NCBI GenBank assembly: GCA_024234635.1
Contig: JACKNX010000009.1
Span: 66,616-130,615, forward strand
DNA: 64,000 nt
Source of the DNA: Pseudomonadales bacterium
GTDB lineage: Bacteria > Pseudomonadota > Gammaproteobacteria > Pseudomonadales > Azotimanducaceae
Direction of reading: 5' to 3'
Below, piece by piece: positions 1 through 64,000 of this stretch (position 1 is its first letter; every line of letters begins with the position of its first letter). The notes below the pieces were generated by a model. That model was not told the DNA's origin, ran no database searches, and was given only the letters and a program-made list of their open reading frames with translations. The translations under genes and the position numbers were made by a program.

Positions 1-749
1 GCCGCCTCCACCACGTCGTGTGCCTTGTCGAATTCAGCGTCGATGCGGTCGAAGCCGGCGTCCACGCCCTCGTGCGCCGTGTCGAACTCCGCCTCCACGA
101 CCGGCATCAGTTCATCGAGCCTGCCCTGATCGCGCTCCAGATCGTGAGCGGCGGAGGAACTCAGTTCGCCGCGTGCATCCAGCAGATCCTGTGCCGCCTC
201 CGTGGTCCGGTCCTCCAGGGTGTCCAGCAGATCGTGTACGTGGGGAGGCAGCCGCTCGAAGAGGTTGTCCGCCGCGTCCACCGTGACGCCAAGGACATCG
301 GCCGCCAGTTTCAGGGACATGTCAGCACCATCCAGTTCGCGCACTCTGGCCGTTTCCACGAGCCTGTCCATCTCGTCGTGGTGTTCCGCCTTGAAATCCT
401 GGAGTGAGACCGAGAACCGGTCTTCCCAGGCCTGTACGTCTTCGCCCAGCTCGCCGATATCCTCGACCAGACCTTCACGCAGTGTGTCCACCCGCTCCTG
501 GGACAGCGCCTTGAACGCATCGAACTCTTCCTGACTGATGCGTCCCTCGTGGAAGTCACGTGCTACGGCGGTTTCCTGGTCGATGATGAACTGCGACAGG
601 GGATGACGATCCTGCCCCACCAGTTCCGGATGTTCCCGTCGCTGCTCTGCCTCACCTTCAAGGAGCGCCGTGGTGTACGGCATGCCGTACTCGGTGAACC
701 ACTGGTTGGGGGCCAGTTCCGGCTTGTCCGTCTCGTTTGCTTCGGCCAT
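1..749 (-). CDS. hypothetical highly acidic helical protein, 3' end beyond the window edge
   Basis: Hand translation of the minus strand from ATG (plus-strand cat 747-749) gives an uninterrupted frame to position 1: MAEANETDKPELAPNQWFTEYGMPY...DAEFDKAHDVVEA. GGAGA sits 7 nt upstream. Not in the ORF track because no stop lies in the window. No recognisable domain. Confidence 0.6.
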   Translation of the reverse strand, partial: MAEANETDKPELAPNQWFTEYGMPYTTALLEGEAEQRREHPELVGQDRHPLSQFIIDQETAVARDFHEGRISQEEFDAFKALSQERVDTLREGLVEDIGELGEDVQAWEDRFSVSLQDFKAEHHDEMDRLVETARVRELDGADMSLKLAADVLGVTVDAADNLFERLPPHVHDLLDTLEDRTTEAAQDLLDARGELSSSAAHDLERDQGRLDELMPVVEAEFDTAHEGVDAGFDRIDAEFDKAHDVVEA

Positions 750-803
750 CACAATTCTCCGTGATTCTGTAAAGCCAAAGGCGTCGAAACCGCGCGATTG
801 GGT

Positions 804-1073
804 TCAGTCGCCGTCCTCATCCGCGCACTGTCCATCCAGCCAGAGCGCGCCCGCCACACCGATGCCAAGCGTCGCCGCCAGCAGATCGAGATCGTCCGGT
901 GCAAATCCCCGATCTTCCGGTGGGGTGAAAACCGCGGCGGCAATGGCATCGGCGCGCGCCTGGTCCACTGGCCTCGCGGGGACCCAGACATTCGTGCGTC
1001 TTTCCGCGTCCGTCGCGGCGCGCACCCGCGGCGCCTGTGGGTTACTCCGCTTCTGAGGGTTACTCCGCTTCAT
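804..1073 (-). CDS. small hypothetical protein (89 aa) with a KRSNPQ duplication
   Basis: Trimmed from track ORF 804..1298, whose 5' part reads through a repeat element. ATG at 1071-1073. Lies between two same-strand genes. No homology recognised. Confidence 0.3.
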   Translation of the reverse strand: MKRSNPQKRSNPQAPRVRAATDAERRTNVWVPARPVDQARADAIAAAVFTPPEDRGFAPDDLDLLAATLGIGVAGALWLDGQCADEDGD

Positions 1074-1123
1074 AGTCAGTGCACCCACGTTCCATCCGGA
1101 AGTTGTTGCCCGTGCATTAGCAG

Positions 1124-1260
1124 ACTGCTGAAAAAGCAGCCTGGTACGCCAGCCAGGGATGGCTGGCCCGAAAATGCAGCGGAAAACGCTGCATTTGGCG
1201 CGAGTCGGCGAAGCCGGCGACTGCTGACACAAGTCCAGGAAGGACTCTTTCAGCATCCTG
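1124..1260 (+). repeat. about 135-bp structured MITE/REP-like element, copy A
   Basis: Near-identical (few mismatches by hand alignment) to the reverse complement of 40330-40466. Terminal inverted repeats are TGCTGAAAAAG...CTCTTTCAGCA. Internal hairpins are AAATGCAGCGGAAAACGCTGCATTT and GAGTCGGCGAAGCCGGCGACT. Confidence 0.85.
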
Positions 1261-1267
1261 TTGGGCT

Positions 1268-2104
1268 TCAACCATCGCCGAAGGCAGCTGAAAGGCAAAG
1301 GATGCCGAGCAGGAACTGGGTGATACCGAGCGCAATCCAGAACACGTAGTAGCCGAGCCCCTGGTCACGCCAGGAAATCCTGAGACGCAACGCAACGCCG
1401 CCGAGGGAGCCGAAGAAGACGACCGCAAGGGTCGTCAGAAAAATCTGGTTTGTGTAGGTGGAGTCCTCACCTTCAAGAACAAAGCCGACGACCAGGCACA
1501 CACCAATGATGACGCCGATGAGGGCCGACATATTTCCCGTTTCGGTGTCGGCATCTTCCCGCACTGCCAGCGAACTGGCCACGATGGCGCTGTTCCGCCC
1601 GCGCAGGTATTGAACGAACTCCGCGGCACGCAACGCGTTGGCAAAGGCGCGCAGGTCAACCCAACGACGCGCCTCCACAAAGGGACGCACGTGATCGCCG
1701 TAGAAGGCGACACCCCGCAGGCGCATGCCGCCGAAGAGTGACTGCTGTACCGCCCAGCGATCATTGGACGCTTCCCGCAGTACCAGCCCTTCCTCACCAC
1801 GGTCCAGACCGATCGCTTCGATGTCCGCGTAAGGGATACGTACGACACTGCGAAAGCGGCGGATCTCCAGTTCCTGCTCACCCAGAGTGAGCCTTGGCAG
1901 ATAGCCGATCGCAAACATGAGGGCCGCCATACCGATGAAGAGCAGCGTGAAGATGAGCATCACGGGTTCCTCTGCCACCGCCATCAGCGGCAAGCCGCCA
2001 ATGAGCAGGAACAACGCCCCGCAGCCATAGACCATCCCGCTGCGCAGTCGGTCCATGCGGTACACCATGGGCTGCACGCCACCCGCCTGAATCGACACGG
2101 CCAC
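1268..2104 (-). CDS. hypothetical multi-pass membrane protein with a central soluble (PH-like?) domain
   Basis: 278-aa ORF with hydrophobic helices at both ends (GCGALFLLIGGLPLMAV, VMLIFTLLFIGMAALMFAIGYL, ALIGVIIGVCLVVGFVL, IFLTTLAVVFFGSLGGV, YYVFWIALGITQFLLGILCL). GTG start 2 nt after the stop of the upstream gene. Confidence 0.7.
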   Translation of the reverse strand: MAVSIQAGGVQPMVYRMDRLRSGMVYGCGALFLLIGGLPLMAVAEEPVMLIFTLLFIGMAALMFAIGYLPRLTLGEQELEIRRFRSVVRIPYADIEAIGLDRGEEGLVLREASNDRWAVQQSLFGGMRLRGVAFYGDHVRPFVEARRWVDLRAFANALRAAEFVQYLRGRNSAIVASSLAVREDADTETGNMSALIGVIIGVCLVVGFVLEGEDSTYTNQIFLTTLAVVFFGSLGGVALRLRISWRDQGLGYYVFWIALGITQFLLGILCLSAAFGDG

Positions 2105-2106
2105 GC

Positions 2107-2682
2107 TCAGGTACCGTCGGTGTGAATGGACTGATCGCCATAGGTGCCGCCCTGGTCACCCTGCTCCAGGTAGTCGTCGGCGGTATCCGCGGCATCCTGT
2201 GCATCGTGGATGGCCTCGTGCGCGGCCAGATCGGAATCGGTTTCGGCGTCCGCAAAAACCACGGCGCCGTCGGCGAACGCCTCGGCGCTTTCGGCCTGGA
2301 ACTCGGCCTCCTCCAGCACGAGAACGTCGTGATCGTTCTCCTGCACCGCTTCGCTGAGCTTCGCGCCCTGTGCCGAAGCGTCGGCCAGGTTGTCGCCCAC
2401 TTCTTCCGCTTTCTCGCGCGCGGTTTCGAAATCGCCGCGATCCGCTGCCTGGGCCTGCTCGCGCTGCGCGAGTTCCGCGTCTTCGCGGTTATCTTCCGCA
2501 ACCTGCGCGCTGAGGATGGTGTCGTCCATGTCCACCTGACCGAGTTCACCGCTGAACTCGGCTTCGGTCAGCGCATCATGCACCTGCCGGCTTTCGTTTT
2601 CGTTCAGACCCGCCAGTTCAACCTCATAGGTTTCCTCCAGCGCTTCAACCCGGTCTTCGTCGTCGTATCGCACTTCCGCCAT
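2107..2682 (-). CDS. hypothetical hyper-acidic protein (191 aa)
   Basis: ATG at 2680-2682 preceded by AGGAGAA. Sequence is dominated by D/E/A (MAEVRYDDEDRVEALEETYEVELAG...). No domain recognised. Confidence 0.75.
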   Translation of the reverse strand: MAEVRYDDEDRVEALEETYEVELAGLNENESRQVHDALTEAEFSGELGQVDMDDTILSAQVAEDNREDAELAQREQAQAADRGDFETAREKAEEVGDNLADASAQGAKLSEAVQENDHDVLVLEEAEFQAESAEAFADGAVVFADAETDSDLAAHEAIHDAQDAADTADDYLEQGDQGGTYGDQSIHTDGT

Positions 2683-2720
2683 GGTTGTTCTCCTGCCTGT
2701 TTCATCGGGGCGGTGGAACG

Positions 2721-3518
2721 TCAGGCCATCGAGCCATCGTCATCCGTTTCCGCCGTGTCATCCGTATAGGCGTCAAATACCTCGGAATCCGGTTCACCCT
2801 CCACCACTTCGGTGTCTGCACGGGCCACCTGCAGCCCTTCCGGGGAGCTGTCCGCATGCAGGTTTTCGATCACCCGCTCACTGTTCTCATGCAGGTCGTC
2901 CAGCAGGCTGTCCATGCTGTCCATCATTTCCTGCATGCGCTGCGTGGCGTTCTCGACACCGGCCTGATCCGCGGCGCCGATGCTTTCCGTCAACACACCC
3001 TGCAACGATTCGGTCGTCAGCGAACCGGCGGACTCCACGGCATTGGCGATGTTCTGGGTGATGCCGTCGATCTTGTCCGTGAGATTGCGCAGGACTTCCG
3101 AACCCAGCAGATCCCTCAGCCCGCCACCCGTGCCCGGCTCCGCTGCCGCTCCCGTGATCTGCTCGAGCGCCTGTTCTTCGGCGGCGGGCTGCTGCGCCAT
3201 TTCGCCTACGACGACGTCGAGTTCAGCCACGGTCTGCGCCTGCTCGTCCGGATGCTCCGCCATGTACGAAACGTACGCGTCCCAGACATCCGCATTGCCC
3301 GCATCGGTGGCATTGCCCGCATTGCCAGCGGCGGCCAGGCTTTCCAGCCGCTCCGCCAGATCGTCCGGAAAACCGTTTGCCACCAGGTGATCCGCGGTGA
3401 CGCCTTTCAACGCGTCGCCGAGCGCCGTCATGGACGCGGCATCGTTACCCAGTGTGGACGGAAGGCTGGCCACTACACCGCTCACCAGATTGCCCATGTT
3501 GCCGAAGCTGATATTCAT
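2721..3518 (-). CDS. hypothetical acidic protein (265 aa)
   Basis: ATG at 3516-3518 preceded by AAGGAGA. Acidic helical sequence (…MQEMMDSMDSLLDDLHENSERVIENL…). No domain recognised. Confidence 0.75.
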   Translation of the reverse strand: MNISFGNMGNLVSGVVASLPSTLGNDAASMTALGDALKGVTADHLVANGFPDDLAERLESLAAAGNAGNATDAGNADVWDAYVSYMAEHPDEQAQTVAELDVVVGEMAQQPAAEEQALEQITGAAAEPGTGGGLRDLLGSEVLRNLTDKIDGITQNIANAVESAGSLTTESLQGVLTESIGAADQAGVENATQRMQEMMDSMDSLLDDLHENSERVIENLHADSSPEGLQVARADTEVVEGEPDSEVFDAYTDDTAETDDDGSMA

Positions 3519-3540
3519 GATCGTTTCTCCTTATGCGCGC

Positions 3541-4011
3541 TCAGTCCCAGGAATCCGTTTCCCCATCCGCGGCCTCCCGCTCGCGGGCTTCGCGTTCTTC
3601 CTCCTCACGCTCCCGTGCTTCCCGTTCTTCCCGTTCGCGTTCGAGCCGTTCCTCGCGCTCCCGCATTTCCTGCTCGCGCTGCTCGCGTTCGTGCTGTTCC
3701 TGTTCGCGGCGCTCCTGCGCCGCCTGCGCCGCTGCCGCCTCGGCTTCCACCGCCTGCGCATGCTGGTCCGCGGCTTCTTCTGTCTCCCGCGCCTCGTCGT
3801 GCGCCGCGTTGGCGGCCATCACCGTGCCGGACTCGACAGGTACGGCCGGCGATGCCGGTGTCGCCTGCGTCGTGACGTCGCGCATGGCGCCCGACACCTC
3901 CCGGGACAACGCCTCATCCGGCACGGATTCGGCTTCGATCACGGGACCGTCCCTGGAAGGCGCTATCGCAATCTCGAAGGCATCACCTGACTCGTCGGGG
4001 GTTGTCGCCAT
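3541..4011 (-). CDS. hypothetical protein with an E/R-rich charged C-terminal helix
   Basis: ATG at 4009-4011 lies 1 nt past the stop of the upstream gene (alternative GTG at 4020). The C-terminal about 60 aa are almost only E/R/Q/A (ERREQEQHEREQREQEMREREERLEREREEREAREREEEEREAREREA). Confidence 0.65.
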   Translation of the reverse strand: MATTPDESGDAFEIAIAPSRDGPVIEAESVPDEALSREVSGAMRDVTTQATPASPAVPVESGTVMAANAAHDEARETEEAADQHAQAVEAEAAAAQAAQERREQEQHEREQREQEMREREERLEREREEREAREREEEEREAREREAADGETDSWD

Positions 4012-4012
4012 A

Positions 4013-5473
4013 TCAATCACTCAACTGATCCGGGGAGGGTTCAGGTTTCTTTGCCCGCTTGCGGGGTTTCACACTCAGAACTTCGCCGCAGGCGGCATTC
4101 GGACAACGCACGTTCACCGGCGCGTCACCCGCGAGCGCGGCCTTGTCCACATACATGGGCTCCTTGCACGCGACACAGGTAATGCGCACCCGATCGGGAC
4201 GACTTACCGCTGGAGAGGGATCAGGCCCGGGGGCACTGGCCTTCGGCTTCACCCGAAGGACTTTGCGGCAGTCCGCATTCGGGCAACGCACGTTGACCGG
4301 CTTGTCGGTGTCCAGCAGCGATTTCGGCACGATCATCGAACCGCCACACGCCGCGCAGGTGAGCCGCTGTTTGTCCGCAGGCAGCTCAGCCGGCTTCTTC
4401 TCAGCCTTCTCCTGCGACGCCGGCGTCGGGGCGTAATACTCGATGTAACGGCGCCATTCGCGGAACGCGTCGCTGTCCACGAATTCCGCCAGCGTGCGCA
4501 GCCTTGGCGCCAGGTACGGCGTGGTCGCCATCGTCCATTCCGACATGCGCAGGTACGGATCGTCCGCCGCCGCTTCCTGTTCGAGCCACGCCTCCTGGTT
4601 CAACTTGCCGTAGATGGGGAACGACTTCATTGCCCATTGCGTGAGTACCTGGCGGGCCTGGTCCAGCCGACCGGTAACCAGCACGGCGGCCCGATCCGCG
4701 GTGATCTCGGCGTGGCGCGACCAGCGCATGAGCGGCGCTTCCACCGCGCTCTCCAGCAGCTTCGCGGGGTTGAGGAACTGCAGCACACCTTCGCCGAGGA
4801 TGGTGGACTGGCTGCTGGTCTGCCCCATGAGAAACTGCATGGCGGTTTTCCAGTACACGTGACCCGCGCGCACATGACCCATCTCGCGGGCGATGAGAAA
4901 CAGCAGATCGTCCGGTTTCAGGTTGATGAGCACGCTGCCAATGCTGATGAAACTGCCGCCGTAACCGCCCAGGGAGTACACGTCCCACATACGCTCACCG
5001 GAGACATACACTTCGGGCATGTGCGGCAGACCCATCAGGCGTGCCGCCCTGAGCGCCAGATCGAACAGCTCGGGCAACTGGCGATCGCTCAGGCGCACCC
5101 CATTGGTAGCGGCTTCGAACACCGGCCGGCCGTAGCGCTGCGCGATGCCGTGCGCCGCGGACGCAAGCGGGCCCGTACTGTTGAGCACGCGCATCGCCTG
5201 CGCATCCATCTGCCACATGAAGGCGTCTTCCGGCAGGTGATAGTCCGCATGCAGCGGCCGCAGCCAGCGGCACTGCGGGCAGTAGAGCTGTGCTTCCGGG
5301 AGTTGCGCACCCTCACCGCCGCAGGTCGGGCAGCCGAAGGGATTCGCCGGCGCCATGGGCATCACGGCAGGGAGTTCGCCGACTTTCAGACCACATTCCA
5401 TGCAGAACTCGCCGTCATCCGGGAGCGCGGTGCCGCAATCGATGCAGAAGCGTGTGGTGGATGTGTCGCTCAC
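4013..5473 (-). CDS. multi-zinc-ribbon protein with a central M48-like peptidase domain whose HEXXH is REXXH
   Basis: N-terminal CxxC pairs (FCIDCG...FCMECG; CPTCGG...CPQCRW). Central LIAREMGHVRAGH plus downstream SRHAEITADRAA resemble the M48 HEXXH...ExxAD layout. Two C-terminal repeats follow (CAACGG..VNVRCPNADCRKVL; CVACKE..VNVRCPNAACGEVL). GTG start. Confidence 0.85.
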   Translation of the reverse strand: MSDTSTTRFCIDCGTALPDDGEFCMECGLKVGELPAVMPMAPANPFGCPTCGGEGAQLPEAQLYCPQCRWLRPLHADYHLPEDAFMWQMDAQAMRVLNSTGPLASAAHGIAQRYGRPVFEAATNGVRLSDRQLPELFDLALRAARLMGLPHMPEVYVSGERMWDVYSLGGYGGSFISIGSVLINLKPDDLLFLIAREMGHVRAGHVYWKTAMQFLMGQTSSQSTILGEGVLQFLNPAKLLESAVEAPLMRWSRHAEITADRAAVLVTGRLDQARQVLTQWAMKSFPIYGKLNQEAWLEQEAAADDPYLRMSEWTMATTPYLAPRLRTLAEFVDSDAFREWRRYIEYYAPTPASQEKAEKKPAELPADKQRLTCAACGGSMIVPKSLLDTDKPVNVRCPNADCRKVLRVKPKASAPGPDPSPAVSRPDRVRITCVACKEPMYVDKAALAGDAPVNVRCPNAACGEVLSVKPRKRAKKPEPSPDQLSD

Positions 5474-5482
5474 GCCAGCGCC

Positions 5483-6313
5483 TCAGATGCGGGCCAGCAG
5501 TTCGGCCTTCTTGGCCTCGAACTCTTCCACCGTGATGGCGCCGATATCCTTCAGCTCCGCGAGTTTGCGAATGCGGGCGATGGTCTCGTCCTGGGACACG
5601 GCCACAGCGGACGGCGTCGCCGGCATGGCGGCCGGTGGCGCGGCTTGCGCCTGTGGGGCGGGCGTGGGCATCGCCGGTGAGTACGTCCCTGCCGACCCAC
5701 CGGCCGGCACCGACCGCAATGCCGTGAACAGGTTTTCGGCGACAAGCTTCGGCGCCCGCGAAGCGATCATCCACACATTCAGCGCAGCTCCGCCGATAAA
5801 CAGCAGGAACCACAGCATCATCATGTAGGGATTGAGCATGATGACCAGCACCAGCACTACGGCCGAAATGATCCAGATGGAAGCCGTGGACGACCAGTCG
5901 ACACGGGAACTGATCGATACCATCGTCTGCGCCGCGCTGACCGGCGACACCGCTATGTCGCTCTCCACCCGCACGGGCGCACTCATGGTGGACAGGAACT
6001 CCTTGTAGATCAGGATCGCGTTCATCTGATGCGGAGGCATCTGATTGCGGATCTCGCCGCCCTTCTGCGCTTCGACATGACGGGCAACAGCGGCGTACAG
6101 CGCCTGCGCATCAACGCCGTCGAACTGTCGGCTCTCCGATTTGCCGCCGAAACCGTTGGCGTACGGACCACGGGGCGGCATTGGCGGCGGCAGGGGATTG
6201 GGTGGCGGCGGATTGGGCGCCGCCACCAGTGACGCTCTGCAACCGGCACAGAACTTCGCCTGCACCGGATTGGCCCTGCCGCAGCTGGAACATGCCCTGG
6301 ATTCTTCGCTCAT
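5483..6313 (-). CDS. zinc-ribbon / Pro-rich / 2-TM protein with C-terminal SHOCT-like domain
   Basis: CSSCGRANPVQAKFCAGC zinc ribbon. PNPPPPNPLPPPMPP linker. Hydrophobic pair IWIISAVVLVLVIML / LWFLLFIGGAALNVWMI. C-terminal IARIRKLAELKDIGAITVEEFEAKKAELLARI is typical of SHOCT. ATG at 6311-6313 behind AGGGGTGG (track start 6322 is GTG). Confidence 0.8.
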   Translation of the reverse strand: MSEESRACSSCGRANPVQAKFCAGCRASLVAAPNPPPPNPLPPPMPPRGPYANGFGGKSESRQFDGVDAQALYAAVARHVEAQKGGEIRNQMPPHQMNAILIYKEFLSTMSAPVRVESDIAVSPVSAAQTMVSISSRVDWSSTASIWIISAVVLVLVIMLNPYMMMLWFLLFIGGAALNVWMIASRAPKLVAENLFTALRSVPAGGSAGTYSPAMPTPAPQAQAAPPAAMPATPSAVAVSQDETIARIRKLAELKDIGAITVEEFEAKKAELLARI

Positions 6314-6622
6314 TGCCGCCACCCCTGTCGATTTGCCGTATTCCCAACCTGATCCTTCACCGGGCAGCTCCGGGGGAACTGCCCGTTACTGACACAGGCG
6401 CAAATACCGTCCAAACCGGTTCAGGCGCGACGAATCGGGGTTGCGACTGTCAGCTCGACGACAACGCACGTTAAAAAAGTCCCGGCCGGTGAACCGTTTT
6501 TCCCCCGGATTTCCGCCTGTACCGGTGCAGCTCGAGCATCCCGGCCGCCCCTCATGGGCCACCGCGAACGCGCTGCACGCAGCGGCATTGCCGCGGACGA
6601 CAACCGAAAAGGCAGGTGGGCA

Positions 6623-7282
6623 ATGAACTTCGATCTGGACCGCAAGACCGTCGCCATCGTGGTTGTACTGATCGTGCTGGTGGCAGCGGTCATCTCGGAA
6701 TATCAGGACAACGGCGGCAACTGGTCCGGGAATCAGAACCCGTCCGGCTACCCCGGTAACAATCCGTATGTCACGCCGGGCAGCGGCCCGTACGCGAATC
6801 CGGCGTACAACAATCCGACCTACCCGCCGGGCTATGGCCCACAGACGCCCGGCTACGGGCCAAATGGCCCGGGATACGGCCCGAGCGGCCCGGGGTACGG
6901 GCCGAACAGTCCCGGCTATGGGCCGAATTCTCCCGGTTACGGCCCTGGCCAACCCGGCTACGGGCCAAACGGTCCGGGCTACGGCCCGCCGGGTGCGCCA
7001 GGCTATGGACCGAACACACCAGCATATGGACCGGACGGTCCCGGAAACGGCCCCAATGCACCCGGCTATGGCCCGACGGGCTATCCCGCACCGAACTACG
7101 GCCCCGGCAACGCGCAGTCTCCTGGGTATGGCCCGCAGGATGGTGGCTACCCGCCGTCCGGCTACGGCCCCCAGGGACCTGGTCAAAGTGCTCCAACTTC
7201 TACGGACGTGTGGATCGACGATCGCGCCACGCGCGCTCCCGGCGCCGCCGGAGAAGCCGACGCGGAATCGGACGCCCCGTAA
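6623..7282 (+). CDS. single-pass membrane protein with 12 tandem PGYGPxx heptads
   Basis: ATG at 6623 behind AGGCAGGTGG. TM segment is TVAIVVVLIVLVAAVI, followed by the repeat array. The stop TAA overlaps the ATG of the next gene (TAATG). Confidence 0.8.
   Translation: MNFDLDRKTVAIVVVLIVLVAAVISEYQDNGGNWSGNQNPSGYPGNNPYVTPGSGPYANPAYNNPTYPPGYGPQTPGYGPNGPGYGPSGPGYGPNSPGYGPNSPGYGPGQPGYGPNGPGYGPPGAPGYGPNTPAYGPDGPGNGPNAPGYGPTGYPAPNYGPGNAQSPGYGPQDGGYPPSGYGPQGPGQSAPTSTDVWIDDRATRAPGAAGEADAESDAP
6827..7084 (+). repeat. in-frame 21-nt tandem repeat array (PGYGPxx x about 12)
   Basis: Read directly: PGYGPQT PGYGPNG PGYGPSG PGYGPNS PGYGPNS PGYGPGQ PGYGPNG PGYGPPGA PGYGPNT PAYGPDG PGNGPNA PGYGPTGY. Copies differ by synonymous codon variation. 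Confidence 0.9.
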
Positions 7283-7842
7283 TGGCGCGGGCGTGCCTCG
7301 GTGCATGGCTCGTTGTCCTGGTCGCCGCGGCGCGTGCCGACGTGCCGCCGCCGGTGGATCTGCCGATTCAGAATCTGCGGCAGGAAACGCAGGTGTGGTG
7401 CTGGGCCGCGGTGGCCCAGCAGATCATCATGGCAACCCGCGGACCGCAGGCCACGCCACCCCAGTGCGCACTGGTCGCGCGCGCCTACAGCCAGCGCCCG
7501 GAAACCTGCTGCGGCATGCCGTGGAACTGCACGGTGACCGGCAACCTGCAGCAGATCCAGGGCCTGATCGCGGAGTTCGGCGGCCGCTATTCGCAGATTG
7601 CCGCACCCACGGACCCGATGACCCTCTACAGCACGTTGTCCGCAGGCCGCGCAATTATTCTGGCGGTGAAGTCGTCACCGTTTGCGGGCCATGTGATCGT
7701 GTTGCGGGGCATGGCCTGGGTACCCACCTGGAATGGGGTACAGCCCGTGCTCTACATCAATGACCCGATGGCGTACTACACGCAGCCGGTGCCTTTCGAG
7801 GCAATCGCGCGCATGTGGGACGCGGCCATTGTCGTCCAGTGA
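7282..7842 (+). CDS. secreted papain-fold cysteine peptidase (C39-like / AvrRpt2 C70-like)
   Basis: Signal peptide MARACLGAWLVVLVAAARA. Q...C motif IQNLRQETQVWCWAAVAQQI, later GHVIVLRG and INDP, consistent with a Cys-His-Asp triad. Translationally coupled to the upstream gene. Confidence 0.7.
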   Translation: MARACLGAWLVVLVAAARADVPPPVDLPIQNLRQETQVWCWAAVAQQIIMATRGPQATPPQCALVARAYSQRPETCCGMPWNCTVTGNLQQIQGLIAEFGGRYSQIAAPTDPMTLYSTLSAGRAIILAVKSSPFAGHVIVLRGMAWVPTWNGVQPVLYINDPMAYYTQPVPFEAIARMWDAAIVVQ

Positions 7843-7849
7843 CGACTTG

Positions 7850-8416
7850 TCAGTCGTTGTCTGGCAACTCCACGTCATCGTGGGTCTTGAGCCAGGCCAT
7901 CACCACCTTCCACTTGCGCTTCACGGTGGAAACGGACAGCTCCATGGCCAGCGCGGTTTCCTCGATGGTCATGCCCGCGAACGCCCGCGCTTCGAACAGA
8001 CGTACGTACTCCGGATCGATGGCCTCCAGCTCGTTGAGCATCTCGTCAAGTTCCAGCAGATCCTGCACTGGCACGTATTCACCAGCCAGGTCGCCGGTGA
8101 AGCGCGTCTGCAGCGCCTGGTCGCGCTTGCGGGCCCGCAGCCGCCGGCTTTCGTCCACCAGAATCTCGCGCATGATGCGCCCGGCCAGACCAAAAAAATG
8201 CGCCCGGCCGTTGAGATCCATGCGGTTGATGTTCACCAGGCGCATATACGCTTCATTGACGAGCGCGGTGGGTTGCAGGTCAGCCACGCCGCCTTCACGC
8301 CAGAGTTGCTGCGCGGCGTGCCTGCGCAGCTCGTCGTACAGCGCCGCGACCACTTCGCCGCGTTCGGCCTGTGACTCATTGGACCAGTTGGCGAGAATCC
8401 GCGTGACATCCGTCAT
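7850..8416 (-). CDS. ECF-type sigma-70 factor, Ser/Thr-kinase-associated (ECF43 / Sig70_X6-like) type, copy 1
   Basis: Trimmed to ATG 8414-8416 (MTDVTRILANWS...) by alignment with its paralog at 55413. Motifs ALYDELRRHAAQQL, LQPTALVNEAYMRLV and region 4 MTIEETALAMELSVSTVKRKWKVVMAWL. Confidence 0.9.
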   Translation of the reverse strand: MTDVTRILANWSNESQAERGEVVAALYDELRRHAAQQLWREGGVADLQPTALVNEAYMRLVNINRMDLNGRAHFFGLAGRIMREILVDESRRLRARKRDQALQTRFTGDLAGEYVPVQDLLELDEMLNELEAIDPEYVRLFEARAFAGMTIEETALAMELSVSTVKRKWKVVMAWLKTHDDVELPDND

Positions 8417-8475
8417 GACATCGCCCACGTCTGCCTTCACCCCTTCGAATCGAGTGTGGCACGCCGCGTTCCGGC

Positions 8476-8724
8476 GTGACAACTCAGCGGATTTTCTCCA
8501 TGCCGGGTGATCCGCACACCAACCGACGCCTGTTGGCGCTGATTGAGCAGACATTGATGCAGCCCGCTGAGGAGCAGGAAGCCTGGTTGACGGCAAATTG
8601 CCCGCCCGCTCTCCTCGCAACGGCGCAACGTTTGCTGGCGGCCGCCGTCGACGCGCCCGACACGCGTCCCGTTGCGGTAACGCTGGTGGCCTCCTACCTG
8701 GAGCGTCGCGCCCGCCGGGGGTGA
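8476..8724 (+). CDS. small ORF resembling the N-terminal pre-kinase segment of the Ser/Thr kinase at 56732 (orphan module or kinase remnant)
   Basis: RRLLALIEQTLMQPAEEQEAWLTANCPPALLATAQRLLAA aligns by eye with RALELFFRALEEPAADRKAWIVRNTADNLPLQEAVLRLHAA of the 828-aa kinase. Divergent from sigma copy 1. Start uncertain (GTG 8476 or ATG 8500) and no clear RBS. Confidence 0.5.
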   Translation: MTTQRIFSMPGDPHTNRRLLALIEQTLMQPAEEQEAWLTANCPPALLATAQRLLAAAVDAPDTRPVAVTLVASYLERRARRG

Positions 8725-8828
8725 AGCGCCGCCAGCCCGGCGCGCGGAAGCAGTGCGCCCCGGGTGCTTGCCGGTATCAGTGTCCGACGTCGGCGTTCAC
8801 GAACAATGCGGGCTGGTGTGCTGAGCGC

Positions 8829-11555
8829 TCACCGTCGACGCACGAGCTGCGAGGTGGGTGTGCGCAACTGATCACCCCGCAGATCGAACGGAAACGGCGC
8901 CATGGGCGGCGGATACACGGGCACACAGCCCTGATAGGCACAGTTCTGTCCACCCTCGATTCGCAGTTGCAGCTGGTTCCCCTGCACCGCGTAACGCCCC
9001 CACAACTCCATGCGCTGACTGTTGTTGAACGCGGTTTCCACCTGACGGAATTCGCCTGCGGCGGAAAATTCGACCTGCAGGTAGCTGACGGCTGTCTGTC
9101 CTTCCCAGTAACCCACCAGGGGATTGCGGGGTGCCTGCGGTGTGACGGGTGGCTGGTTGCCACCGTCAGGCGCGGGCACGCCACCATCGAGCCGCGCGGT
9201 ACGCGTGACTTCGATGATGTTGCCCACTGCATGGCCTGCGCCGCCGATCAGCGTCTTGATCCACAGGGTGTCGGGGCGAGCGGGATCGGCCAGCAGCAGG
9301 AAGGTGTCGCGCCCCATGATGCGCTTGCCATCCTGGGAGACGGTGAGCAGGTGCAGCGACGGCAACAGCCGGTTGTCGAGACGGGCCAGGAACTGGAAGT
9401 CACGGATTTCGGGCGCCAGCAGATCCTTGTTGATCAGCAGCCGCGCCAGATTGCTGCCCGGCTCGGTTTCTGCCTCGATACCAAACGCCGGCTGTCCCGA
9501 ATCATCCGCCCACACGCCCGCCAGCGCCGCCATGGTCAATTTGCGCGCGCCCTCCAGGCCCGCCCGAATGTCGGCGCGCGGCGGCACCACCCGAACAGTG
9601 GCACTGTTGCTGCCGGTATCGCCGGTGAGGGTTTCGGCAATCGCCCACGACCGGTAATCCCCTTCGGGCACTTCATCGAGAATGAGTTCCAGTCCCTGCT
9701 TCCAGGGCATGCGGGCGCCCTTCATCAACTGCGGCTCGCCAGTGTCCGGGATGAAGTCGTACAGCAGGGTCAGCATGTCGTCCGCCGCCGGCTCCACCTC
9801 GCGGGGAACCAGGCGACCGCCGCTCTGCTCGACAAGCAGCACCACGCTTTCGGCGCGCCAGGACACCAGGTCAAACAGCACAACCGCCTGGTGGGTGCCC
9901 TCCTTGGCGCTTTCCAGCAGCACCTGAATGCCGGCGGTTCTGCCCTGCCCCGTCTGCAGCGCCCGCGAGTCCAGCGTCGCAAACCCCGCGACCTCGCCGT
10001 TCGTCACGGCATAGGTCATGGGCGCCACCTCCATCTCCATGCGCGCGACGTCGCCTTTGAAGTCCGGCATCAGCAGATCCGCCGCGCTCCCCTTGGCCGC
10101 CAGTTTCTGGGCCAGGAAACGGCTGTCCGAGAGATAACCGTTGCTGTAGATCAGGTGGCCCTTCTGCTCCGGTACGTAACGCCCCACGAGCCCGGATACC
10201 CACAGCAGGTTGGCGCCCTCCACTTCGATCTTCAGCGTGGAGTTGTCGAGCATCGAGCCTTCCTGCACCGGCGTGGTGGTGCCGGCCTTCACGTACGCCA
10301 TGCGCCGGACCGTGGGCGCACGCTTGTTGGCCGTCTGCTGTTCGTGCAGACGCGCCAGCCAGCGCGGCCAGTTGCTCGCGCCGGCGAAACGGGTTTTGAG
10401 ATAGTCCGCGTTGAAAGCGCTGGCAAGCGGTGGCGCGTAGACAGACAGGCCGTGGCTGTTGTGATGCCGCTGCGAGACATGGCTGTCCATGACGGCCGCG
10501 TCCATCGCCCGGACCAGCGCCTGGTATTCCTGCTCGGCCGGAAAGCGCTGGCCCATGGCGTTGCGCATGCGCTTGAGAATGTCCATGAGGTCGGAGCTGG
10601 CGAGCGCCGCCGTGCCCCGTTTCAGTGCTTCGGCCTTGCCGCTGACTTCGAAGCTGTCGGCCCAGAACAGCGATCGGGAGATTACGGGCCAATCCGTCGA
10701 CAGCACGCCGTCCAGCCGCACGAGCAGCGCGTTGAGCGCCCCGTTCACATCGCCAAGCGCGCGCAGATCGATGGCCGACTGGGTGGCAACCAGTTCATTG
10801 ACCGAGTCGGTGTACTCCGCATACCGGCGCACCACCGACTGCGCCAGTCGCCGCGGACCGCGGGCGCTCTGGCCGAATTCCGGCAACAGTACGGCATATG
10901 GCCAGCCGTAGGAGGGCTCCACCGCCTGGGACGCCACCATGAAGTCCGCCACGTCGGCAATCTCCCAGGCCATTTCGAGCTGCGCCATGAGACACATGTC
11001 GAAACCGATGAGGTCGAGCCGACGGCCCGCTGGCAACGCCGCGCGCAGGGCCGCGCCCACCTCGGTGATGGACAGGTTGTCATGCTCGCCGGCGCCAGCG
11101 GGGTCCAGATCGTCGGCCATGCCCTGCCAGCCGCCGCCGTGATCCCACAGCACCAGGCCGGTGTGCTTGGCCGGAAAGTTCGTGGTGACAAAACGCACGA
11201 AGTCGGTCAGGGAGGCCGGGGCGCCCGTATTGATCTCACCCAGGCGCACCAGTTCCTGCAGCGCCAGCGTCCCCTGGTCCTGATTCGGCCGCATGCGCAG
11301 CACACGCGCGTCCGTCCAGTCGCCGACACCGTCGGCATAGCCCTTCGCCCGGTCCATGAGCACGATGACTTCCATGCCGGTTGCCGGCATGCCGGCTTCG
11401 ATCTCGTCGAGATCGATCAGCGCCGCCTGCTCGAGATCGTTGTCCGCGGCCATGTAGATCATCAGCGTCCAGTCCAGCGGCGCCTGCTCGGCACGCACCG
11501 GCACCGCCAGCATCGCGCAAGCCAGGAAGAGCGCCCCAAGCAGCTCGCTACGCAT
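8829..11555 (-). CDS. secreted clostripain-family (C11) cysteine peptidase with a long C-terminal extension
   Basis: Signal peptide LGALFLACAMLAVPVRA. LMIYMAADNDLE, LVLWDHGGGW (His) and LIGFDMCLMAQLE (Cys) are the C11 His/Cys dyad contexts. 908 aa. Confidence 0.85.
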   Translation of the reverse strand: MRSELLGALFLACAMLAVPVRAEQAPLDWTLMIYMAADNDLEQAALIDLDEIEAGMPATGMEVIVLMDRAKGYADGVGDWTDARVLRMRPNQDQGTLALQELVRLGEINTGAPASLTDFVRFVTTNFPAKHTGLVLWDHGGGWQGMADDLDPAGAGEHDNLSITEVGAALRAALPAGRRLDLIGFDMCLMAQLEMAWEIADVADFMVASQAVEPSYGWPYAVLLPEFGQSARGPRRLAQSVVRRYAEYTDSVNELVATQSAIDLRALGDVNGALNALLVRLDGVLSTDWPVISRSLFWADSFEVSGKAEALKRGTAALASSDLMDILKRMRNAMGQRFPAEQEYQALVRAMDAAVMDSHVSQRHHNSHGLSVYAPPLASAFNADYLKTRFAGASNWPRWLARLHEQQTANKRAPTVRRMAYVKAGTTTPVQEGSMLDNSTLKIEVEGANLLWVSGLVGRYVPEQKGHLIYSNGYLSDSRFLAQKLAAKGSAADLLMPDFKGDVARMEMEVAPMTYAVTNGEVAGFATLDSRALQTGQGRTAGIQVLLESAKEGTHQAVVLFDLVSWRAESVVLLVEQSGGRLVPREVEPAADDMLTLLYDFIPDTGEPQLMKGARMPWKQGLELILDEVPEGDYRSWAIAETLTGDTGSNSATVRVVPPRADIRAGLEGARKLTMAALAGVWADDSGQPAFGIEAETEPGSNLARLLINKDLLAPEIRDFQFLARLDNRLLPSLHLLTVSQDGKRIMGRDTFLLLADPARPDTLWIKTLIGGAGHAVGNIIEVTRTARLDGGVPAPDGGNQPPVTPQAPRNPLVGYWEGQTAVSYLQVEFSAAGEFRQVETAFNNSQRMELWGRYAVQGNQLQLRIEGGQNCAYQGCVPVYPPPMAPFPFDLRGDQLRTPTSQLVRRR

Positions 11556-11579
11556 ACCTTTCCCCGTTCGCCGCCGCGC

Positions 11580-11909
11580 CTACCAGTTCCAGTCGTCCTG
11601 CTGTTGCGGCTGCTGCCATGGCTGCTGATAGCCCTGCGGCATGCCATTCGGGTAATAGGGGTTCTGCATGCCATTCGGTCCGTACGGCGACTGCGGGCCA
11701 TAAGGCATCTGAGGACCGAACTGCTGCTGAAACATCTGGTTGGTCTGCTGCATCGACTGCAGCATCTGCTGGTTCTGCTGTTCGATCATCTGCTGCTGTT
11801 GCTGCAGCTGATCCGCCATCATCGATTCCGGTGTCGGCGCCAGCAGTCTCAGAATGAACAACAGGCCGGCCAGGACCAGCACCACGATCATCGGTACGCT
11901 GAGTTTCAT
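11580..11909 (-). CDS. single-pass membrane protein with Q-rich and P/Y/G-rich tail
   Basis: ATG 11907-11909 behind GAAGAGG. TM segment PMIVVLVLAGLLFILRLL, then QLQQQQQMIEQQNQQMLQSMQQ and PYGPQSPYGPNGMQNPYYPNGMPQGYQQPWQQPQQQDDWNW. Stops 24 nt before the C11 peptidase start. Confidence 0.75.
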   Translation of the reverse strand: MKLSVPMIVVLVLAGLLFILRLLAPTPESMMADQLQQQQQMIEQQNQQMLQSMQQTNQMFQQQFGPQMPYGPQSPYGPNGMQNPYYPNGMPQGYQQPWQQPQQQDDWNW

Positions 11910-12077
11910 GTCACACGCCTCTTCAATGGTTACCCTGCAGCTATAGGCGCAGCCGGAACGCGGAATGGCTCAGGGCGGCCGCCATCCCCTTGCCAGTGGC
12001 CGGTGCAGCACGCACGATGCGCTGCCGCAATCTGGGAAACGCCCGTGGTCGCGCCCCCGTCCAGGCCCTCCGGGACC

Positions 12078-13235
12078 ATGCCCGCCGCCATCTGGGCACT
12101 CGGCTTCGTCAGCCTGCTGATGGATGTTTCGTCGGAGATGATCCACAGCCTGTTGCCACTGTTCCTCGTCGGCACGCTGGGTGCGGCGGCAACCACCGTT
12201 GGCGTCATCGAAGGCATCGCGGAAGCCACCGCCCTCGTCGTGAAGATCTTTTCCGGCGTGCTCAGCGACTGGCTGGGCAAACGCAAGGCGCTCGCCGTCG
12301 CCGGCTACGCGCTGGGCGCGCTCAGCAAACCACTGTTCGCCATCGCCTCGTCCACCGGCGTCGTACTGGCGGCACGGTTCATCGACCGCGTGGGCAAGGG
12401 CATTCGCGGTGCGCCGCGCGACGCGCTCGTTGCCGACATCGCACCGCCCGACATCCGCGGCGCCGCCATTGGCCTGCGTCAGTCACTGGATACCGTTGGG
12501 GCGTTTGTCGGACCACTGCTCGGCGTCGCGCTCATGCTGCTGTGGGCCAATGACTTTCGGGCCGTGTTCATGGTCGCCATCGTGCCCGGGCTGCTGGCGG
12601 TGGTACTGCTCATGGTTGGCGTACACGAACCCGCGCAGAAGGGCAGCACACACCGCACCAATCCACTCCGGCGTGCCAACCTGGCACGGCTGCCACGCGC
12701 CTACTGGCACGTGGTGGGCATTGGCGCTGCGTTTACCCTGGCACGGTTCAGCGAAGCCTTCCTGGTGCTGCGTGCCGCCGACACCGGCATCGCCACCGCC
12801 CTGGTACCCCTGGTGATGGTGGCAATGAACGTGGTCTATTCGCTGAGCGCGTATCCATTCGGCAGCCTGTCCGATCGCCTGCCCCACGGCATGCTGCTGG
12901 CCTGGGGTCTCGTTGTGCTCATCGCGGCCGATCTGGTGCTCGCGACGGTGCCCGGCATTCCCGGCGCACTCGCCGGCATTACGCTGTGGGGCGTGCACAT
13001 GGGCATGACGCAGGGCCTGCTGCTGCGCATGATCGCCGACGCCGCACCGGCGGATCTGCGCGGCACCGCCTACGGCATGTTCAACCTGGTGAGCGGCGGC
13101 GCCATGCTCGCGGCCAGCGTACTCGCCGGTGTCCTGTGGGACACGCTCGGCAGTGCCGCCACATTCCTCGGCGGCGGCGCCTTCGCGGCGATCACGCTCC
13201 TGGCACTGCTCACGCGCCGCCGCGCACCGGCCTGA
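12078..13235 (+). CDS. MFS transporter
   Basis: Only the last 385 aa of track ORF 8598..13235 look coding. About 12 hydrophobic helices and an MFS-like loop DRVGKGIRGAPRDA. ATG at 12078. Confidence 0.85.
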   Translation: MPAAIWALGFVSLLMDVSSEMIHSLLPLFLVGTLGAAATTVGVIEGIAEATALVVKIFSGVLSDWLGKRKALAVAGYALGALSKPLFAIASSTGVVLAARFIDRVGKGIRGAPRDALVADIAPPDIRGAAIGLRQSLDTVGAFVGPLLGVALMLLWANDFRAVFMVAIVPGLLAVVLLMVGVHEPAQKGSTHRTNPLRRANLARLPRAYWHVVGIGAAFTLARFSEAFLVLRAADTGIATALVPLVMVAMNVVYSLSAYPFGSLSDRLPHGMLLAWGLVVLIAADLVLATVPGIPGALAGITLWGVHMGMTQGLLLRMIADAAPADLRGTAYGMFNLVSGGAMLAASVLAGVLWDTLGSAATFLGGGAFAAITLLALLTRRRAPA

Positions 13236-13303
13236 TTTCCGTGCACCGCGGGTTCATGTTATGAAGCCCCGCACGATTCCCAGGTCACGCTGACGGAGTT
13301 CCC

Positions 13304-14509
13304 ATGCCCGGTCCCCTGCACGGCATCCGCATCATCGATTTCACCACCATGATCGCCGGCCCCTACGCCACCATGATCCTGGCCGACCAGGGCGCGGACG
13401 TGATCAAGGTGGAAGCGCCGGTACGCAGCGATCACGTGCGTCGCGCGGGTTATGGTCAGCGCGAATTCACCGCGGCGTTCCTCAACAACAATCGCAACAA
13501 GCGGTCGCTGTCGCTGGACGTCAAGCAGGACGCCGGACGCTCGGTACTGATGAAGCTGGCAGCCACGGCGGATGTGTTCGTGCAGAACTTCCGACCTGGC
13601 GTCATGGCACGGCTCGGCATCGACTACGACGATCTGAAAGCTGTGAATCCCCGCCTGATCTACGTGTCCATGAGCGGCTGGGGGGAAACAGGTCCCTACG
13701 CACACAAGCCGGTGTACGACCCGATCATACAGGCGCTGTCAGGGCTGGCCAGCGTGCAGGGCGGCTCGGACGAAGCACGTCCGCGCCTGATACGCACCAT
13801 CGTGCCGGACAAGGTGACCGGCATCACCGCCGCGCAAGCCGTGTCCGCGGCCTTGTTCGCCCGCGAACGCACCGGCGAAGGGCAGCACGTGAGGCTGTCG
13901 ATGCTGGATTCGGTGGTGGCGTTCCTCTGGTCGTCCGACATGGGCGGGCAAACTTTTGTGGGCAGGGAGGTCAGCGTGTCGCGTGCCGCCACCTTCATCG
14001 ATCTCATCTACGAGACGCTGGACGGCTATATCAGCGTGTCGGTGATGAGCAACGATCAATGGGAAGGGCTATGTCACGCCGTGGGGCATCCCGAGTGGCT
14101 GCACGACGACCGTTTCCGCACACCGGCCGGACGCGACCGTCATGCCAATGAACGACTGGAACTCACCCAGTCCGCGCTGCTGGAACGCAGCGCGGAGGAA
14201 TGGCTGCGCATACTCGACGAGGCCGGCGTGCCCTGCGCACCCGTGCTGCACCGGCACCAGATGATCGCGCACCCGCAGGTGCAGGCCACAGGCATCGTCA
14301 CCGAGTCCGAGCATCCGCACGCCGGACGCATCCGCCAGGCGCGCAACGCCGCACGTTTCGAGGGCACGCCGGCGGAACTGCGCATGGGCGCACCGCACCT
14401 GGGTGAGCACACGCGCGCGCTGCTGCGGGAACTCGGCTACGACGATGACTCGCAGCAGGCGCTGCTGGACGGTGGCATCGTCAGCAGCCTGCATGCGGTC
14501 GATGCATGA
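13304..14509 (+). CDS. CoA-transferase family III (CaiB/BaiF-type)
   Basis: N-terminal GPLHGIRIIDFTTMIAGPYATMILADQGADVIKVE is the family signature. 401 aa. Confidence 0.9.
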   Translation: MPGPLHGIRIIDFTTMIAGPYATMILADQGADVIKVEAPVRSDHVRRAGYGQREFTAAFLNNNRNKRSLSLDVKQDAGRSVLMKLAATADVFVQNFRPGVMARLGIDYDDLKAVNPRLIYVSMSGWGETGPYAHKPVYDPIIQALSGLASVQGGSDEARPRLIRTIVPDKVTGITAAQAVSAALFARERTGEGQHVRLSMLDSVVAFLWSSDMGGQTFVGREVSVSRAATFIDLIYETLDGYISVSVMSNDQWEGLCHAVGHPEWLHDDRFRTPAGRDRHANERLELTQSALLERSAEEWLRILDEAGVPCAPVLHRHQMIAHPQVQATGIVTESEHPHAGRIRQARNAARFEGTPAELRMGAPHLGEHTRALLRELGYDDDSQQALLDGGIVSSLHAVDA

Positions 14510-14946
14510 CAGCGACCCGCGAACAGGACAGCCAGCTGCCCGCGGCAACCCGTCGCGCCTACCGCAAGGCCCGCTACAGGGTCTTCACGGAGCCGCCATT
14601 GACGCTCAGGGTCGGCGAGCCAAATGCCCGTCTCGCCAGGGTGCATCGCCAGTACGGCGTAACCTGCAGCGCCTTCGTCACGGCCTGCAACCCCCGTGGT
14701 GAGATGGGTACGGACGGCGAAAATCACGCACGTCAGCAGGCACTGGCGGTCAACCTGGACCAGAAAGGTCACGCACGGCTGACGGGCATTGGCGAGGATC
14801 CTGCGGGCGAGTGGCCTGGTGAAGCGAATTTTCTCATCCTCGGCATGAACCGCGAAGAGGCGGCCGACCTTGGTGCGCAATGGGGACAGAACGCGGTAGT
14901 GTGGGCCGGCGCGGATGCCACACCGGAACTGATCTTCCTGCGTTGA
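14506..14946 (+). CDS. DUF3293-like protein
   Basis: ATGA overlap with the upstream gene. Segments FVTACNPRG...N and GEWPGEANFLILGM recalled as DUF3293-like. Confidence 0.6.
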   Translation: MTATREQDSQLPAATRRAYRKARYRVFTEPPLTLRVGEPNARLARVHRQYGVTCSAFVTACNPRGEMGTDGENHARQQALAVNLDQKGHARLTGIGEDPAGEWPGEANFLILGMNREEAADLGAQWGQNAVVWAGADATPELIFLR

Positions 14947-14965
14947 CCCGTGGCGGAGACCCGCC

Positions 14966-15982
14966 TCAGGTTCCGGTTTTCAATGCGGCATCCTCTGACG
15001 TGTCCGCCCCGGTCACCTGTTTCGCCGGCGCCACGGGCAGGCGAATGCGGAACTGCGTGCCTTCGTCCACACGCGAGTCGACGCTGATCTCGCCGCCATG
15101 TTCCTCGACGATGCTGTGACAGATGGCGAGTCCGAGTCCCGTGCCCTCACCCACCGGCTTGGTGGTGAAGAACGGCGTGAACAGCTTGGTCAGATTCTCC
15201 GGCGGGATACCGCAGCCATTGTCGCGTACTTCGATGAATACGCTCGCACCGTCACTGTAGGTGGCCACGCGAATCCAGCAGTTCTCCCCCGCCGACTGAC
15301 TGGCGTTGACCAGCAGATTGAGAACGACCTGGCCCAGCCGGTGCACGCTGCCCAGTACAGGCGGCACCTCCTGCAGATCCTCTTCCACGGTGCATTTGTA
15401 CTTGACCTGGTTGCGCGCCATTGTCAGTGCCGCGCGCACGGATTCATTGACGTTGATTTCAACTTTGCTGACACCATCCGCACGCGCAAAGTTCTTGAGG
15501 TCTTCCACGATCTCCTTCACCCGCAGCAGGCCCTCGCGGGTCTCCGCAAGCAGCGCCACGGAATCCTCGAGCAGGTAGTCCAGACTTTCCCGGGCAGCAA
15601 AATCCTCGAAACGCGAGCGCAGCTCGGCCGGTGCGACACCATCCCCGAGTGCAGTGCGAATCACGTCGAATCCCTGCTGGTAGACAGCCACGTAGTCGGC
15701 AAGCGTCGTCACATTGCTCAACACGAAACCAACCGGGTTGTTGATCTCGTGCGCCACCCCTGCCGACAACACGCCAAGCGATGCCAGCTTCTCCTGCCGG
15801 ATCATCTGCTTCTGGTTGCGCCTGAGATCGTCCATCGCGGCGCGCAGCGCCTCCGAGGCGTCAAACAGTTCACGGGATTTGTTTTCCAGCAGGTGTTCGG
15901 CTTTCTGACGCCGCGCACGCTCCCGATCGAGCGCGCGCCGGAGTACGTCGGAGGGCGTCGCCGAAGGGGGTTCAGGCTGCAT
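14966..15982 (-). CDS. hnoK: cytoplasmic histidine kinase, H-NOX-associated (HnoK-like)
   Basis: H-box LGVLSAGVAHEINNPV. N, G1 and G2 boxes (LLVNASQS, VRDNGCGI, GTGLGLAI). No TM segment. ATG 15980-15982 overlaps the H-NOX gene end by 11 nt. Confidence 0.8.
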   Translation of the reverse strand: MQPEPPSATPSDVLRRALDRERARRQKAEHLLENKSRELFDASEALRAAMDDLRRNQKQMIRQEKLASLGVLSAGVAHEINNPVGFVLSNVTTLADYVAVYQQGFDVIRTALGDGVAPAELRSRFEDFAARESLDYLLEDSVALLAETREGLLRVKEIVEDLKNFARADGVSKVEINVNESVRAALTMARNQVKYKCTVEEDLQEVPPVLGSVHRLGQVVLNLLVNASQSAGENCWIRVATYSDGASVFIEVRDNGCGIPPENLTKLFTPFFTTKPVGEGTGLGLAICHSIVEEHGGEISVDSRVDEGTQFRIRLPVAPAKQVTGADTSEDAALKTGT

Positions 15983-16514
15983 TGAACTCCATCTCCAGTT
16001 CGCACCGGTCGGCGCCGCGATGCATGCACACGTCATGCGCGATGCGACAACGTTCACCGAAATGATCCGCCGCACCCTGCACGAGGCCTTCGGCCAGCGC
16101 ACAGAGCCGCCGCGGTGACCGGTAGACCATCGTCAACGCGTCCGGCCGGTCGTCGCGATAGCGGAACTCCGGTAGCCCCGCGTCCGGGAACAGTTTGCGC
16201 ACCTCCTTGTGCACCACCGCGTCAACGGTGAGCAGGAACTGCTTCAGGGTCTGGCCTTCCGGAAAGAACATCGGATACTGCTCGACGAATGCGGGCATCA
16301 TGTAGCGTCCGAACGCCGGCACCAGCGCCGAAGCCTCGATACCGGTGGCTTTCGATGCCGCCTCCACGAGCGCATAGAGTTCCTCGTCCGGATACGATTC
16401 GGTCGCGACATAGACCCCTTCCAGGCCGGTCGCGAGCAACAGACCATCCCACGCTTCGATGCCATAGCTGGACTCGACCATGTCCGCCAGGATGTTGAAC
16501 ACAACTCCTTTCAC
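15972..16514 (-). CDS. hnoX: H-NOX (heme-NO/O2 binding) sensor protein
   Basis: (M/V)KGVVFNILADMVE N-terminus, candidate proximal His in DAVVHKEVRKLFP, and Y-x-S-x-R motif (MVYRSPRRL). GTG start overlaps the upstream stop (GTGA). Confidence 0.85.
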   Translation of the reverse strand: MKGVVFNILADMVESSYGIEAWDGLLLATGLEGVYVATESYPDEELYALVEAASKATGIEASALVPAFGRYMMPAFVEQYPMFFPEGQTLKQFLLTVDAVVHKEVRKLFPDAGLPEFRYRDDRPDALTMVYRSPRRLCALAEGLVQGAADHFGERCRIAHDVCMHRGADRCELEMEFNAA

Positions 16515-17863
16515 GCTGTTTCCTCCTCACCGGTGTCGCTCTCTTCCTTGAGAACATGAATGTCCAGTCTGCTGCCAAGCGTGTCTTCCAGATGGCGGAT
16601 CTTGTCGATCACGCTCTCCGTCAATCCCCGTTGTTTGTTGAACAACAGAAGCCCGCTGGGGGTGAGCAGGTCACGCGACAGCTGCATACCCGGCCGCAAG
16701 GCGCCGGAGGCTATCGCCATCTCGCGCACAGTTGTGTCGAGGCGGCTGACATCAGGCAGAACTTTCTCGAAAGCCTCCACCACTTCGGCATCGTAGCGAC
16801 TGCGCACACGCCGCTTTATGGTGGCCACCGCATCGACAGGCTCTAGCGGTTGTTTCTCACCGCGCCCCGCAAGCAGATCGTAGTAGTCGCGCGCTACCGC
16901 AAGAATGCGACCGCCCAGGGGAATCGACTCCGGTCCCCTGCGTGAGGGATAGCCGGTCCCATCCATCCGTTCGTGCTGGTTGCGCAGGAAAGTCGCCGCC
17001 TTGTTGAGCTGCGGCACACCCATCAACAGGGCTTCCGCATAGACAGGATGTTTTTCGAACGCCTCGCGTTCCTTGTCACCAAGCGTGTCGGGCCGCTTGT
17101 GCAGAAGCTTGTCCTCCAGCCCCATCCGCCCCAGCCGATGCAGCTGCATTGCCTGCTCAACTGCCCTCACGTCCTCTTCACCGCACCCGAGCGCCCGCGC
17201 CATGGACCGGGCCAGCGCGCGCTTGTCGTCGATGTCAGTCAGACCATCCGGATCGCGCAGCGCTTCCGCACTGGCCAGCAGGTTGACCATGGTTTCGTAG
17301 CTGTGCGAAAGCTCGGCCACCGTGCGTTCGAGCAGGGAGTTGGTTGCGCGCAGCGCCTGGGTGCGTTCAGCGACCCGTCGCTCCAGTTCCTCGTTCATCG
17401 TCTGCAGTGCGGCATTCTGCTCGCGGGTCAGCGCTTCGAGGCGCTCCTTCTCTTTCGCCAGCAGCACCGTTTCCAGCGATTCAGCCACGACTTCGCGCAG
17501 GCGCGCATCGTCCCAGGGTTTGGAGATATAGCTGGAAATGCCGCCTTCATTCAGCGCCTCCACCGCCGAATCCACCTCCGCATAGCCGGTCAGCAGAATG
17601 CGCCGCGCCTTCGGATAACGTTCCCGCGCCGCTTTCAGAAACTGCGCGCCGCTCATGCCCGGCATGCGCATGTCGGAGATGATGACGTCCACCGGATGCG
17701 CCTCCAGCGTGGAGAGCCCGTCCGCACCCGACGGCGCCGTCAGAACCTCGACGCCAAGCGGACGCAGGCATCGCCGGAGCGCATTGCAGATACCTGGCTC
17801 GTCGTCGACGGCCAGGACAACGGGACGCGCGGCGTCAGTGCCTGCCGGCGCTGTGTTCACCAC
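16511..17863 (-). CDS. response regulator, REC + coiled coil + HD-GYP domain with HD changed to HR (HnoD-like)
   Basis: REC: VLAVDDEP...DVIISDMRMPGM...KPW. HD-GYP: LHRLGRMG where LHDIGK is expected, and an intact HERMDGTGYP. Confidence 0.85.
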   Translation of the reverse strand: MVNTAPAGTDAARPVVLAVDDEPGICNALRRCLRPLGVEVLTAPSGADGLSTLEAHPVDVIISDMRMPGMSGAQFLKAARERYPKARRILLTGYAEVDSAVEALNEGGISSYISKPWDDARLREVVAESLETVLLAKEKERLEALTREQNAALQTMNEELERRVAERTQALRATNSLLERTVAELSHSYETMVNLLASAEALRDPDGLTDIDDKRALARSMARALGCGEEDVRAVEQAMQLHRLGRMGLEDKLLHKRPDTLGDKEREAFEKHPVYAEALLMGVPQLNKAATFLRNQHERMDGTGYPSRRGPESIPLGGRILAVARDYYDLLAGRGEKQPLEPVDAVATIKRRVRSRYDAEVVEAFEKVLPDVSRLDTTVREMAIASGALRPGMQLSRDLLTPSGLLLFNKQRGLTESVIDKIRHLEDTLGSRLDIHVLKEESDTGEEETA

Positions 17864-19487
17864 AAATCACCTCGTAGAGCGCATCCCGCGACAGCGGCTT
17901 GTGAAAGTAGTAACCCTGCAGCAGATCACAGCCGTACTCCCGGCAGATTTCAGCCTGCGCCAGTGTTTCCACACCTTCGGCGACGATTTCGAGATTGAGT
18001 TCGCGGGCCAGGCCGGTGATGTACTTGAACAAGGTGAGACTTGTAGCGTCCTCGCCCAGAAAACGAATGAAGGAGCGATCGATCTTGAGAACGTCCAGCG
18101 GCATCTGCGCGAGCTGCGCAAGTGACGAATACCCTGTACCAAAATCATCCAGCGCCACATGCACACCCATCTCGCGCACTTCGGACAACACCCGCTTCGC
18201 CAGTTCGATGTCGTGCATCACGGAACTCTCCGTAATCTCGATCTCAAACTGGTGCGGTTGCAGGCGATGCGCGTCGACCACCCGGCGCAGGTCGCCGACG
18301 AGATCGGATTCCAGGAACTGGCGAGGCGAGACGTTGACGGCAATCCGGATGGGCATTCCCGCGTCCGCCAGCGCGCGACACTCCGCCGCGCCGGTTTCGA
18401 TCACCCAGGCGCCGAGATCGTGGATGACGCCACTGCGTTCCGCCATGTCGATGAATTCCAGCGGCGAGATCAGTCCGTGGATGGGATGCTTCCAGCGAAT
18501 CAGGGCTTCCGCCCCGCGGACGCGGAAATCGACGCCGCTGACCTGGGGTTGATACTCACAGTGGAATTCATGGCGCTTGAGCGCACGATGCAGGTCCTGT
18601 TCCAGCGTGTACTTCAGGTGCAGATTGGCGGTGAGTCCCCGGGTGTACATCGACACCTGCCGGGAGTCGGCCTCATTCATTGCCGCCAGGGCAAGCAGGG
18701 CCTTGCGCACGCTGGTGTGGGCATCGGACTCCTCGTGTTCGATGGGCGCGACACCGAAACGGAATTTCAACGGCACCCGGCCCGAACCGATACCGAAGGG
18801 TTCTCTCAGGCGCGCAACCAGCGCCGCGGCGTCCTTGTCGATATCGGTGGACAGGATCACGAAGCCGACGATCGCCCGCTCCAGGCTGACGGCCGAGGTT
18901 TCCAGACGCACGAGACTCTTCAAGCGGGCGACCAGATCATTGCCGATGCGGCGCAACTCCTTCACGCTGAGGAGTGACAGGGACTGCGTGACATTGACGA
19001 TCTCCGCCGCCACGACATAGCGCGTGCCTTCGGCCGGCGCAAAGTTTGCAATCTGATTGATCAGCAGTTCTTTCGTCGGCAGGCAAAGCAGCGTGTCTGC
19101 TTCCTCCTCGTCACGCCGCGATTTTTCGATGGCATCGCGAATGGTGGCGCGCACCACGTCGTTGGACCACGGCTTGGTGAGAAACCGGGACACCGCACCC
19201 TGGTTCATGGCATCGATGACCTGCGACAGGTCCGCCTGACCGCTGAGCATCAGCCGGCCGACGCGTGGATACTCGCGGGCAATCTGCAACAGCAGATCAA
19301 CCCCCGTGATGCCGGGCATGTTGTAGTCGCTGAGGACAACGTCAATCGGTTGAGCCGCCATCACCGATAGCGCTTCCTCGCCAGAGGCGGCGGTAAATAC
19401 CTCATAACCATCCGGACGAAGCACGCGCTTGAGCGCGCTCAGAATCGAGTTCTGGTCATCCACCAGAAGTACGCGGGGCGTTTCCAT
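17835..19487 (-). CDS. response regulator, REC + degenerate GGDEF-like linker + EAL phosphodiesterase (HnoB-like)
   Basis: REC: VLLVDDQ...DVVLSDYNMPG...KPW. EAL: GAEALIRW, EIEITES, ALDDFGTGYSSL, LKIDRSFI, VAEGVET, QGYYF. No GGDEF motif in the middle domain. Confidence 0.85.
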   Translation of the reverse strand: METPRVLLVDDQNSILSALKRVLRPDGYEVFTAASGEEALSVMAAQPIDVVLSDYNMPGITGVDLLLQIAREYPRVGRLMLSGQADLSQVIDAMNQGAVSRFLTKPWSNDVVRATIRDAIEKSRRDEEEADTLLCLPTKELLINQIANFAPAEGTRYVVAAEIVNVTQSLSLLSVKELRRIGNDLVARLKSLVRLETSAVSLERAIVGFVILSTDIDKDAAALVARLREPFGIGSGRVPLKFRFGVAPIEHEESDAHTSVRKALLALAAMNEADSRQVSMYTRGLTANLHLKYTLEQDLHRALKRHEFHCEYQPQVSGVDFRVRGAEALIRWKHPIHGLISPLEFIDMAERSGVIHDLGAWVIETGAAECRALADAGMPIRIAVNVSPRQFLESDLVGDLRRVVDAHRLQPHQFEIEITESSVMHDIELAKRVLSEVREMGVHVALDDFGTGYSSLAQLAQMPLDVLKIDRSFIRFLGEDATSLTLFKYITGLARELNLEIVAEGVETLAQAEICREYGCDLLQGYYFHKPLSRDALYEVICGEHSAGRH

Positions 19488-19687
19488 GGCCGCTCGACTG
19501 ACAAGATGGGGCCAGTCTATTTCAGGGGCGCCGACGGAGACTTCGAATCACGCCACACTTCACATATCACGAACAAAAAAGGCCTTCACACCAAAGGCAA
19601 AACCGGCATGGAAGAGCGTGTGATGTTTTGTCAAAATAAACTGTTAAGCCACCGACGGAACCCGGTCGCGAAGGCGAACTGGCGGCG

Positions 19688-20773
19688 TCAGTTTTCCGGC
19701 AGTACCTGCGTGATGGCCTGCACCAGGTCCTCGAGCGCTGAAGCAGCGTCAGACCGCACGGTAATGTGACCCACCTTGCGCCCTGCTCTTGGCTGCTTGT
19801 CATAGTCGTGCACGTGCACGTCGGCATGCTTCAACACGGCGTCGATATCCGGCAGCTTGCCGATGCAGTTGAGCATGGCGGTGCAGCCCAGCGGGGCGGT
19901 ATCGCCGAGCGGTAAACCACACACCGCGCGCACGTGATTTTCGAACTGACTGGTACACGCCCCCTCGATGGTCCAGTGCCCGGAATTATGCACACGCGGT
20001 GCCATCTCGTTGGCATACAGCCCCTGTGGGGTATCGAACAGTTCCAGCGCCAGGACGCCGACATAGTCCAGATGCGCCAGGAGGCGTGCCGCGTATTCCT
20101 GCGCTGTGGTGGCGGCGGGGTCCTCCCGCCGACAGCGGGAGATGCGCAGGATGCCGTCGCGATGGACGTTTTCGGACACGGGATAGAAGGCTGTGGCGCC
20201 ATCGCGGCCACGCGCCGCCACCATGGAAATTTCACGCGTGAAAGTCACGAAGCTTTCGAGAATGAGTGGTACACCGCCCAGCCGTTCCCATGCGGCCGCC
20301 ACGTCATCCGCCGTACGCAGTACCGCCTGTCCCTTGCCGTCGTAACCCAGCGTGCGGGTCTTGAGTACCGCGGGGAGTCCCAGTTCCGCCACCGCGCGCC
20401 GCAGGTCCGTTTCGGCGTCAACGAGCACGTACGGCGGTACGGGGATGGCCAGATCACGAAACAGTTGCTTCTCCGACGCGCGGTCGCGCGAGGCGGCCAG
20501 CGCACGCGGATGCGGGTACACCGGTACCCGATCCAGCAGGCGCTGCATGCCGTCGGCCGGCACGTTTTCAAACTCGTAGGTGACGACGTCACTGGCATCG
20601 GCAAGCGCATCCAATGCGGCGGGATCGTCATAGGCACCAACGATATGCCTGCCAAGCGCGGCGGCGCCGGCATCGGCCGCCGGGTCCAGGAACGTGAAAC
20701 GCATGCCAAGCGGGATTCCCGCCAGGGCCAGCATCCGCGCGAGTTGCCCGCCGCCGACGATACCGATGCGCAT
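19688..20773 (-). CDS. purK: N5-carboxyaminoimidazole ribonucleotide synthase
   Basis: MRIGIVGGGQLARMLALAG start (ATG 20771-20773), ATP-grasp body, immediately downstream of purE. Confidence 0.9.
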   Translation of the reverse strand: MRIGIVGGGQLARMLALAGIPLGMRFTFLDPAADAGAAALGRHIVGAYDDPAALDALADASDVVTYEFENVPADGMQRLLDRVPVYPHPRALAASRDRASEKQLFRDLAIPVPPYVLVDAETDLRRAVAELGLPAVLKTRTLGYDGKGQAVLRTADDVAAAWERLGGVPLILESFVTFTREISMVAARGRDGATAFYPVSENVHRDGILRISRCRREDPAATTAQEYAARLLAHLDYVGVLALELFDTPQGLYANEMAPRVHNSGHWTIEGACTSQFENHVRAVCGLPLGDTAPLGCTAMLNCIGKLPDIDAVLKHADVHVHDYDKQPRAGRKVGHITVRSDAASALEDLVQAITQVLPEN

Positions 20774-20774
20774 G

Positions 20775-21266
20775 TCAGCCTGCCCGCGGGTCGGGCGAGT
20801 CGAGGACCGTGGCTGTCTGCCGTTCCCGATAGGCGGCCAGCGCATCGCGAACCTTCGGCTTACCGAGGCCGACAATGGCGGCGGCGAGCAGCCCGGCGTT
20901 CACCGCACCCGCCCGGCCAATGGCCATGGTGCCCACCGCAATGCCGGCAGGCATCTGCACGATGGAGAGCAGCGAATCCACGCCGTTCAGCGTCTTCGAC
21001 TGGATGGGCACACCCAGTACAGGGAGTACCGTTTTCGACGCCGTCATGCCCGGCAGGTGCGCGGCACCGCCGGCCCCGGCAACGATGACCCGCAGTCCCC
21101 GCGCTTCCGCCCCGGCCGCATATTCAAACATCAGATCCGGGGTGCGGTGCGCTGAGACCACCCGGGTTTCGAAGGGCACGCCGACCTCCTCGAGCGTGGC
21201 GCAGACGTGCTGCATCGTCTCCCAGTCGGATTTCGACCCCATGATGACGCCAACCAGCGGTTTCAC
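20775..21266 (-). CDS. purE: N5-carboxyaminoimidazole ribonucleotide mutase
   Basis: [17 protein letters not shown] and [11 protein letters not shown] motifs. 163 aa. Confidence 0.95.
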
Positions 21267-21396
21267 GAGGGGCAGCTCCAGTGTCTCGCAACGCCGGGCG
21301 GGGCCAGGGCAGGGCAGGTGATGGGCATCGGTACCATCCGCTTTTCACACGGCGCGAAGGGTACCAGAGCCGCCGGAGATGGCGACACCGGGATGT

Positions 21397-22368
21397 CTAC
21401 AACCAGCCCCGTCGCTTGAAGAGCAGGTAAGGCAGTACCGCCGAGATCACCATGAGCAGTATCGCCAGCGGATAACCGACCGGCCAGTGCAGTTCCGGCA
21501 TGAACTGGAAATTCATGCCGTAAATCGAGGCAATGAGCGTCGGTGGCAGGAACACCACCGCGGCCACGGAGAAAAATTTGATGATGCCGTTCTGTTCGAT
21601 GTTGATCAGTCCCAGCGTGGCATCGAGAAGAAAGGTTGCCTTCTGCGTCAGCGAGTCGGTGTGATCCACCAGCGAGTGCAGATCACGGGACATGGTTTTG
21701 ATGCGATTGCGCACCTCCTTCTCCTGGCGCAACGGCTGGATGGCCTGCGACAGGTAGCCCAACACCCGGTCAAGCGACATGAGGCATTCGCGCACGTTGG
21801 AATTGAGGTCCCCCTGGGCGCCGATCTGCTCGAGAATCGTCTGCAGATTCGCTTCGCGGCGATTTCGCCGACCGCGATTGCGGAACACCATGGCCGACAG
21901 CGCCGCGATGTCCCGGCCTGCCCGCTCCAGGATATCCGCCATGCGATCGATCTGGGCTTCCAGCAGCGCCAGCAACACGCCTTCGCCGTCCTGACAGCCC
22001 AACGCCACCTTGGACGCGCGCGTTGGCATGGTGCGGAATGCCCGCGGTTCGGAATAGCGAATCGTGACCAGCCGGTGCTGCGTGAGGACAAAAGTGACCG
22101 GTGAAATGATGGGATGTTCGGTTTCCGTGCGCGACGGCAGCGTCGCCGTCATGAATACGGCGCCATCTTCCGTGTACAGACGCGACGACACCTCGATCTC
22201 GTCCATCTCCTCACGCGTGGGAATGGCGATGCCGAGCGCCTTCTCGAGCGCCGATTCTTCATCTGGCGTGGGTTCCATCAGGTCGATCCACACCACACCG
22301 TCCAACTGGGCGGGATCGCCGCGCGTGGACAGCAGGCGGTCCTGTTCATTGAGATACGCGCTGATCAT
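21397..22368 (-). CDS. corA: CorA magnesium/cobalt transporter
   Basis: C-terminal YGMNFQFMPEL (GMN motif) followed by two TM helices. ATG 22366-22368 behind GCAGGAGG. Confidence 0.9.
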   Translation of the reverse strand: MISAYLNEQDRLLSTRGDPAQLDGVVWIDLMEPTPDEESALEKALGIAIPTREEMDEIEVSSRLYTEDGAVFMTATLPSRTETEHPIISPVTFVLTQHRLVTIRYSEPRAFRTMPTRASKVALGCQDGEGVLLALLEAQIDRMADILERAGRDIAALSAMVFRNRGRRNRREANLQTILEQIGAQGDLNSNVRECLMSLDRVLGYLSQAIQPLRQEKEVRNRIKTMSRDLHSLVDHTDSLTQKATFLLDATLGLINIEQNGIIKFFSVAAVVFLPPTLIASIYGMNFQFMPELHWPVGYPLAILLMVISAVLPYLLFKRRGWL

Positions 22369-22672
22369 GCCGACAACCTCCTGCGCACCATCACCCTGCC
22401 TGTGCCCGTTGCCGGGAACTCTGACATTCCCCGACGTCGCGGTGCAAGCCGCCATACGGCACATCGCCGGCGGGATGCGCGCGCAATGGCACATCGACCA
22501 GCGGCCATTGCTCCGTCGCAGCAATTTGTTGCGCGCCAGTACGCGCGGAAGCGTCGTGAGCAAGGCGCATCACGCGGGCAACGCAGCGTGCCCGCCCGGG
22601 ACGCAGCGCTGCCACGGGCGCCTCCGAGCATCCCGGGGGCGCATGCCACGATGCGACGAATCGGGACTCCAG

Positions 22673-24706
22673 CTAGCGGAAGCGCATCCGCACACCAGCC
22701 TGCAGTGACAAACCCGGCAACGGAACATAGGCAGCCCGGAACGAGGTACTCCGGCGTGCGTCCTCGTCGAGCAGGTTGCTGCCCTTGAGAAACACATCCC
22801 AGGCCAGCGGGCCGCTGTCCAGCACATGCAGTGTCAGGCTGGCGCCAAGCAGGGTGTAGGCCCCCGTGCGAAACGTGCTGATGTCGTGCTGGCGACCATG
22901 CCGGATCGCCTGCACATCCGCGGACCAGCGCTCTCCGGTGTAATCCAGGGAGAGCCCCAGTCGCCAGGGCTGCACGCGCGGCAGGTCCGCGTCGCCGGTG
23001 CGACCGCGCACGTAGTCACCGAACAGGCGCGCGGAAACACCGGGAGCCAGATGGCCCAGATCGACAGTCGTCTCCGCTTCAATGCCGTGGAAGCGGGCGT
23101 CTTCCTGGCGATACGGCGCCAGCGGCAGACCATCCTCGACCTCGCCGTTTTCCACGCGATAGATGTAGTCATCGATGGCGTTGATGAATGCGTTCAGCTT
23201 CCAGTCGAACGATGCACCGTGATAGTGCAGCGATGCATCGAGGTTGTTTGCGGTTTCCACGCGCACGCGCATATCCCCCTGCGCCACCAGCCCCACCTCG
23301 AACAGTCCCGTCGCCAGGTGCGCGCCATCCGAATACAGCTCCTCGATGCCGGCCAGGCGTTGCGAACGCGAGAGATTGACGTTGAAATCCATGGCCTCGC
23401 TGACTTCCCATTTCACGCCGCCTGCGAGCGACAACGCGTTCCGGCCATAGTCGGCGAGCGCCGCCGTGTCGTGTTCCAGTCGTTCGTAGCGGGCGCCAAA
23501 TTCGGCGGTACCCCCGTCAAACGCATATTCCTCGAGCACGAACACGCCGATCCCGCGGGATTGCGTCACCGGCACGAAGGCCTCCGCACCCAGCGCGCTG
23601 AAATCGCGATTGTGCAGTTGTACGCCGACAGCGCTGCGCAGGTTGCCCAGCGGCGCGAGGATCAGCTCCGCCCGTGCTTCCCAGGCTTCGTTGTCGAAGG
23701 TGGTCGCCACATCACCAGTGGGCTCAATTTCCTGATGGCGATAGTCATTGCGCGCCACGCGCAGCCGCGCGCGTTCGAAGACGCCGCCGAGTTCGAGTTC
23801 CCCGCGCACATCGATGCGGGTCTGCCGGAGGTCGATGAACGGCCCTGGGAAAAGAGCCGCTTCCTCCACGTGATCTTCGGCGCCCGCCTCGTGCTCGTGC
23901 TCCTCCTCAGGCCCGGGCAGGCCGTAGCTCGTGGCGTAGCGCGAAACGGCAACACCGAGATATCCCCCGTCGCCGATCAGCGTGGCACCGCCGGCGAAAC
24001 CGTCCGCTTCACCGTAGCTGTTGGCTACCGTGCCACGCCGCTCCTCAGCCGGCCTCGCCGCCGGATCCGCCGTCGCGAAGTCACTGATCTCGATATCGTT
24101 CGAACGTCGGTCAAAGCCGTCGAGATGCCAGGCGATGGCACCAGCCGCTCCATCCAGCCTTGCCGCCGCCGCCCGTTCGTGCGCTGCCGTGTCGCCGCGC
24201 ACTTCCATCGCCGCCGTCAGCGCATCGTCCGGCAGCGCCGTTGGCACCCGGGAGTCGATGACATTGACCACGCCACCACTGGCGCTCGACCCGTACAGCA
24301 AGGTGGCGGGCCCGCGGATGATTTCGATCCTGTCGGCAAACAGCGGCTCGATCGGCACCGCGTGATCCGGGCTCAGATCCGCGGCATCCAGTGTGCTGAC
24401 GCCACTCTCCAGCACCGCCACACGCGCGCTTTCCTGTCCCCGGATGATGGGCCGACCAGCCACGGGGCCAAAGTACGAGCTGCTCATGCCGAGCTCACCC
24501 GCAAGTGTCTCGCCAATGGAATTGGCTGCCTTGTGCAGTAACTCATCGCCGCCAATGACCAGCGCGGACTGCGTCAACTCATCCACGGACCGCCCCAACG
24601 GCTCCGCCGTCACGACAATTTCCTCGATGATTTTTGTTTCTTCTTCCGCCCACACGGCAGGTGCTGCACCGATGCCCATCAGCACCGGCAGACAGATACG
24701 CTTCAT
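22673..24706 (-). CDS. TonB-dependent outer-membrane receptor
   Basis: Signal peptide MKRICLPVLMGIGAAPAVWA, plug-domain start EEIVVTAEPLGRS, beta-barrel body and C-terminal aromatic residue (…GVRMRF). Confidence 0.9.
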   Translation of the reverse strand: MKRICLPVLMGIGAAPAVWAEEETKIIEEIVVTAEPLGRSVDELTQSALVIGGDELLHKAANSIGETLAGELGMSSSYFGPVAGRPIIRGQESARVAVLESGVSTLDAADLSPDHAVPIEPLFADRIEIIRGPATLLYGSSASGGVVNVIDSRVPTALPDDALTAAMEVRGDTAAHERAAAARLDGAAGAIAWHLDGFDRRSNDIEISDFATADPAARPAEERRGTVANSYGEADGFAGGATLIGDGGYLGVAVSRYATSYGLPGPEEEHEHEAGAEDHVEEAALFPGPFIDLRQTRIDVRGELELGGVFERARLRVARNDYRHQEIEPTGDVATTFDNEAWEARAELILAPLGNLRSAVGVQLHNRDFSALGAEAFVPVTQSRGIGVFVLEEYAFDGGTAEFGARYERLEHDTAALADYGRNALSLAGGVKWEVSEAMDFNVNLSRSQRLAGIEELYSDGAHLATGLFEVGLVAQGDMRVRVETANNLDASLHYHGASFDWKLNAFINAIDDYIYRVENGEVEDGLPLAPYRQEDARFHGIEAETTVDLGHLAPGVSARLFGDYVRGRTGDADLPRVQPWRLGLSLDYTGERWSADVQAIRHGRQHDISTFRTGAYTLLGASLTLHVLDSGPLAWDVFLKGSNLLDEDARRSTSFRAAYVPLPGLSLQAGVRMRFR

Positions 24707-24773
24707 GACTGTTATCCCGACAAATGAAAAACGGCTGGCAACGTCGCGGACGACGTTGCCCGTTATCGTGGAT

Positions 24774-25103
24774 TCAGACGGTGGGCGGTCCCCGGGAAAG
24801 CGGCAGCGACAGCGATGGCCGCGCAACAGGCTGAACCTGCGGCACGGCAACCGGTGCGAAGTAGGTCGGTTGCCGGCGCACCAGTACAACCGGCGCCGGC
24901 GGTGGTGCATCGGTGCGCACACCGGAATGGCAGAGGTGGCAGGGCTGTGAATCCGGGTGCGCAGCAAAATCGCTGTCGTGCACCGCAAGAAAGACCTGCA
25001 GAAGCAGAAACGCGCAGCCCACGGCTCCCATGGCCAGGCGATGGGCGATTCGAGGTTGATTGACAGCCGCGAACTGCATGGCGCGCAAGCTAGCGCGGTT
25101 CAT
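24774..25103 (-). CDS. small membrane protein with HxxCHLCH motif (DUF2946-like?)
   Basis: Sits directly upstream of the TonB-dependent receptor. One hydrophobic helix (GAVGCAFLLLQVFLAV) then PCHLCH. The family call is from memory only. Confidence 0.35.
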   Translation of the reverse strand: MNRASLRAMQFAAVNQPRIAHRLAMGAVGCAFLLLQVFLAVHDSDFAAHPDSQPCHLCHSGVRTDAPPPAPVVLVRRQPTYFAPVAVPQVQPVARPSLSLPLSRGPPTV

Positions 25104-25143
25104 GTGCACCTGCAATGGCAACTTACCGGGGGGTGCGTAGGCA

Positions 25144-25455
25144 TTATCGACGGACCGGGTATTTCACCGCGTTGCGGGCAAGCTTGCTGGCTACGGCCGC
25201 GTCGACATCAATGCCCGCCATGGCCGCAAAGCGGGCCAGATAGATGAGTACATCGGCCACCTCGTCCGCCGCGGCGCCCTTTTGTACGTCGTTCAGCCGT
25301 CGCGATTCGTCTTCCGTCAGCCACTGAAAGATTTCCACCAGCTCGGCAGCTTCCACCGACAGCGCCATGGCCAGGTTCTTCGGCGAATGGAAGCGGTTCC
25401 AGTCCCGCTCGTCCGCGAATTGCTGCAGGCGCGCCTGAAGGTCGGCAAAGTCCAT
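25144..25455 (-). CDS. MazG-like nucleotide pyrophosphohydrolase
   Basis: ERDWNRFHSPKNLAMALSVEAAELVEIFQW...EVADVLIYL is typical of the small MazG family. Confidence 0.8.
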   Translation of the reverse strand: MDFADLQARLQQFADERDWNRFHSPKNLAMALSVEAAELVEIFQWLTEDESRRLNDVQKGAAADEVADVLIYLARFAAMAGIDVDAAVASKLARNAVKYPVRR

Positions 25456-25470
25456 CACGTCTCCCTGGGA

Positions 25471-26070
25471 TCAGTCACGTTCAAGCAGTTCTGCGACGCG
25501 CGACCGCACCCAGGGAACCACCTCGGTTTCGAACCAGGGGTTGCGCCGCAGCCACAGGTTGTTGCGCGGGCTGGGATGCGGCATGGGCACCAGGGCCGGC
25601 AGATGTGCTCGCCAGTCCTGCACGATGCCCGTGAGTGAACCGCGCGCATCCGGCAGGTGCCAGGCCACCGCGTACTGGCCGAGCACCACGGTCAGCTGAA
25701 TGTGTGGCAGCTGCGCCAGCAGCCGGGATCGCCAGGTCTGCGCGCAACGCGGAGGCGGCGGCAGATCGCCCGACGTGCCCCGCCCCGGATAACAGAACGC
25801 CATCGGTACCACCGCAATGCGCGCCGGATCGTAGAAGGTGTCGCGGTCCACGCCCAGCCACTCGCGCAGGCGGTCGCCGCTCGGATCGTTGAAGGGCAGC
25901 CCCGTGCTGTGCACGCGCGTGCCGGGCGCCTGACCGACAACCAGGATGCGCGCTTCCCGGCCGGCCTGCAGCACGGGGCGAGGGCCAAGCGGCAATTCGG
26001 CGGCGCAGAGCGTGCAGCGCCGGATCTCGCCCAGCAGCGTGGCCAGCGGTATGTCGTCAGGACTTTGCAT
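25471..26070 (-). CDS. uracil-DNA glycosylase superfamily protein
   Basis: CTLC...ILVVGQAPG motif and C-terminal HPSPRN motif. Confidence 0.75.
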   Translation of the reverse strand: MQSPDDIPLATLLGEIRRCTLCAAELPLGPRPVLQAGREARILVVGQAPGTRVHSTGLPFNDPSGDRLREWLGVDRDTFYDPARIAVVPMAFCYPGRGTSGDLPPPPRCAQTWRSRLLAQLPHIQLTVVLGQYAVAWHLPDARGSLTGIVQDWRAHLPALVPMPHPSPRNNLWLRRNPWFETEVVPWVRSRVAELLERD

Positions 26071-26077
26071 GAGCGGG

Positions 26078-27223
26078 TTAAAAAGGGTTCTCGGTGGGCA
26101 AACCCAGCAGGTGCCGGCCAGCCTGTTCGCTGACCCGATCCCGATGTGCGTTGATGTGCAGTGGCATGGCCTGGAAATCCCGGTAGCGGCGTTCGAACGC
26201 GGCGCCTTCCCGCAACCCGTTGCCGCCCAGAACCCGCAGGATCAGCCGCATGGCGTCGTCGCAGAGACTGAGCGCCTGCATGCTGGCGGTGAGCTGCCGC
26301 AGGTAGTCGGTCTCCGTCGGGGTCTGCGCGGCATTGATGCGGGCGTCGGTTTCAGCCAGCGCCGCATACACCGTATCGCGCGCCGCGCGAATGGCCGCAT
26401 CCGCCTGACCCAGATTGACGTGGATGGTAGGCCGCTCGGCCATCTTCACACCGAGAATGGCCACGCGCTCCCGAATGCCCTCGACACATTCACGCAGCGA
26501 GAACCTCGCCACGCCAACCGCCATGGCGCCCAGCCACAGGTCCGACAAAGCCACCCAGTCCTCCCGATAACGCGGATCGATCATGGCCCGGTCGGGCTCA
26601 CGGAAGACTTCACGGTAACGGAAGGGAAAGGGCACGCGACGCTCGCGCGGTACCGCGGCGCCTTCGTAGTGCACATGGTCCGTGGCCGAAGCGCGCAGGC
26701 TCATGGCTTTCCAGGTTGCATCGATACGCACGCCAGGGTCGCGCAGATCGACCAGGGTGAATTCGGGCGTACGCCCCTCCACGACAAAACTTACGCCGGC
26801 CCACTCCGCGTAACGCGCGCCGGAACCGAACGCCGCGGTGCCGTTCAGCCGCAGGTGGTCACCTTCCGGCAGCCCGCGCACCGCGGTGCTGGCGCCGGCC
26901 GGAAAACACACCCATTCGTGCCTTTCCACGATACCGGCGAGAAAGTCGCGATGGGCCGGACCGAGCAGGCCGCAGAAGAGATGGAACGTGCAGAGGTGAT
27001 TCCAAAGACACCAGGCAGTGGAACCGCAGGCGCCCGCCAGATGCTCCAGTTCCACGGCGATGTCCTGCACCCTCGCGGCAAGGCCGCCCAGATTGCGCGA
27101 CGCCGACAGTCGCATGAGCTCACTGCGCTTGATGGCGGCAACCACCTCGGCACTGACGCTGCGGCTTGCATCCGCCGCCTCGGCCTGTGCGGCCACCATC
27201 GGCAGCAGTTCGGTCACCCGCAT
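26078..27223 (-). CDS. acyl-CoA dehydrogenase-fold flavoprotein
   Basis: Length and architecture match the fold. The call is by overall resemblance only. ATG 27221-27223 (track start 27229 is TTG). Confidence 0.65.
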   Translation of the reverse strand: MRVTELLPMVAAQAEAADASRSVSAEVVAAIKRSELMRLSASRNLGGLAARVQDIAVELEHLAGACGSTAWCLWNHLCTFHLFCGLLGPAHRDFLAGIVERHEWVCFPAGASTAVRGLPEGDHLRLNGTAAFGSGARYAEWAGVSFVVEGRTPEFTLVDLRDPGVRIDATWKAMSLRASATDHVHYEGAAVPRERRVPFPFRYREVFREPDRAMIDPRYREDWVALSDLWLGAMAVGVARFSLRECVEGIRERVAILGVKMAERPTIHVNLGQADAAIRAARDTVYAALAETDARINAAQTPTETDYLRQLTASMQALSLCDDAMRLILRVLGGNGLREGAAFERRYRDFQAMPLHINAHRDRVSEQAGRHLLGLPTENPF

Positions 27224-27372
27224 GCACAACCCCTCCTGAAGTTTCCTTCAGCCTATCGCCAGTCAACGCGTGAGAGAACCGCGGTCGCGGACAAATTCCT
27301 TGCAAGTCCTGTCAACCGATGGTCATCCGGGGCGTTGAAGTCCGGACCATCGATATAACGCGAGATTCGATC

Positions 27373-27678
27373 ATGGCCGTACGGCGGTTCCTTCCAGCCC
27401 TTCTGGTCACCGGCAGCCTCGCGTATTCCGGCATCGTCTGCGCCGACGCCGGGGAACGCATCGAGCAGCGCCTCGACCAACGCGGCGACCGCATCGAAGA
27501 CGCGCTGCGCAAACTACCGATGCGACAGCGTCAGGCGTTCATGCTGCGGGCTTGGGAAGGGCTGCACGTGCGCGACACCGCCAACGCCATGGGCTGCTCC
27601 GAGGGCCGCGTGAAAACCCATTACTCCAGGGCCGTGCACAGCCTGCGCAATGATCTGGGGGACCATGCCAATGGATGA
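27373..27678 (+). pseudogene. chimeric ORF: signal-peptide-like N-terminus fused to ECF sigma region 4 only (sigma region 2 absent)
   Basis: MAVRRFLPALLVTGSLAYSGIVCA... is followed by LPMRQRQAFMLRAWEGLHVRDTANAMGCSEGRVKTHYSRAVHSLR, a typical sigma-70 region 4. Only about 140 nt separate it from the divergent upstream gene, so there is no room for region 2. Confidence 0.55.
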
Positions 27679-28163
27679 GCCGGACGAAACGGCACAACAC
27701 CGGGCCAGCGATCTGGGTGAAACCCTGCGCGCGGCACACAAACGTGTGCCGGAGGCCGTGCGACCATGACTCGTCGCCGCGCGATGCGAAGCCGTTGCCA
27801 TTGCCGGGGCCGGGATCGGGACCTGGTCCGGGGCTGTCCGCCGCGCAACAGGAACACGTCGCTCTGGGCGCGCAGCGCTGGCTGGACATGAGCCGCCAGG
27901 AAAGGCACGTGGTGCTGGAGAAATATCAGCGCTGGCAGCAGCTGGCGTCTGCAGAGCAGGCAAGGTTGCTTGGCCGCTGGCGGGAGTTCCGCCAGCTCAG
28001 CACCGAGCAGCAGGGTCAGATGCGGGATACGATGCAGCGCTTCCGGTCCATGCCCCAGGACCAGCGCGACCGGCTTCGCCGCCAGGTCAGGACAATGAAC
28101 CAGCAGCAGCGGGCACACGCGCTGCAACGCATGAAGCAACGGGCGGAAGCGGCACGCGCCTGA
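27675..28163 (+). CDS. DUF3106-like protein, N-terminus probably degraded
   Basis: Repeated W-x-x-L-S-x-E-Q-type helices (RWLDMSRQERHVVLEKYQRWQQLASAEQARLLGRWREFRQLSTEQQ). No signal peptide. A 32-codon out-of-frame fragment (27672-27770) precedes it. Confidence 0.45.
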   Translation: MSRTKRHNTGPAIWVKPCARHTNVCRRPCDHDSSPRDAKPLPLPGPGSGPGPGLSAAQQEHVALGAQRWLDMSRQERHVVLEKYQRWQQLASAEQARLLGRWREFRQLSTEQQGQMRDTMQRFRSMPQDQRDRLRRQVRTMNQQQRAHALQRMKQRAEAARA

Positions 28164-28261
28164 CCCCGTCGGCCCTGAGTCGCGCTCGCAGGCAGCACGA
28201 TGCGGACGCGTCGTTGACAGCGTGTTAACGTTGCGCTCCCTCCGTTTCCCGGCCCGTCGCG

Positions 28262-28696
28262 ATGCATCTGCTGCGCCACCTGCGCTATCTGGTTCTGGCC
28301 CTGTTGCTGCCCGCGGCCCTGCCTGCCCTGGCGGCGGATCTCACCTTCTCCGACGCCCGCGTGCGAGCGTTGATTCCCGGCCAGGACAAAACCGTTGGCT
28401 ATGTGAACGTGCGGAATGGCGGGAGCGCGCCCGTGACACTGGAGTCGGCCGTCGCGGAGGGAGTGCGCGCCATCGAGTTTCATGCCACGGTGAACGACAA
28501 CGGCATGATGCGTATGCGCCGCCTGCAGACCCTCATCATCGCACCAGGGGAATCCGTCGCTCTCGAGCCAGGCGGCCGGCATCTGATGCTGTTCGGTATC
28601 CCGGAGCTGAGCGAGTCCCTCACGATAACCTTTCGCACCGCTGACGGGCAGGGCGTTCAGGTGCCATTCCGGCGTGTCTCCCTGACAGGCAACTGA
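28262..28696 (+). CDS. periplasmic copper chaperone PCu(A)C (DUF461)
   Basis: Signal peptide, then FHATVNDNGMMRM...GGRHLML matching the H-Met-rich...HxM copper site layout. Confidence 0.8.
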   Translation: MHLLRHLRYLVLALLLPAALPALAADLTFSDARVRALIPGQDKTVGYVNVRNGGSAPVTLESAVAEGVRAIEFHATVNDNGMMRMRRLQTLIIAPGESVALEPGGRHLMLFGIPELSESLTITFRTADGQGVQVPFRRVSLTGN

Positions 28697-28742
28697 ACGC
28701 CCGTCTGCATGCCGGCCCCAGAAGGCCGTCACGAACGGCGGA

Positions 28743-29717
28743 TCAGAATATCTCGTCCGGTTTCAGCTCGAAACGGTACATGAGTTCTTCGCGGATCTGC
28801 TGATACAGCGTCGGGTCCTCGGAGCGGATCACCTCCAGCTCCTGTCGCACTTCGTCGTCCAGCCCCTGATTGATCACCACCTCCACGCGGCGATTACGCG
28901 CCTTGCCGGCCGGCGTTTCATTGGAAACCAGGGGACGCGTGTCCGCATGGCCACTCACCGTGAAACGGTCGGGGGTCAGTTTGTCATCAAACAGTGCATG
29001 CGCCACGCTCACCGCGCGCGCGCTCGACAGCTCCCAGTTCGACCGGAAGCGCGCGGTTGAAATGGGATCGTCGTCCGTGTGACCTTCCACCACGATCTTG
29101 CCTTCGGTGTCTTCCAGCGCCTTGCGTATGATCTTCAGCACCGGCTTGAAATTGGGTGTGAGGTCCGCCGATCCGGACGCAAAGGTGCCATGTTCCTTGA
29201 TGCGGATGATGATCTTGCGGCCCGCCGTCTCCACTTCGATCACGCCTTCCTGGATTTCCCGCTGCAGCGCGGTGGCGATGTCCACGGCCTCCTTCTCCGT
29301 TTCGCCGATGAGATCCTGCACCTTGTCCACGATGACCTGCTTCTGCGCATCGCCCTTTTCTCCTGTGTTGGAAGAGCCGAGATCCTGGCACTGCACGTCC
29401 AGCGATTCCCTGGTGATGTCCTCGGTCTTCTGCCAGATCTGGTTCAGCGGCGTGGGATCGGGTTTACCGGGCGAAAATTCCTGCGCGATGATGCTGGTGC
29501 CCTTGGGAATGGCATTGACGTCGATCTCCGCCTGCACGCCGAACGCGTTCCGCATGGAACCGGCCAGCCGCTTGAACTTGAGCACGTCCATCTCCGCGAA
29601 GCTGAGCAGCAGCACGAAGAAACACATGAGCAGCGACATGAGGTCCGCGAACGTGGCAAGCCAGCCGGCACCACCACCGCCGTCATCGCCACCGAGATCG
29701 TCATCATCATCATCCAT
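28743..29717 (-). CDS. motB: flagellar stator protein MotB/PomB-type (OmpA-like C-terminus)
   Basis: WLATFADLMSLLMCFFVLLLSF with the conserved Asp. C-terminal OmpA-like GHTD...NRRVE. Unusual MDDDDDDLGGDDGGGG N-terminus. Confidence 0.85.
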   Translation of the reverse strand: MDDDDDDLGGDDGGGGAGWLATFADLMSLLMCFFVLLLSFAEMDVLKFKRLAGSMRNAFGVQAEIDVNAIPKGTSIIAQEFSPGKPDPTPLNQIWQKTEDITRESLDVQCQDLGSSNTGEKGDAQKQVIVDKVQDLIGETEKEAVDIATALQREIQEGVIEVETAGRKIIIRIKEHGTFASGSADLTPNFKPVLKIIRKALEDTEGKIVVEGHTDDDPISTARFRSNWELSSARAVSVAHALFDDKLTPDRFTVSGHADTRPLVSNETPAGKARNRRVEVVINQGLDDEVRQELEVIRSEDPTLYQQIREELMYRFELKPDEIF

Positions 29718-29729
29718 GACGCGGCGACC

Positions 29730-30485
29730 TTACTCCTTCTTCTCGCGCATTGACGGCGGCAGATACGAGCGAAGCAGGTCTTCAATGATGCGTGGATTCT
29801 GTCCGGCCTGGATGGCCAGCAGCGCATCGATGGACATCGATTTGATGCGCGCCTCTTCGTCCTTGCGCAGCGTCAGTTTGTCCGCCACCGGCAGGGCGAG
29901 CATGTTGGCCAGCATCGCACCGTAGAGCGTAGTGAGCAGCGCAACCGCCATGGCGGGGCCGATGGACTTGGGGTCGTTCATGTTGGCCAGCATGGCCACC
30001 AGACCGACCAGCGTCCCGATCATGCCCATCGCCGGCCCAACGTCGCCGAAGGAGCGGAAGATCTTGGCGCCGAGGTCATGGCGTTCCAGGGTCTGGGTGA
30101 GATCCTTCTTGAGCATGCCGCGCACGACGTCCGCGTCATGGCCGTCCACGAGCAGCTGGATGCCCTTGCTGAGGAATTCGGAAGACACCTGTTTGCCTTC
30201 CAGTGTCAGGAGGCCACCCTTGCGCGCGGCATCCGCCAGTTCCACCACCTCGGCGATCAGGTCCTGCGGAGTGACCATCTTGAAGCTGAACGCCCGCGCG
30301 GCCACCTTCACGGCACCCAGGAACTGCGCCAGGCTGAATTTCATCAGCACGACAAACAGGGAACCAACCAGCACGATCAGAACGGAGGGTATGTCCACGA
30401 ACATACCGATACCGCCACTGAGCACCATGGCCGCCAGGATGATACCGAAGGAACCAACCAGACCGATGAGGGTCGCCAGATCCAT
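29730..30485 (-). CDS. motA: flagellar stator protein MotA/PomA-type
   Basis: 4-TM MotA/TolQ/ExbB fold. MDLATLIGLVGSFGIILAAM start and C-terminal GPAMAVALLTTLYGAMLAN. Confidence 0.85.
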   Translation of the reverse strand: MDLATLIGLVGSFGIILAAMVLSGGIGMFVDIPSVLIVLVGSLFVVLMKFSLAQFLGAVKVAARAFSFKMVTPQDLIAEVVELADAARKGGLLTLEGKQVSSEFLSKGIQLLVDGHDADVVRGMLKKDLTQTLERHDLGAKIFRSFGDVGPAMGMIGTLVGLVAMLANMNDPKSIGPAMAVALLTTLYGAMLANMLALPVADKLTLRKDEEARIKSMSIDALLAIQAGQNPRIIEDLLRSYLPPSMREKKE

Positions 30486-30586
30486 GTGCGATCCGAATTA
30501 CGAATGACTGAACCAAGTCTAGAAAAGAAATGGCGATGCGCCGCGCAGGGGTTGGCAATTCGAACGCACGTCGCTACCGTGCCGGC

Positions 30587-30829
30587 ATGAGCGAACAAAC
30601 TCCCGAACTGCCGGACTTCGAGGCCACACTGGCGGAACTGACCGCCCTGGTGGAGCGCATGGAAAAAGGCAATCTCACGCTGGACGAATCGCTGAAGGCG
30701 TTCGAGCGGGGCATCACCCTTACCCGCACCTGTCAGGATGCCCTGCAGAAAGCCGAACTTCGTGTCAGGAAATTGACGGCATCCGGTGAACTGACGGATC
30801 TCGAGGTCGACGACACGCTCGATGACTGA
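30587..30829 (+). CDS. xseB: exodeoxyribonuclease VII small subunit
   Basis: [40 protein letters not shown]. Overlaps the ispA start. Confidence 0.9.
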
Positions 30830-31703
30830 CCTCGCCGCGCTGAAAGAGAGCATCGAGACTGCGCTCGCTGACAGCATTCCCGCCACTTCGCACATCGCTC
30901 CGCGCCTCGCGCAGGCCATGCGCTACGCCCTGCTCGGCGGTGGCAAGCGATTGCGCCCGCTGTTCACCTGTGTCGTGGCCGGAACCTTCGGCGCGCCGGT
31001 CGAACGCGCACTGGCCGCCGCCTGCGCGGTGGAAATGGTGCACGCCTACTCGCTGGTACACGACGATCTGCCCGCCATGGACGATGACAACCTGCGCCAT
31101 GGCAAGCCGACGGTACACGTGGCTTTCGATGAGTGGACGGCCGTGCTGGTGGGCGATGCGCTGCTGACCCTTGCTTTCGAAACCCTGGCGACAATGCCGG
31201 AAACATCAGCGGAACAACGCCTGCAATGCAGTCTGCTGCTGGCCCGCGCCGCCGGCTGGCAGGGCATGGTGGCGGGTCAGGCCCTGGACATGGGGCTGGC
31301 GGCGGCGGACGCCAACGTTCAGGACCTCGCCACCCTGGAAACGCTGCATGCGGCAAAAACCGGCGCACTGATCAGGGCCAGCATCGAACTCGGTGGTGTG
31401 ATCGCCGCCGTGGACACCGCTACGCTGACAAGCCTGCGCAGGATCGCGGACCACGTGGGCCTTGCTTTCCAGATCATGGACGACGTGCTGGACGTCACCG
31501 CCAGCACGGAAACGCTGGGCAAACCAGCCGGTTCGGACGTGCGCGGCAACAAACAGACCTTCGTAACGTTTCTGGGCCTCGACGCCGCGCGACAGCGCGC
31601 GGAAGGGCTGATGACGGAGGCACATGCACTGCTCGCGGCACTGCCCGGGGACACCAATGCCCTGCGCGCATTGACGACGCTTGCGGTGCGCCGGACCTTC
31701 TGA
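30822..31703 (+). CDS. ispA: farnesyl diphosphate synthase
   Basis: First and second Asp-rich motifs ([20 protein letters not shown]; [10 protein letters not shown]). Confidence 0.9.
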
Positions 31704-31772
31704 GCACCGGCGCGCCGGTGGCGCCGTTGCGGGCATGGATGGCGCCGGTCCGCTGCGCCATGCGATGGCGCG

Positions 31773-32429
31773 TCAGTGTGACGACAAGGTCAGCACGCCG
31801 CCCTTGTTCTGCATGGACACCTGGTTGAGGTAGGACATGCCGAGCAACACGTCCAGGGGATACTGCCCCTCGATGACCGTGGCCGCGACATTGTGGGCGG
31901 TGACGCCGCCGACGCTCACTTCCGACAACGTGATATAGCGCGCCGCTACCTCGCCCTGCGCCGTGACGACCGAGCCCTGCTGGCCGAGCTGGTAGTTGAT
32001 GCCCAGCATGTTTGCATCGTGGCTGCTCATGGCCACGACGGAAGCGCCGGTGTCCACCAGAAAGCCCACCAGCTGGCCGTTGATCTCCCCCCGAACCCGG
32101 TACTGCCCGGTATTGTCCGGATTGATACTGATGGACCGCTGCGTGGCGCCCTGAAAGCCGGAGGCCACCCGATCCGACAGCCGCAACTCGTAAGTCTTGC
32201 CCTGGTATTCCACCCGCGCGCCGGCTGCGGTGGCGGACAGCAATTTCACACCCCGGGGCGAAACCTGGCCCACCCGCACCAACTCCTGCCCGGCGGAGGT
32301 CCGCACCACCGCGCGGTCCTTGAACAGGCCGACCACTTCCACCGGCGGGGTCGCCTGTGCCCCGTGAACCAGGACGCTCAAGCCCAGCGTCACCGCCATG
32401 CGCGTGAATAACCTGTAGGTACGTGTCAT
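31773..32429 (-). CDS. retropepsin-like (clan AA) aspartic peptidase, secreted
   Basis: Signal peptide. FLVDTGASVVAMS active-site context (D-T-G). Confidence 0.75.
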   Translation of the reverse strand: MTRTYRLFTRMAVTLGLSVLVHGAQATPPVEVVGLFKDRAVVRTSAGQELVRVGQVSPRGVKLLSATAAGARVEYQGKTYELRLSDRVASGFQGATQRSISINPDNTGQYRVRGEINGQLVGFLVDTGASVVAMSSHDANMLGINYQLGQQGSVVTAQGEVAARYITLSEVSVGGVTAHNVAATVIEGQYPLDVLLGMSYLNQVSMQNKGGVLTLSSH

Positions 32430-32524
32430 CGTCTGAAGTCCCTGCGCGTTGAACGGCCGGCGTCCGCCTCGTCAGCCGGCGCGACCGGACCGCACCATCG
32501 CGGTCGTTGCTGCCGACCGGGAGT

Positions 32525-33022
32525 CTAGCCGGCAGGCAAGCCGGCGATGTGTCCAATCGCCGGAACTGCGACCTGCAACACAGCCCAGGCCATCACACCG
32601 GCAACCACGTCATCCAGCATCACGCCAAGCGCCCCTGGAACACGGCGATCCACCCAGCCGACCGGCCACGGTTTGGCAATATCGAACAGCCGGAACAGCA
32701 TGAAGCCGGCCAGCGCGATCCACCACACCTGCGAGGCGCCCAGCAACGTCAGCCATTGTCCCGCCACTTCGTCCGCTACGATCCAGGACGCATCTTTCAC
32801 CCCGCACGCTGTCATGACAGGACGCAGCACCACCGTACTGACAACGAAGTACGCGGCGATCACCGCCAACTGCACGCCTGCCGGCGATTCCGCGAGCAGA
32901 AACCACCAGACCCCTAGCGCCGCCAGCGAACCCCAGGTACCAGGCGCCGGACGCAAGTAACCTGCGCCGAGCCCCGCCACCCAGAGCCGCGCGGGATGCC
33001 AGCGGGACAGTCCCTCAGCCAA
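32525..33022 (-). CDS. pgpA: phosphatidylglycerophosphatase A
   Basis: GAGYLRPAPGTWGS..., VADEVAGQW and LFRLFDIAKPWP motifs. Start inferred as TTG at 33020-33022, overlapping the thiL end (uncertain). Confidence 0.75.
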   Translation of the reverse strand: MAEGLSRWHPARLWVAGLGAGYLRPAPGTWGSLAALGVWWFLLAESPAGVQLAVIAAYFVVSTVVLRPVMTACGVKDASWIVADEVAGQWLTLLGASQVWWIALAGFMLFRLFDIAKPWPVGWVDRRVPGALGVMLDDVVAGVMAWAVLQVAVPAIGHIAGLPAG

Positions 33023-33887
33023 AGTGGTCGAACCCGGCACGGGTTGGCGGCTGGCCGTCGAGTCGCACACCCGGCTCAGCCACGATGCGGCCGATGCACC
33101 AGGCCGGAAACGGCGGCGGTGTCGCGGCGGTGAAACAGAGCTCGTAGTCGTCACCGCCGTACCAGGCATCATCCGGCGTTGCGCCCGGAAACACCGGCAA
33201 TCGCGCGCTGTCCAGTTCCGCACCGCAGCCGCTCGCGCGCACGAGATGGCCGAGGTCCTGCAGCAACCCGTCGGAAATGTCGATGGCGGCATTGGCCATC
33301 TGCCGAAGGACTGGCGCCAGCTCCACCCGTGCACGCGGTCGCCAGAAACGGTCGCTCAGGGCGGACGATGCAAAGCCCGTTCGCAGCGCTGCCGCAGCCC
33401 CGCCTAAGTGACCACTCACATACACGTAGTCACCTGTTCTTGCGCCATTTCGCAGGACGGCCGTGCCAGCCGGAACACTCCCGTGAACGCTCACCGTCAC
33501 CGCCAGCGGGCCACGGGTGAGGTTGCCGCCGGCAATCTTCGCGCCAGTGGCCTCACAGGCTTCACGCGCGCCATCGGCAAAATCCAGCGCCCAGCTCTCG
33601 GCGCTGGCCGGCAGATTCAGCGCCAGCAGGACAAACAGCGGCTCCGCGCCCATGGCCGCAAGGTCCGACAACGAAACCATGAGCGCCCGATAGCCAACCA
33701 TTGCACCGGGTGAGTCATTCGGAAAGTGAGTGCCAACTAACAACGAGTCGATGGAAGACACGAGCTGGTGTCCGGGAGGCAGGGCCGTCACGGCCCCATC
33801 ATCGCCGATGCCGGTCAGGAGACAGCCCGCGCTGGTGGTGGCACCGAAGCGGCGCGTGAGTTCGGCGATGAGTTCGAACTCGCGCAC
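33015..33887 (-). CDS. thiL: thiamine-monophosphate kinase
   Basis: (M)REFELIAEL...GIGDDGAV...DSLLVGTHF...LSDLAAMGA. GTG start. Confidence 0.85.
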   Translation of the reverse strand: MREFELIAELTRRFGATTSAGCLLTGIGDDGAVTALPPGHQLVSSIDSLLVGTHFPNDSPGAMVGYRALMVSLSDLAAMGAEPLFVLLALNLPASAESWALDFADGAREACEATGAKIAGGNLTRGPLAVTVSVHGSVPAGTAVLRNGARTGDYVYVSGHLGGAAAALRTGFASSALSDRFWRPRARVELAPVLRQMANAAIDISDGLLQDLGHLVRASGCGAELDSARLPVFPGATPDDAWYGGDDYELCFTAATPPPFPAWCIGRIVAEPGVRLDGQPPTRAGFDHFG

Positions 33888-33890
33888 CGT

Positions 33891-34331
33891 TCAGCGCCGG
33901 GCAGCGGTTTCCAGCGTACGCAGCCGCCGGGACAGCTTGTCGAGCACGCCATTGACGTACTTGAACGATTCCTCGGCACCGAACACCTTCGCCAGTTCCA
34001 CGTACTCGTCGATGACGACCCGGTAGGGCACGTCGGGACGATGCAGCAGTTCGTCCGTACCCAGCCGCAGGATGCCGAGCTCCACCGGATCCAGATCGTC
34101 CAGCTCCCGGTCGAGCAGCTCCTTGAACTGCTCATCCAGCAGGTCACTGCGACCGATCACGCGCCGCAGGGCATCGCCGAAGAACACCACGTCCGCATTC
34201 TTCAGTGAGCCATCCTCGAGAAATTCCTTCTGGATATCGGAGGCGTTGGCACCATTGAGTTGCCAGCGGTAGACCGCCTGGACGAGGGCGCGCCGGGCCT
34301 GCTTGCGGGCCCAGATGGAGGTTTTGCTCAC
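33891..34331 (-). CDS. nusB: transcription antitermination factor NusB
   Basis: ARRALVQAVYRW...LDP VELGILRLGTDELL...VVIDEYVELAK. Position upstream of thiL. Confidence 0.9.
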   Translation of the reverse strand: MSKTSIWARKQARRALVQAVYRWQLNGANASDIQKEFLEDGSLKNADVVFFGDALRRVIGRSDLLDEQFKELLDRELDDLDPVELGILRLGTDELLHRPDVPYRVVIDEYVELAKVFGAEESFKYVNGVLDKLSRRLRTLETAARR

Positions 34332-34337
34332 TTCGAT

Positions 34338-35423
34338 CTACCGGTTGGGGCGGAGGGTGATCTTCAGATCGTCACCCACCTGTTCGTGGCCCGCGATTCT
34401 AGCGCCGATCGTCGCCGACAAGGACGCGAAGTTGATGGCGGCCAGTGGCCGGGCGTCAGCGCCCAGGAAACGGGGCGCCTGGTACAGCACGATCTCATCC
34501 CACAACGGCGTCTCCAGGAAGGCGCCAACCAGCGTGGCGCCCGCTTCCACCAGCACCTCGTTGACCTCGCGGGCCGCCAGATGGCGCAGCAACTGCTCGA
34601 GATCGATGCGCTCACCGTCGCTCCGCCACGTGGCCACGCCCTCCGGCGTTTCCCCCGTTGCGTTGCTGCCATGGGCCAGCAGCACACCGCCCGACGACGC
34701 CAGAATCTTCGCCGTCGGGGGCGTTCGCCCGTGCGTATCAGCCACCACGATGAGCGGTTGCCGCAGGCGGCCATCCACCGCAAACCGGGCGTCACGCACC
34801 GTCAGTGCCGGGTCGTCCGCCAGCACCGTGCCGACGCCGGTGAGAATGGCGCAACTGCGCGCCCGGAGCGCCTGCACGTCCGCCCGCGCGGCCGGGCCGG
34901 TGATCCACTGGCTTTCACCCGAGGCCATGGCGGTGCGACCGTCGAGCGATGCGGCAATCTTGATCCGCACATGGGGCAGTCCGGTTGCATGCCGCTTCTT
35001 TGCCCCGGGGTTCAGGGCCTGCGCCGAGGCGAGTTCGACAATGTCCACGACAATGCCGGCGTCGCGCAGCATGGCAACGCCACTGCCGCGTACCTTGGGA
35101 TGCGGGTCGAGTTCGGCAATGACAACCCGCGCCACACCCGCCGCAATGAGCGATCTGGCACAGGCCGGAGTGCGGCCTTCCCAGGAGCACGGCTCCAGGC
35201 TCACGTAGGCCGTCGAACCGCGAACATCGCCGCCCGCGGCGGCCATGGCGTTCACCTCGGCATGGCCCTGTCCCGCCCACTGGTGCCAGCCTTCGCCGAT
35301 GACGCGTCCATCACGCACGAATACACAGCCGACATGGGGGTTGGGGGAAGTGGTATTGACGCCGTTCAGGGCCAGCGTGACAGCCCGTTCCAGCCAGCTG
35401 ATGTCCCGTTCGCGCGCGCTCAT
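34338..35423 (-). CDS. ribD: bifunctional riboflavin biosynthesis deaminase/reductase
   Basis: PNPHVGCV...GHAEVNAM...YVSLEPC deaminase motifs plus a reductase C-terminus. ATGA overlap with nrdR. Confidence 0.9.
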
Positions 35424-35887
35424 TGGCCCGTGGGCGCATCCGTGGTGAGTCGGCGGATCTCCTCCTGGAATTCGCTGATGTCCTGGAAATCGCGATACAC
35501 GGACGCAAAGCGCACGTAGGCAACGGCATCCACGGATTTCAGTTCCGCCATCACTTCCTCGCCCACCTGCTTGGCGGGCACTTCGCGTTCGCCGGTAGTG
35601 CGAAGGCGATGCTTGATGTGGGCAATCGCGCTCTCCACCTGCTCCGCTCCGACGGGCCGTTTTTCCAGCGCCCTGAGCAACCCGCGACGCAGCTTCTCTT
35701 CGTTGAAGGGCTCACGCGTGCCGTCGCGTTTGACGACGTAGGGCATCACCAGCTCCGCGGTTTCGAACGTGGTGAAGCGTTCGCCGCAGGTAATGCACTC
35801 GCGGCGCCGACGCACGGAGTCGCCTTCGGCCACCAGACGGGAGTCGATGACCTTGGTGTCGTCGGCACCACAGAAGGGGCAGTGCAC
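35420..35887 (-). CDS. nrdR: transcriptional repressor NrdR
   Basis: (V/M)[16 protein letters not shown] zinc ribbon and ATP-cone. GTG start at 35885-35887 chosen to match the canonical MHCPFC N-terminus. Confidence 0.9.
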
Positions 35888-35888
35888 G

Positions 35889-37157
35889 TCAGCTCGCCGC
35901 GCGTGCCCCGTACACGGGGAAACGGCCACACAGTTCCAGCACCCGCTGCCGCACGGTGCCGATCATGTTGTCGTTCTTGATATCGTCCAGGATGTCACAC
36001 ATCCAGCCGGTGAGCGTGCGGCATTCCTCAACACCAAAGCCACGGGTGGTCGCGGCGGGTGAACCGATGCGCAGACCACTGGTCACAAACGGCGAACGCG
36101 GATCGTTGGGTACCGCGTTCTTGTTAACGGTGATATTGGCGCGTCCCAGGGCGGCATCCGCCTCCTTGCCGGTGATGTTCTTGTCGATCAGATCCAGCAG
36201 GAACAGGTGATTATCGGTGCCGCCGGAGACCACCTTGTAGCCCCGCGCCTGGAAAGTGTCGGCCATGGACCTGGCATTGGCCACCACGTTCTGCTGATAG
36301 CGCCTGAACTCGGGCTCCAGCGCTTCCTTGAAGCACACCGCCTTGGCGGCGATGACATGCATGAGCGGACCGCCCTGCGAGCCGGGAAACAGCGCAGAAT
36401 TCAGCTTTTTCTCGAGTTCCGCGTTCTCCCGCGCCAGGATGAGACCGCCGCGCGGACCACGCAGTGTCTTGTGCGTGGTGGACGTGGTGACGTCGGCGAT
36501 ATCCACCGGATTGGGATACAGACCCACTGCAACAAGCCCGGCCACGTGCGCCATGTCGACGAACAGGTAGGCGCCGACTTCGTCGGCAATTTCCCGGAAG
36601 ATGTTCCAGTCCATCTTGCGCGAGTACGCGGAGAAACCGGCAACGATCATCTTCGGCTTGTGTTCGCGCGCGAGGTCACGCACCGCATCGTAGTCGACCA
36701 GACCGGTGGCATTGTCGAGCCCGTACTGAACGGCCCTGTACATTTTTCCGGAGAAGTTCACACCGGCACCGTGAGTGAGGTGGCCACCATCGGCCAGGCT
36801 CATGCCCAGCACGGTGTCCAGGGGATTCAGCAGTGCCTGGTACACGGCGGCGTTCGCCTGCGAACCGGAGTGCGGCTGCACGTTGGCGTAGTGCGCACCG
36901 AACAGCTGCTTCGCGCGCTCGATGGCCAGCACCTCGACGTCGTCCACGTATTCGCAGCCGCCGTAATAGCGCTTGCCGGGATAGCCTTCCGCGTACTTGT
37001 TCGTGAGCACGCTGCCCTGGGCTTCCAGCACCCGTGGCGAGGTGTAGTTTTCGGACGCGATCAGCTCGATGTGATCTTCCTGCCGCCGCTCCTCGCCGCG
37101 GATGGCGGCCAGCAGCTCATCGTCAAACCCGGCAATGGTCTCGTTGCCCTTGAACAT
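35889..37157 (-). CDS. glyA: serine hydroxymethyltransferase
   Basis: [39 protein letters not shown] and [15 protein letters not shown] (PLP Lys). Confidence 0.95.
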
Positions 37158-37327
37158 GCATATCCTCGAAAAACTGAATGACGCGGATGGGGTGTCAATC
37201 CCGTGAATGCGCGCTATTGTAGCGGACCGGTTCCGGTCCCGCCTGCAGGCGCATTCAGCTTGCCGATGAATCGCATTCGACTTCCGGCCGGATTCACCAT
37301 CGTTCCGATCACAACACGAGGCAACCC

Positions 37328-38998
37328 GTGGCGCAGTACGTTTTTACCATGCAGCACGTCAGCAAGACCGTGCCGCCCAAACGCACCATCCTGGAAAACA
37401 TCAATCTGTCGTTCTTCCCCGGCGCCAAGATCGGCGTGCTGGGCCTGAACGGTTCGGGCAAGTCGTCGCTGCTGCGCATCATGGCGGGCGAGGACAGGGA
37501 GTTCGACGGCGAGGCACGGCCGCAGAAGGACATCGTGGTGGGCTACCTGCCCCAGGAACCGGCGCTGGACGAGACGAAGGATGTGCGGGGCAACGTCGAG
37601 GCCGGCATGCAGCACGTGGTGGACCTGGTCAACGAATACAACGCCATTTCCGACAAGTTCGCCGAGCCCATGGAAGACGATGAGATGAACACCCTCATCG
37701 AACGCCAGGGCGAGCTCAGCGAACAGATCGACGCCTGCAACGGCTGGGACCTGGACCGCACGCTGGAAATTGCCGCCGACGCCCTGCGCCTGCCGCCGTG
37801 GGAGGCAGATGTGAGCAAGCTGTCCGGCGGCGAACGCCGCCGCGTGGCCCTGTGCAAGCTGCTGCTGTCCAACCCCGACATGCTGCTGCTGGACGAACCC
37901 ACCAACCACCTGGACGCCGACAGCGTCGCCTGGCTGGAGCGATTCCTGGGCGAATACCCCGGCACGGTCGTGGCAGTGACCCACGACCGCTATTTCCTGG
38001 ACAACGTCGCCGGGTGGATCCTGGAACTGGACCGGGGCCGCGGTATCCCCTTCGAAGGCAACTACAGCCACTGGCTGGAAACCAAGGAAAAACGGCTGGA
38101 ACAGGAAGCCGCGCAGGAAAAAGCCCGGCAACGTTCGATCAAGAGCGAACTGGAATGGGTGCGCAGCAATCCGAAGGCCCGGCAGGCCAAGAGCAAGGCG
38201 CGTCTTGCCCGCTTCGACGAGCTGATGTCGAAGGAAGTGCAGGACCGCAACGAAACCTCGGAACTGTTCATTCCGCCGGGTGAACGTCTCGGCGAGAAAG
38301 TCATCGACGTGGAACACCTGACCAAGGGTTTCGGCGACCGCCTGCTGATCGACGACCTGACGTGCAGTATTCCGCGCGGCGCCATCGTCGGCATCATCGG
38401 CGGCAACGGCGCCGGCAAGTCCACCTTCTTCCGCATGCTCACCGGCCAGGACACCCCCGATTCCGGCACCGTGACGCTGGGCGACACCGTGGATCTGGCC
38501 TACGTGGACCAGAGCCGGGACAGCCTGAACGATGGGAAAACCGTGTGGGAGGAAATCTCCGACGGCCAGGACGTGCTGCGCATCGGCACCTACGACATCC
38601 AGACCCGCTCTTATTGCGGCCGCTTCAACTTCAAGGGCTCGGACCAGCAGAAGTTCGTGGGCCAGCTCTCGGGCGGTGAACGCAACCGCGTCCACCTGGC
38701 CAAACTGCTGCGGCGAGGCGCCAACGTCCTGCTGCTGGACGAACCCACCAACGACCTCGACGTGGAAACCCTGCGCGCGCTGGAGGAAGCCCTGCTCAAC
38801 TTCCCCGGCACGGTGCTGATCATCTCCCACGATCGCTGGTTCCTGGACCGGGTGGCGACCCATATCCTCGCCTTCGAGGGTGACAGCCACGTGGAGTGGT
38901 TTGCCGGCAACTATTCGGAGTACGAGACGGACCGCAAGAAGCGCCTGGGCGATGCGGAACCGACGCGAGTGCACTACAAGCCGATACGGCGGGGCTGA
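37328..38998 (+). CDS. ettA: energy-dependent translational throttle ABC-F protein
   Basis: Collinear with E. coli EttA from memory (MAQ[FY]V[YF][32 protein letters not shown]). Two ABC cassettes. GTG start. Confidence 0.95.
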
Positions 38999-39096
38999 TG
39001 ACACGGCAAGGTGGCAAGGTAGCCTGTGCCTGATACTGCAGAGGTGAAGCGGCACGCCCCTCCGGCCCCTGCCGCACAGCGTCCGGAACGACAACC

Positions 39097-40314
39097 ATGC
39101 GACACGACTCCTACGGCCTGGAAATAACCGCCTCAAGTGAGGCGGCGGCAGTCGCGTATCGGCTGGCCGCCGACCGGCTGCTGTCCGCAACCGGCAATGC
39201 GCTGGAGGCCGCGGACGTGGCCGTGCGGGAAGACCCGGATATGCCCATGGCGCACAGCGCTCGCGCCATGGCACTGCTGGCCCGGGCGGACGTGCCCGCC
39301 GCGCGCACCGCGGCGGATGCAGGACTGCGCCTTGCAACCCATGCCACCCGCCGCGAACGCCAGCACGCCGCCATCATCGTCGACGTCGTCAACGGCCGCC
39401 GCGACGAAGCGCTGGCGAAACTGCGTGAGCATCTGGCGGAATACCCGCGCGATGCCCTCGCCATCAATCCGGCGGCAGGCGTGTTCGGCCTCATCGGCTT
39501 CAGTGGCCGACAGGGGCGCGAACGCGAGCAACTGGCGCTCATCGAACCCCTGGCACCGCATTACGGCGACGACTGGTGGTTCAACCATGTGCACGGATTC
39601 GCGCTGCTGGAGTGTGATGCCGAAGCACGCGCGTTGCCGATAGTGGAAGCAGCCATCACGGCGCGACCCGACAGCGGTCATGCCGCCCATACCTGGGCGC
39701 ACGTGTTGTTCGAAACGGGGCAGCACGACCGCGCGCTCGAGTGGCTGACGGACTGGCTGCCCGGCTACGCGCCAGACGGCATCCTGTACTGCCACACCTG
39801 GTGGCACCTCGCGCTGCTGCACCTGCACCGGCACGACTTTGACAGCATGTGGGCCGTATACGACGCGCACTGCCGGGAGGGACAATCGGCAAGCCTGCCC
39901 ATCAACCTGTTCACGGACGGCGTGGCGCTGGCCTGGCGAGCCATCGCCGCGGGCGCTGAGCTTCCCATAGTGCGACTGCAGGCGCTTCGTGAACTCGGCG
40001 AGAAGTACTTTCCGAAGCCCGGCATCTTCGTGGACGTGCATCGCGCCGCCTGCCTGGCCGCACTCGGGGACGCCATTGCGCTTGCCGACTACCGCAGGGA
40101 TCTGCGGTCAGCGCTCGACGCCGGCACGTTGTCCGCCGGGGGTGTGGTGCTGGATATTCTGGATGGGTTCGATGCGTTCGCGCGTGGTCACTGGCAACGC
40201 GCATGCGCGGCATTGCAGGCCGCACTCCCTTCGGTGGTTCGCATCGGCGGCAGCCGCGCCCAGCGACGGATTGTCAGCGAAACGCTGGCAGCGGCCGTGG
40301 CGCGCCAGAACTGA
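39097..40314 (+). CDS. TPR-like helical protein (TTC38-like family)
   Basis: 405-aa all-helical ORF. The family call is from memory of bacterial TTC38 homologs (HxWAHVLFE, CHTWWHLAL segments). Confidence 0.6.
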   Translation: MRHDSYGLEITASSEAAAVAYRLAADRLLSATGNALEAADVAVREDPDMPMAHSARAMALLARADVPAARTAADAGLRLATHATRRERQHAAIIVDVVNGRRDEALAKLREHLAEYPRDALAINPAAGVFGLIGFSGRQGREREQLALIEPLAPHYGDDWWFNHVHGFALLECDAEARALPIVEAAITARPDSGHAAHTWAHVLFETGQHDRALEWLTDWLPGYAPDGILYCHTWWHLALLHLHRHDFDSMWAVYDAHCREGQSASLPINLFTDGVALAWRAIAAGAELPIVRLQALRELGEKYFPKPGIFVDVHRAACLAALGDAIALADYRRDLRSALDAGTLSAGGVVLDILDGFDAFARGHWQRACAALQAALPSVVRIGGSRAQRRIVSETLAAAVARQN

Positions 40315-40329
40315 CAGTCGACAGTTAGC

Positions 40330-40466
40330 AGGGTGCTGAAAAAGTCCCTCCTGGACTTGTTTCAGCGGTCGTCGGCTTCGCCGACTCGCGCCAAATGCAG
40401 CGTTTTCCGCTGCATTTGCGGGCCAGCCATCCCTGGCTGGCGTACCAGGCTGCTTTTTCAGCAGCC
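40330..40466 (-). repeat. about 135-bp structured MITE/REP-like element, copy B (inverted relative to copy A)
   Basis: Hand alignment of its reverse complement to 1124-1260 shows only scattered mismatches. Confidence 0.85.
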
Positions 40467-40525
40467 TCTCATGGAACTTCAGTTCCATGCGCGACAGCGC
40501 TGGCAATCGCAACGTGGCCAGCTGT
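40445..40525 (+). repeat. second repeat module containing the palindrome CATGGAAC-N4-GTTCCATG, copy 1
   Basis: CAGGCTGCTTTTTCAGCAGCCTCTCATGGAACTTCAGTTCCATGCGCGACAGCGCTGGCAATCGCAACGTGGCCAG matches the reverse complement of 55293-55367 with few mismatches. Abuts and overlaps the end of copy B. Confidence 0.8.
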
Positions 40526-40871
40526 TAGGTCGCATTCCGACGGCGGGCGTCAGATGACACGCATACGGACGCCAATCGGCATCTGCTGCGACTGGCCCGG
40601 TTCGATCGTTCCCGAACGCTTCCGCCCTGTTTCTGCGCGGTAGGCCCCGGGTGTCAGCTGATCGCAGGAATGAATCGGTCTTGTCTCGAACACTCGACCG
40701 CCCAACAAGGTAGATGCGTTCGCCGACGGTGAACGCCAATCCGGTTGAAGTCGGTCGTAGGCGATGTGACAGGACTGCGCACCACGATTCCCGGGACGTT
40801 GCCACTGCCGTTGAAGCCGACATCGCTCTCTCTTACGCTTGCGCCCCGGTTGAGGCAGCTAGAAAAACATC

Positions 40872-42312
40872 ATGAAAGATTTGACCTGGATCGACGCTAC
40901 GGAGACGGCGCAGCTGATCGCCGCCCGCGAGATCTCCCAGCAGAAGCCGTTGATGCCGCATTCGCGCGGCTGGCTCGCATCAATCCCGATCTCAACGCCG
41001 TCATCCACCAGTTTCCGGATGAAGCACGCCTTGCCGCTGCCGCGCACGACCGCAATCACCGCGGGCCCTTCGCCGGCGTTCCTTCCTGCTCAAGGACATC
41101 GGCGCACCTGTCGCCGGCCAGCCGTACCATCTCGGCACGAAAGTTCTGCGGGACGCACAATACGTCTCTCCGACCTCCAGCTACCTGGGACAGCGATTCC
41201 TCGACGCCGGTCTCGTCATTCTGGGTCGCACCAACACGCCGGAATTCGGGCTGATGGCAACCACGGAACCCGCGGCCTACGGATCAACCCGCAGTCCTGG
41301 GATCTGCGCATGAGCCCGGGGCTCGAGCGGCGGGTCTGCCGCGGCCATTGCAGCCGGCATCGTGCCAGCTGCCCACGGCAACGACGGTGGCGGCTCCATC
41401 CGGATCCCGGCCTCGCTCAACGGACTGGTGGGTCTCAAGTCGTCCCGCGGACGAGTCTCGAACGGACCGTTCCTTGGCGAGGCGTGGAGCGGCCTCGCCC
41501 ACGAAGGCGCCTTGACGCGTTCCGTCCGCGATGCAGCCGCGCTGCTCGACGCAATTGCAGGTTATGAGCCAGGTGATCCCTACGGCGCACCGTCGTTCCA
41601 GCGCCCGCTCCGTGCGGAAGTGGGGCAGTCACCCGGCGCCTTGCGCGTCGGTTTCGTGCACACGCTCGACGGCTACGAAACGCACTCGGGTGCACCGCCG
41701 CCGTCGTCGGCGCCGCGCAGTTGCTCGCCCGGTTGGGGCACCACGTGGAAGACAAGTCGCCGGAAGCGCTACAGCGTTCCGCTGAAGTGCTCCCCACTGC
41801 TGTACAGGATCTTCGCACCAGCGGTAGCACTAGACGTCGAGATCGTCTCCAGCATGGCCGGCTGGCCGGTCTCGGTGGACGAATTCGAACCTCGCACACA
41901 GGACCATGCGCGCCGCTCCCGCAACGACGACGGCCGTCGATCACTTCAAGACCCTGCAGTCGATCTACGAGTTTTCCCGCGACCTGGAGGGCTGGTGGAA
42001 TGAATTCGATCTTCTCATCGCCCCAGTGACGGCCCAGCCGAACCTCCCCCCTTACTGCACGCTCGACTTCGATGACAATGACCCGGACGAATCACACGCA
42101 GCCATGCTGCGCTTCATCCCATTCACCGCGCAGTTCAACATGAGTGGCCAGCCGGCGATTGCGCTGCCGCTGCACAGAACTGCCGCTGGCCTGCCCGTCA
42201 GGGGTGCAGCTCGTGGCAGCCTTCGGTCGCGAAGACCTGCTGATTCGTGTCGCGTCACAACTGGAGCAGGCTGCGCCCGTGGTCCGGCTTCAAGCCACCG
42301 CGGTTCAGCTGA
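40872..42312 (+). pseudogene. amidase-signature (GatA-like) amidase, multiply frameshifted
   Basis: Amidase-like segments lie in at least four different frames: MKDLTWIDATETAQLIAAREIS / VDAAFARLARINPDLNAVIH...GPFAGVP / LLKDIG...GRTNTPEFG / GNDGGGSIRIPASLNGLVGLKSSRGRVS / FDLLIAPVTAQP / GVQLVAAFGREDLLIRVASQLEQA. The GGSSGGS signature stretch is out of frame. Confidence 0.8.
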
Positions 42313-42389
42313 CTACCTTTGTCTTTTGCGAGCTCCTGCGTCTGCTTCCGCCCATTGCAGCCCTTGTCTGAACTGGTAGCTTCTGCCAA

Positions 42390-42762
42390 ATGAGCCTGGA
42401 AATTGTCATCGACTCAAATTGCCCGCCACAGACTCGCACATTTCTGGGCTGCGGCATTGCCAGGCTATGAAGTGAGACCATATGACGAAGATGAAATCGC
42501 GCGTCTTGCGGCATTGGGCTGACACGTGAGACGGATACCAGCGTACCAATCGACTCAATAGACAAGCCTACCGTTTGGTTTCAAAAAGAGCGATGACCTG
42601 ACAACGTCACGAAACCGTATCCACTTTGACCTCAAGTTCGGCAACCGCCACGCTGAAGTAACGAGGCTGTTGGCGCTTGGCGCTACCGTGCTGACGGAAC
42701 GCGCCGATCACATCGTCATGCTCGATCCGGAAGGCAATCAGTTCTGTCTGTTCGACCCTTGA
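42390..42762 (+). pseudogene. VOC/glyoxalase-like protein, at least 3 frameshifts
   Basis: MSLEIVIDSN / LAHFWAAALPGYEVRPYDEDEIARLAALG / LTRETDTSVPIDSIDKPTVWFQK / NRIHFDLKFGNRHAEVTRLLALGATVLTERADHIVMLDPEGNQFCLFDP are read from three frames. Confidence 0.7.
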
Positions 42763-42839
42763 CGACCGTCCGTTCCTGGCCGAAGCCGGAGTAAGCGGCA
42801 TGGCTGTTTTGAACTTCCGCTTTGACCCGTAACCGACGC

Positions 42840-43320
42840 TCAGAGATTATCTGTGAAACCCTGGATGTCCTGCTTCGACGTCAAAACGTGTACTCGGATT
42901 GAGGCAGGACAGCGTGATGCAAGAATCAAGTCACTCCTCGGCACCGCTTTCCGATTTCTCCAGTTTCTGAAGACAATTCCCCACTCATCCCGAAGGCGCT
43001 GCAATACGGATTCTTCGCATCCTTCAGGAAGCTGGATTTCACTGGGTCTTCGCAATCCACGCAGAAACGCGCGCCATGAACACACCCACCAGGGTGTCGC
43101 GAGAATCACGAGAGTGTCTGCGCGCTCCAGCAGAAGGTTCTCATCGACGTCATTGCTATCAACTATCCACTTGTCAGCAGCGAGTAGCACACCTTGCTTT
43201 TCTATCAGCTCGGTCTTTGGCAAATTTGAACCCATCAGGCTTCCAGCTATGGAGATCGAGATGGATAACGGGGAGGTCGGTCTTGGCTGTGCGCCGCGCT
43301 TCGGACGCCTCCGAGCGCAC
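42840..43320 (-). pseudogene. P-loop kinase / topology-modulation (FlaR-like) protein remnant, 5'-truncated and frameshifted
   Basis: KWIVDSNDVDENLLLERADTLVILATPWWVCSWRAFLRGLR...EGCEES resembles the C-terminal two-thirds of FlaR-like kinases. LPVIHLDLHSWKPDGF lies in another frame. No P-loop remains before the GNAT gene end. Confidence 0.5.
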
Positions 43321-43326
43321 CGAAGT

Positions 43327-43884
43327 TCAACGAGGCGTTGACTCGGGGGAACTGAGCAACATCCGATAGCGCCGCGCACCGGCTGATTCACACTCCGTTG
43401 GTTCCATCCCCAATCTCCTGGCAAGCGCTATCGAGTGCCTGTTGTCCGGTTCAATGAACGCTTCAATCCCCGTCGCGCCGTTCTCTTGCCGCCAGGTAAT
43501 GGCAGCCTCTGCCGCTTCGGTCATGAACCCGCGCCCCCAGTAATCGGGATTCATGTGAAAGGCAATCTCAGACCACCCGGCAAGCGAGTTGAAGCCGACA
43601 TGACCGATGAAGGCATGATTGCTCCCCAGCAATATCGCCCAACGAAAACCCCAACCGTCAGCCGCTGCTCTCAGCCAGAACACAATCAGGCGATCACTCT
43701 CCGCGGGTGTCTTTGCGGGTAACTCAATTTCGACGCCATCTTCGTCGAGAGCCTGACCGGAGTAGCGCTGAACCTGGCTGTTTCGCCACATCCGGAACAT
43801 TCCGTCGGAATGGCGCATGGACAACGGCTCAAGTTTCAAACGCGTCGTCGTCAAGGTCGGGATATTCAGTTGGTACTGTTCCAT
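43327..43884 (-). CDS. GNAT family N-acetyltransferase (RimJ/RimL-like)
   Basis: TTRLKLEPLSMRHSDGMF..., IGHVGF...WGRGFMTEA. 185 aa. Confidence 0.8.
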   Translation of the reverse strand: MEQYQLNIPTLTTTRLKLEPLSMRHSDGMFRMWRNSQVQRYSGQALDEDGVEIELPAKTPAESDRLIVFWLRAAADGWGFRWAILLGSNHAFIGHVGFNSLAGWSEIAFHMNPDYWGRGFMTEAAEAAITWRQENGATGIEAFIEPDNRHSIALARRLGMEPTECESAGARRYRMLLSSPESTPR

Positions 43885-43913
43885 ATCAGTACATCACGAG
43901 CGCGGACGCTTGC

Positions 43914-44639
43914 TCAGCGTGATGCTCTCGCCCACAGATACCCCTTGCCACTCGTTCGATAGGTTTGCAACAGAATGCGTTCCCGGTTGAGTTCAGCAAG
44001 CTTCGGCTGCAGCGCAACATGCGCGGGATCGTCGCGATGCCTGATGGCTGCTGCCTCATCCGCGAACGCCGCGATGAACAGCAGATCGCCCTGCCGAATG
44101 GGCGGGCCACGGTCAGCATCGCGAATCGCCAACCCGCCCGAATAAATCAGCGTGCCGGGCTCGTTGTCCCAGCAGTATCTGGCGTGGTCACCGGTGAGCT
44201 GTATGTACCGGTCCCTGGTCGCCTCGTCCTGAAACCGGGTCACGATGACAGTCATCCGCAAGCCGCGCGTGCGAAGTACCTCCGCATACTCGGGGCGTGA
44301 CCACCAGCCATAGTCATCGATGTCGGCAAACAGGCTGGTCATGACACGCCGTTTGGTCATTCTCCGGGCACCCATGGTTTCCTGCAGAGCCGCGTGCGCC
44401 GGGCGTTGCTGATGCAGATGGATGCTGTTCATGCCGCGTGCGTAGCGTTCGAAGACGAGCACCTGCCGCTCGTGTTCTTCGGATTGCAACGCTTCATAAG
44501 CGTTGGTTTCCGGCTCACCCGTCAATGCATCCAGACCGCGCGGTTCCCAGACATCGAGCCACTCGTCCATCGTGGTCGTGTCGCCACGAATTTCGTACTC
44601 GACCAGGACGGTCAGTGAATCTTCCGCCGTATGGTTCAT
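43914..44639 (-). CDS. hypothetical protein, possibly tandem ABM/dimeric alpha-beta-barrel domains
   Basis: Intact 241-aa ORF. Two segments end in ...H..(P)AH.. as in ABM-like domains. Weak call. Confidence 0.5.
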   Translation of the reverse strand: MNHTAEDSLTVLVEYEIRGDTTTMDEWLDVWEPRGLDALTGEPETNAYEALQSEEHERQVLVFERYARGMNSIHLHQQRPAHAALQETMGARRMTKRRVMTSLFADIDDYGWWSRPEYAEVLRTRGLRMTVIVTRFQDEATRDRYIQLTGDHARYCWDNEPGTLIYSGGLAIRDADRGPPIRQGDLLFIAAFADEAAAIRHRDDPAHVALQPKLAELNRERILLQTYRTSGKGYLWARASR

Positions 44640-44709
44640 CTCACGCCTCAATCACGGCCGGGCGCCTGCCTGGCAGGGAGTCTCGGAACAACGGCTAACC
44701 CGTCGTGCA

Positions 44710-44970
44710 TCAACTGCCGACAGCATTCGGCCGCGTTGTCATCTCTTTCGCGGCGCGCTGGCTCTCCAGGCGCATTTCCTTCCATTCACTCTTTTTCATG
44801 CACACCTTTTCCCTGAAATAGGTGCCGGCCTTTTTCACACGCTTGCACACCATGGGGTCTTCCTCCCCGGTGGCGGCAACCGCGGCTTTTTCTTCCTTAT
44901 CGTCGGCGAGCGCCGGCAAAGCACTGCCCACACCAAGGAGGCCCAGAAGCAGGAGCAGTCGAGCAGTCAT
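44710..44970 (-). CDS. small secreted protein (86 aa)
   Basis: ATG 44968-44970 behind CGGAGAG. Signal peptide MTARLLLLLGLLGVGSALPALA. Two Cys residues. Confidence 0.55.
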   Translation of the reverse strand: MTARLLLLLGLLGVGSALPALADDKEEKAAVAATGEEDPMVCKRVKKAGTYFREKVCMKKSEWKEMRLESQRAAKEMTTRPNAVGS

Positions 44971-45076
44971 GGGAACTCTCCGATAACTCAATGCAGTTAC
45001 ATTCTCACTGGCGCAGGGGAGAAGCAATACCGGGGTCCGGGCGGAAACCTGCGTGTGTGCGCGGCGCGCGGCCGCC

Positions 45077-46444
45077 TCAGAACTCCGCCAGCACATCCAG
45101 GGCCGCGGAGAGGCTCTTCACGCCGTGCACCGCCATGCCCTTGATCGCCTCCTTGGGCCGATTGCCCCACGGCACGATAGCCCGTTTGAAACCATGTTTC
45201 GCGGCCTCGCGCATACGTTCCTGGCCGTTGACCACGGGACGCACTTCACCCGTGAGACCCAGCTCGCCGAAGACGATCAGGTCCTTGGGCAACTGCCGGT
45301 TGCGCAGTGAGGACAACACAGCCAGCAGTGCCGCGAGGTCGGCGCCCGTTTCGGTAATGCGCACGCCACCCACTACATTGACGAACACGTCCTGGTCCGC
45401 CAAGGCCACACCGCAATGCCTGTGCAGCACGGCCAGGTGCATGGCCAGGCGCTGCTGATCCAGCCCCACGCCAACCCGTTTGCCGTAGCCGCCCTGTACT
45501 TCGTCCACCAGTGCCTGGATTTCCACCAGCAATGGCCGCGTGCCTTCCCATGTCACCGTGGCAACGCTGCCGGGCGCGTCGAGCTCACCGCGCTGCAGGA
45601 AGATGGCCGATGGATTGGCCACCTCGCGCATGCCGTGTTCGGTCATCGCGAAGATGCCGAGTTCATTCACCGCGCCGAAGCGGTTCTTGTGACTGCGCAG
45701 CGTGCGATAGCGCGCGCCGGCAGGGCTGTCCAGCATGAGGAAGGCGTCGATCATGTGTTCGAGCACTTTCGGGCCCGCCAGGCTCCCTTCCTTCGTCACG
45801 TGCCCCACCAGCACGAAGATGGTCCCCGTGCGCTTGGCCAGCCGCGTGAAATAGGCGGCGGTTTCACGCACCTGCGTCACGCTGCCTGGTGTCGATTCCA
45901 CCGAACCGAGCTGCATCACCTGGATGGAGTCGAGGATGACCAAATCCGGGCGCCGCTGTTCCACCTCGGCGGCAATGGTCTCGGCCAGCGTTTCCGCGGC
46001 CACGACAAGATCATCCACGGGCAGGTGCAGGCGATGCGCACGCATGGCGAGCTGCGTCAGCGATTCTTCACCGGTGACATAGAGCACGCTGTGCGACCGC
46101 GCGAGCGTGGTCGCCACCTGGAGCAGCAGCGTGCTCTTGCCCGCGCCGGGATCGCCGCCGATCATGATCATCGAACCCGGCACCAGGCCGCCGCCGAGCA
46201 CGCGATCCAGCTCACCGATGCCTGTGGCGATGCGGGTGACTTCCTCCGCCCTGACCTCGCCCAGACGTTTCACTTCACTGCGGGCATCGGCATAACCGCC
46301 CCGCGATGGTTCGGCAATGGGTCCGATGTTCACGCGCGACAGGGTATTCCACGCGGAACAGGTCCCGCACTGCCCCTGCCAGCGCGCATGTTCAGCGCCG
46401 CACTCGCCGCACACATAGGCGCTGCGCGCCTTCCTGCCCGCCAT
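45077..46444 (-). CDS. radA: DNA repair protein RadA
   Basis: YVCGECGAEHARWQGQCGTCSAWNTL zinc finger, Walker A GGDPGAGKST, KNRFG, Lon-like C-terminus. Confidence 0.95.
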   Translation of the reverse strand: MAGRKARSAYVCGECGAEHARWQGQCGTCSAWNTLSRVNIGPIAEPSRGGYADARSEVKRLGEVRAEEVTRIATGIGELDRVLGGGLVPGSMIMIGGDPGAGKSTLLLQVATTLARSHSVLYVTGEESLTQLAMRAHRLHLPVDDLVVAAETLAETIAAEVEQRRPDLVILDSIQVMQLGSVESTPGSVTQVRETAAYFTRLAKRTGTIFVLVGHVTKEGSLAGPKVLEHMIDAFLMLDSPAGARYRTLRSHKNRFGAVNELGIFAMTEHGMREVANPSAIFLQRGELDAPGSVATVTWEGTRPLLVEIQALVDEVQGGYGKRVGVGLDQQRLAMHLAVLHRHCGVALADQDVFVNVVGGVRITETGADLAALLAVLSSLRNRQLPKDLIVFGELGLTGEVRPVVNGQERMREAAKHGFKRAIVPWGNRPKEAIKGMAVHGVKSLSAALDVLAEF

Positions 46445-47841
46445 CAGGAGAAACCGTTGTAGATATCGGGGGCGAGATTCTCGAACTTGGTCAGCGAGCC
46501 GTTGAACTGCAGGCGCACCGTACCGATGGGGCCGTTGCGCTGCTTGCCGATGATGATCTCGGCGATACCCTTGTCAGGCGAGGCATCGTTGTAGACCTCA
46601 TCGCGATAAATGAAGAGGATGAGGTCGGCGTCCTGCTCGATGGCGCCGGACTCCCGCAGGTCCGACATCATCGGCCGCTTGTCGGCCCGGCCTTCCAGGC
46701 TGCGGTTGAGCTGTGACAGGGCAATCAACGGACAGCTCAGCTCCTTGGCCAGCCCCTTCAGCGAGCGGGAGATTTCCGAGATTTCGTTCACCCGGTTTTC
46801 TGCCTCGTTCGCCGTGCGCATGAGCTGCAGGTAGTCCACCACGATGAGACCAATGCCGCCATTCGCCTGCCGGGCGATACGCCGCGCGCGGGAGCGCATC
46901 TCCGTGGGCGTAAGCGCAGGCGTGTCGTCGATGAAGAGCTGCTTGTCCTTGAGCTGCGCCACCGCACCGGTGAACCGCGACCAGTCCTCGTCTTTCAGGT
47001 TGCCCGTGCGCAGGCGGGAGAAGTCGATGCGCCCCAGCGAAGCGAGCATGCGCATCACCAGCTGTTCCGCGGGCATTTCCATGGAAAATACGAGCACCGC
47101 GCCCTTGCCTGTCATTGCCGCGTGCTCGGCGATGTTCATGGAGAACGAGGTCTTGCCCATCGACGGGCGACCCGCAACGATAATGAGGTCGGATTTCTGC
47201 AGACCCGCCGTTTCGTCGTCCAGGTCGTCGAATCCCGTGGACAGGCCCGTGATATTGCCCTTGCTGTCGAACAGTTCCTGCACGCGCTTCACCGCGCCCG
47301 CCAGGATTTCGTTCACCGGCTCCGGGCCACCGTCTCTCAGCCGACCTTCGGAGATGTTGAACACCGACTTCTCGGCAATATCGAGCAGCGCGCCCGCATC
47401 CTTACCCTGGGGGGAAAAGGCCATCTCGGCGATCTGGTTGGCGGCGGCAATGAGCTGCCGGAGCGTGCTGCGCTCGCGCACGATGCGGGCATAGGCCAGC
47501 AGGTTGGTGACACCTGGCGTCGCATCCACCAGCTCCGCGAGATAGGCAAGGCCGCCGGCGCGCTCGAGCATGCCGTTGGACTGCAGTTTTTCCGAAACCG
47601 TCACCGCGTCCAGCGGCTCATCGTCGTCCGCAAGCGAAATCATCGCCTCGAAAATGAGCTGGTGCTGCGGCCGGTAGAAGTCTGACGACTTGCAGATCTC
47701 GACCACGTCGATCCAGCGCTCGGCCGACAGCATGAGCCCGCCGAGCACGCTCATCTCCGCCTCCACGGAATGGGGCGGAACCTTGAGCGACGCCGTATTC
47801 ATGGCGCGATCGTTGTAGGGAGGCAGGGGTTGTTCGGACAT
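46444..47841 (-). CDS. dnaB: replicative DNA helicase
   Basis: PPHSVEAEMSVLGGLML, GRPSMGKTSF, LIVVDYLQLM and IIGKQRNGPIG. ATG 47839-47841. Confidence 0.95.
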   Translation of the reverse strand: MSEQPLPPYNDRAMNTASLKVPPHSVEAEMSVLGGLMLSAERWIDVVEICKSSDFYRPQHQLIFEAMISLADDDEPLDAVTVSEKLQSNGMLERAGGLAYLAELVDATPGVTNLLAYARIVRERSTLRQLIAAANQIAEMAFSPQGKDAGALLDIAEKSVFNISEGRLRDGGPEPVNEILAGAVKRVQELFDSKGNITGLSTGFDDLDDETAGLQKSDLIIVAGRPSMGKTSFSMNIAEHAAMTGKGAVLVFSMEMPAEQLVMRMLASLGRIDFSRLRTGNLKDEDWSRFTGAVAQLKDKQLFIDDTPALTPTEMRSRARRIARQANGGIGLIVVDYLQLMRTANEAENRVNEISEISRSLKGLAKELSCPLIALSQLNRSLEGRADKRPMMSDLRESGAIEQDADLILFIYRDEVYNDASPDKGIAEIIIGKQRNGPIGTVRLQFNGSLTKFENLAPDIYNGFS

Positions 47842-47952
47842 GGGAGCAGGGCTGCTTTCGGGATGACATCGTCCCGCGTAGGACCGCATCGCGCAACGGA
47901 AAAAGCGGTGCAAATGCTGTGAGCGATCGAACCAGCAAGAAAGAGGATAGTG

Positions 47953-47993
47953 AAAAAAACCCACCGGGCCGCGTCGTCCGCGCGACCCGGTGG
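47953..47993 (-). terminator. intrinsic terminator downstream of rplI
   Basis: Minus-strand CCACCGGGTCGCG-CGGACGA-CGCGGCCCGGTGG followed by GTTTTTTT. Confidence 0.8.
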
Positions 47994-48019
47994 CTACTCA
48001 AACCCGCGTCAGGCGGGTG

Positions 48020-48469
48020 TCACTCGGCGGCAACGATAACCTTGATGGAAGTGGTCACTTCCGAATGCAACTGGATATCGATGTCGTATTCGCCCGTGAG
48101 CCGGATGACACCTTCCGGCATGCGTACTTCCGCCTTACGTACTTCGTGCCCGAGGGTCACCAGCGCAGCCGCAATCTCACCGGTGCCGACGGAGCCGAAC
48201 AGCCGGCCTTCGTCGCCGACCTTGGCAAACACCGTCACGGCAACACCTTCCAGACCGGCAGCCCGACCGCGCGCGGCCGTCAGCTTGTCATTGGCCGCGC
48301 GTTCGAGCTCAGCACGACGCTCCTCGAACACCTTGCGGTTTTCCGGCGTCGCGCGTACCGCCATACCCTGTGGCAACAGGTAGTTGCGCGCATAGCCTGG
48401 TTTGACGTTTACCTCGTCACCAAGTTCGCCGAGATTGGTCACCGGCTCCTGCAGAATCACATGAACCAC
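48020..48469 (-). CDS. rplI: 50S ribosomal protein L9
   Basis: VILQEPVTNLGELGDEVNVKPGYARNYLLPQG. Confidence 0.95.
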   Translation of the reverse strand: MVHVILQEPVTNLGELGDEVNVKPGYARNYLLPQGMAVRATPENRKVFEERRAELERAANDKLTAARGRAAGLEGVAVTVFAKVGDEGRLFGSVGTGEIAAALVTLGHEVRKAEVRMPEGVIRLTGEYDIDIQLHSEVTTSIKVIVAAE

Positions 48470-48479
48470 GCCGGCCTCC

Positions 48480-48701
48480 TTATTTGTGCTGGTCGGTGTA
48501 GGGCAACAGCGCCAGGAAGCGCGCGCGGTTGATCTCGGTGGTCAGCTTGCGCTGGAACTTGGCCGAGGCACCGGAAATGCGCGCCGGCACGATCTTGCCG
48601 GTCTCACCGATGAACTGCTTGAGGAAGTCGAGGTCCTTGTAGTCCACGTCTTCCGTCTGAATGTTGACTTCGCCCTGGCGGCGACGACGAAAACGGCTCA
48701 T
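48480..48701 (-). CDS. rpsR: 30S ribosomal protein S18
   Basis: [25 protein letters not shown]...RAR(F)LALLPY. Confidence 0.95.
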
Positions 48702-49138
48702 TCCGCACTCTCCTCGGCAGCGTTCGCTTCGCTGTCCGCGTTACTGTTGTCACGGCGACGCGCAGCCAGCTCCTCTTCACGACGGCGATCGCGCTCCTTG
48801 TCCTTCTCCTGCTCGCGCAGCTCCTCCTCGTAGATGCGGGAGCGGCCCGTTTCCGGCTTCTTGCGGCGGATGATCAGGTAACGGATCACCGCATCGTTGA
48901 AACGGAAGGAACTCTCGAGTTCGTCCAGGGTCTCCTGGCCTGCCTCGATGTTCATCAGGATGTAGTGCGCCTTGTGGATCTTGGAAACGGTAAAGGCGAG
49001 CTGGCGACGACCCCAGTCCTCCGTACGGTGGACCTTGCCTTCGCCCCGTTCAATGAGGGACTGGTAGCGTTCGATCATTCCCGGCACCTGATCGCTCTGA
49101 TCCGGGTGCACGAGGAATACGACCTCGTAATGTCGCAT
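48698..49138 (-). CDS. rpsF: 30S ribosomal protein S6 with long charged C-terminal tail
   Basis: [18 protein letters not shown]...[13 protein letters not shown] 49136-49138 behind AAGGAGA. ATGA overlap with rpsR. Confidence 0.9.
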
Positions 49139-49302
49139 GACATCTCCTTGTGGAATCCCGCCAGGAATGCCTGACGGGTGCCCCCGCCCAGGGTTACTGA
49201 GAACCGCGGAAGAGCGTGGAGCAAGGTTGAAAGGGCCCGCAATTCTAGTGGCGGGGCAAACCGATGGCAATGCCGGCGACAGCGAGTCGCCCGCGAAAGA
49301 CG

Positions 49303-50031
49303 TCAGGAACGCTGACGAACCACTTCGAACAGCAGGATACCGGCCGCCACCGAGACGTTGAGGCTCTCCACCGCGCCTGCCATCGGGATACCGACGAGGT
49401 GATCGCACGCTTCGCGGGTGAGACGTCGCATGCCGCTTCCTTCACTGCCCATCACGATGGCGATGTCGCCCGTGTAGTCCACCGCGTGCCAGGGCGCGGG
49501 GGCCGTATCGTCCGTGCCGACCAGCCAGATGCCAGCCTCCTTGAGCCGTTCGAGATGCCGGGCGAGGTTGGTCACGGCCACCAGACGCAGCGACTCGGCG
49601 CCGCCAGCGGCGGTTTTGAGCACCACGTCGTTGATCGGCGCCGTGTTGCGCTCCGGGAAGATCACCGCCTGCACCCCGGCAGCGTTGGCGCTGCGCAGGC
49701 AGGCTCCCAGGTTGCGCGGATCGGTGACCCCATCGAGCACCAGCAAGAGCCGCGGCTGCGGCAGGCTGGCCAGCAGCGGAATGAATTCTTCTTCGTGCAG
49801 GGGGGCGAGTTCCTGGCAGAAGGCCGCCACGCCCTGATGGTTGCCTTCCACCCGCTGATCCAGCCAGCTCTTCTGCACGGCTTCGAAACGCAAACCCGCC
49901 GCTTTCGCCAGCGCAATCACTTCCTGAACCCGGGTGTCGCGCCGGCCCTGCACGTAGTAAAGCGCGCGCACCCGCTCAGGATGCGTGTTCAGCACCTCGC
50001 GCACCGCATGGAATCCGTGCACAAAACTCAT
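49303..50031 (-). CDS. rlmB: 23S rRNA (guanosine-2'-O)-methyltransferase RlmB (SpoU family)
   Basis: SpoU/TrmH motifs ([47 protein letters not shown]). Position downstream of rnr. Confidence 0.9.
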
Positions 50032-50045
50032 TGCTCCGAATCCCG

Positions 50046-52181
50046 TCAGCGGCGCCTGCCGCGTCCCCGCCGTTCACCGCCGCGTGGGGGACGTTCCCCA
50101 CCTTCGCGTCGCGCCGGACCAGCTGTTCGCCCGCCGCCGGGGCGAACCAGCTCCAGATCGATGCGCCCGAGCGGTGGCCGCACTTCCCGCACCCGCACCC
50201 GCACGGCATCGCCGAGCCGGTAACGCATGCCCGAACGATCCCCCACCAGGGCCATGGCATGTGGCTGAAAGCGGAAATAGTCCTGGCCAAGCTCCGAGAT
50301 ATGCACCAGACCCTGCACGTAGTAACCGTCCAGTTCCACGAACAGCCCGAACTCGGTGACCCCGCCGATGCGGCCTGCAATCTCTTCACCAACATGGTCG
50401 CCGACAAAATCGCATTTCAGCCAGCCGTCCACGCCCCGCTCCGCCTGTTCCGCCCGACGTTCGGTAAAAGAGATGTGAGCGCCCACTTCTGCCAGCTCGT
50501 GCTCGTTCATTGCCGGCGGTTTGCCACGCAGAATGGCCTTGATGGCGCGATGCACGACCAGATCCGCGTAGCGGCGGATCGGTGAGGTGAAATGCATGTA
50601 GTGGCTGAGCGCGAGACCGAAGTGGCCGATGTTGCCCGGTTGGTAAACCGCCTGCTGCATGCTGCGCAGTACCAGCATCTGGAATATCCAGGCATCGGGT
50701 CGCGGCGCAATCTGCTCCAGCGCGGTCTGCACGCTGCGCGGGTTGACCTCTTTTGCCAGATGCACGCCAGCCATCGCAAATGCATCCCGGAGCTGTGCCA
50801 GCTTCAGCGCCTCCGGCTGGCCATGCACCCGATACAGGGCCAGCGCGCCGTGTTGCTCTACAAACTCCGCGGCGCAGACGTTGGCCGCGATCATCGCCTC
50901 TTCGATCAGGCGGTGCGCATCGTTGCGCACTTCGGGGTGAATGGCCGCAATCCGTCCGTTGCGCAGCTCCAGACGCGATTCGTGGGTCTCGAAATCAAGC
51001 CCCCCGCGTTTCTCCCTGGCGCGTACCAGCGCCCGGAAGCACCGGTGCAGCGCCTCTATCGACGCGAGCACTTCAGGCTCCACATCCAGTGTCTCGCCCT
51101 TCAGGTGCGCGGCGACGCCGGTATAGGTAAGCCGCTGCCAGGAACGGATGAGCGCTTCGTGGAAGCTAAACTCGCGCACCCGTCCCGCGGAGGTGACAAC
51201 CATGTCGCAGACCACGGCCAGCCGGGGCACCTGTGGCTTCAGCGAGCACAGCTCATTGGAGAGCTCCTCCGGCAGCATGGGAATGACGGTGCCCGGCAGA
51301 TAGACCGAGTTGCCCCGCGTGCGCGCCTCCATGTCGATGGCGCCGCCGGCTTTCACATAGTTGCCAACGTCGGCAATCGCCACCACCAGGCGAAAATTCA
51401 CCCCCTGACGCGCGCAGAACACGGCGTCATCAAAATCCTTGGCGGTCTCGCCATCGATGGTGACAAGCGGCAGCCCGCGCAAATCGAGTCGTCCCTTCGG
51501 CAGCCGGTTGGGAACCGCCGCCGGCAGGGCTGCCACTGCATCCCCGATAGCTGGCGGCCACACCGCCGGGATGTGCAGCCCGTCAACCTGCGTCTGGATG
51601 GCTCGCTCGAGCACCGTTTCCCCGTGCACGACATCAACGACACGGCCGGACAACCCTTGCCCGTCCTCGCCCGTGATCTCCACGTGCACGATGTCGCCAT
51701 GTGTGCCCACGTCGGGCCGACTGACCAGGTGCACCCGCCCGCGATAGTCCGTGGCCAGGGATTCGACGTAGGGGAAACGCCCCATCCAGTTGAGCTCGCC
51801 CACCAGGATGCGGGTGGACTGATCGAGAATTTCGTCGACCTGCGCGCGGTCGTCGACGATACGCGCCCGCACCCGATCGCCAGCGCGAATACGGCTGCCG
51901 CGCTGCCGCTCGATTTCATGACCTTCGACCGACAGCGTCTTGCCGTGCTGCTGCACGATGCCTTCAACGGTCTCAGCAAGATCCACGAGGTACCACGCCC
52001 CACCGGCACCCTGCTCGAGCTCGCCGTTGCGCAGCATGCCCCGCAAAACCTGCTTGAGTTCTCGCGTGCCGGCCCGCATGCGGTCCGAGAAAGCGTCAAC
52101 CAATTCGGGCCACACGGCCGAGCCGCCGCACTGACGCAGATGTGCGGCAACGGCGGCGGCGGTAACGCGGGAGTTAGACAT
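50046..52181 (-). CDS. rnr: ribonuclease R
   Basis: RNB domain (TIDGETAKDFDDAV), HFGL...YMHFTSPIRRYADL, C-terminal S1 domain and basic tail. ATG 52179-52181. Confidence 0.9.
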   Translation of the reverse strand: MSNSRVTAAAVAAHLRQCGGSAVWPELVDAFSDRMRAGTRELKQVLRGMLRNGELEQGAGGAWYLVDLAETVEGIVQQHGKTLSVEGHEIERQRGSRIRAGDRVRARIVDDRAQVDEILDQSTRILVGELNWMGRFPYVESLATDYRGRVHLVSRPDVGTHGDIVHVEITGEDGQGLSGRVVDVVHGETVLERAIQTQVDGLHIPAVWPPAIGDAVAALPAAVPNRLPKGRLDLRGLPLVTIDGETAKDFDDAVFCARQGVNFRLVVAIADVGNYVKAGGAIDMEARTRGNSVYLPGTVIPMLPEELSNELCSLKPQVPRLAVVCDMVVTSAGRVREFSFHEALIRSWQRLTYTGVAAHLKGETLDVEPEVLASIEALHRCFRALVRAREKRGGLDFETHESRLELRNGRIAAIHPEVRNDAHRLIEEAMIAANVCAAEFVEQHGALALYRVHGQPEALKLAQLRDAFAMAGVHLAKEVNPRSVQTALEQIAPRPDAWIFQMLVLRSMQQAVYQPGNIGHFGLALSHYMHFTSPIRRYADLVVHRAIKAILRGKPPAMNEHELAEVGAHISFTERRAEQAERGVDGWLKCDFVGDHVGEEIAGRIGGVTEFGLFVELDGYYVQGLVHISELGQDYFRFQPHAMALVGDRSGMRYRLGDAVRVRVREVRPPLGRIDLELVRPGGGRTAGPARREGGERPPRGGERRGRGRRR

Positions 52182-52296
52182 GTTTGACACTCTAGCGATG
52201 CATTCAGTAAATTGCGCGCCCGATTCGATGGATCGCCGGCCAGGACAGGTCTGACAGGCAGTGTCAGCCCGCGCCAACCGAGTGATCGACCCGCCT

Positions 52297-52383
52297 GCCG
52301 AGGTGGTGAAATTGGTAGACACGCCAGCTTCAGGTGCTGGTGGGGGTAACCCCGTGAAGGTTCAAGTCCTTTCCTCGGCACCA
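52297..52383 (+). tRNA. tRNA-Leu (anticodon CAG)
   Basis: Folded by hand: acceptor GCCGAGG/CCTCGGC, D stem GTG/CAC, anticodon stem CCAGC/GCTGG with loop TTCAGGT, long variable arm GGGG-TAA-CCCC, T arm GAAGG-TTCAAGT-CCTTT, encoded CCA. Confidence 0.9.
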
Positions 52384-52505
52384 TTTCCTGGCAACTCCTG
52401 TCAGCCCCTGTCAACTCCTGTCAACAGACAGACCGCAAGCGCACAGACACCCGGCTCCCGACGTTGGCGTTGTGATCAACGTGTGCGCCAACTATAAAGG
52501 TCGGC

Positions 52506-53429
52506 ATGACTATGCAATTCCCCGCCCGTCGATCGACCGGGCACCGGTCCCGTAAACTTCTCACCGCCCTGTCGATTCTGCTGTCCGTCACCGGTGCCAC
52601 GAACGCCGGCGCCGCAACCTATCGCCTCAACGAGGATATCGTCGGCTTTGCCCGACAGATCACCACACGCTACGAGGACACGCTGGCAGCCATCGCGGAG
52701 CGGGAAGGCCTTGGTTTCCAGGAACTGCGGGACGCCAATCCCGATGTGGACGCCTGGCTGCCGGGAGACGGCACGACGGTGGTGCTACCCACCCGTTACG
52801 TACTGCCGGCCATCCCGCGCGACGGGGTGGTCATCAATCTCGCGGAGTTTCGGCTCTACTTTTTCAAGGACGGGCGGGTGACGACCTATCCGGTGGGCAT
52901 CGGCCGGGACGAGTACCAGACGCCGCTGGGGACATCCCGGGTCGTGGCCCATATTGAAAAACCCATGTGGACACCCACCGCGGTATCCCGGCGGGAACAC
53001 GCGGAAGCTGGCGATCCGCTCCCCGTGACGGTGCCACACGGACCGGACAATCCGCTGGGTGATTTTGCGCTCAAGCTGTCACGCGCCGGCTATTTCATCC
53101 ATGGCACGAACAAGCCATTCGGCGTCGGACAGACGGTCAGCCAGGGTTGTATCCGTCTGTACAACCCGCACATCGCCACACTCAGTGAACTGGTGGCCAA
53201 CGGTACAACGGTGAACATGATCGATCAGCCGCTGAAGATCGGCCGGCGGGAAGAGGCGGTGTTCATTGAAGTGCACAACAGCCCGTACTCCAACCCCTCG
53301 GTGGAGACACTGCTCGCGCAAATCGACCGTTGGTCAGAGGGAGCCGATGTGGTGCTCGACCGGGCCCGGATCGTGGACGTACTTGGCGCACGCACGGGCA
53401 TGCCGGTGCGTGTGGATGTGCATCACTGA
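52506..53429 (+). CDS. L,D-transpeptidase (YkuD family) with N-terminal LysM-like segment
   Basis: Signal peptide. Catalytic motif YFIHGTNKPFGVGQTVSQGCIRLYN. Confidence 0.85.
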   Translation: MTMQFPARRSTGHRSRKLLTALSILLSVTGATNAGAATYRLNEDIVGFARQITTRYEDTLAAIAEREGLGFQELRDANPDVDAWLPGDGTTVVLPTRYVLPAIPRDGVVINLAEFRLYFFKDGRVTTYPVGIGRDEYQTPLGTSRVVAHIEKPMWTPTAVSRREHAEAGDPLPVTVPHGPDNPLGDFALKLSRAGYFIHGTNKPFGVGQTVSQGCIRLYNPHIATLSELVANGTTVNMIDQPLKIGRREEAVFIEVHNSPYSNPSVETLLAQIDRWSEGADVVLDRARIVDVLGARTGMPVRVDVHH

Positions 53430-53555
53430 CTGATCTGTGTCAACGCGCCCGCCAGCCGGAAGTCGCTCCGCCCGGTAGCTTCCGGATCGGCGGCAGTCAC
53501 CTACCGGCCCGGGACGATTCGGACGAAAGCACGCCCGAATCGCTTCCCGTCAGGC

Positions 53556-53825
53556 TTATTTGCGCGAACAGCAGGTATTGGCCATACGGTCGATCTTTTC
53601 GTTGGCGCCCTGTGCCGCTGACAAGGCCCGCTCCGCCATTGCCGCCGCGCTCGCCGCTTCCCGCTTGGCTTCAGCAGCCGCGCTTTGTGCAGCGCTGGCA
53701 TTGCCGGCGCTGCTTTCGAGCTGGGCAACCCGCGACTTCAGCGCGTTCATCTCTTCCGTCATCTTCGTGGACGCACAGCCGGTGAGCAGAAGCACCGCGA
53801 ATGCAGCAATGGTGAGCTTACGCAT
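53556..53825 (-). CDS. Lpp-like (Braun-type) coiled-coil lipoprotein ending in Lys
   Basis: Lipobox LLLTGC, Ala-rich heptad coiled coil, ANEKIDRMA resembles E. coli Lpp ANQRLDNMA, C-terminal ...SRK. Confidence 0.7.
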   Translation of the reverse strand: MRKLTIAAFAVLLLTGCASTKMTEEMNALKSRVAQLESSAGNASAAQSAAAEAKREAASAAAMAERALSAAQGANEKIDRMANTCCSRK

Positions 53826-54115
53826 AAGAACTCCGATTTCTTGAGGAACAGTGTAGGTAGACTAACCGCTTAACAGGCCAATGAAAAAGGTTATGCGCAT
53901 CTGGTCGCGTCGAAGCGCCACAACCTGCCCCACAAAGGACCGGCGAGATGCGCGTTTCAGGCCGGCTGCAAGCGAAAGCCATTGCGCCACTCTGTGCCGG
54001 GAACCTGCGGCGCTCAATCGGGGCTTCCACGCATCACCGGCCAGGTGCGCCACGCCGCTGACTTTTCCAACCGCAACGCGTTACTGTACACATCCGCGAA
54101 CATCGAGGTGAGCGC

Positions 54116-55213
54116 ATGATTCTGGAGTCACTTGATATTGGCCGATCCGCCTTCGAGCAGGGGACCGGCTGGCAACTCAAGCCCGAGGGCGCGTGCAAGG
54201 GTGAGGTATGTATTCCCCTGCCATCACCCCCGGGCGATGAGGTGCACGTCGAATCGCTTGCCGCGGCGATGGGGTTGCCGCTGGTGAAAGCCGGGGAGCA
54301 GGCCCTGTGGGCACTGGGGCCCGAACACGTCAGCGGCCACGCCCTCACCACCGCGGACGCACCGGACCTGTGTCTGCCGGACCTGAACGGCAACCCGTTT
54401 CACCTGTCCAGCCTGCGCGGCAGGAAGGTACTGCTCTACGCCTGGGCACCCTACTGAGGCTGCTCCCGCGACCTGCCCGTGTGGCAGGCATTGCGCGATG
54501 CGCTCAGCCCCAAGGGCTTTGAACTGGTGACCATTGGTCTGGATACCCTCGGTGCGCAAGGTTGCCGCGCGTTCATGGAGGCCGCCGCTCCGACCCATCC
54601 GGCGCTGATCGATTCCCACCATGTGGTGGCGGACCTGTTCGGTATCACCAATATCCCCCAGAGTGTGTGGATCAACGAGCAGGGTCGCATCGTACGGCCA
54701 GCCGAGGCCGCCCCGGCCCCACCCGACATCCCTCGCGGTCAGCCGCCGGCGATGTCCGGGGAACTGCCGCAGCGCTTCATCGAAATCTTCACCGAAGCCT
54801 CAAAGATCACGCAGGATGCCGTCGGCTATCACGCCGCGCTGAGGGACTGGGTGGATAACGGCGACAGCAGCCGATACGCCCTGTCGGCGACCGAGGTCAT
54901 CGCCCGGTCGCGACCGCGAAACGCTGATGTCGCGCTGGGGCATGCCCATTTCGAACTCGCCTGTGAGCTGGAGCGACGCGGCCGGCACGACGCGGCAATC
55001 GCCCATTTCCGGGAAGCGCATCGCCTGGTGCCGGACAGCTGGACCTTCCGCCGGCAGGCATGGTCGCTCGAGCCCGTGGGCGACAGCGCGCTTGCCCGCT
55101 TCTGGCAGGGACCCGCGCCGGACCGACCCGCGGACTGGCCATATGCAGGTGACTGGCTGACAGACATCCGCAGGGAAGGGCCTGAGAACTACTACGATAC
55201 CTGGCGGCCCTGA
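54116..55213 (+). CDS. thioredoxin-fold ResA/TlpA-like protein with in-frame TGA at the redox motif (candidate selenoprotein, WAxxUGC); otherwise a nonsense pseudogene
   Basis: Track ORFs 54116..54457 and 54479..55213 are in the same frame and separated by only one stop (TGA 54455-54457). Context is GRKVLLYAWAPY-TGA-GCSRDLPVW. Hairpin CCTGCC-CGTGT-GGCAGG lies at 54472-54488. Confidence 0.55.
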
Positions 55214-55292
55214 CGGGGCTTGCCGGGCGTCGCATTGCCGCAGGAAAGCCCGGGGCGGTTCGAAGCACCAACGGCCGTACAAGGCTGGCAAC

Positions 55293-55367
55293 TGGCCACA
55301 TGGCGACTGCCAGCGCTGTCGCGCATGGAACCTGGTTCCATGAGAGGCTGCTTTATCAGCAGCCTGA
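55293..55367 (-). repeat. second repeat module (palindrome CATGGAAC-N4-GTTCCATG), copy 2
   Basis: Its reverse complement aligns with 40445-40525. Lies 45 nt upstream of ECF sigma copy 2. Confidence 0.8.
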
Positions 55368-55412
55368 CAGACGCCGCCACGCGAAGCGTACCGCCGCGCT
55401 AAACTGCATGGC

Positions 55413-55958
55413 ATGACAGACGTTACACAGATTCTCCAGAGCTGGTCACAACAGTCCCGTGACGATCGCGGCCGTGTCGTGGCCGCGTTGTACGACGAGC
55501 TGCGCCGCAATGCCGCCAATCATCTGCGCGGCGAACGCGGTGTCGTGGATCTGCAACCCACCTCACTGGTGAACGAGGCGTACTTCCGCCTGGTGAACAT
55601 CGATCGCATCGATCTCAACGGCAGATCCCATTTCCTCGGCCTTGCCGGGCGCATCATGCGTGAGGTGCTGGTGGACGAGGCGCGCAAGCTACGCGCCTCC
55701 AAGAGGGATCAGGCACTGCAGACGCATTTCACCGGCGACTTCGACTCCGGCGCCACGCCACTTACCGACATTCTGCAGGTCGACGAACTGCTCAACGAAC
55801 TCGAGGCCATCGATCCCCAGTACGTGCAACTGTTCGAGGCCCGCGCCTTTGCCGGCATGACCATCGAAGAAGCAGCCCAGATGCTGGACCTGTCGGTTTC
55901 CACCGTTAAACGCAAGTGGAAAGTGGTCATGGCGTGGCTGCGGGAAAAAACCGGCTGA
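55413..55958 (+). CDS. ECF-type sigma-70 factor, Ser/Thr-kinase-associated type, copy 2
   Basis: MTDVTQILQSWSQQ...ALYDELRRNAANHL...LQPTSLVNEAYFRLV...MTIEEAAQMLDLSVSTVKRKWKVVMAWL. Clearly paralogous to 7850-8416. Confidence 0.9.
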   Translation: MTDVTQILQSWSQQSRDDRGRVVAALYDELRRNAANHLRGERGVVDLQPTSLVNEAYFRLVNIDRIDLNGRSHFLGLAGRIMREVLVDEARKLRASKRDQALQTHFTGDFDSGATPLTDILQVDELLNELEAIDPQYVQLFEARAFAGMTIEEAAQMLDLSVSTVKRKWKVVMAWLREKTG

Positions 55959-56007
55959 GCACGGCTCGCTGAGGCAAGCGTGCTTCCCGGAGGCTTTACC
56001 GGATACC

Positions 56008-56427
56008 CTACCATCCGTTGCCCTGACCGGGCGGCATGCCACCACCGGACTGCGACCACGCGCCAGGAGCATTCACCGACTGGGGATACTGCTGGCTGGG
56101 CTGCATCGGATACTGGCCGCTCGAAGGCAGATACGCGTTGTTGCCTGGCTGCGACGGCATCATCTGCGGACTGACATAACCACCCGGCATCTGTGCGGCG
56201 TTGGGAGAGACATACCCGCCGCCCGGCATCGGCTGGCAACCCGGCCGCCCCTGCACCATGGCTGGCGCCGTGCCAGGCGGACACTGCTGCGAATAGCTCA
56301 TGCCGCCGCCAGGAACCTGGTTGTAGTAGCCTTCGTTGAACCCGGCGCGAAAGTCATCGGACAGCAGCGCCATCAGCAGAATGGCAGCAACGACGCCCGC
56401 CAGCACTTTCAGAACCATCTTTCCCAT
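56008..56427 (-). CDS. single-pass membrane protein with P/G/Q/Y/M-rich tail
   Basis: ATG 56425-56427 behind GGGAGAA. TM segment VLKVLAGVVAAILLMALL. Tail PGGGMSYSQQCPPG...PGGYVSPQMMPSQPGNNAYLPSSGQYPMQPSQQYPQ...GQGNGW. Confidence 0.65.
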   Translation of the reverse strand: MGKMVLKVLAGVVAAILLMALLSDDFRAGFNEGYYNQVPGGGMSYSQQCPPGTAPAMVQGRPGCQPMPGGGYVSPNAAQMPGGYVSPQMMPSQPGNNAYLPSSGQYPMQPSQQYPQSVNAPGAWSQSGGGMPPGQGNGW

Positions 56428-56731
56428 GTCGTTTTCTCCCGTACCGTAGTCGTTTCCATATCCCCGTTGAACGACGGATCGCAACGGAGCATCCGGGCTG
56501 GTTACCGGGACATCACACACAACCCACCCGGTACCTGCCTATCAAGGCGTGACGGCGCGGGATTTCAGGTCACGAAGACAAGCCTTTCTCACGCCCCGGA
56601 GTGCCGGTAACTTCCCGGCGATCGCGCGCCCGGGGTCACGTTCGGCGACTGGTCCACGCACGACACGCTGAATGGCCCGAGCCGGCGTGCTGTGAGAAAG
56701 TGTTTCGTGATCACGGGCGACTGGAGAAGCC

Positions 56732-59218
56732 ATGGTGGGCTCCGACTCCGAACGGCAGGCCCGCGCGCTGGAGTTGTTCTTTCGAGCACTGGAGGAGCCG
56801 GCCGCGGACCGAAAAGCGTGGATTGTGCGCAATACGGCGGACAACCTTCCGCTGCAGGAAGCTGTTTTGCGGCTGCACGCGGCGGATACCGAAGCGACTG
56901 ATGCCGCCCCGCTGACACTGATGAACTTCGCGGAGCCCGATCTGACGGGCTCGCGCATCGGCCAGTGGAAGATTGTCGACACCATCGCCTCCGGCGGCAT
57001 GGGTCGCGTCTATCTCGCCGAACGTACGGGCGCTGACTTCCAGCAGCGCGGGGCTCTGAAAATCCTGCGCATTCGGGCCCTCGACAATCCCGCCATCCGC
57101 GACGAACTGCTCCGCCGCTTTAACAACGAACGTCAGATCCTCGCCCACATCCAGCACCCGAACATCGCCTCCATCGTCGACGGAGGCACAACGGATGACG
57201 GTCTGCCGTACCTGGTGATGGAATATGTCTCCGGCCTCTCGTTGACCGAATACCTCCAGGCCCACCCCATCGGTTTGCAGGCGCGTCTGCGGCTGTTCCG
57301 CGAACTGCTGGATGCCGTGGGCGCCGCGCATCGCAGCCTGGTGGTGCACCGCGACATAAAGCCCTCCAACATCATGGTGGACGCCGAAGGTCACCTGAAA
57401 CTCCTGGACTTCGGTATTGCCAAGGTACTCGAGCCACGCGACGGGATGGCGTCCACCGATACCGCCACGGCCACCCAGGCCATGACGCCGGACTTTGCCA
57501 GCCCGGAGCAGTTGCTCGGCCGGCCCATCACGGTGGCGAGCGATATCTATTCGCTCGGACTTCTGCTGTATCGCCTGCTTGCCGGCGTAGCCGCCTATAC
57601 CGTCAGCAACCGCTCGCCGGTGGAAGCGCATGCCCTCGTCTGCCTTCGCGATCCGCCGCTGCCGAGCAAATCCGCAACGGAAGGACATGATCCCGCGGTA
57701 CCCGGCTGGCGCCTGAAAGGCGACCTCGACGCCATCGTCATGAAAGCCATCCGCAAGGAGCCGCAGGAACGCTATGGGTCCACGGTGGAGTTTGCCGCCG
57801 ATATCGAGCGTTTTCTGGGCGGCTTGCCAGTACTCGCCCAACGCAACAGCGCGCGCTATCGGGCGAAGAAATTCATCCGCCGCAACTGGCTGGCCGTGAC
57901 AAGTACGACCACGATCATTCTGACGCTGACGGCAGGCCTGGCGGTGTCATTGTGGCAGTACGCCAACGCCGAAGCCGCAACCCGGCGCGCTGAAGACGAG
58001 AAAGACAAGGCGAACGCCGTCGTCGAGTTTCTGCAGGAAGTGCTGTCGCAGGCGGATCCACTGGAAACCGGCACCAATCCCACCATCCGGGAAGCCCTGG
58101 ATCAGGCGGAGTCGAAGCTGGGTGATCGCTTCGACGATCATCCGGAGATTGAGGCCGCGGTTCGCCACACACTTGGCTGGACACAGATGAGCCTGGGACA
58201 CACCGATCTTGCGGTGGACAACCTGTACAAAGCCTATCAGCTGAACGAAGCACACTATGGACCAACGCATGAGGATACGTTGCGGTCGCTGTCCGCGCTG
58301 GGATGGATGAGCTTCGACAGGCTCGACTTCGACAAGTCACGCGAATACTACAAGATGGCCATAGAGCGCTTCTCGGAGGACGTGCCGAAGGTACTGCGAG
58401 CGACCATCCTCAACGACTATGCGGTGACACTGGACGGCGCAGGCGAGTCCGCGGCCGCCATCGCGCCATTCGAGGAAGCCGTGCGCCTCTACCGGCAGTC
58501 GAACCCATCCGAGCCCGGCTACGATCTTGGTAGCGCCCTGTCGAATCTGGGTGTGGCATACCAGGGCATCGGTAACTTCGAGCGCGCGGAACAGCTGTTC
58601 AAACAGCACATTGCCATGGCGGAGTCCGGAGAAGACGATTCCAAGTACGCGTTTTTTTCCGTTCTCAACAACTACTCGCTGTTGCTCAGGGATACAGGCC
58701 GTCTCGACGAAGCCCTGGTTCAACTGCGGCGCTCCGTGCGCATGCGCTACGAATTACTCGGGCCCGAACATCCGAGCAGCATCCTGGCGGGCAACAACCT
58801 CACCATGCTGCTCTTGCAGATGCACCGGCTGGATGAAGCGCGCGCCAACCATCTGAGCGTCGCACCCGCTGCCGCCGGGCTGGGTATCACGCACCGCCAT
58901 GCCCTGCGCGTGCGCCTGACCGGCAGCATGCTCGAGAACGAACTCGGCAACCGGAGTTCCGCCATCACCGACGCGCAAGCCATCCTCGTGGATCTGCAGC
59001 CAATGGCGGAAGGCGAATACCAGGAAATCCGCGCCCAGGTTTGCATGCATCTCGGCGAGATGCTCAGTCAGGACGGGCAACACGAGCGTGCCCTCGTGTT
59101 GATGCAAGAAGCCATTGCCCAGCGTACGGCCTACTACGGCGCGAACCATCGGAATACCGAGCAGGCAAGACAGCGCGCGAACGTCGTGCGCGCCGCGGCA
59201 CAGGCGCCAGCTACCTGA
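56732..59218 (+). CDS. Ser/Thr protein kinase with N-terminal pre-kinase segment, one TM helix and TPR repeats
   Basis: GSRIGQWKIVDTIASGGMGRVYLA, HRDIKPSNIMV, DFGIAK, SPEQ. TM segment WLAVTSTTTIILTLTAGLAVSLW. TPR-like repeats run to the C-terminus. Confidence 0.9.
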   Translation: MVGSDSERQARALELFFRALEEPAADRKAWIVRNTADNLPLQEAVLRLHAADTEATDAAPLTLMNFAEPDLTGSRIGQWKIVDTIASGGMGRVYLAERTGADFQQRGALKILRIRALDNPAIRDELLRRFNNERQILAHIQHPNIASIVDGGTTDDGLPYLVMEYVSGLSLTEYLQAHPIGLQARLRLFRELLDAVGAAHRSLVVHRDIKPSNIMVDAEGHLKLLDFGIAKVLEPRDGMASTDTATATQAMTPDFASPEQLLGRPITVASDIYSLGLLLYRLLAGVAAYTVSNRSPVEAHALVCLRDPPLPSKSATEGHDPAVPGWRLKGDLDAIVMKAIRKEPQERYGSTVEFAADIERFLGGLPVLAQRNSARYRAKKFIRRNWLAVTSTTTIILTLTAGLAVSLWQYANAEAATRRAEDEKDKANAVVEFLQEVLSQADPLETGTNPTIREALDQAESKLGDRFDDHPEIEAAVRHTLGWTQMSLGHTDLAVDNLYKAYQLNEAHYGPTHEDTLRSLSALGWMSFDRLDFDKSREYYKMAIERFSEDVPKVLRATILNDYAVTLDGAGESAAAIAPFEEAVRLYRQSNPSEPGYDLGSALSNLGVAYQGIGNFERAEQLFKQHIAMAESGEDDSKYAFFSVLNNYSLLLRDTGRLDEALVQLRRSVRMRYELLGPEHPSSILAGNNLTMLLLQMHRLDEARANHLSVAPAAAGLGITHRHALRVRLTGSMLENELGNRSSAITDAQAILVDLQPMAEGEYQEIRAQVCMHLGEMLSQDGQHERALVLMQEAIAQRTAYYGANHRNTEQARQRANVVRAAAQAPAT

Positions 59219-59257
59219 GATGCGGCGCCTCTTTCGTCCCTGAAAGCACGTCGCCGC

Positions 59258-60103
59258 CTACGACGTAACGTCGGCTGTTGCATCGGCGTATCCGAATTCG
59301 ACCTGCAGTGCTCGGGCCTCGTCGTCGCCTTCCTCCACCGCCTTGTCCAGCCACGCGCGCGCCGCGTCATCATCCCTGCTGATGCCGTCGCCAGCGTGCA
59401 GCATTCGGGCCAGGACACGCATGGCCTGCGTATGACCCTGGTCCGCCGCGCTCCAGTACCAGCGTGCCGCTTCCCCCTTGTCGGCACCAACGCCTTCGCC
59501 CTTGAAATACATGACCCCGAGGTTGAACTGCGACTGCGCGTGCCCCGCTTCCGCTGCCAGGCGGAAGTGCTTCACTGCCTGTACTGCGTCCATCGCGCGC
59601 CCCTCGCCCGCGGCATAGGCGTAACCGAGCTGACCGTGCGCTTCCACGTGACCCTGCGCCGCAGCCCGGTCATACCAGCCGAGAGCCGCCTCCAGATTCC
59701 TGTCGACACCGTCACCGAACTCCAGTGCGTGCCCCAGCCAGTACTGGCTGGGCACATCGCCCATCTCGGCTCCCTTGCGGTAGTACCAGACAGCGTGCGC
59801 ACGGTTGCGCGGAAAGGGATCCACGCCATTCGTTGAAGTATTCGATCCCTGCCAGTACGCATTGCCGAGCAGCCTGTGGGCCACCGGGTCGCCCTGACTC
59901 GCCCTTTCGTTGAGCGCCTCAATCGTCGTCGGCTCGATTCCTTCGGTGGCGATGAGTACTTCCGCCGGACGATCTTCATAGACCTTCACGACCAGCGTGC
60001 TGTCCCGGAACGTCGTTGTCGTTGTGGACCACGCGCCACGCTCGCAGCCGGCGAGCAGCAACGCCACCAGGGCAACACAGGACGGGCTGACAATGCTGCG
60101 CAT
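59258..60103 (-). CDS. Sel1-repeat lipoprotein
   Basis: ATG 60101-60103 behind GAGGGGAG. Lipobox LLLAGC. At least five Sel1-type repeats (A..WY.KAA.QG...A...LG..Y..G.GV). Confidence 0.8.
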   Translation of the reverse strand: MRSIVSPSCVALVALLLAGCERGAWSTTTTTFRDSTLVVKVYEDRPAEVLIATEGIEPTTIEALNERASQGDPVAHRLLGNAYWQGSNTSTNGVDPFPRNRAHAVWYYRKGAEMGDVPSQYWLGHALEFGDGVDRNLEAALGWYDRAAAQGHVEAHGQLGYAYAAGEGRAMDAVQAVKHFRLAAEAGHAQSQFNLGVMYFKGEGVGADKGEAARWYWSAADQGHTQAMRVLARMLHAGDGISRDDDAARAWLDKAVEEGDDEARALQVEFGYADATADVTS

Positions 60104-60272
60104 ACTCCCCTCGCTTTTCTGTTCGTCTGGAGCAATAGGCGGATTCGTTGCTGGAACCGGCTCAGGAAGGTTTGCCGCCGGCGGCAGGCGGCCATCGGCA
60201 GCTGCCCGGCCGTACAGGCCAATACGAGTACAGGATCTGGACGGTGGATGCGCGGCTGGCGATTCAACACGC

Positions 60273-60298
60273 CGGCGCACGACAGCCACCCGTGGGGG
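60273..60298 (-). terminator. 10-bp GC-rich stem-loop just after the peptide gene (attenuator or partial terminator; no U-tract)
   Basis: Minus strand: CAGCCACCCG-CCCCCA-CGGGTGGCTG, beginning about 27 nt after the TAG stop. Confidence 0.4.
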
Positions 60299-60324
60299 GC
60301 GGGTGGCTGTGACGAGGCAGGCGA

Positions 60325-60534
60325 CTAGCTGCGCAGGTAGTCGAGGAACGCCGAGTTGTGTGCGTCGAACATCTGGCCGCGTTGAATCCAGCTGTTCTGC
60401 AGCGCGTAGCCCCACGGATTGTAGTAAGGGTTGAACACGTTGTAGTAGTAGAACCAGCCGCCTCGCGTGGCGGAAAGCTCCTCCGCGGTGAGGGTACGGG
60501 TATCGTCGAGGTCGTTCAGTTGAATATGGCTCAT
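60325..60534 (-). CDS. 69-aa precursor peptide with double-glycine-type leader and aromatic-rich 43-aa core
   Basis: ATG 60532-60534 behind GGAGAA. Leader MSHIQLNDLDDTRTLTAEELSATRGG has E-L at -8/-7, L at -12 and GG at -2/-1. Core WFYYYNVFNPYYNPWGYALQNSWIQRGQMFDAHNSAFLDYLRS. Confidence 0.6.
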   Translation of the reverse strand: MSHIQLNDLDDTRTLTAEELSATRGGWFYYYNVFNPYYNPWGYALQNSWIQRGQMFDAHNSAFLDYLRS

Positions 60535-60596
60535 GGTGTTCTCCGACGTTGTTCGTGGTCTTGTTTCGCGGCTCAACGCTGCGTCACCGTAGCAAT

Positions 60597-60612
60597 TGCA
60601 GGGTACGTGCCA
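60597..60612 (-). promoter_or_regulatory. sigma54 (-24/-12) promoter
   Basis: Minus-strand TGGCACGTACCCTGCA versus consensus TGGCACG-N4-TTGCW, with one mismatch and GG-N10-GC spacing exact. About 60 nt upstream of the peptide ATG. Confidence 0.65.
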
Positions 60613-60650
60613 ACCTGGCCAACACGCTGTCAAAAAATTTCAACCTGTTG

Positions 60651-60663
60651 ATTATCATCAGAT
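60651..60663 (-). promoter_or_regulatory. IHF-binding site consensus
   Basis: Minus-strand AATCAACAGGTTG fits WATCAANNNNTTR at every specified position. About 40-50 nt upstream of the -24 element, inside an AT-rich stretch. Confidence 0.45.
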
Positions 60664-60863
60664 TTATCTTCATCACCCGCCACCGGAGGTCTGCGCTCAG
60701 GTTCCGAAAAATACGTTTCAAGCCAAACAGATTCATGCAGGTGTTTGTTCAAATCCAACTTTTTCATCGGGTCCGTCGCGGATGAGCCGATTTTGACTCC
60801 CGCTTCGCCTAAAGGGTGTAGCCACAGTTTTCATCATCCGGACCCGGGACGACGTTTCACCCC

Positions 60864-62561
60864 ATGCACGAACAGCAGACTACGCAGGCGTCCACACCCG
60901 ATCGCATCGGTCGGTACGAAATCACCGGTCGACTGGGAACCGGCGCGATGGCCGAGATCTTTCGGGCGCGCGACCCCGACATCGATCGCGTGGTTGCCAT
61001 CAAGTTGCTCAAGCACACCTGGCAGGAGGAGCGCGACCTCGAGCGATTCACGCGCGAGGCGCGCGCAGCGGGCGCATTGACGCATCCGAACATCGTGACC
61101 GTCTATGACGTCGGCCGATTCGCCGGACGCCCGTACCTGACCATGGAATTGCTTGAGGGACCGACGCTTGAGGCGCTGATGGCCACCGGAGACCTGTTGA
61201 GTCACAGGCAGGTTCTCGAACTGGCGATTGCCCTCGCCCGGGCGCTGCACTATGCGCACGAAAACAATGTGGTGCACCGGGACATCAAGCCCAGCAACAT
61301 TCTGTTCGCGCACGACAGCCTGAATCCGAAGATTGCCGACTTCGGCATCGCACGTCTGGAAAACGGTGAGCAGACCCTGCAGACCGGCGGGCATCTGGTC
61401 ATCGGCACACCGAGGTACATGTCACCGGAACAGGCGCTGGGTGAGACCGTCGACCGACGCTCGGACCTGTTCTCGCTGGGCGTGGTGCTTTTTGAGCTGC
61501 TGACGGGAGAGAAAGCATTCGATGCACCAACCACAACGTCGTTGCTGATACAGATCGCCAGGGACAAGCCACGCTCGTTCCGTGACACCGCAGGCGACGT
61601 GCCAATGGGTCTGCAGCAGATCGTGCGCAAGCTGCTGGAGAAGAATCCGCAGCGCCGATACCAGACCGGCGCGGCGCTTGCCGATGCACTGCAGCGCGAA
61701 CTGGAAGCCGTGATAGAACGCGAGGCGGACGCCGGTCGCAACCGCTACGTTCCGCTGCGCGTACGCTGGTCGGCCGCAATGGGGGCCATCGTGGCGCTGG
61801 TACTCGGCGCGAGCATCTTCACCGTCGTAACCATCCAGTCACGCGTGATCCGCACACAGGTTGAAGACGCCGGCGCGGCGCTCGCCCGATTCATTGCCAA
61901 CGAGGCGTCGACACCGCTGCTGGGTGAAGACTGGGTAGCACTGGAGTCGTTCGTCGAAGAAGCACGTCGACGGGATACGATTGCCTACCTGACGATCTTC
62001 GATCACGACGGCATCGCCCGCGCCAGCACCATCCAGGCACAACGCATGCGACGGGATAACCGGGAGACGCACGTCGGCGACAGGCACATCACGGACCTGA
62101 CGCTCTCAGATGGCTCGCCAGTTCTGGACTTCGAGACGGCGGTGCAGTTTCAGGACACCCGTATCGGTCACCTCAGACTGGGGCTGACCCGAAGCGGCTT
62201 CGACAGCCTGATGGCAACCACCTGGTCGCTGATGATCGTGCTCGGGCTTGTTACGGCAGCTGCGGTGGTGGCAACGCTCTACGTCTTCGGCAGTCTGCTC
62301 ACGCGCCCACTGCGGCTCCTGGCGGGCTCGATGCAGGCCTTCGGCTCAGGAGACTGGGATCATCGGCCAACGTCCGTGCGTACCGACGAGATCGGGCAAC
62401 TGTACACAGCATTCAATCAGATGGCGGATGCCGTGCAACACCAGCTGAACGGCGGACACATCGACGTTGCACCAGCGCCGACCCCACGCAAGCGTACCGG
62501 CACGCGGCCACCGGACGCTTCCGACCCGGAAGCCACCGTCGTGCTGACCGTACCGAAGTGA
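60864..62561 (+). CDS. membrane Ser/Thr protein kinase with extracytoplasmic region and C-terminal HAMP domain
   Basis: GRYEITGRLGTGAMAEIFRA, AIKLL, HRDIKPSNILF, DFGIARL, SPEQ. TM helices (AMGAIVALVLGASIFTVV; LMIVLGLVTAAAVVATLYVFGSLL). HAMP-like RPLRLLAGSMQAF...DEIGQLYTAFNQMADAV. Confidence 0.85.
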   Translation: MHEQQTTQASTPDRIGRYEITGRLGTGAMAEIFRARDPDIDRVVAIKLLKHTWQEERDLERFTREARAAGALTHPNIVTVYDVGRFAGRPYLTMELLEGPTLEALMATGDLLSHRQVLELAIALARALHYAHENNVVHRDIKPSNILFAHDSLNPKIADFGIARLENGEQTLQTGGHLVIGTPRYMSPEQALGETVDRRSDLFSLGVVLFELLTGEKAFDAPTTTSLLIQIARDKPRSFRDTAGDVPMGLQQIVRKLLEKNPQRRYQTGAALADALQRELEAVIEREADAGRNRYVPLRVRWSAAMGAIVALVLGASIFTVVTIQSRVIRTQVEDAGAALARFIANEASTPLLGEDWVALESFVEEARRRDTIAYLTIFDHDGIARASTIQAQRMRRDNRETHVGDRHITDLTLSDGSPVLDFETAVQFQDTRIGHLRLGLTRSGFDSLMATTWSLMIVLGLVTAAAVVATLYVFGSLLTRPLRLLAGSMQAFGSGDWDHRPTSVRTDEIGQLYTAFNQMADAVQHQLNGGHIDVAPAPTPRKRTGTRPPDASDPEATVVLTVPK

Positions 62562-63577
62562 TGACACGGGCAATCACCTGCTGCTTGCTGACACTGGGGT
62601 TGCTCGGCGGCTGCGCACATGTACCGCCGGCGGCCGACGTCGCCATTCCGTCTATCGGCCAGCCCATCGGACAGACCGGCTTCTTTACGCTGGTGCAAGC
62701 CAGCGAAGCGATCACGCTACGGGAAATGACCCGCCGGTTACTCGGTGAGGAAGATCTCGCGGAGCTCGTCGCCCGCGCCAATGCCCTGCCCGTCGACACA
62801 ATCGTCGCCAGCGGGCAGATCATCGCCCTGCCGAGAAAACCCATTCATTCGTCGGGCATATCACCCCACGGCATCCAGACCGTGCAGATTCTCTGTTATC
62901 ACCGCTTTTCCCTGCGAGCGTCATCGGAGCCGATGACCGTCTCAGCCGCCGATTTCGAGGCCCAGATGGCCTATCTCGTGAACAATGGTTATCGGGTCAT
63001 CCGCCTCGCGGAGCTCGCGGGCTTCATGGAAGGCGGGACGCTCTTCCCGGAACGGCTGGTTGTCATAACCATCGATGACGGCTTTGCATCGGTAGCTGAG
63101 GTTGCCGCTCCCATACTTGCGAAATACGGTCTGCCGGCGACGCTGTTCGTCTACCCGGAATTCATCGGTGGCGGTCTGGCGCTCAGCTGGGATGCGCTGA
63201 AGGCGCTGGCGGACAGCGGACTGTTCGACGTGCAGTCCCACTCCACCAGCCACACCAGCCATGCCCGGCGCCCCCAGGAGAGCGACGAAGCGTATCGCCA
63301 ACGGCTGGACCGGGAAATCGACACCGCCAGCCGCAGCCTCGCCGGGCATCTTGGACGGGCGCCATCCGTCTATGCCTATCCGTACGGTGACACCAGCACG
63401 GATACCATCCACGCCCTGCAGGCACGCCAATACCGCTTCGGGGTCACGGTGCGGCGCGGTGGAACAGCCGCGTTCAGCCATCCGTTCACGCTGCGTCGCA
63501 CCATGATCTACGGACACGACTCGCTCGCGCAGTTCGCCCGCAAACTGGTCACGCGCCAGCCGCTGCCCCGGGGATGA
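62561..63577 (+). CDS. lipoprotein with LysM domain and NodB-type polysaccharide deacetylase domain
   Basis: Lipobox LLGGC. LysM-like YTLVQASEAITLREM...GQIIALP. NodB motifs ITIDDGF, YPYG, HSTSH. Start overlaps the kinase stop (GTGATGA). Confidence 0.8.
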   Translation: MTRAITCCLLTLGLLGGCAHVPPAADVAIPSIGQPIGQTGFFTLVQASEAITLREMTRRLLGEEDLAELVARANALPVDTIVASGQIIALPRKPIHSSGISPHGIQTVQILCYHRFSLRASSEPMTVSAADFEAQMAYLVNNGYRVIRLAELAGFMEGGTLFPERLVVITIDDGFASVAEVAAPILAKYGLPATLFVYPEFIGGGLALSWDALKALADSGLFDVQSHSTSHTSHARRPQESDEAYRQRLDREIDTASRSLAGHLGRAPSVYAYPYGDTSTDTIHALQARQYRFGVTVRRGGTAAFSHPFTLRRTMIYGHDSLAQFARKLVTRQPLPRG

Positions 63578-64000
63578 AGCCGGCAGCATCACTGGCGCTG
63601 GTACTGCTTGCGGGTTGCCAGGCGGCGCCACGACCCGACCACGCTGACAGGGACCCGCACGTTGTTGAATTCGTCGAAAGGCAATCGGTTCTGGCGCGCC
63701 GACAGCAGCGCGATGGCGACTTCGCCGCCGCCATCGCAACGTGGGAGGCGGTGCGACTCGTCGCACCTGACGATGACCGGGTCGGCCGGCTGCACCAGTT
63801 GCAGACGCTGCGGCGACTGCGTATCGCCGGGCTGGAGGCGCAACTCAGGGCCACCAGCAGCGCGGCGCGGCGGCGCGCGATCTGTCTCGACATCCTGGCG
63901 CTGGAGGGCGGCCATCAAGGCGCCATCGACATTCTGCGCGCACAGGAACTGAGAGACGCGCTGCACAATGCCGCGCCCGTGCCGGACAAACCGCCTTACC
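63573..64000 (+). CDS. lipoprotein (helical/TPR-like?), 3' end beyond the window
   Basis: ATG 63573 overlaps the upstream stop (ATGA). MKPAASLALVLLAGC lipobox. Frame is open to the window end (hand translation). Confidence 0.55.

Follow-up and report, generated by a model that had tools for sequence, protein, structure and literature searches.

An aromatic-rich double-glycine peptide as the probable cargo of a sigma-54-linked, HetC-like type I export cassette in a Pseudomonadales bacterium

The locus studied here raises the question of whether a 69-codon open reading frame encodes a genuine precursor peptide, and of how the product of such a gene would be exported and used. The frame lies on the minus strand at positions 60325–60534 of the window, the whole 64,000-nucleotide stretch of Pseudomonadales DNA that was analysed, with an ATG at 60534 and, after the 69 codons, a TAG stop at 60327–60325. 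It was present as the original prediction had quoted it, together with the ribosome-binding site GGAGAA (60539–60544, minus strand), which is located 4 nt before the ATG. The encoded precursor consists of a leader of 26 residues (60534–60457, minus strand; MSHIQLNDLDDTRTLTAEELSATRGG) and a core of 43 residues (60456–60328, minus strand; WFYYYNVFNPYYNPWGYALQNSWIQRGQMFDAHNSAFLDYLRS), the latter with a predicted monoisotopic mass of 5404.47 Da if unmodified. The core begins with WFYYYN and ends with LRS. Its predicted length was correct, but the 15 aromatic residues ascribed to it were found to be 14 (three Trp, four Phe, and seven Tyr), corresponding to 33% of the core, with Asn and Gln making up 19%. 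The computed pI of the peptide is neutral (6.7), and the peptide is not rich in Gly or Ser.

A short frame with no family annotation at an intergenic-looking site could have arisen by chance within a regulatory region, or the functional element could be an RNA. The third-position GC content of the gene (GC3) is 0.75, similar to that of real genes of the host genome. Comparison of the two paralogues in this genome revealed 21 synonymous versus 9 non-synonymous codon differences over the whole gene, and 10 versus 2 in the core, with flanks that are unalignable. More than 30 homologues have in common the length, the start, the position of the GG, and the ribosome-binding site, with GGAGA/GAGG elements preceding the start in every homologue compared; the GG is invariant in 24 of 24 aligned family members, whose leaders are 25–26 residues long. 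The GC3 value, the homologues with the invariant GG, and the synonymous excess between the paralogues place the gene beyond chance, so that the chance-frame explanation is effectively refuted and, by these comparative measures, the frame is a real, conserved gene. A known RNA was dropped as an explanation after a search of Rfam (E ≤ 1) over positions 59800–61000 gave no match.

The homology search proposed with the prediction recovered relatives with a conserved core, which form a family of about 30 sequence clusters, all hosted by uncultured, metagenome-assembled genomes. Profile searches of Pfam and NCBIfam with the peptide gave no match even at E ≤ 10, and a search of the literature for the peptide sequence strings found nothing; the family is undescribed, being absent from Pfam, NCBIfam, and the searched literature. 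Across genomes the core is more conserved than the leader, with 49–80% core identity between genera, and none of the 30 cores contains Cys. The conserved part is formed by the C-terminal 25 core residues, while the N-terminal part of the core in the wider family is of low complexity, variable in length, and rich in Tyr, Phe, Trp, Gly, Asn, and Pro. The AlphaFold model of the precursor (mean pLDDT 74) predicts a long C-terminal helix at residues 40–68 (pLDDT about 77–87) rather than beta structure, with an irregular aromatic N-terminal part; in a hydrophobic-moment scan, the predicted helix was not strongly amphipathic. Tandem paralogues of the gene occur. Among the related loci (designated by L numbers), the Halieaceae locus L023 carries three translated copies with identical cores, each with its own promoter, and a fourth copy was called in L024. 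The copies in L014 and L015 are neighboured by unrelated housekeeping genes with no extra partner. Two family members, P0007 and P0012, lie on contigs of 0.8–2.5 kb, on which the promoter and a downstream TPR protein are readable.

Analysis of the leader confirmed every position named in the prediction of a double-glycine leader, with GG at residues 25–26 and with L-12, E-8, and L-7. The ComA recognition consensus of Ishii 2010, as quoted in PMC6363468, is Leu(-12)-X3-Glu(-8)-Leu(-7), with hydrophobic residues at -4 and -15; the leader fits L-12/E-8/L-7/GG, a match limited to the core of that consensus, as neither -4 (Thr) nor -15 (Thr) is hydrophobic. Across the family, position -12 is Leu, Met, or Ile, position -7 is mostly Leu or Met, position -8 is variable, and position -4 is Thr or Ala in place of the usual large hydrophobic residue. 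Substrates of peptidase-containing ABC transporters (PCATs) are defined by GG (or Gly-Ala/Ser) at -2/-1 closing an N-terminal leader of 15–30 residues, and the leader studied here has this form. A leader regular expression built from the family loci matched only this frame in a six-frame scan of the window, and in the other loci it matched cargo genes only.

The predicted promoter of the gene proved real and of the sigma-54 type, and a scan for sigma-70 promoters over 59900–61000 found none. The sigma-54 (-24/-12) element, TGGCACGTACCCTGCA, lies at 60597–60612 on the minus strand and ends 63 nt upstream of the ATG. The pattern TGGCACN5YTGCW has this single match on both strands of the 64-kb window, with 0.24 expected by chance. 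In related loci, matches are located almost exclusively upstream of cargo genes, at distances of 57–108 nt in L001, L002, L014, L015, L017 (both copies), L018, L019, L020, and L023–L028. A longer frame starting with TTG at 60633 was ruled out as the gene start because the sigma-54 promoter falls within it. About 28 nt upstream of the -24 element, a putative IHF site, AATCAACAGGTTG (fitting WATCAANNNNTTR), is followed by a T-run (60641–60653, minus strand), and AT-rich ATCAA-N4-TT elements occupy the equivalent place in the promoters of the paralogue, L015, L023, and L018. An IHF-like site upstream of the -24 element is typical of sigma-54 promoter architecture. When the aligned promoters were inspected by eye for upstream activator sites, no clear palindrome was seen, and this AT-rich element was the only consistent one. 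Downstream, the stem-loop noted after the stop is an 11-bp, G+C-rich hairpin (ACAGCCACCCG / CGGGTGGCTGT, loop of 7; 60282–60310, minus strand) that starts 14 nt past the stop. With its flanks it has a folding energy of -32.3 kcal/mol (z = -4.05), and 0 of 200 shuffled sequences were as stable. A scan of 59900–61000 for intrinsic terminators found none, as the hairpin has no T-run and is missed by such a scan. The paralogue carries a different hairpin at the same place after its stop.

A C39-ABC exporter had been reported as not adjacent to the gene, a judgement that turned out to be an artefact of a window that ends before the cassette. The last 7233 nt of the window match contig JACKNW010000003.1 with 4 mismatches (window position 64000 corresponds to position 15833 of L017), and the cassette was read on that continuing contig. 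A complete export cassette is present on the same contig just past the window end, where it would occupy virtual window positions of about 64.6–76.5 kb. The continuation encodes a LysM protein, a sigma-54 activator, an exporter with cNMP, C39, and ABC domains, a rotamase, an HlyD protein, an FHA protein, an outer-membrane channel, and a second peptide gene. The exporter, a PCAT of 1021 residues (virtual positions about 66767–69832), lies about 2.8 kb past position 64000 and 6.2 kb from the peptide gene, from which it is separated by five unrelated-looking genes. The second peptide gene (virtual positions about 76304–76513) stands beside the cassette and is the kind of paralogue for which a search had been proposed. 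A practical lesson is that, when only a fixed window is inspected, the apparent lack of a nearby exporter may simply reflect where the window ends. Within the window, the supposed C39-like peptidase at 7282 is a secreted, AvrRpt2-like Peptidase_C70 (frame 7210–7842); it has no NCBIfam match and was rejected as the processing enzyme.

The exporter has four Pfam families on record (PF00027, PF03412, PF00664, and PF00005), and two cNMP-like segments were read by eye at residues 1–130 and 150–270. Alignments of its C39 domain (about residues 295–435) with LahT150, ComA, and PCAT1 gave E values of about 1e-23 to 1e-20, and those with ComA and LahT150 place Q-x5-C, H, and D in register, giving a complete C39 catalytic set. 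The genome holds a predicted leader-processing peptidase, the absence of which would have spoken against the prediction, and the leader fits the substrate type of this exporter class. Judged from sequence, the leader is very probably cut off and the 43-residue product exported. The exporter falls below all NCBIfam equivalog cut-offs. The rotamase is a cytoplasmic PpiC/SurA-like protein with no signal peptide. The FHA protein (815 residues) comprises two cytoplasmic FHA domains, one transmembrane segment, and a periplasmic domain of 470 residues; among solved structures, the FHA domain of the ABC transporter Rv1747 is the closest relative, and a sequence search with the periplasmic domain against solved structures returned only FHA domains. 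The same cassette adjoins family members in L002, L001, L026, and L028. Four of the closest exporter homologues are 66–68% identical, and for two of these four the contig was read and carries both the exporter and a family peptide. In L014, L015, and L023–L025, family members have no cassette in the sequence examined around them, and the pairing with an exporter relies on the shared promoter and leader. Homologous cassettes of Parahaliea and Cupriavidus carry other GG-leader cargo in the same leader register, the Parahaliea cargo being rich in Asn, Gln, and Gly with curli-like GGNG motifs. The exporter type is widespread, with more than 1,200 database proteins matching at E ≤ 1e-50; the best 120 are all at least 58% identical, and the best-matching carriers include Halieaceae, Competibacteraceae, Methylococcales, and Cupriavidus. 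A search of the literature for the cassette combination (C39, cNMP, HlyD, FHA, and sigma-54) found nothing. A known anti-phage system was rejected as a reading of the locus, as PADLOC gave only generic domain-level matches (the kinase to PD-T4-6, the AAA+ protein to RtcR-like, and the cNMP domain to Pycsar).

We estimate at about 80% the probability that the peptide is a sigma-54-driven cargo of a dedicated, kinase-gated type I secretion system, encoded by one of two cargo genes. The activator gene is present in every cassette examined, and the sigma-54-dependent promoter ties the peptide gene to it; by this association, the activator may act on the peptide promoter. In the proposed mechanism, the cassette activator would switch on the -24/-12 promoter at 60612–60597, with IHF-type bending of the DNA. 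The 69-residue precursor would then be made, and the cytoplasmic PpiC/SurA-like chaperone may keep its aromatic core soluble. The C39 domain would recognise the leader through L-12, E-8, L-7, and GG and cut after Gly26, and the ABC part would pass the 43-residue core out of the cell by way of the HlyD adaptor and the outer-membrane channel. Export is probably gated by the two N-terminal cNMP-type ligand-binding domains of the exporter, by analogy with HetC, and the 815-residue FHA protein is the probable reader of Ser/Thr kinase and PP2C signals, by analogy with Rv1747 and the threonine-phosphorylation pathway of the T6SS. The product is most likely unmodified, with a mass of 5404.5 Da, because the cassette and peptide loci examined show no recurrent modifying enzyme and Cys is absent from the 30 cores. 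Once outside, the peptide probably acts at the cell envelope by way of the recurring secreted Sel1/TPR proteins and receptor-type kinases. The original prediction had offered a bacteriocin, a signalling peptide, or a RiPP precursor; the first two both stand, and the third is now the least likely of them. Given export, we rank a bacteriocin-like role first and a self or kin signal second, each well below even odds, followed by a self-assembling or adhesive matrix role and, at the lowest weight, by some other role.

The exported 43-mer could be a class II microcin-like bacteriocin against which the Sel1 lipoprotein or another protein gives self-protection, a role that we put forward tentatively. 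The format fits: a Gram-negative host, a peptide below 10 kDa, a GG leader, and an exporter with an adaptor and a TolC-like channel, much as in MccV/CvaC of Enterobacteriaceae, whose signal is removed by a C39-ABC exporter that acts together with a membrane-fusion protein and a TolC-type channel (CvaAB-TolC); the present peptide, like it, is probably unmodified. Class II microcins are defined as Gram-negative pre-peptides of at most 150 residues with the motif M...R-x-[IL]-x9-G-[GAS] (PMC12219008), and the leader studied here contains R-x-L-x9-GG, the core of that signal motif, with R-14, L-12, the nine-residue spacing, and GG; its Met lies 11 residues further upstream than that of microcin signals. 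As in bacteriocin families, the core is conserved while the leaders drift; the cargo differs between lineages on a conserved exporter, tandem paralogues occur, and the secreted Sel1/TPR protein found directly downstream in three contexts could serve as an immunity protein. On the other hand, a small transmembrane immunity gene, which is typical of class II microcins, was not adjacent in any locus; none adjoins the peptide gene in the window, L001, L002, L017, L026, or L028. The identical cores in L023, each under its own promoter, look like dosage rather than diversification. The neutral peptide is not Gly/Ser-rich, unlike microcins its core is aromatic and Asn-rich, and the weak amphipathicity of the predicted helix weakens a membrane-lytic mode of action. 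In addition, the leader of 26 residues is about 7–11 residues longer than the microcin leaders of about 15–19, and the exporter has two additional cNMP-binding domains. The cassette is extended by an FHA membrane protein, a PpiC/SurA-like protein of the cytoplasm, and a sigma-54 activator, and the cargo has a sigma-54 promoter; control by sigma-54, kinase, FHA, and cNMP is unlike known microcin loci.

The neighbouring genes in the window bear on a second role, that of a diffusible signal to self or kin, which would be captured in the periplasm by Sel1/TPR domains that stand alone or form part of Hanks-type kinases. The next gene downstream encodes a Sel1-repeat lipoprotein of 281 residues (59258–60103, minus strand; lipobox LLAGC; Pfam Sel1, 1e-34), which may be a partner of the peptide in the periplasm. 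In L020 and L023–L025, the gene immediately after a family member encodes a secreted Sel1/TPR protein, and in L018, L023, and L026 Sel1 repeats are found joined to kinases and caspase-like proteases. Divergent from the peptide gene, and sharing one regulatory region with it, is the gene of a Hanks-type Ser/Thr kinase with HAMP (60864–62561, plus strand; 565 residues; Pfam Pkinase, 3e-49, and HAMP, 5e-14). A Ser/Thr kinase with a TPR domain (56732–59218, plus strand; Pfam), a membrane protein of 139 residues with a Gly/Pro/Gln/Tyr-rich tail (56011–56427, minus strand), and an ECF sigma factor of the PF07638 type (55413–55958, plus strand; Pfam) are 40%, 35%, and 77% identical, respectively, to counterparts in L028, and the occurrence of the same trio beside the peptide gene there suggests that all three may have a part in the peptide system. 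Leading toward the cassette are a polysaccharide deacetylase (62558–63577, plus strand) and a 269-residue lipoprotein (plus strand), of which the first 142 codons precede the cut at 64000 and which bridges to the cassette. Envelope and matrix genes, namely those of OmpA-TPR and LysM proteins, polysaccharide deacetylases, and autotransporters, were observed as neighbours across the loci.

Receptor-type Ser/Thr kinases flank the gene in the window and adjoin the peptide gene or cassette in L018, L019, L023, L026, and L028; one kinase is fused to Sel1 repeats, another carries TPRs placed after its membrane segment, and FHA and PP2C components lie within or next to the cassette. We regard the binding of such a signal as a possibility weaker than the bacteriocin role, and hold with equal caution that phospho-signalling could feed back through the FHA proteins, the sigma-54 activator, and a phosphorylated ECF sigma factor onto the peptide's own promoter and export. 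HetC of Nostoc PCC 7120, a characterised exporter with the same order of cNMP-binding, C39, and ABC membrane and ATPase domains and a catalytically competent peptidase, is proposed to export a differentiation signal; it is needed for heterocyst differentiation and ligand-regulated, with no GG-peptide gene near hetC (PMC10986499). Ligand-gated export is presumed in both systems. The exporter studied here differs in having evident cargo genes, a gammaproteobacterial host, and an FHA, PpiC, and sigma-54 activator context. The Gram-positive GG pheromones ComC and BlpC follow the same export logic, with the L-12, E-8, L-7, and GG consensus, a single protein (in ComAB and BlpAB) for processing and export, and a precursor gene adjoining a sensor-kinase gene. 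The present system differs from them in being Gram-negative and tripartite and in using Hanks-type Ser/Thr kinases with FHA, PP2C, and sigma-54 instead of histidine kinases and response regulators. Moreover, the core is conserved between genera (49–80% identity), whereas known GG pheromones split into pherotypes, and it is not obvious how a peptide of 5.4 kDa, once delivered to the outside by a type I system, would return to the periplasm. The kinases may merely regulate secretion, as in the T6SS: PpkA/PppA/Fha1, like Rv1747 of M. tuberculosis, exemplify a Ser/Thr kinase, PP2C, and FHA encoded with a secretion or transport machine, whereas here the FHA domains reside on a separate bitopic protein in a type I cassette, to which they would be coupled.

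The composition of the core also raises the possibility of a matrix peptide that self-assembles or adheres, either amyloid-like or aromatic and "sticky", and is delivered in bulk to the cell surface while the chaperone prevents premature aggregation; we consider this unlikely. It would be in keeping with the 33% aromatic and 19% Asn/Gln content, the low-complexity, length-variable N-terminal part of the family core, and the curli-like motifs of the Parahaliea cargo. High output is suggested by the several identical gene copies, every one of them under a strong promoter of its own. The cassette also includes a dedicated SurA-like chaperone in the cytoplasm, and the envelope and matrix genes listed above are among the neighbours. 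The long helix predicted by AlphaFold in place of beta structure argues against such a component, as do the conserved C-terminal 25 residues, which look like a specific interaction module.

A core modified before export by an enzyme encoded elsewhere (through aromatic cross-links, hydroxylation, or Tyr sulfation) would make the peptide a RiPP precursor, which appears improbable. RiPP clusters often include GG leaders and C39-ABC exporters, and the aromatic-x-Asn repeats of the core (YYN, VFN, YYN) presumably resemble cyclophane-forming motifs. The rotamase resembles TIGR04500, "putative peptide maturation system protein". One member of that family, MirC, is a SurA-like partner protein on which graspetide formation depends, and its gene cluster likewise contains a C39-ABC exporter; the score of the rotamase, 86.6 bits, lies below the cut-off of 180, and only profile positions 91–336, the SurA-like part, were matched. 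The case is countered by the cassette and peptide loci examined, in which no ATP-grasp, radical-SAM, P450, YcaO, LanM, or sulfotransferase gene recurs, and by the absence of Cys from every core, the two observations that make this role the least likely of those predicted. A lone P450 lies 8 kb away in L026 and is not conserved elsewhere. Furthermore, conservation is higher in the core than in the leader, whereas most RiPP families show the reverse, and the peptide matches no NCBIfam or Pfam precursor model. The NHLP/Nif11 export systems (TIGR03796/TIGR03797/TIGR03794) likewise combine multi-copy GG precursors with a peptidase-ABC protein and an HlyD-type protein, and TIGR03796 is the second-best NCBIfam match of the exporter; the scores remain below the cut-offs for both the exporter (556.1 vs 853.3 bits) and HlyD (38.3 vs 156.2 bits), and the 26-residue leader has no relation to the long leader domains of the NHLP or Nif11 type.

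The export of GG peptides by peptidase-ABC transporters is well known, and the elements absent from Pfam, NCBIfam, and the searched literature are the peptide family and the cassette. For HetC, the best-studied relative of this exporter type, the substrate is still to be found, and the loci described here supply clear cargo genes, together with a shared leader signature and a diagnostic sigma-54 promoter, which marks cargo genes even when these are scattered in the genome. They also offer a possible line of regulation that comprises a kinase, an FHA protein, an activator, and a cNMP-type ligand. Export, regulation, and the role of the peptide become directly testable, and Parahaliea mediterranea and Cupriavidus sp. 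BIS7 are cultured carriers of the cassette.

A broader conjecture is that peptide and cassette form a Gram-negative circuit for peptide cell–cell signalling built from "eukaryote-like" parts, which we rate as rather doubtful. The parts would be a sigma-54-driven peptide, a ligand-gated exporter with cNMP domains, and Sel1/TPR Hanks-type receptor kinases that bind the conserved C-terminal module, a chain we hold to be comparably doubtful; feedback through FHA proteins, the sigma-54 activator, and a phosphorylated ECF sigma factor is a suggestion of the same speculative order. Such a circuit would be the functional counterpart of ComC/ComAB/ComDE in Proteobacteria and would provide the first cargo class for HetC-like exporters. 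In it, the peptide may be trimmed after an invariant Arg by co-occurring secreted clan-CD proteases (C11, C14, or CHAT). The window encodes a secreted, clostripain-like Peptidase_C11 of 908 residues (8829–11555, minus strand), which may be linked to the peptide; over its full length it is orthologous to the protease, a Pfam C11 member, whose gene directly adjoins the peptide gene in L028 (51% identity over 884 residues), and it is adjoined by a second PF07638 ECF sigma factor (7850–8620, minus strand).

The 69-codon open reading frame on the minus strand is a real gene, and its product is, with a probability of about 0.8, a sigma-54-controlled double-glycine (GG) precursor that, judging from the DNA, would be cleaved after Gly26 and exported by a neighbouring peptidase-ABC system with a cNMP domain. 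The frame runs from an ATG at 60534 to a TAG stop at 60327-60325, is preceded by the ribosome-binding site GGAGAA (60544-60539, minus strand), and encodes the leader MSHIQLNDLDDTRTLTAEELSATRGG and the core WFYYYNVFNPYYNPWGYALQNSWIQRGQMFDAHNSAFLDYLRS, as had been quoted. The leader carries the expected hallmarks (GG, with L-12, E-8 and L-7 counted back from it), which form the ComA recognition consensus according to a passage in PMC6363468. The core contains 14 aromatic residues among 43 (three Trp, four Phe and seven Tyr; 33%), one fewer than originally counted, together with eight Asn/Gln, no Cys and no Lys, giving a pI of 6.7. The stem-loop reported after the stop was found as an 11-bp G+C hairpin (60310-60282), which folds with its flanks at -32.3 kcal/mol (z = -4.05) and is missed by the terminator scan because it has no T-run. 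The GC3 of the gene (0.75) is like that of genuine genes in the same 64% G+C genome. The gene has no match among Pfam, NCBIfam or Rfam models. A search of 5.8 billion proteins recovered five homologues at 49–58% identity and, in two Pseudomonadales metagenome-assembled genomes, an identical protein; profile searches (one of 1.8 billion representatives, then a second) enlarged the family to about 30 clusters of 66–111 aa. Family members share a leader of 25–26 aa (M-x-x-I-x-[IL]-N-D-[LI]...L...[LM]....GG), a segment rich in aromatic residues that varies in length and contains Asn, Pro and Gly, and the C-terminal module NPF..[LM]Q.SW..RG..FD..HN.FI.FLRS, and Cys is absent from every core. The suggested search for paralogues revealed that this genome has a second copy of the gene. 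Comparison of the two copies, which have unalignable flanks, provides the strongest sequence argument that the gene is real, with 21 synonymous versus 9 non-synonymous codon differences overall and 10 versus 2 in the core alone.

To follow the DNA beyond the window, we used contig JACKNW010000003.1 (GCA_024234695.1; locus L017), which matches the last 7233 nt with four mismatches, window position 64000 being L017 position 15833. Past the window end lie, in order, the remainder of a 269-aa lipoprotein, a LysM protein, a sigma-54 activator (416 aa), an exporter of 1021 aa (cNMP-binding, Peptidase_C39, ABC-membrane and ABC-ATPase domains; virtual window position about 66767-69832), a rotamase (247 aa), an HlyD/AprE adaptor, an FHA protein (815 aa, L017 5337-7784) and an outer-membrane efflux protein, with a second peptide gene (MSHIELNNLDETRTLSTSELSAARGG-WFFYYNVFNPYYNPWGYALQNSWIQRGQMFDAQNSAFLDYLRS; virtual window position about 76304-76513) divergent from the efflux-protein gene. 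The original prediction held that no exporter is adjacent and advised searching the genome for peptidase-ABC exporters; that search finds a C39-ABC exporter on the same contig, just outside the window, and the former statement was thus an edge artefact. The C39-like peptidase placed at 7282 was also misassigned, as the ORF at 7210-7842 (plus strand) encodes a secreted Peptidase_C70 (papain-like, AvrRpt2 family; E 9e-6) with a signal-peptide-like N-terminus and without an ABC transporter part. The C39 domain of the exporter aligns with LahT150, ComA and PCAT1 (E ~1e-23 to 1e-20) and is, by its sequence, a true protease because Gln, Cys, His and Asp are in place in the ComA/LahT150 alignments (VQQAEEMDCG...; HFIVVYG...; VADP). 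A degenerate HlyB-type domain was rejected, since all four catalytic residues are present. The exporter N-terminus reads as two cNMP-like segments and recalls that of HetC, in which a cNMP-type domain needed for function binds ppGpp (PMC10986499). The rotamase, in which no signal peptide was found, scores 86.6 bits against TIGR04500, less than the cut-off of 180, and the match covers the SurA-like part of that family. One protein of the family, MirC, has recently been demonstrated to act as a chaperone-type partner, and its cluster also has a C39-ABC exporter (PMC13097080); by analogy, the rotamase may act as a cytoplasmic holdase for very aromatic cargo. The FHA protein crosses the membrane once (321-346), with two FHA domains in the cytoplasm and a helical domain of about 470 aa in the periplasm; its nearest solved relative is the FHA domain of Rv1747, a kinase-regulated ABC transporter. 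The periplasmic domain, which found no sequence match in Pfam, NCBIfam or the PDB, is kept in all cassettes (30–40% identity) and is an unexplained core component of the secretion system.

The same cassette adjoins family members in four other loci (L001, L002, L026 and L028). In L002 the order is activator, exporter, rotamase, HlyD, FHA protein, channel and peptide, and in L001 it is FHA protein, channel, two tandem peptides and a PP2C phosphatase. At E <= 1e-50 the exporter has more than 1,200 homologues; the best 120 are all at least 58% identical and the closest are 64–73% identical. Four close exporters (66–68%) lie on contigs of 44008, 12568, 184693 and 59893 nt, equal in length to peptide-bearing contigs, and exporter and peptide were both confirmed in the DNA of the 59893- and 44008-nt contigs. 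More distant cassettes (exporter about 60% identical) in Parahaliea mediterranea and Cupriavidus sp. BIS7 keep the gene order and carry unrelated cargo of 57–106 aa with N/Q/G-rich cores, whose leaders are in the same register (D-19, [LI]-18, L-12, [LM]-7, GG). These cassettes of cultured bacteria contain up to seven GG-leader cargo genes (L018, Parahaliea, 3014-3700 and 14357-16829; L019, Cupriavidus, 3092-3355 and 15331-15621), some with curli-like GGNG motifs. A regular expression for the leader matched the peptide ORF alone in the six window frames and cargo genes exclusively in the other loci.

Analysis of the upstream region indicated that the promoter originally proposed for the gene is present, as a sigma-54 type; a sigma-70 scan at the gene found nothing. 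The near-consensus sigma-54 element (TGGCACGTACCCTGCA, 60612-60597, minus strand) is the window's single match to TGGCACN5YTGCW (chance expectation 0.24). An IHF-like site (AATCAACAGGTTG, 60653-60641) with a T-run after it precedes the -24 element by about 28 nt and has counterparts in the paralogue and several other promoters. The same sigma-54 element, usually running on as CTGCAAT, precedes cargo genes by 57–108 nt in all related loci, with almost no matches elsewhere in these loci; it stands before single cargo genes and the first gene of tandem pairs, and each of the three to four tandem Halieaceae copies (L023/L024) has its own. It is also found at the promoter-proximal Parahaliea genes and at Cupriavidus 15331-15621, and a variant ending in TGCG precedes Cupriavidus 3092-3355. 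Each cassette has a gene for a sigma-54 activator, and these activators lack a receiver domain. The simplest reading of these sequences is that the cargo genes would form a regulon driven by the cassette activator wherever they are placed, which would explain 'orphan' copies such as those of the window, L014 and L015. This regulation is unusual. In L018, the promoter also stands ahead of a Sel1 and Peptidase_C14 gene (19182-22460). A 45-aa ORF (60633-60767, minus strand), called as a gene in public assemblies, overlaps the AT-rich IHF/upstream promoter region; 2 of its 45 residues differ between near-identical assemblies, and it is probably not a gene.

The peptide has all the sequence features of GG-leader substrates of peptidase-ABC exporters. 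The nearest known kinds are class II microcins, HetC-type exporters, Gram-positive GG pheromone systems and NHLP/Nif11 export cassettes. Unlike class II microcins, the locus shows no adjacent immunity gene. The leader comparison with microcins is ambiguous, as R-14, L-12, the nine-residue spacing and GG of their signal motif are present but in a leader of 26 aa, compared with a signal of about 15–19 aa. The cassette proteins score below the cut-offs of the NHLP/Nif11 and TIGR04500 models. In full-text literature searches neither the peptide sequences nor the cassette combination was found described, and the family is an undescribed cargo family of a widespread, uncharacterised cassette. No modifying enzyme recurs across the cassette and peptide loci examined; because of this and the Cys-free cores, the default prediction from sequence is an unmodified secreted 43-mer of 5404.47 Da. 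Among the roles first proposed, a RiPP precursor is the least likely, and bacteriocin and signal are retained.

A bacteriocin would fit the precursor format, the conserved core and the variation of cargo between lineages, although no small membrane immunity gene was seen in any locus examined and identical multi-copy genes match it poorly. In Halieaceae from Tara Oceans and other marine metagenomes (L023/L024, 8058-20213), three to four 70-aa family genes stand in tandem; the three translated L023 copies have identical cores and leaders of two kinds, and the Halieaceae variant P0148 is listed in 104 collection blocks and is thus abundant in the ocean. Downstream of these tandem genes lie a TPR-OmpA protein, a Sel1-fused Ser/Thr kinase, a CHAT protease and a two-partner secretion pair. 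Such gene dosage, the peptide composition, the presence of a chaperone and the envelope-type neighbours are consistent with a self-assembling matrix component. The predicted helix suits that role poorly: the AlphaFold model of the precursor (24-sequence alignment, mean pLDDT 74) has a short leader helix (17-21), an irregular aromatic segment (27-39) and a long, weakly amphipathic helix (40-68).

In the window, the peptide gene is flanked by a HAMP Ser/Thr kinase (60864-62561) and a TPR Ser/Thr kinase (56732-59218) beside a PF07638 ECF sigma gene, and PP2C phosphatases, free FHA proteins or further kinases occur in L001, L018, L019, L026 and L028. From these FHA, kinase and PP2C parts and the HetC-like N-terminus we infer, by analogy, that export may be gated by phospho-threonine signalling and a small ligand. 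A signalling role for the peptide would suit the receptor-type kinases with Sel1/TPR sensor domains constantly nearby and has HetC as a precedent; the conserved core fits it poorly and re-entry into the periplasm is problematic. A secreted Sel1 or TPR protein lies downstream of the peptide gene in three independent contexts, namely the Sel1 lipoprotein of the window (59258-60103), a TPR-like protein 18 nt downstream in L020, and its OmpA-fused homologue (62% identical) in L023-L025. Fusions of Sel1 repeats occur as well, with a kinase in L023 and with secreted caspase-like C14 proteases in L018 and L026, and secreted clan-CD proteases (C11, C14, CHAT) recur near these loci. The clostripain-like secreted Peptidase_C11 of the window (8829-11555, minus strand, 908 aa), next to a second ECF sigma gene, is orthologous over its full length (51% identity) to the C11 protease adjoining the peptide gene in L028. 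It may take part in the same functional network, where it could, for instance, cut the peptide behind its invariant Arg.

The two ECF sigmas are PF07638-type paralogues, 73% identical (7850-8620, minus strand, adjoining the C11 protease; 55413-55958, plus strand, adjoining the TPR kinase). The placing of the latter sigma beside a kinase is reminiscent of the kinase-activated EcfP/PknT pair of Vibrio, and the trio of ECF sigma, kinase and small membrane protein is kept beside the peptide in L028. Each ECF sigma gene is next to a predicted single-pass membrane protein (6554-7282, plus strand; 56011-56427, minus strand) with a long low-complexity Pro/Gly/Tyr/Gln-rich tail, containing PGYGP repeats in the former. 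The two proteins are weakly similar (33%, E 2e-8); the ORF at 6554-7282 may not be a real gene, as it does not pass the GC3 filter, and the protein at 56011-56427 has a 35%-identical homologue in L028.
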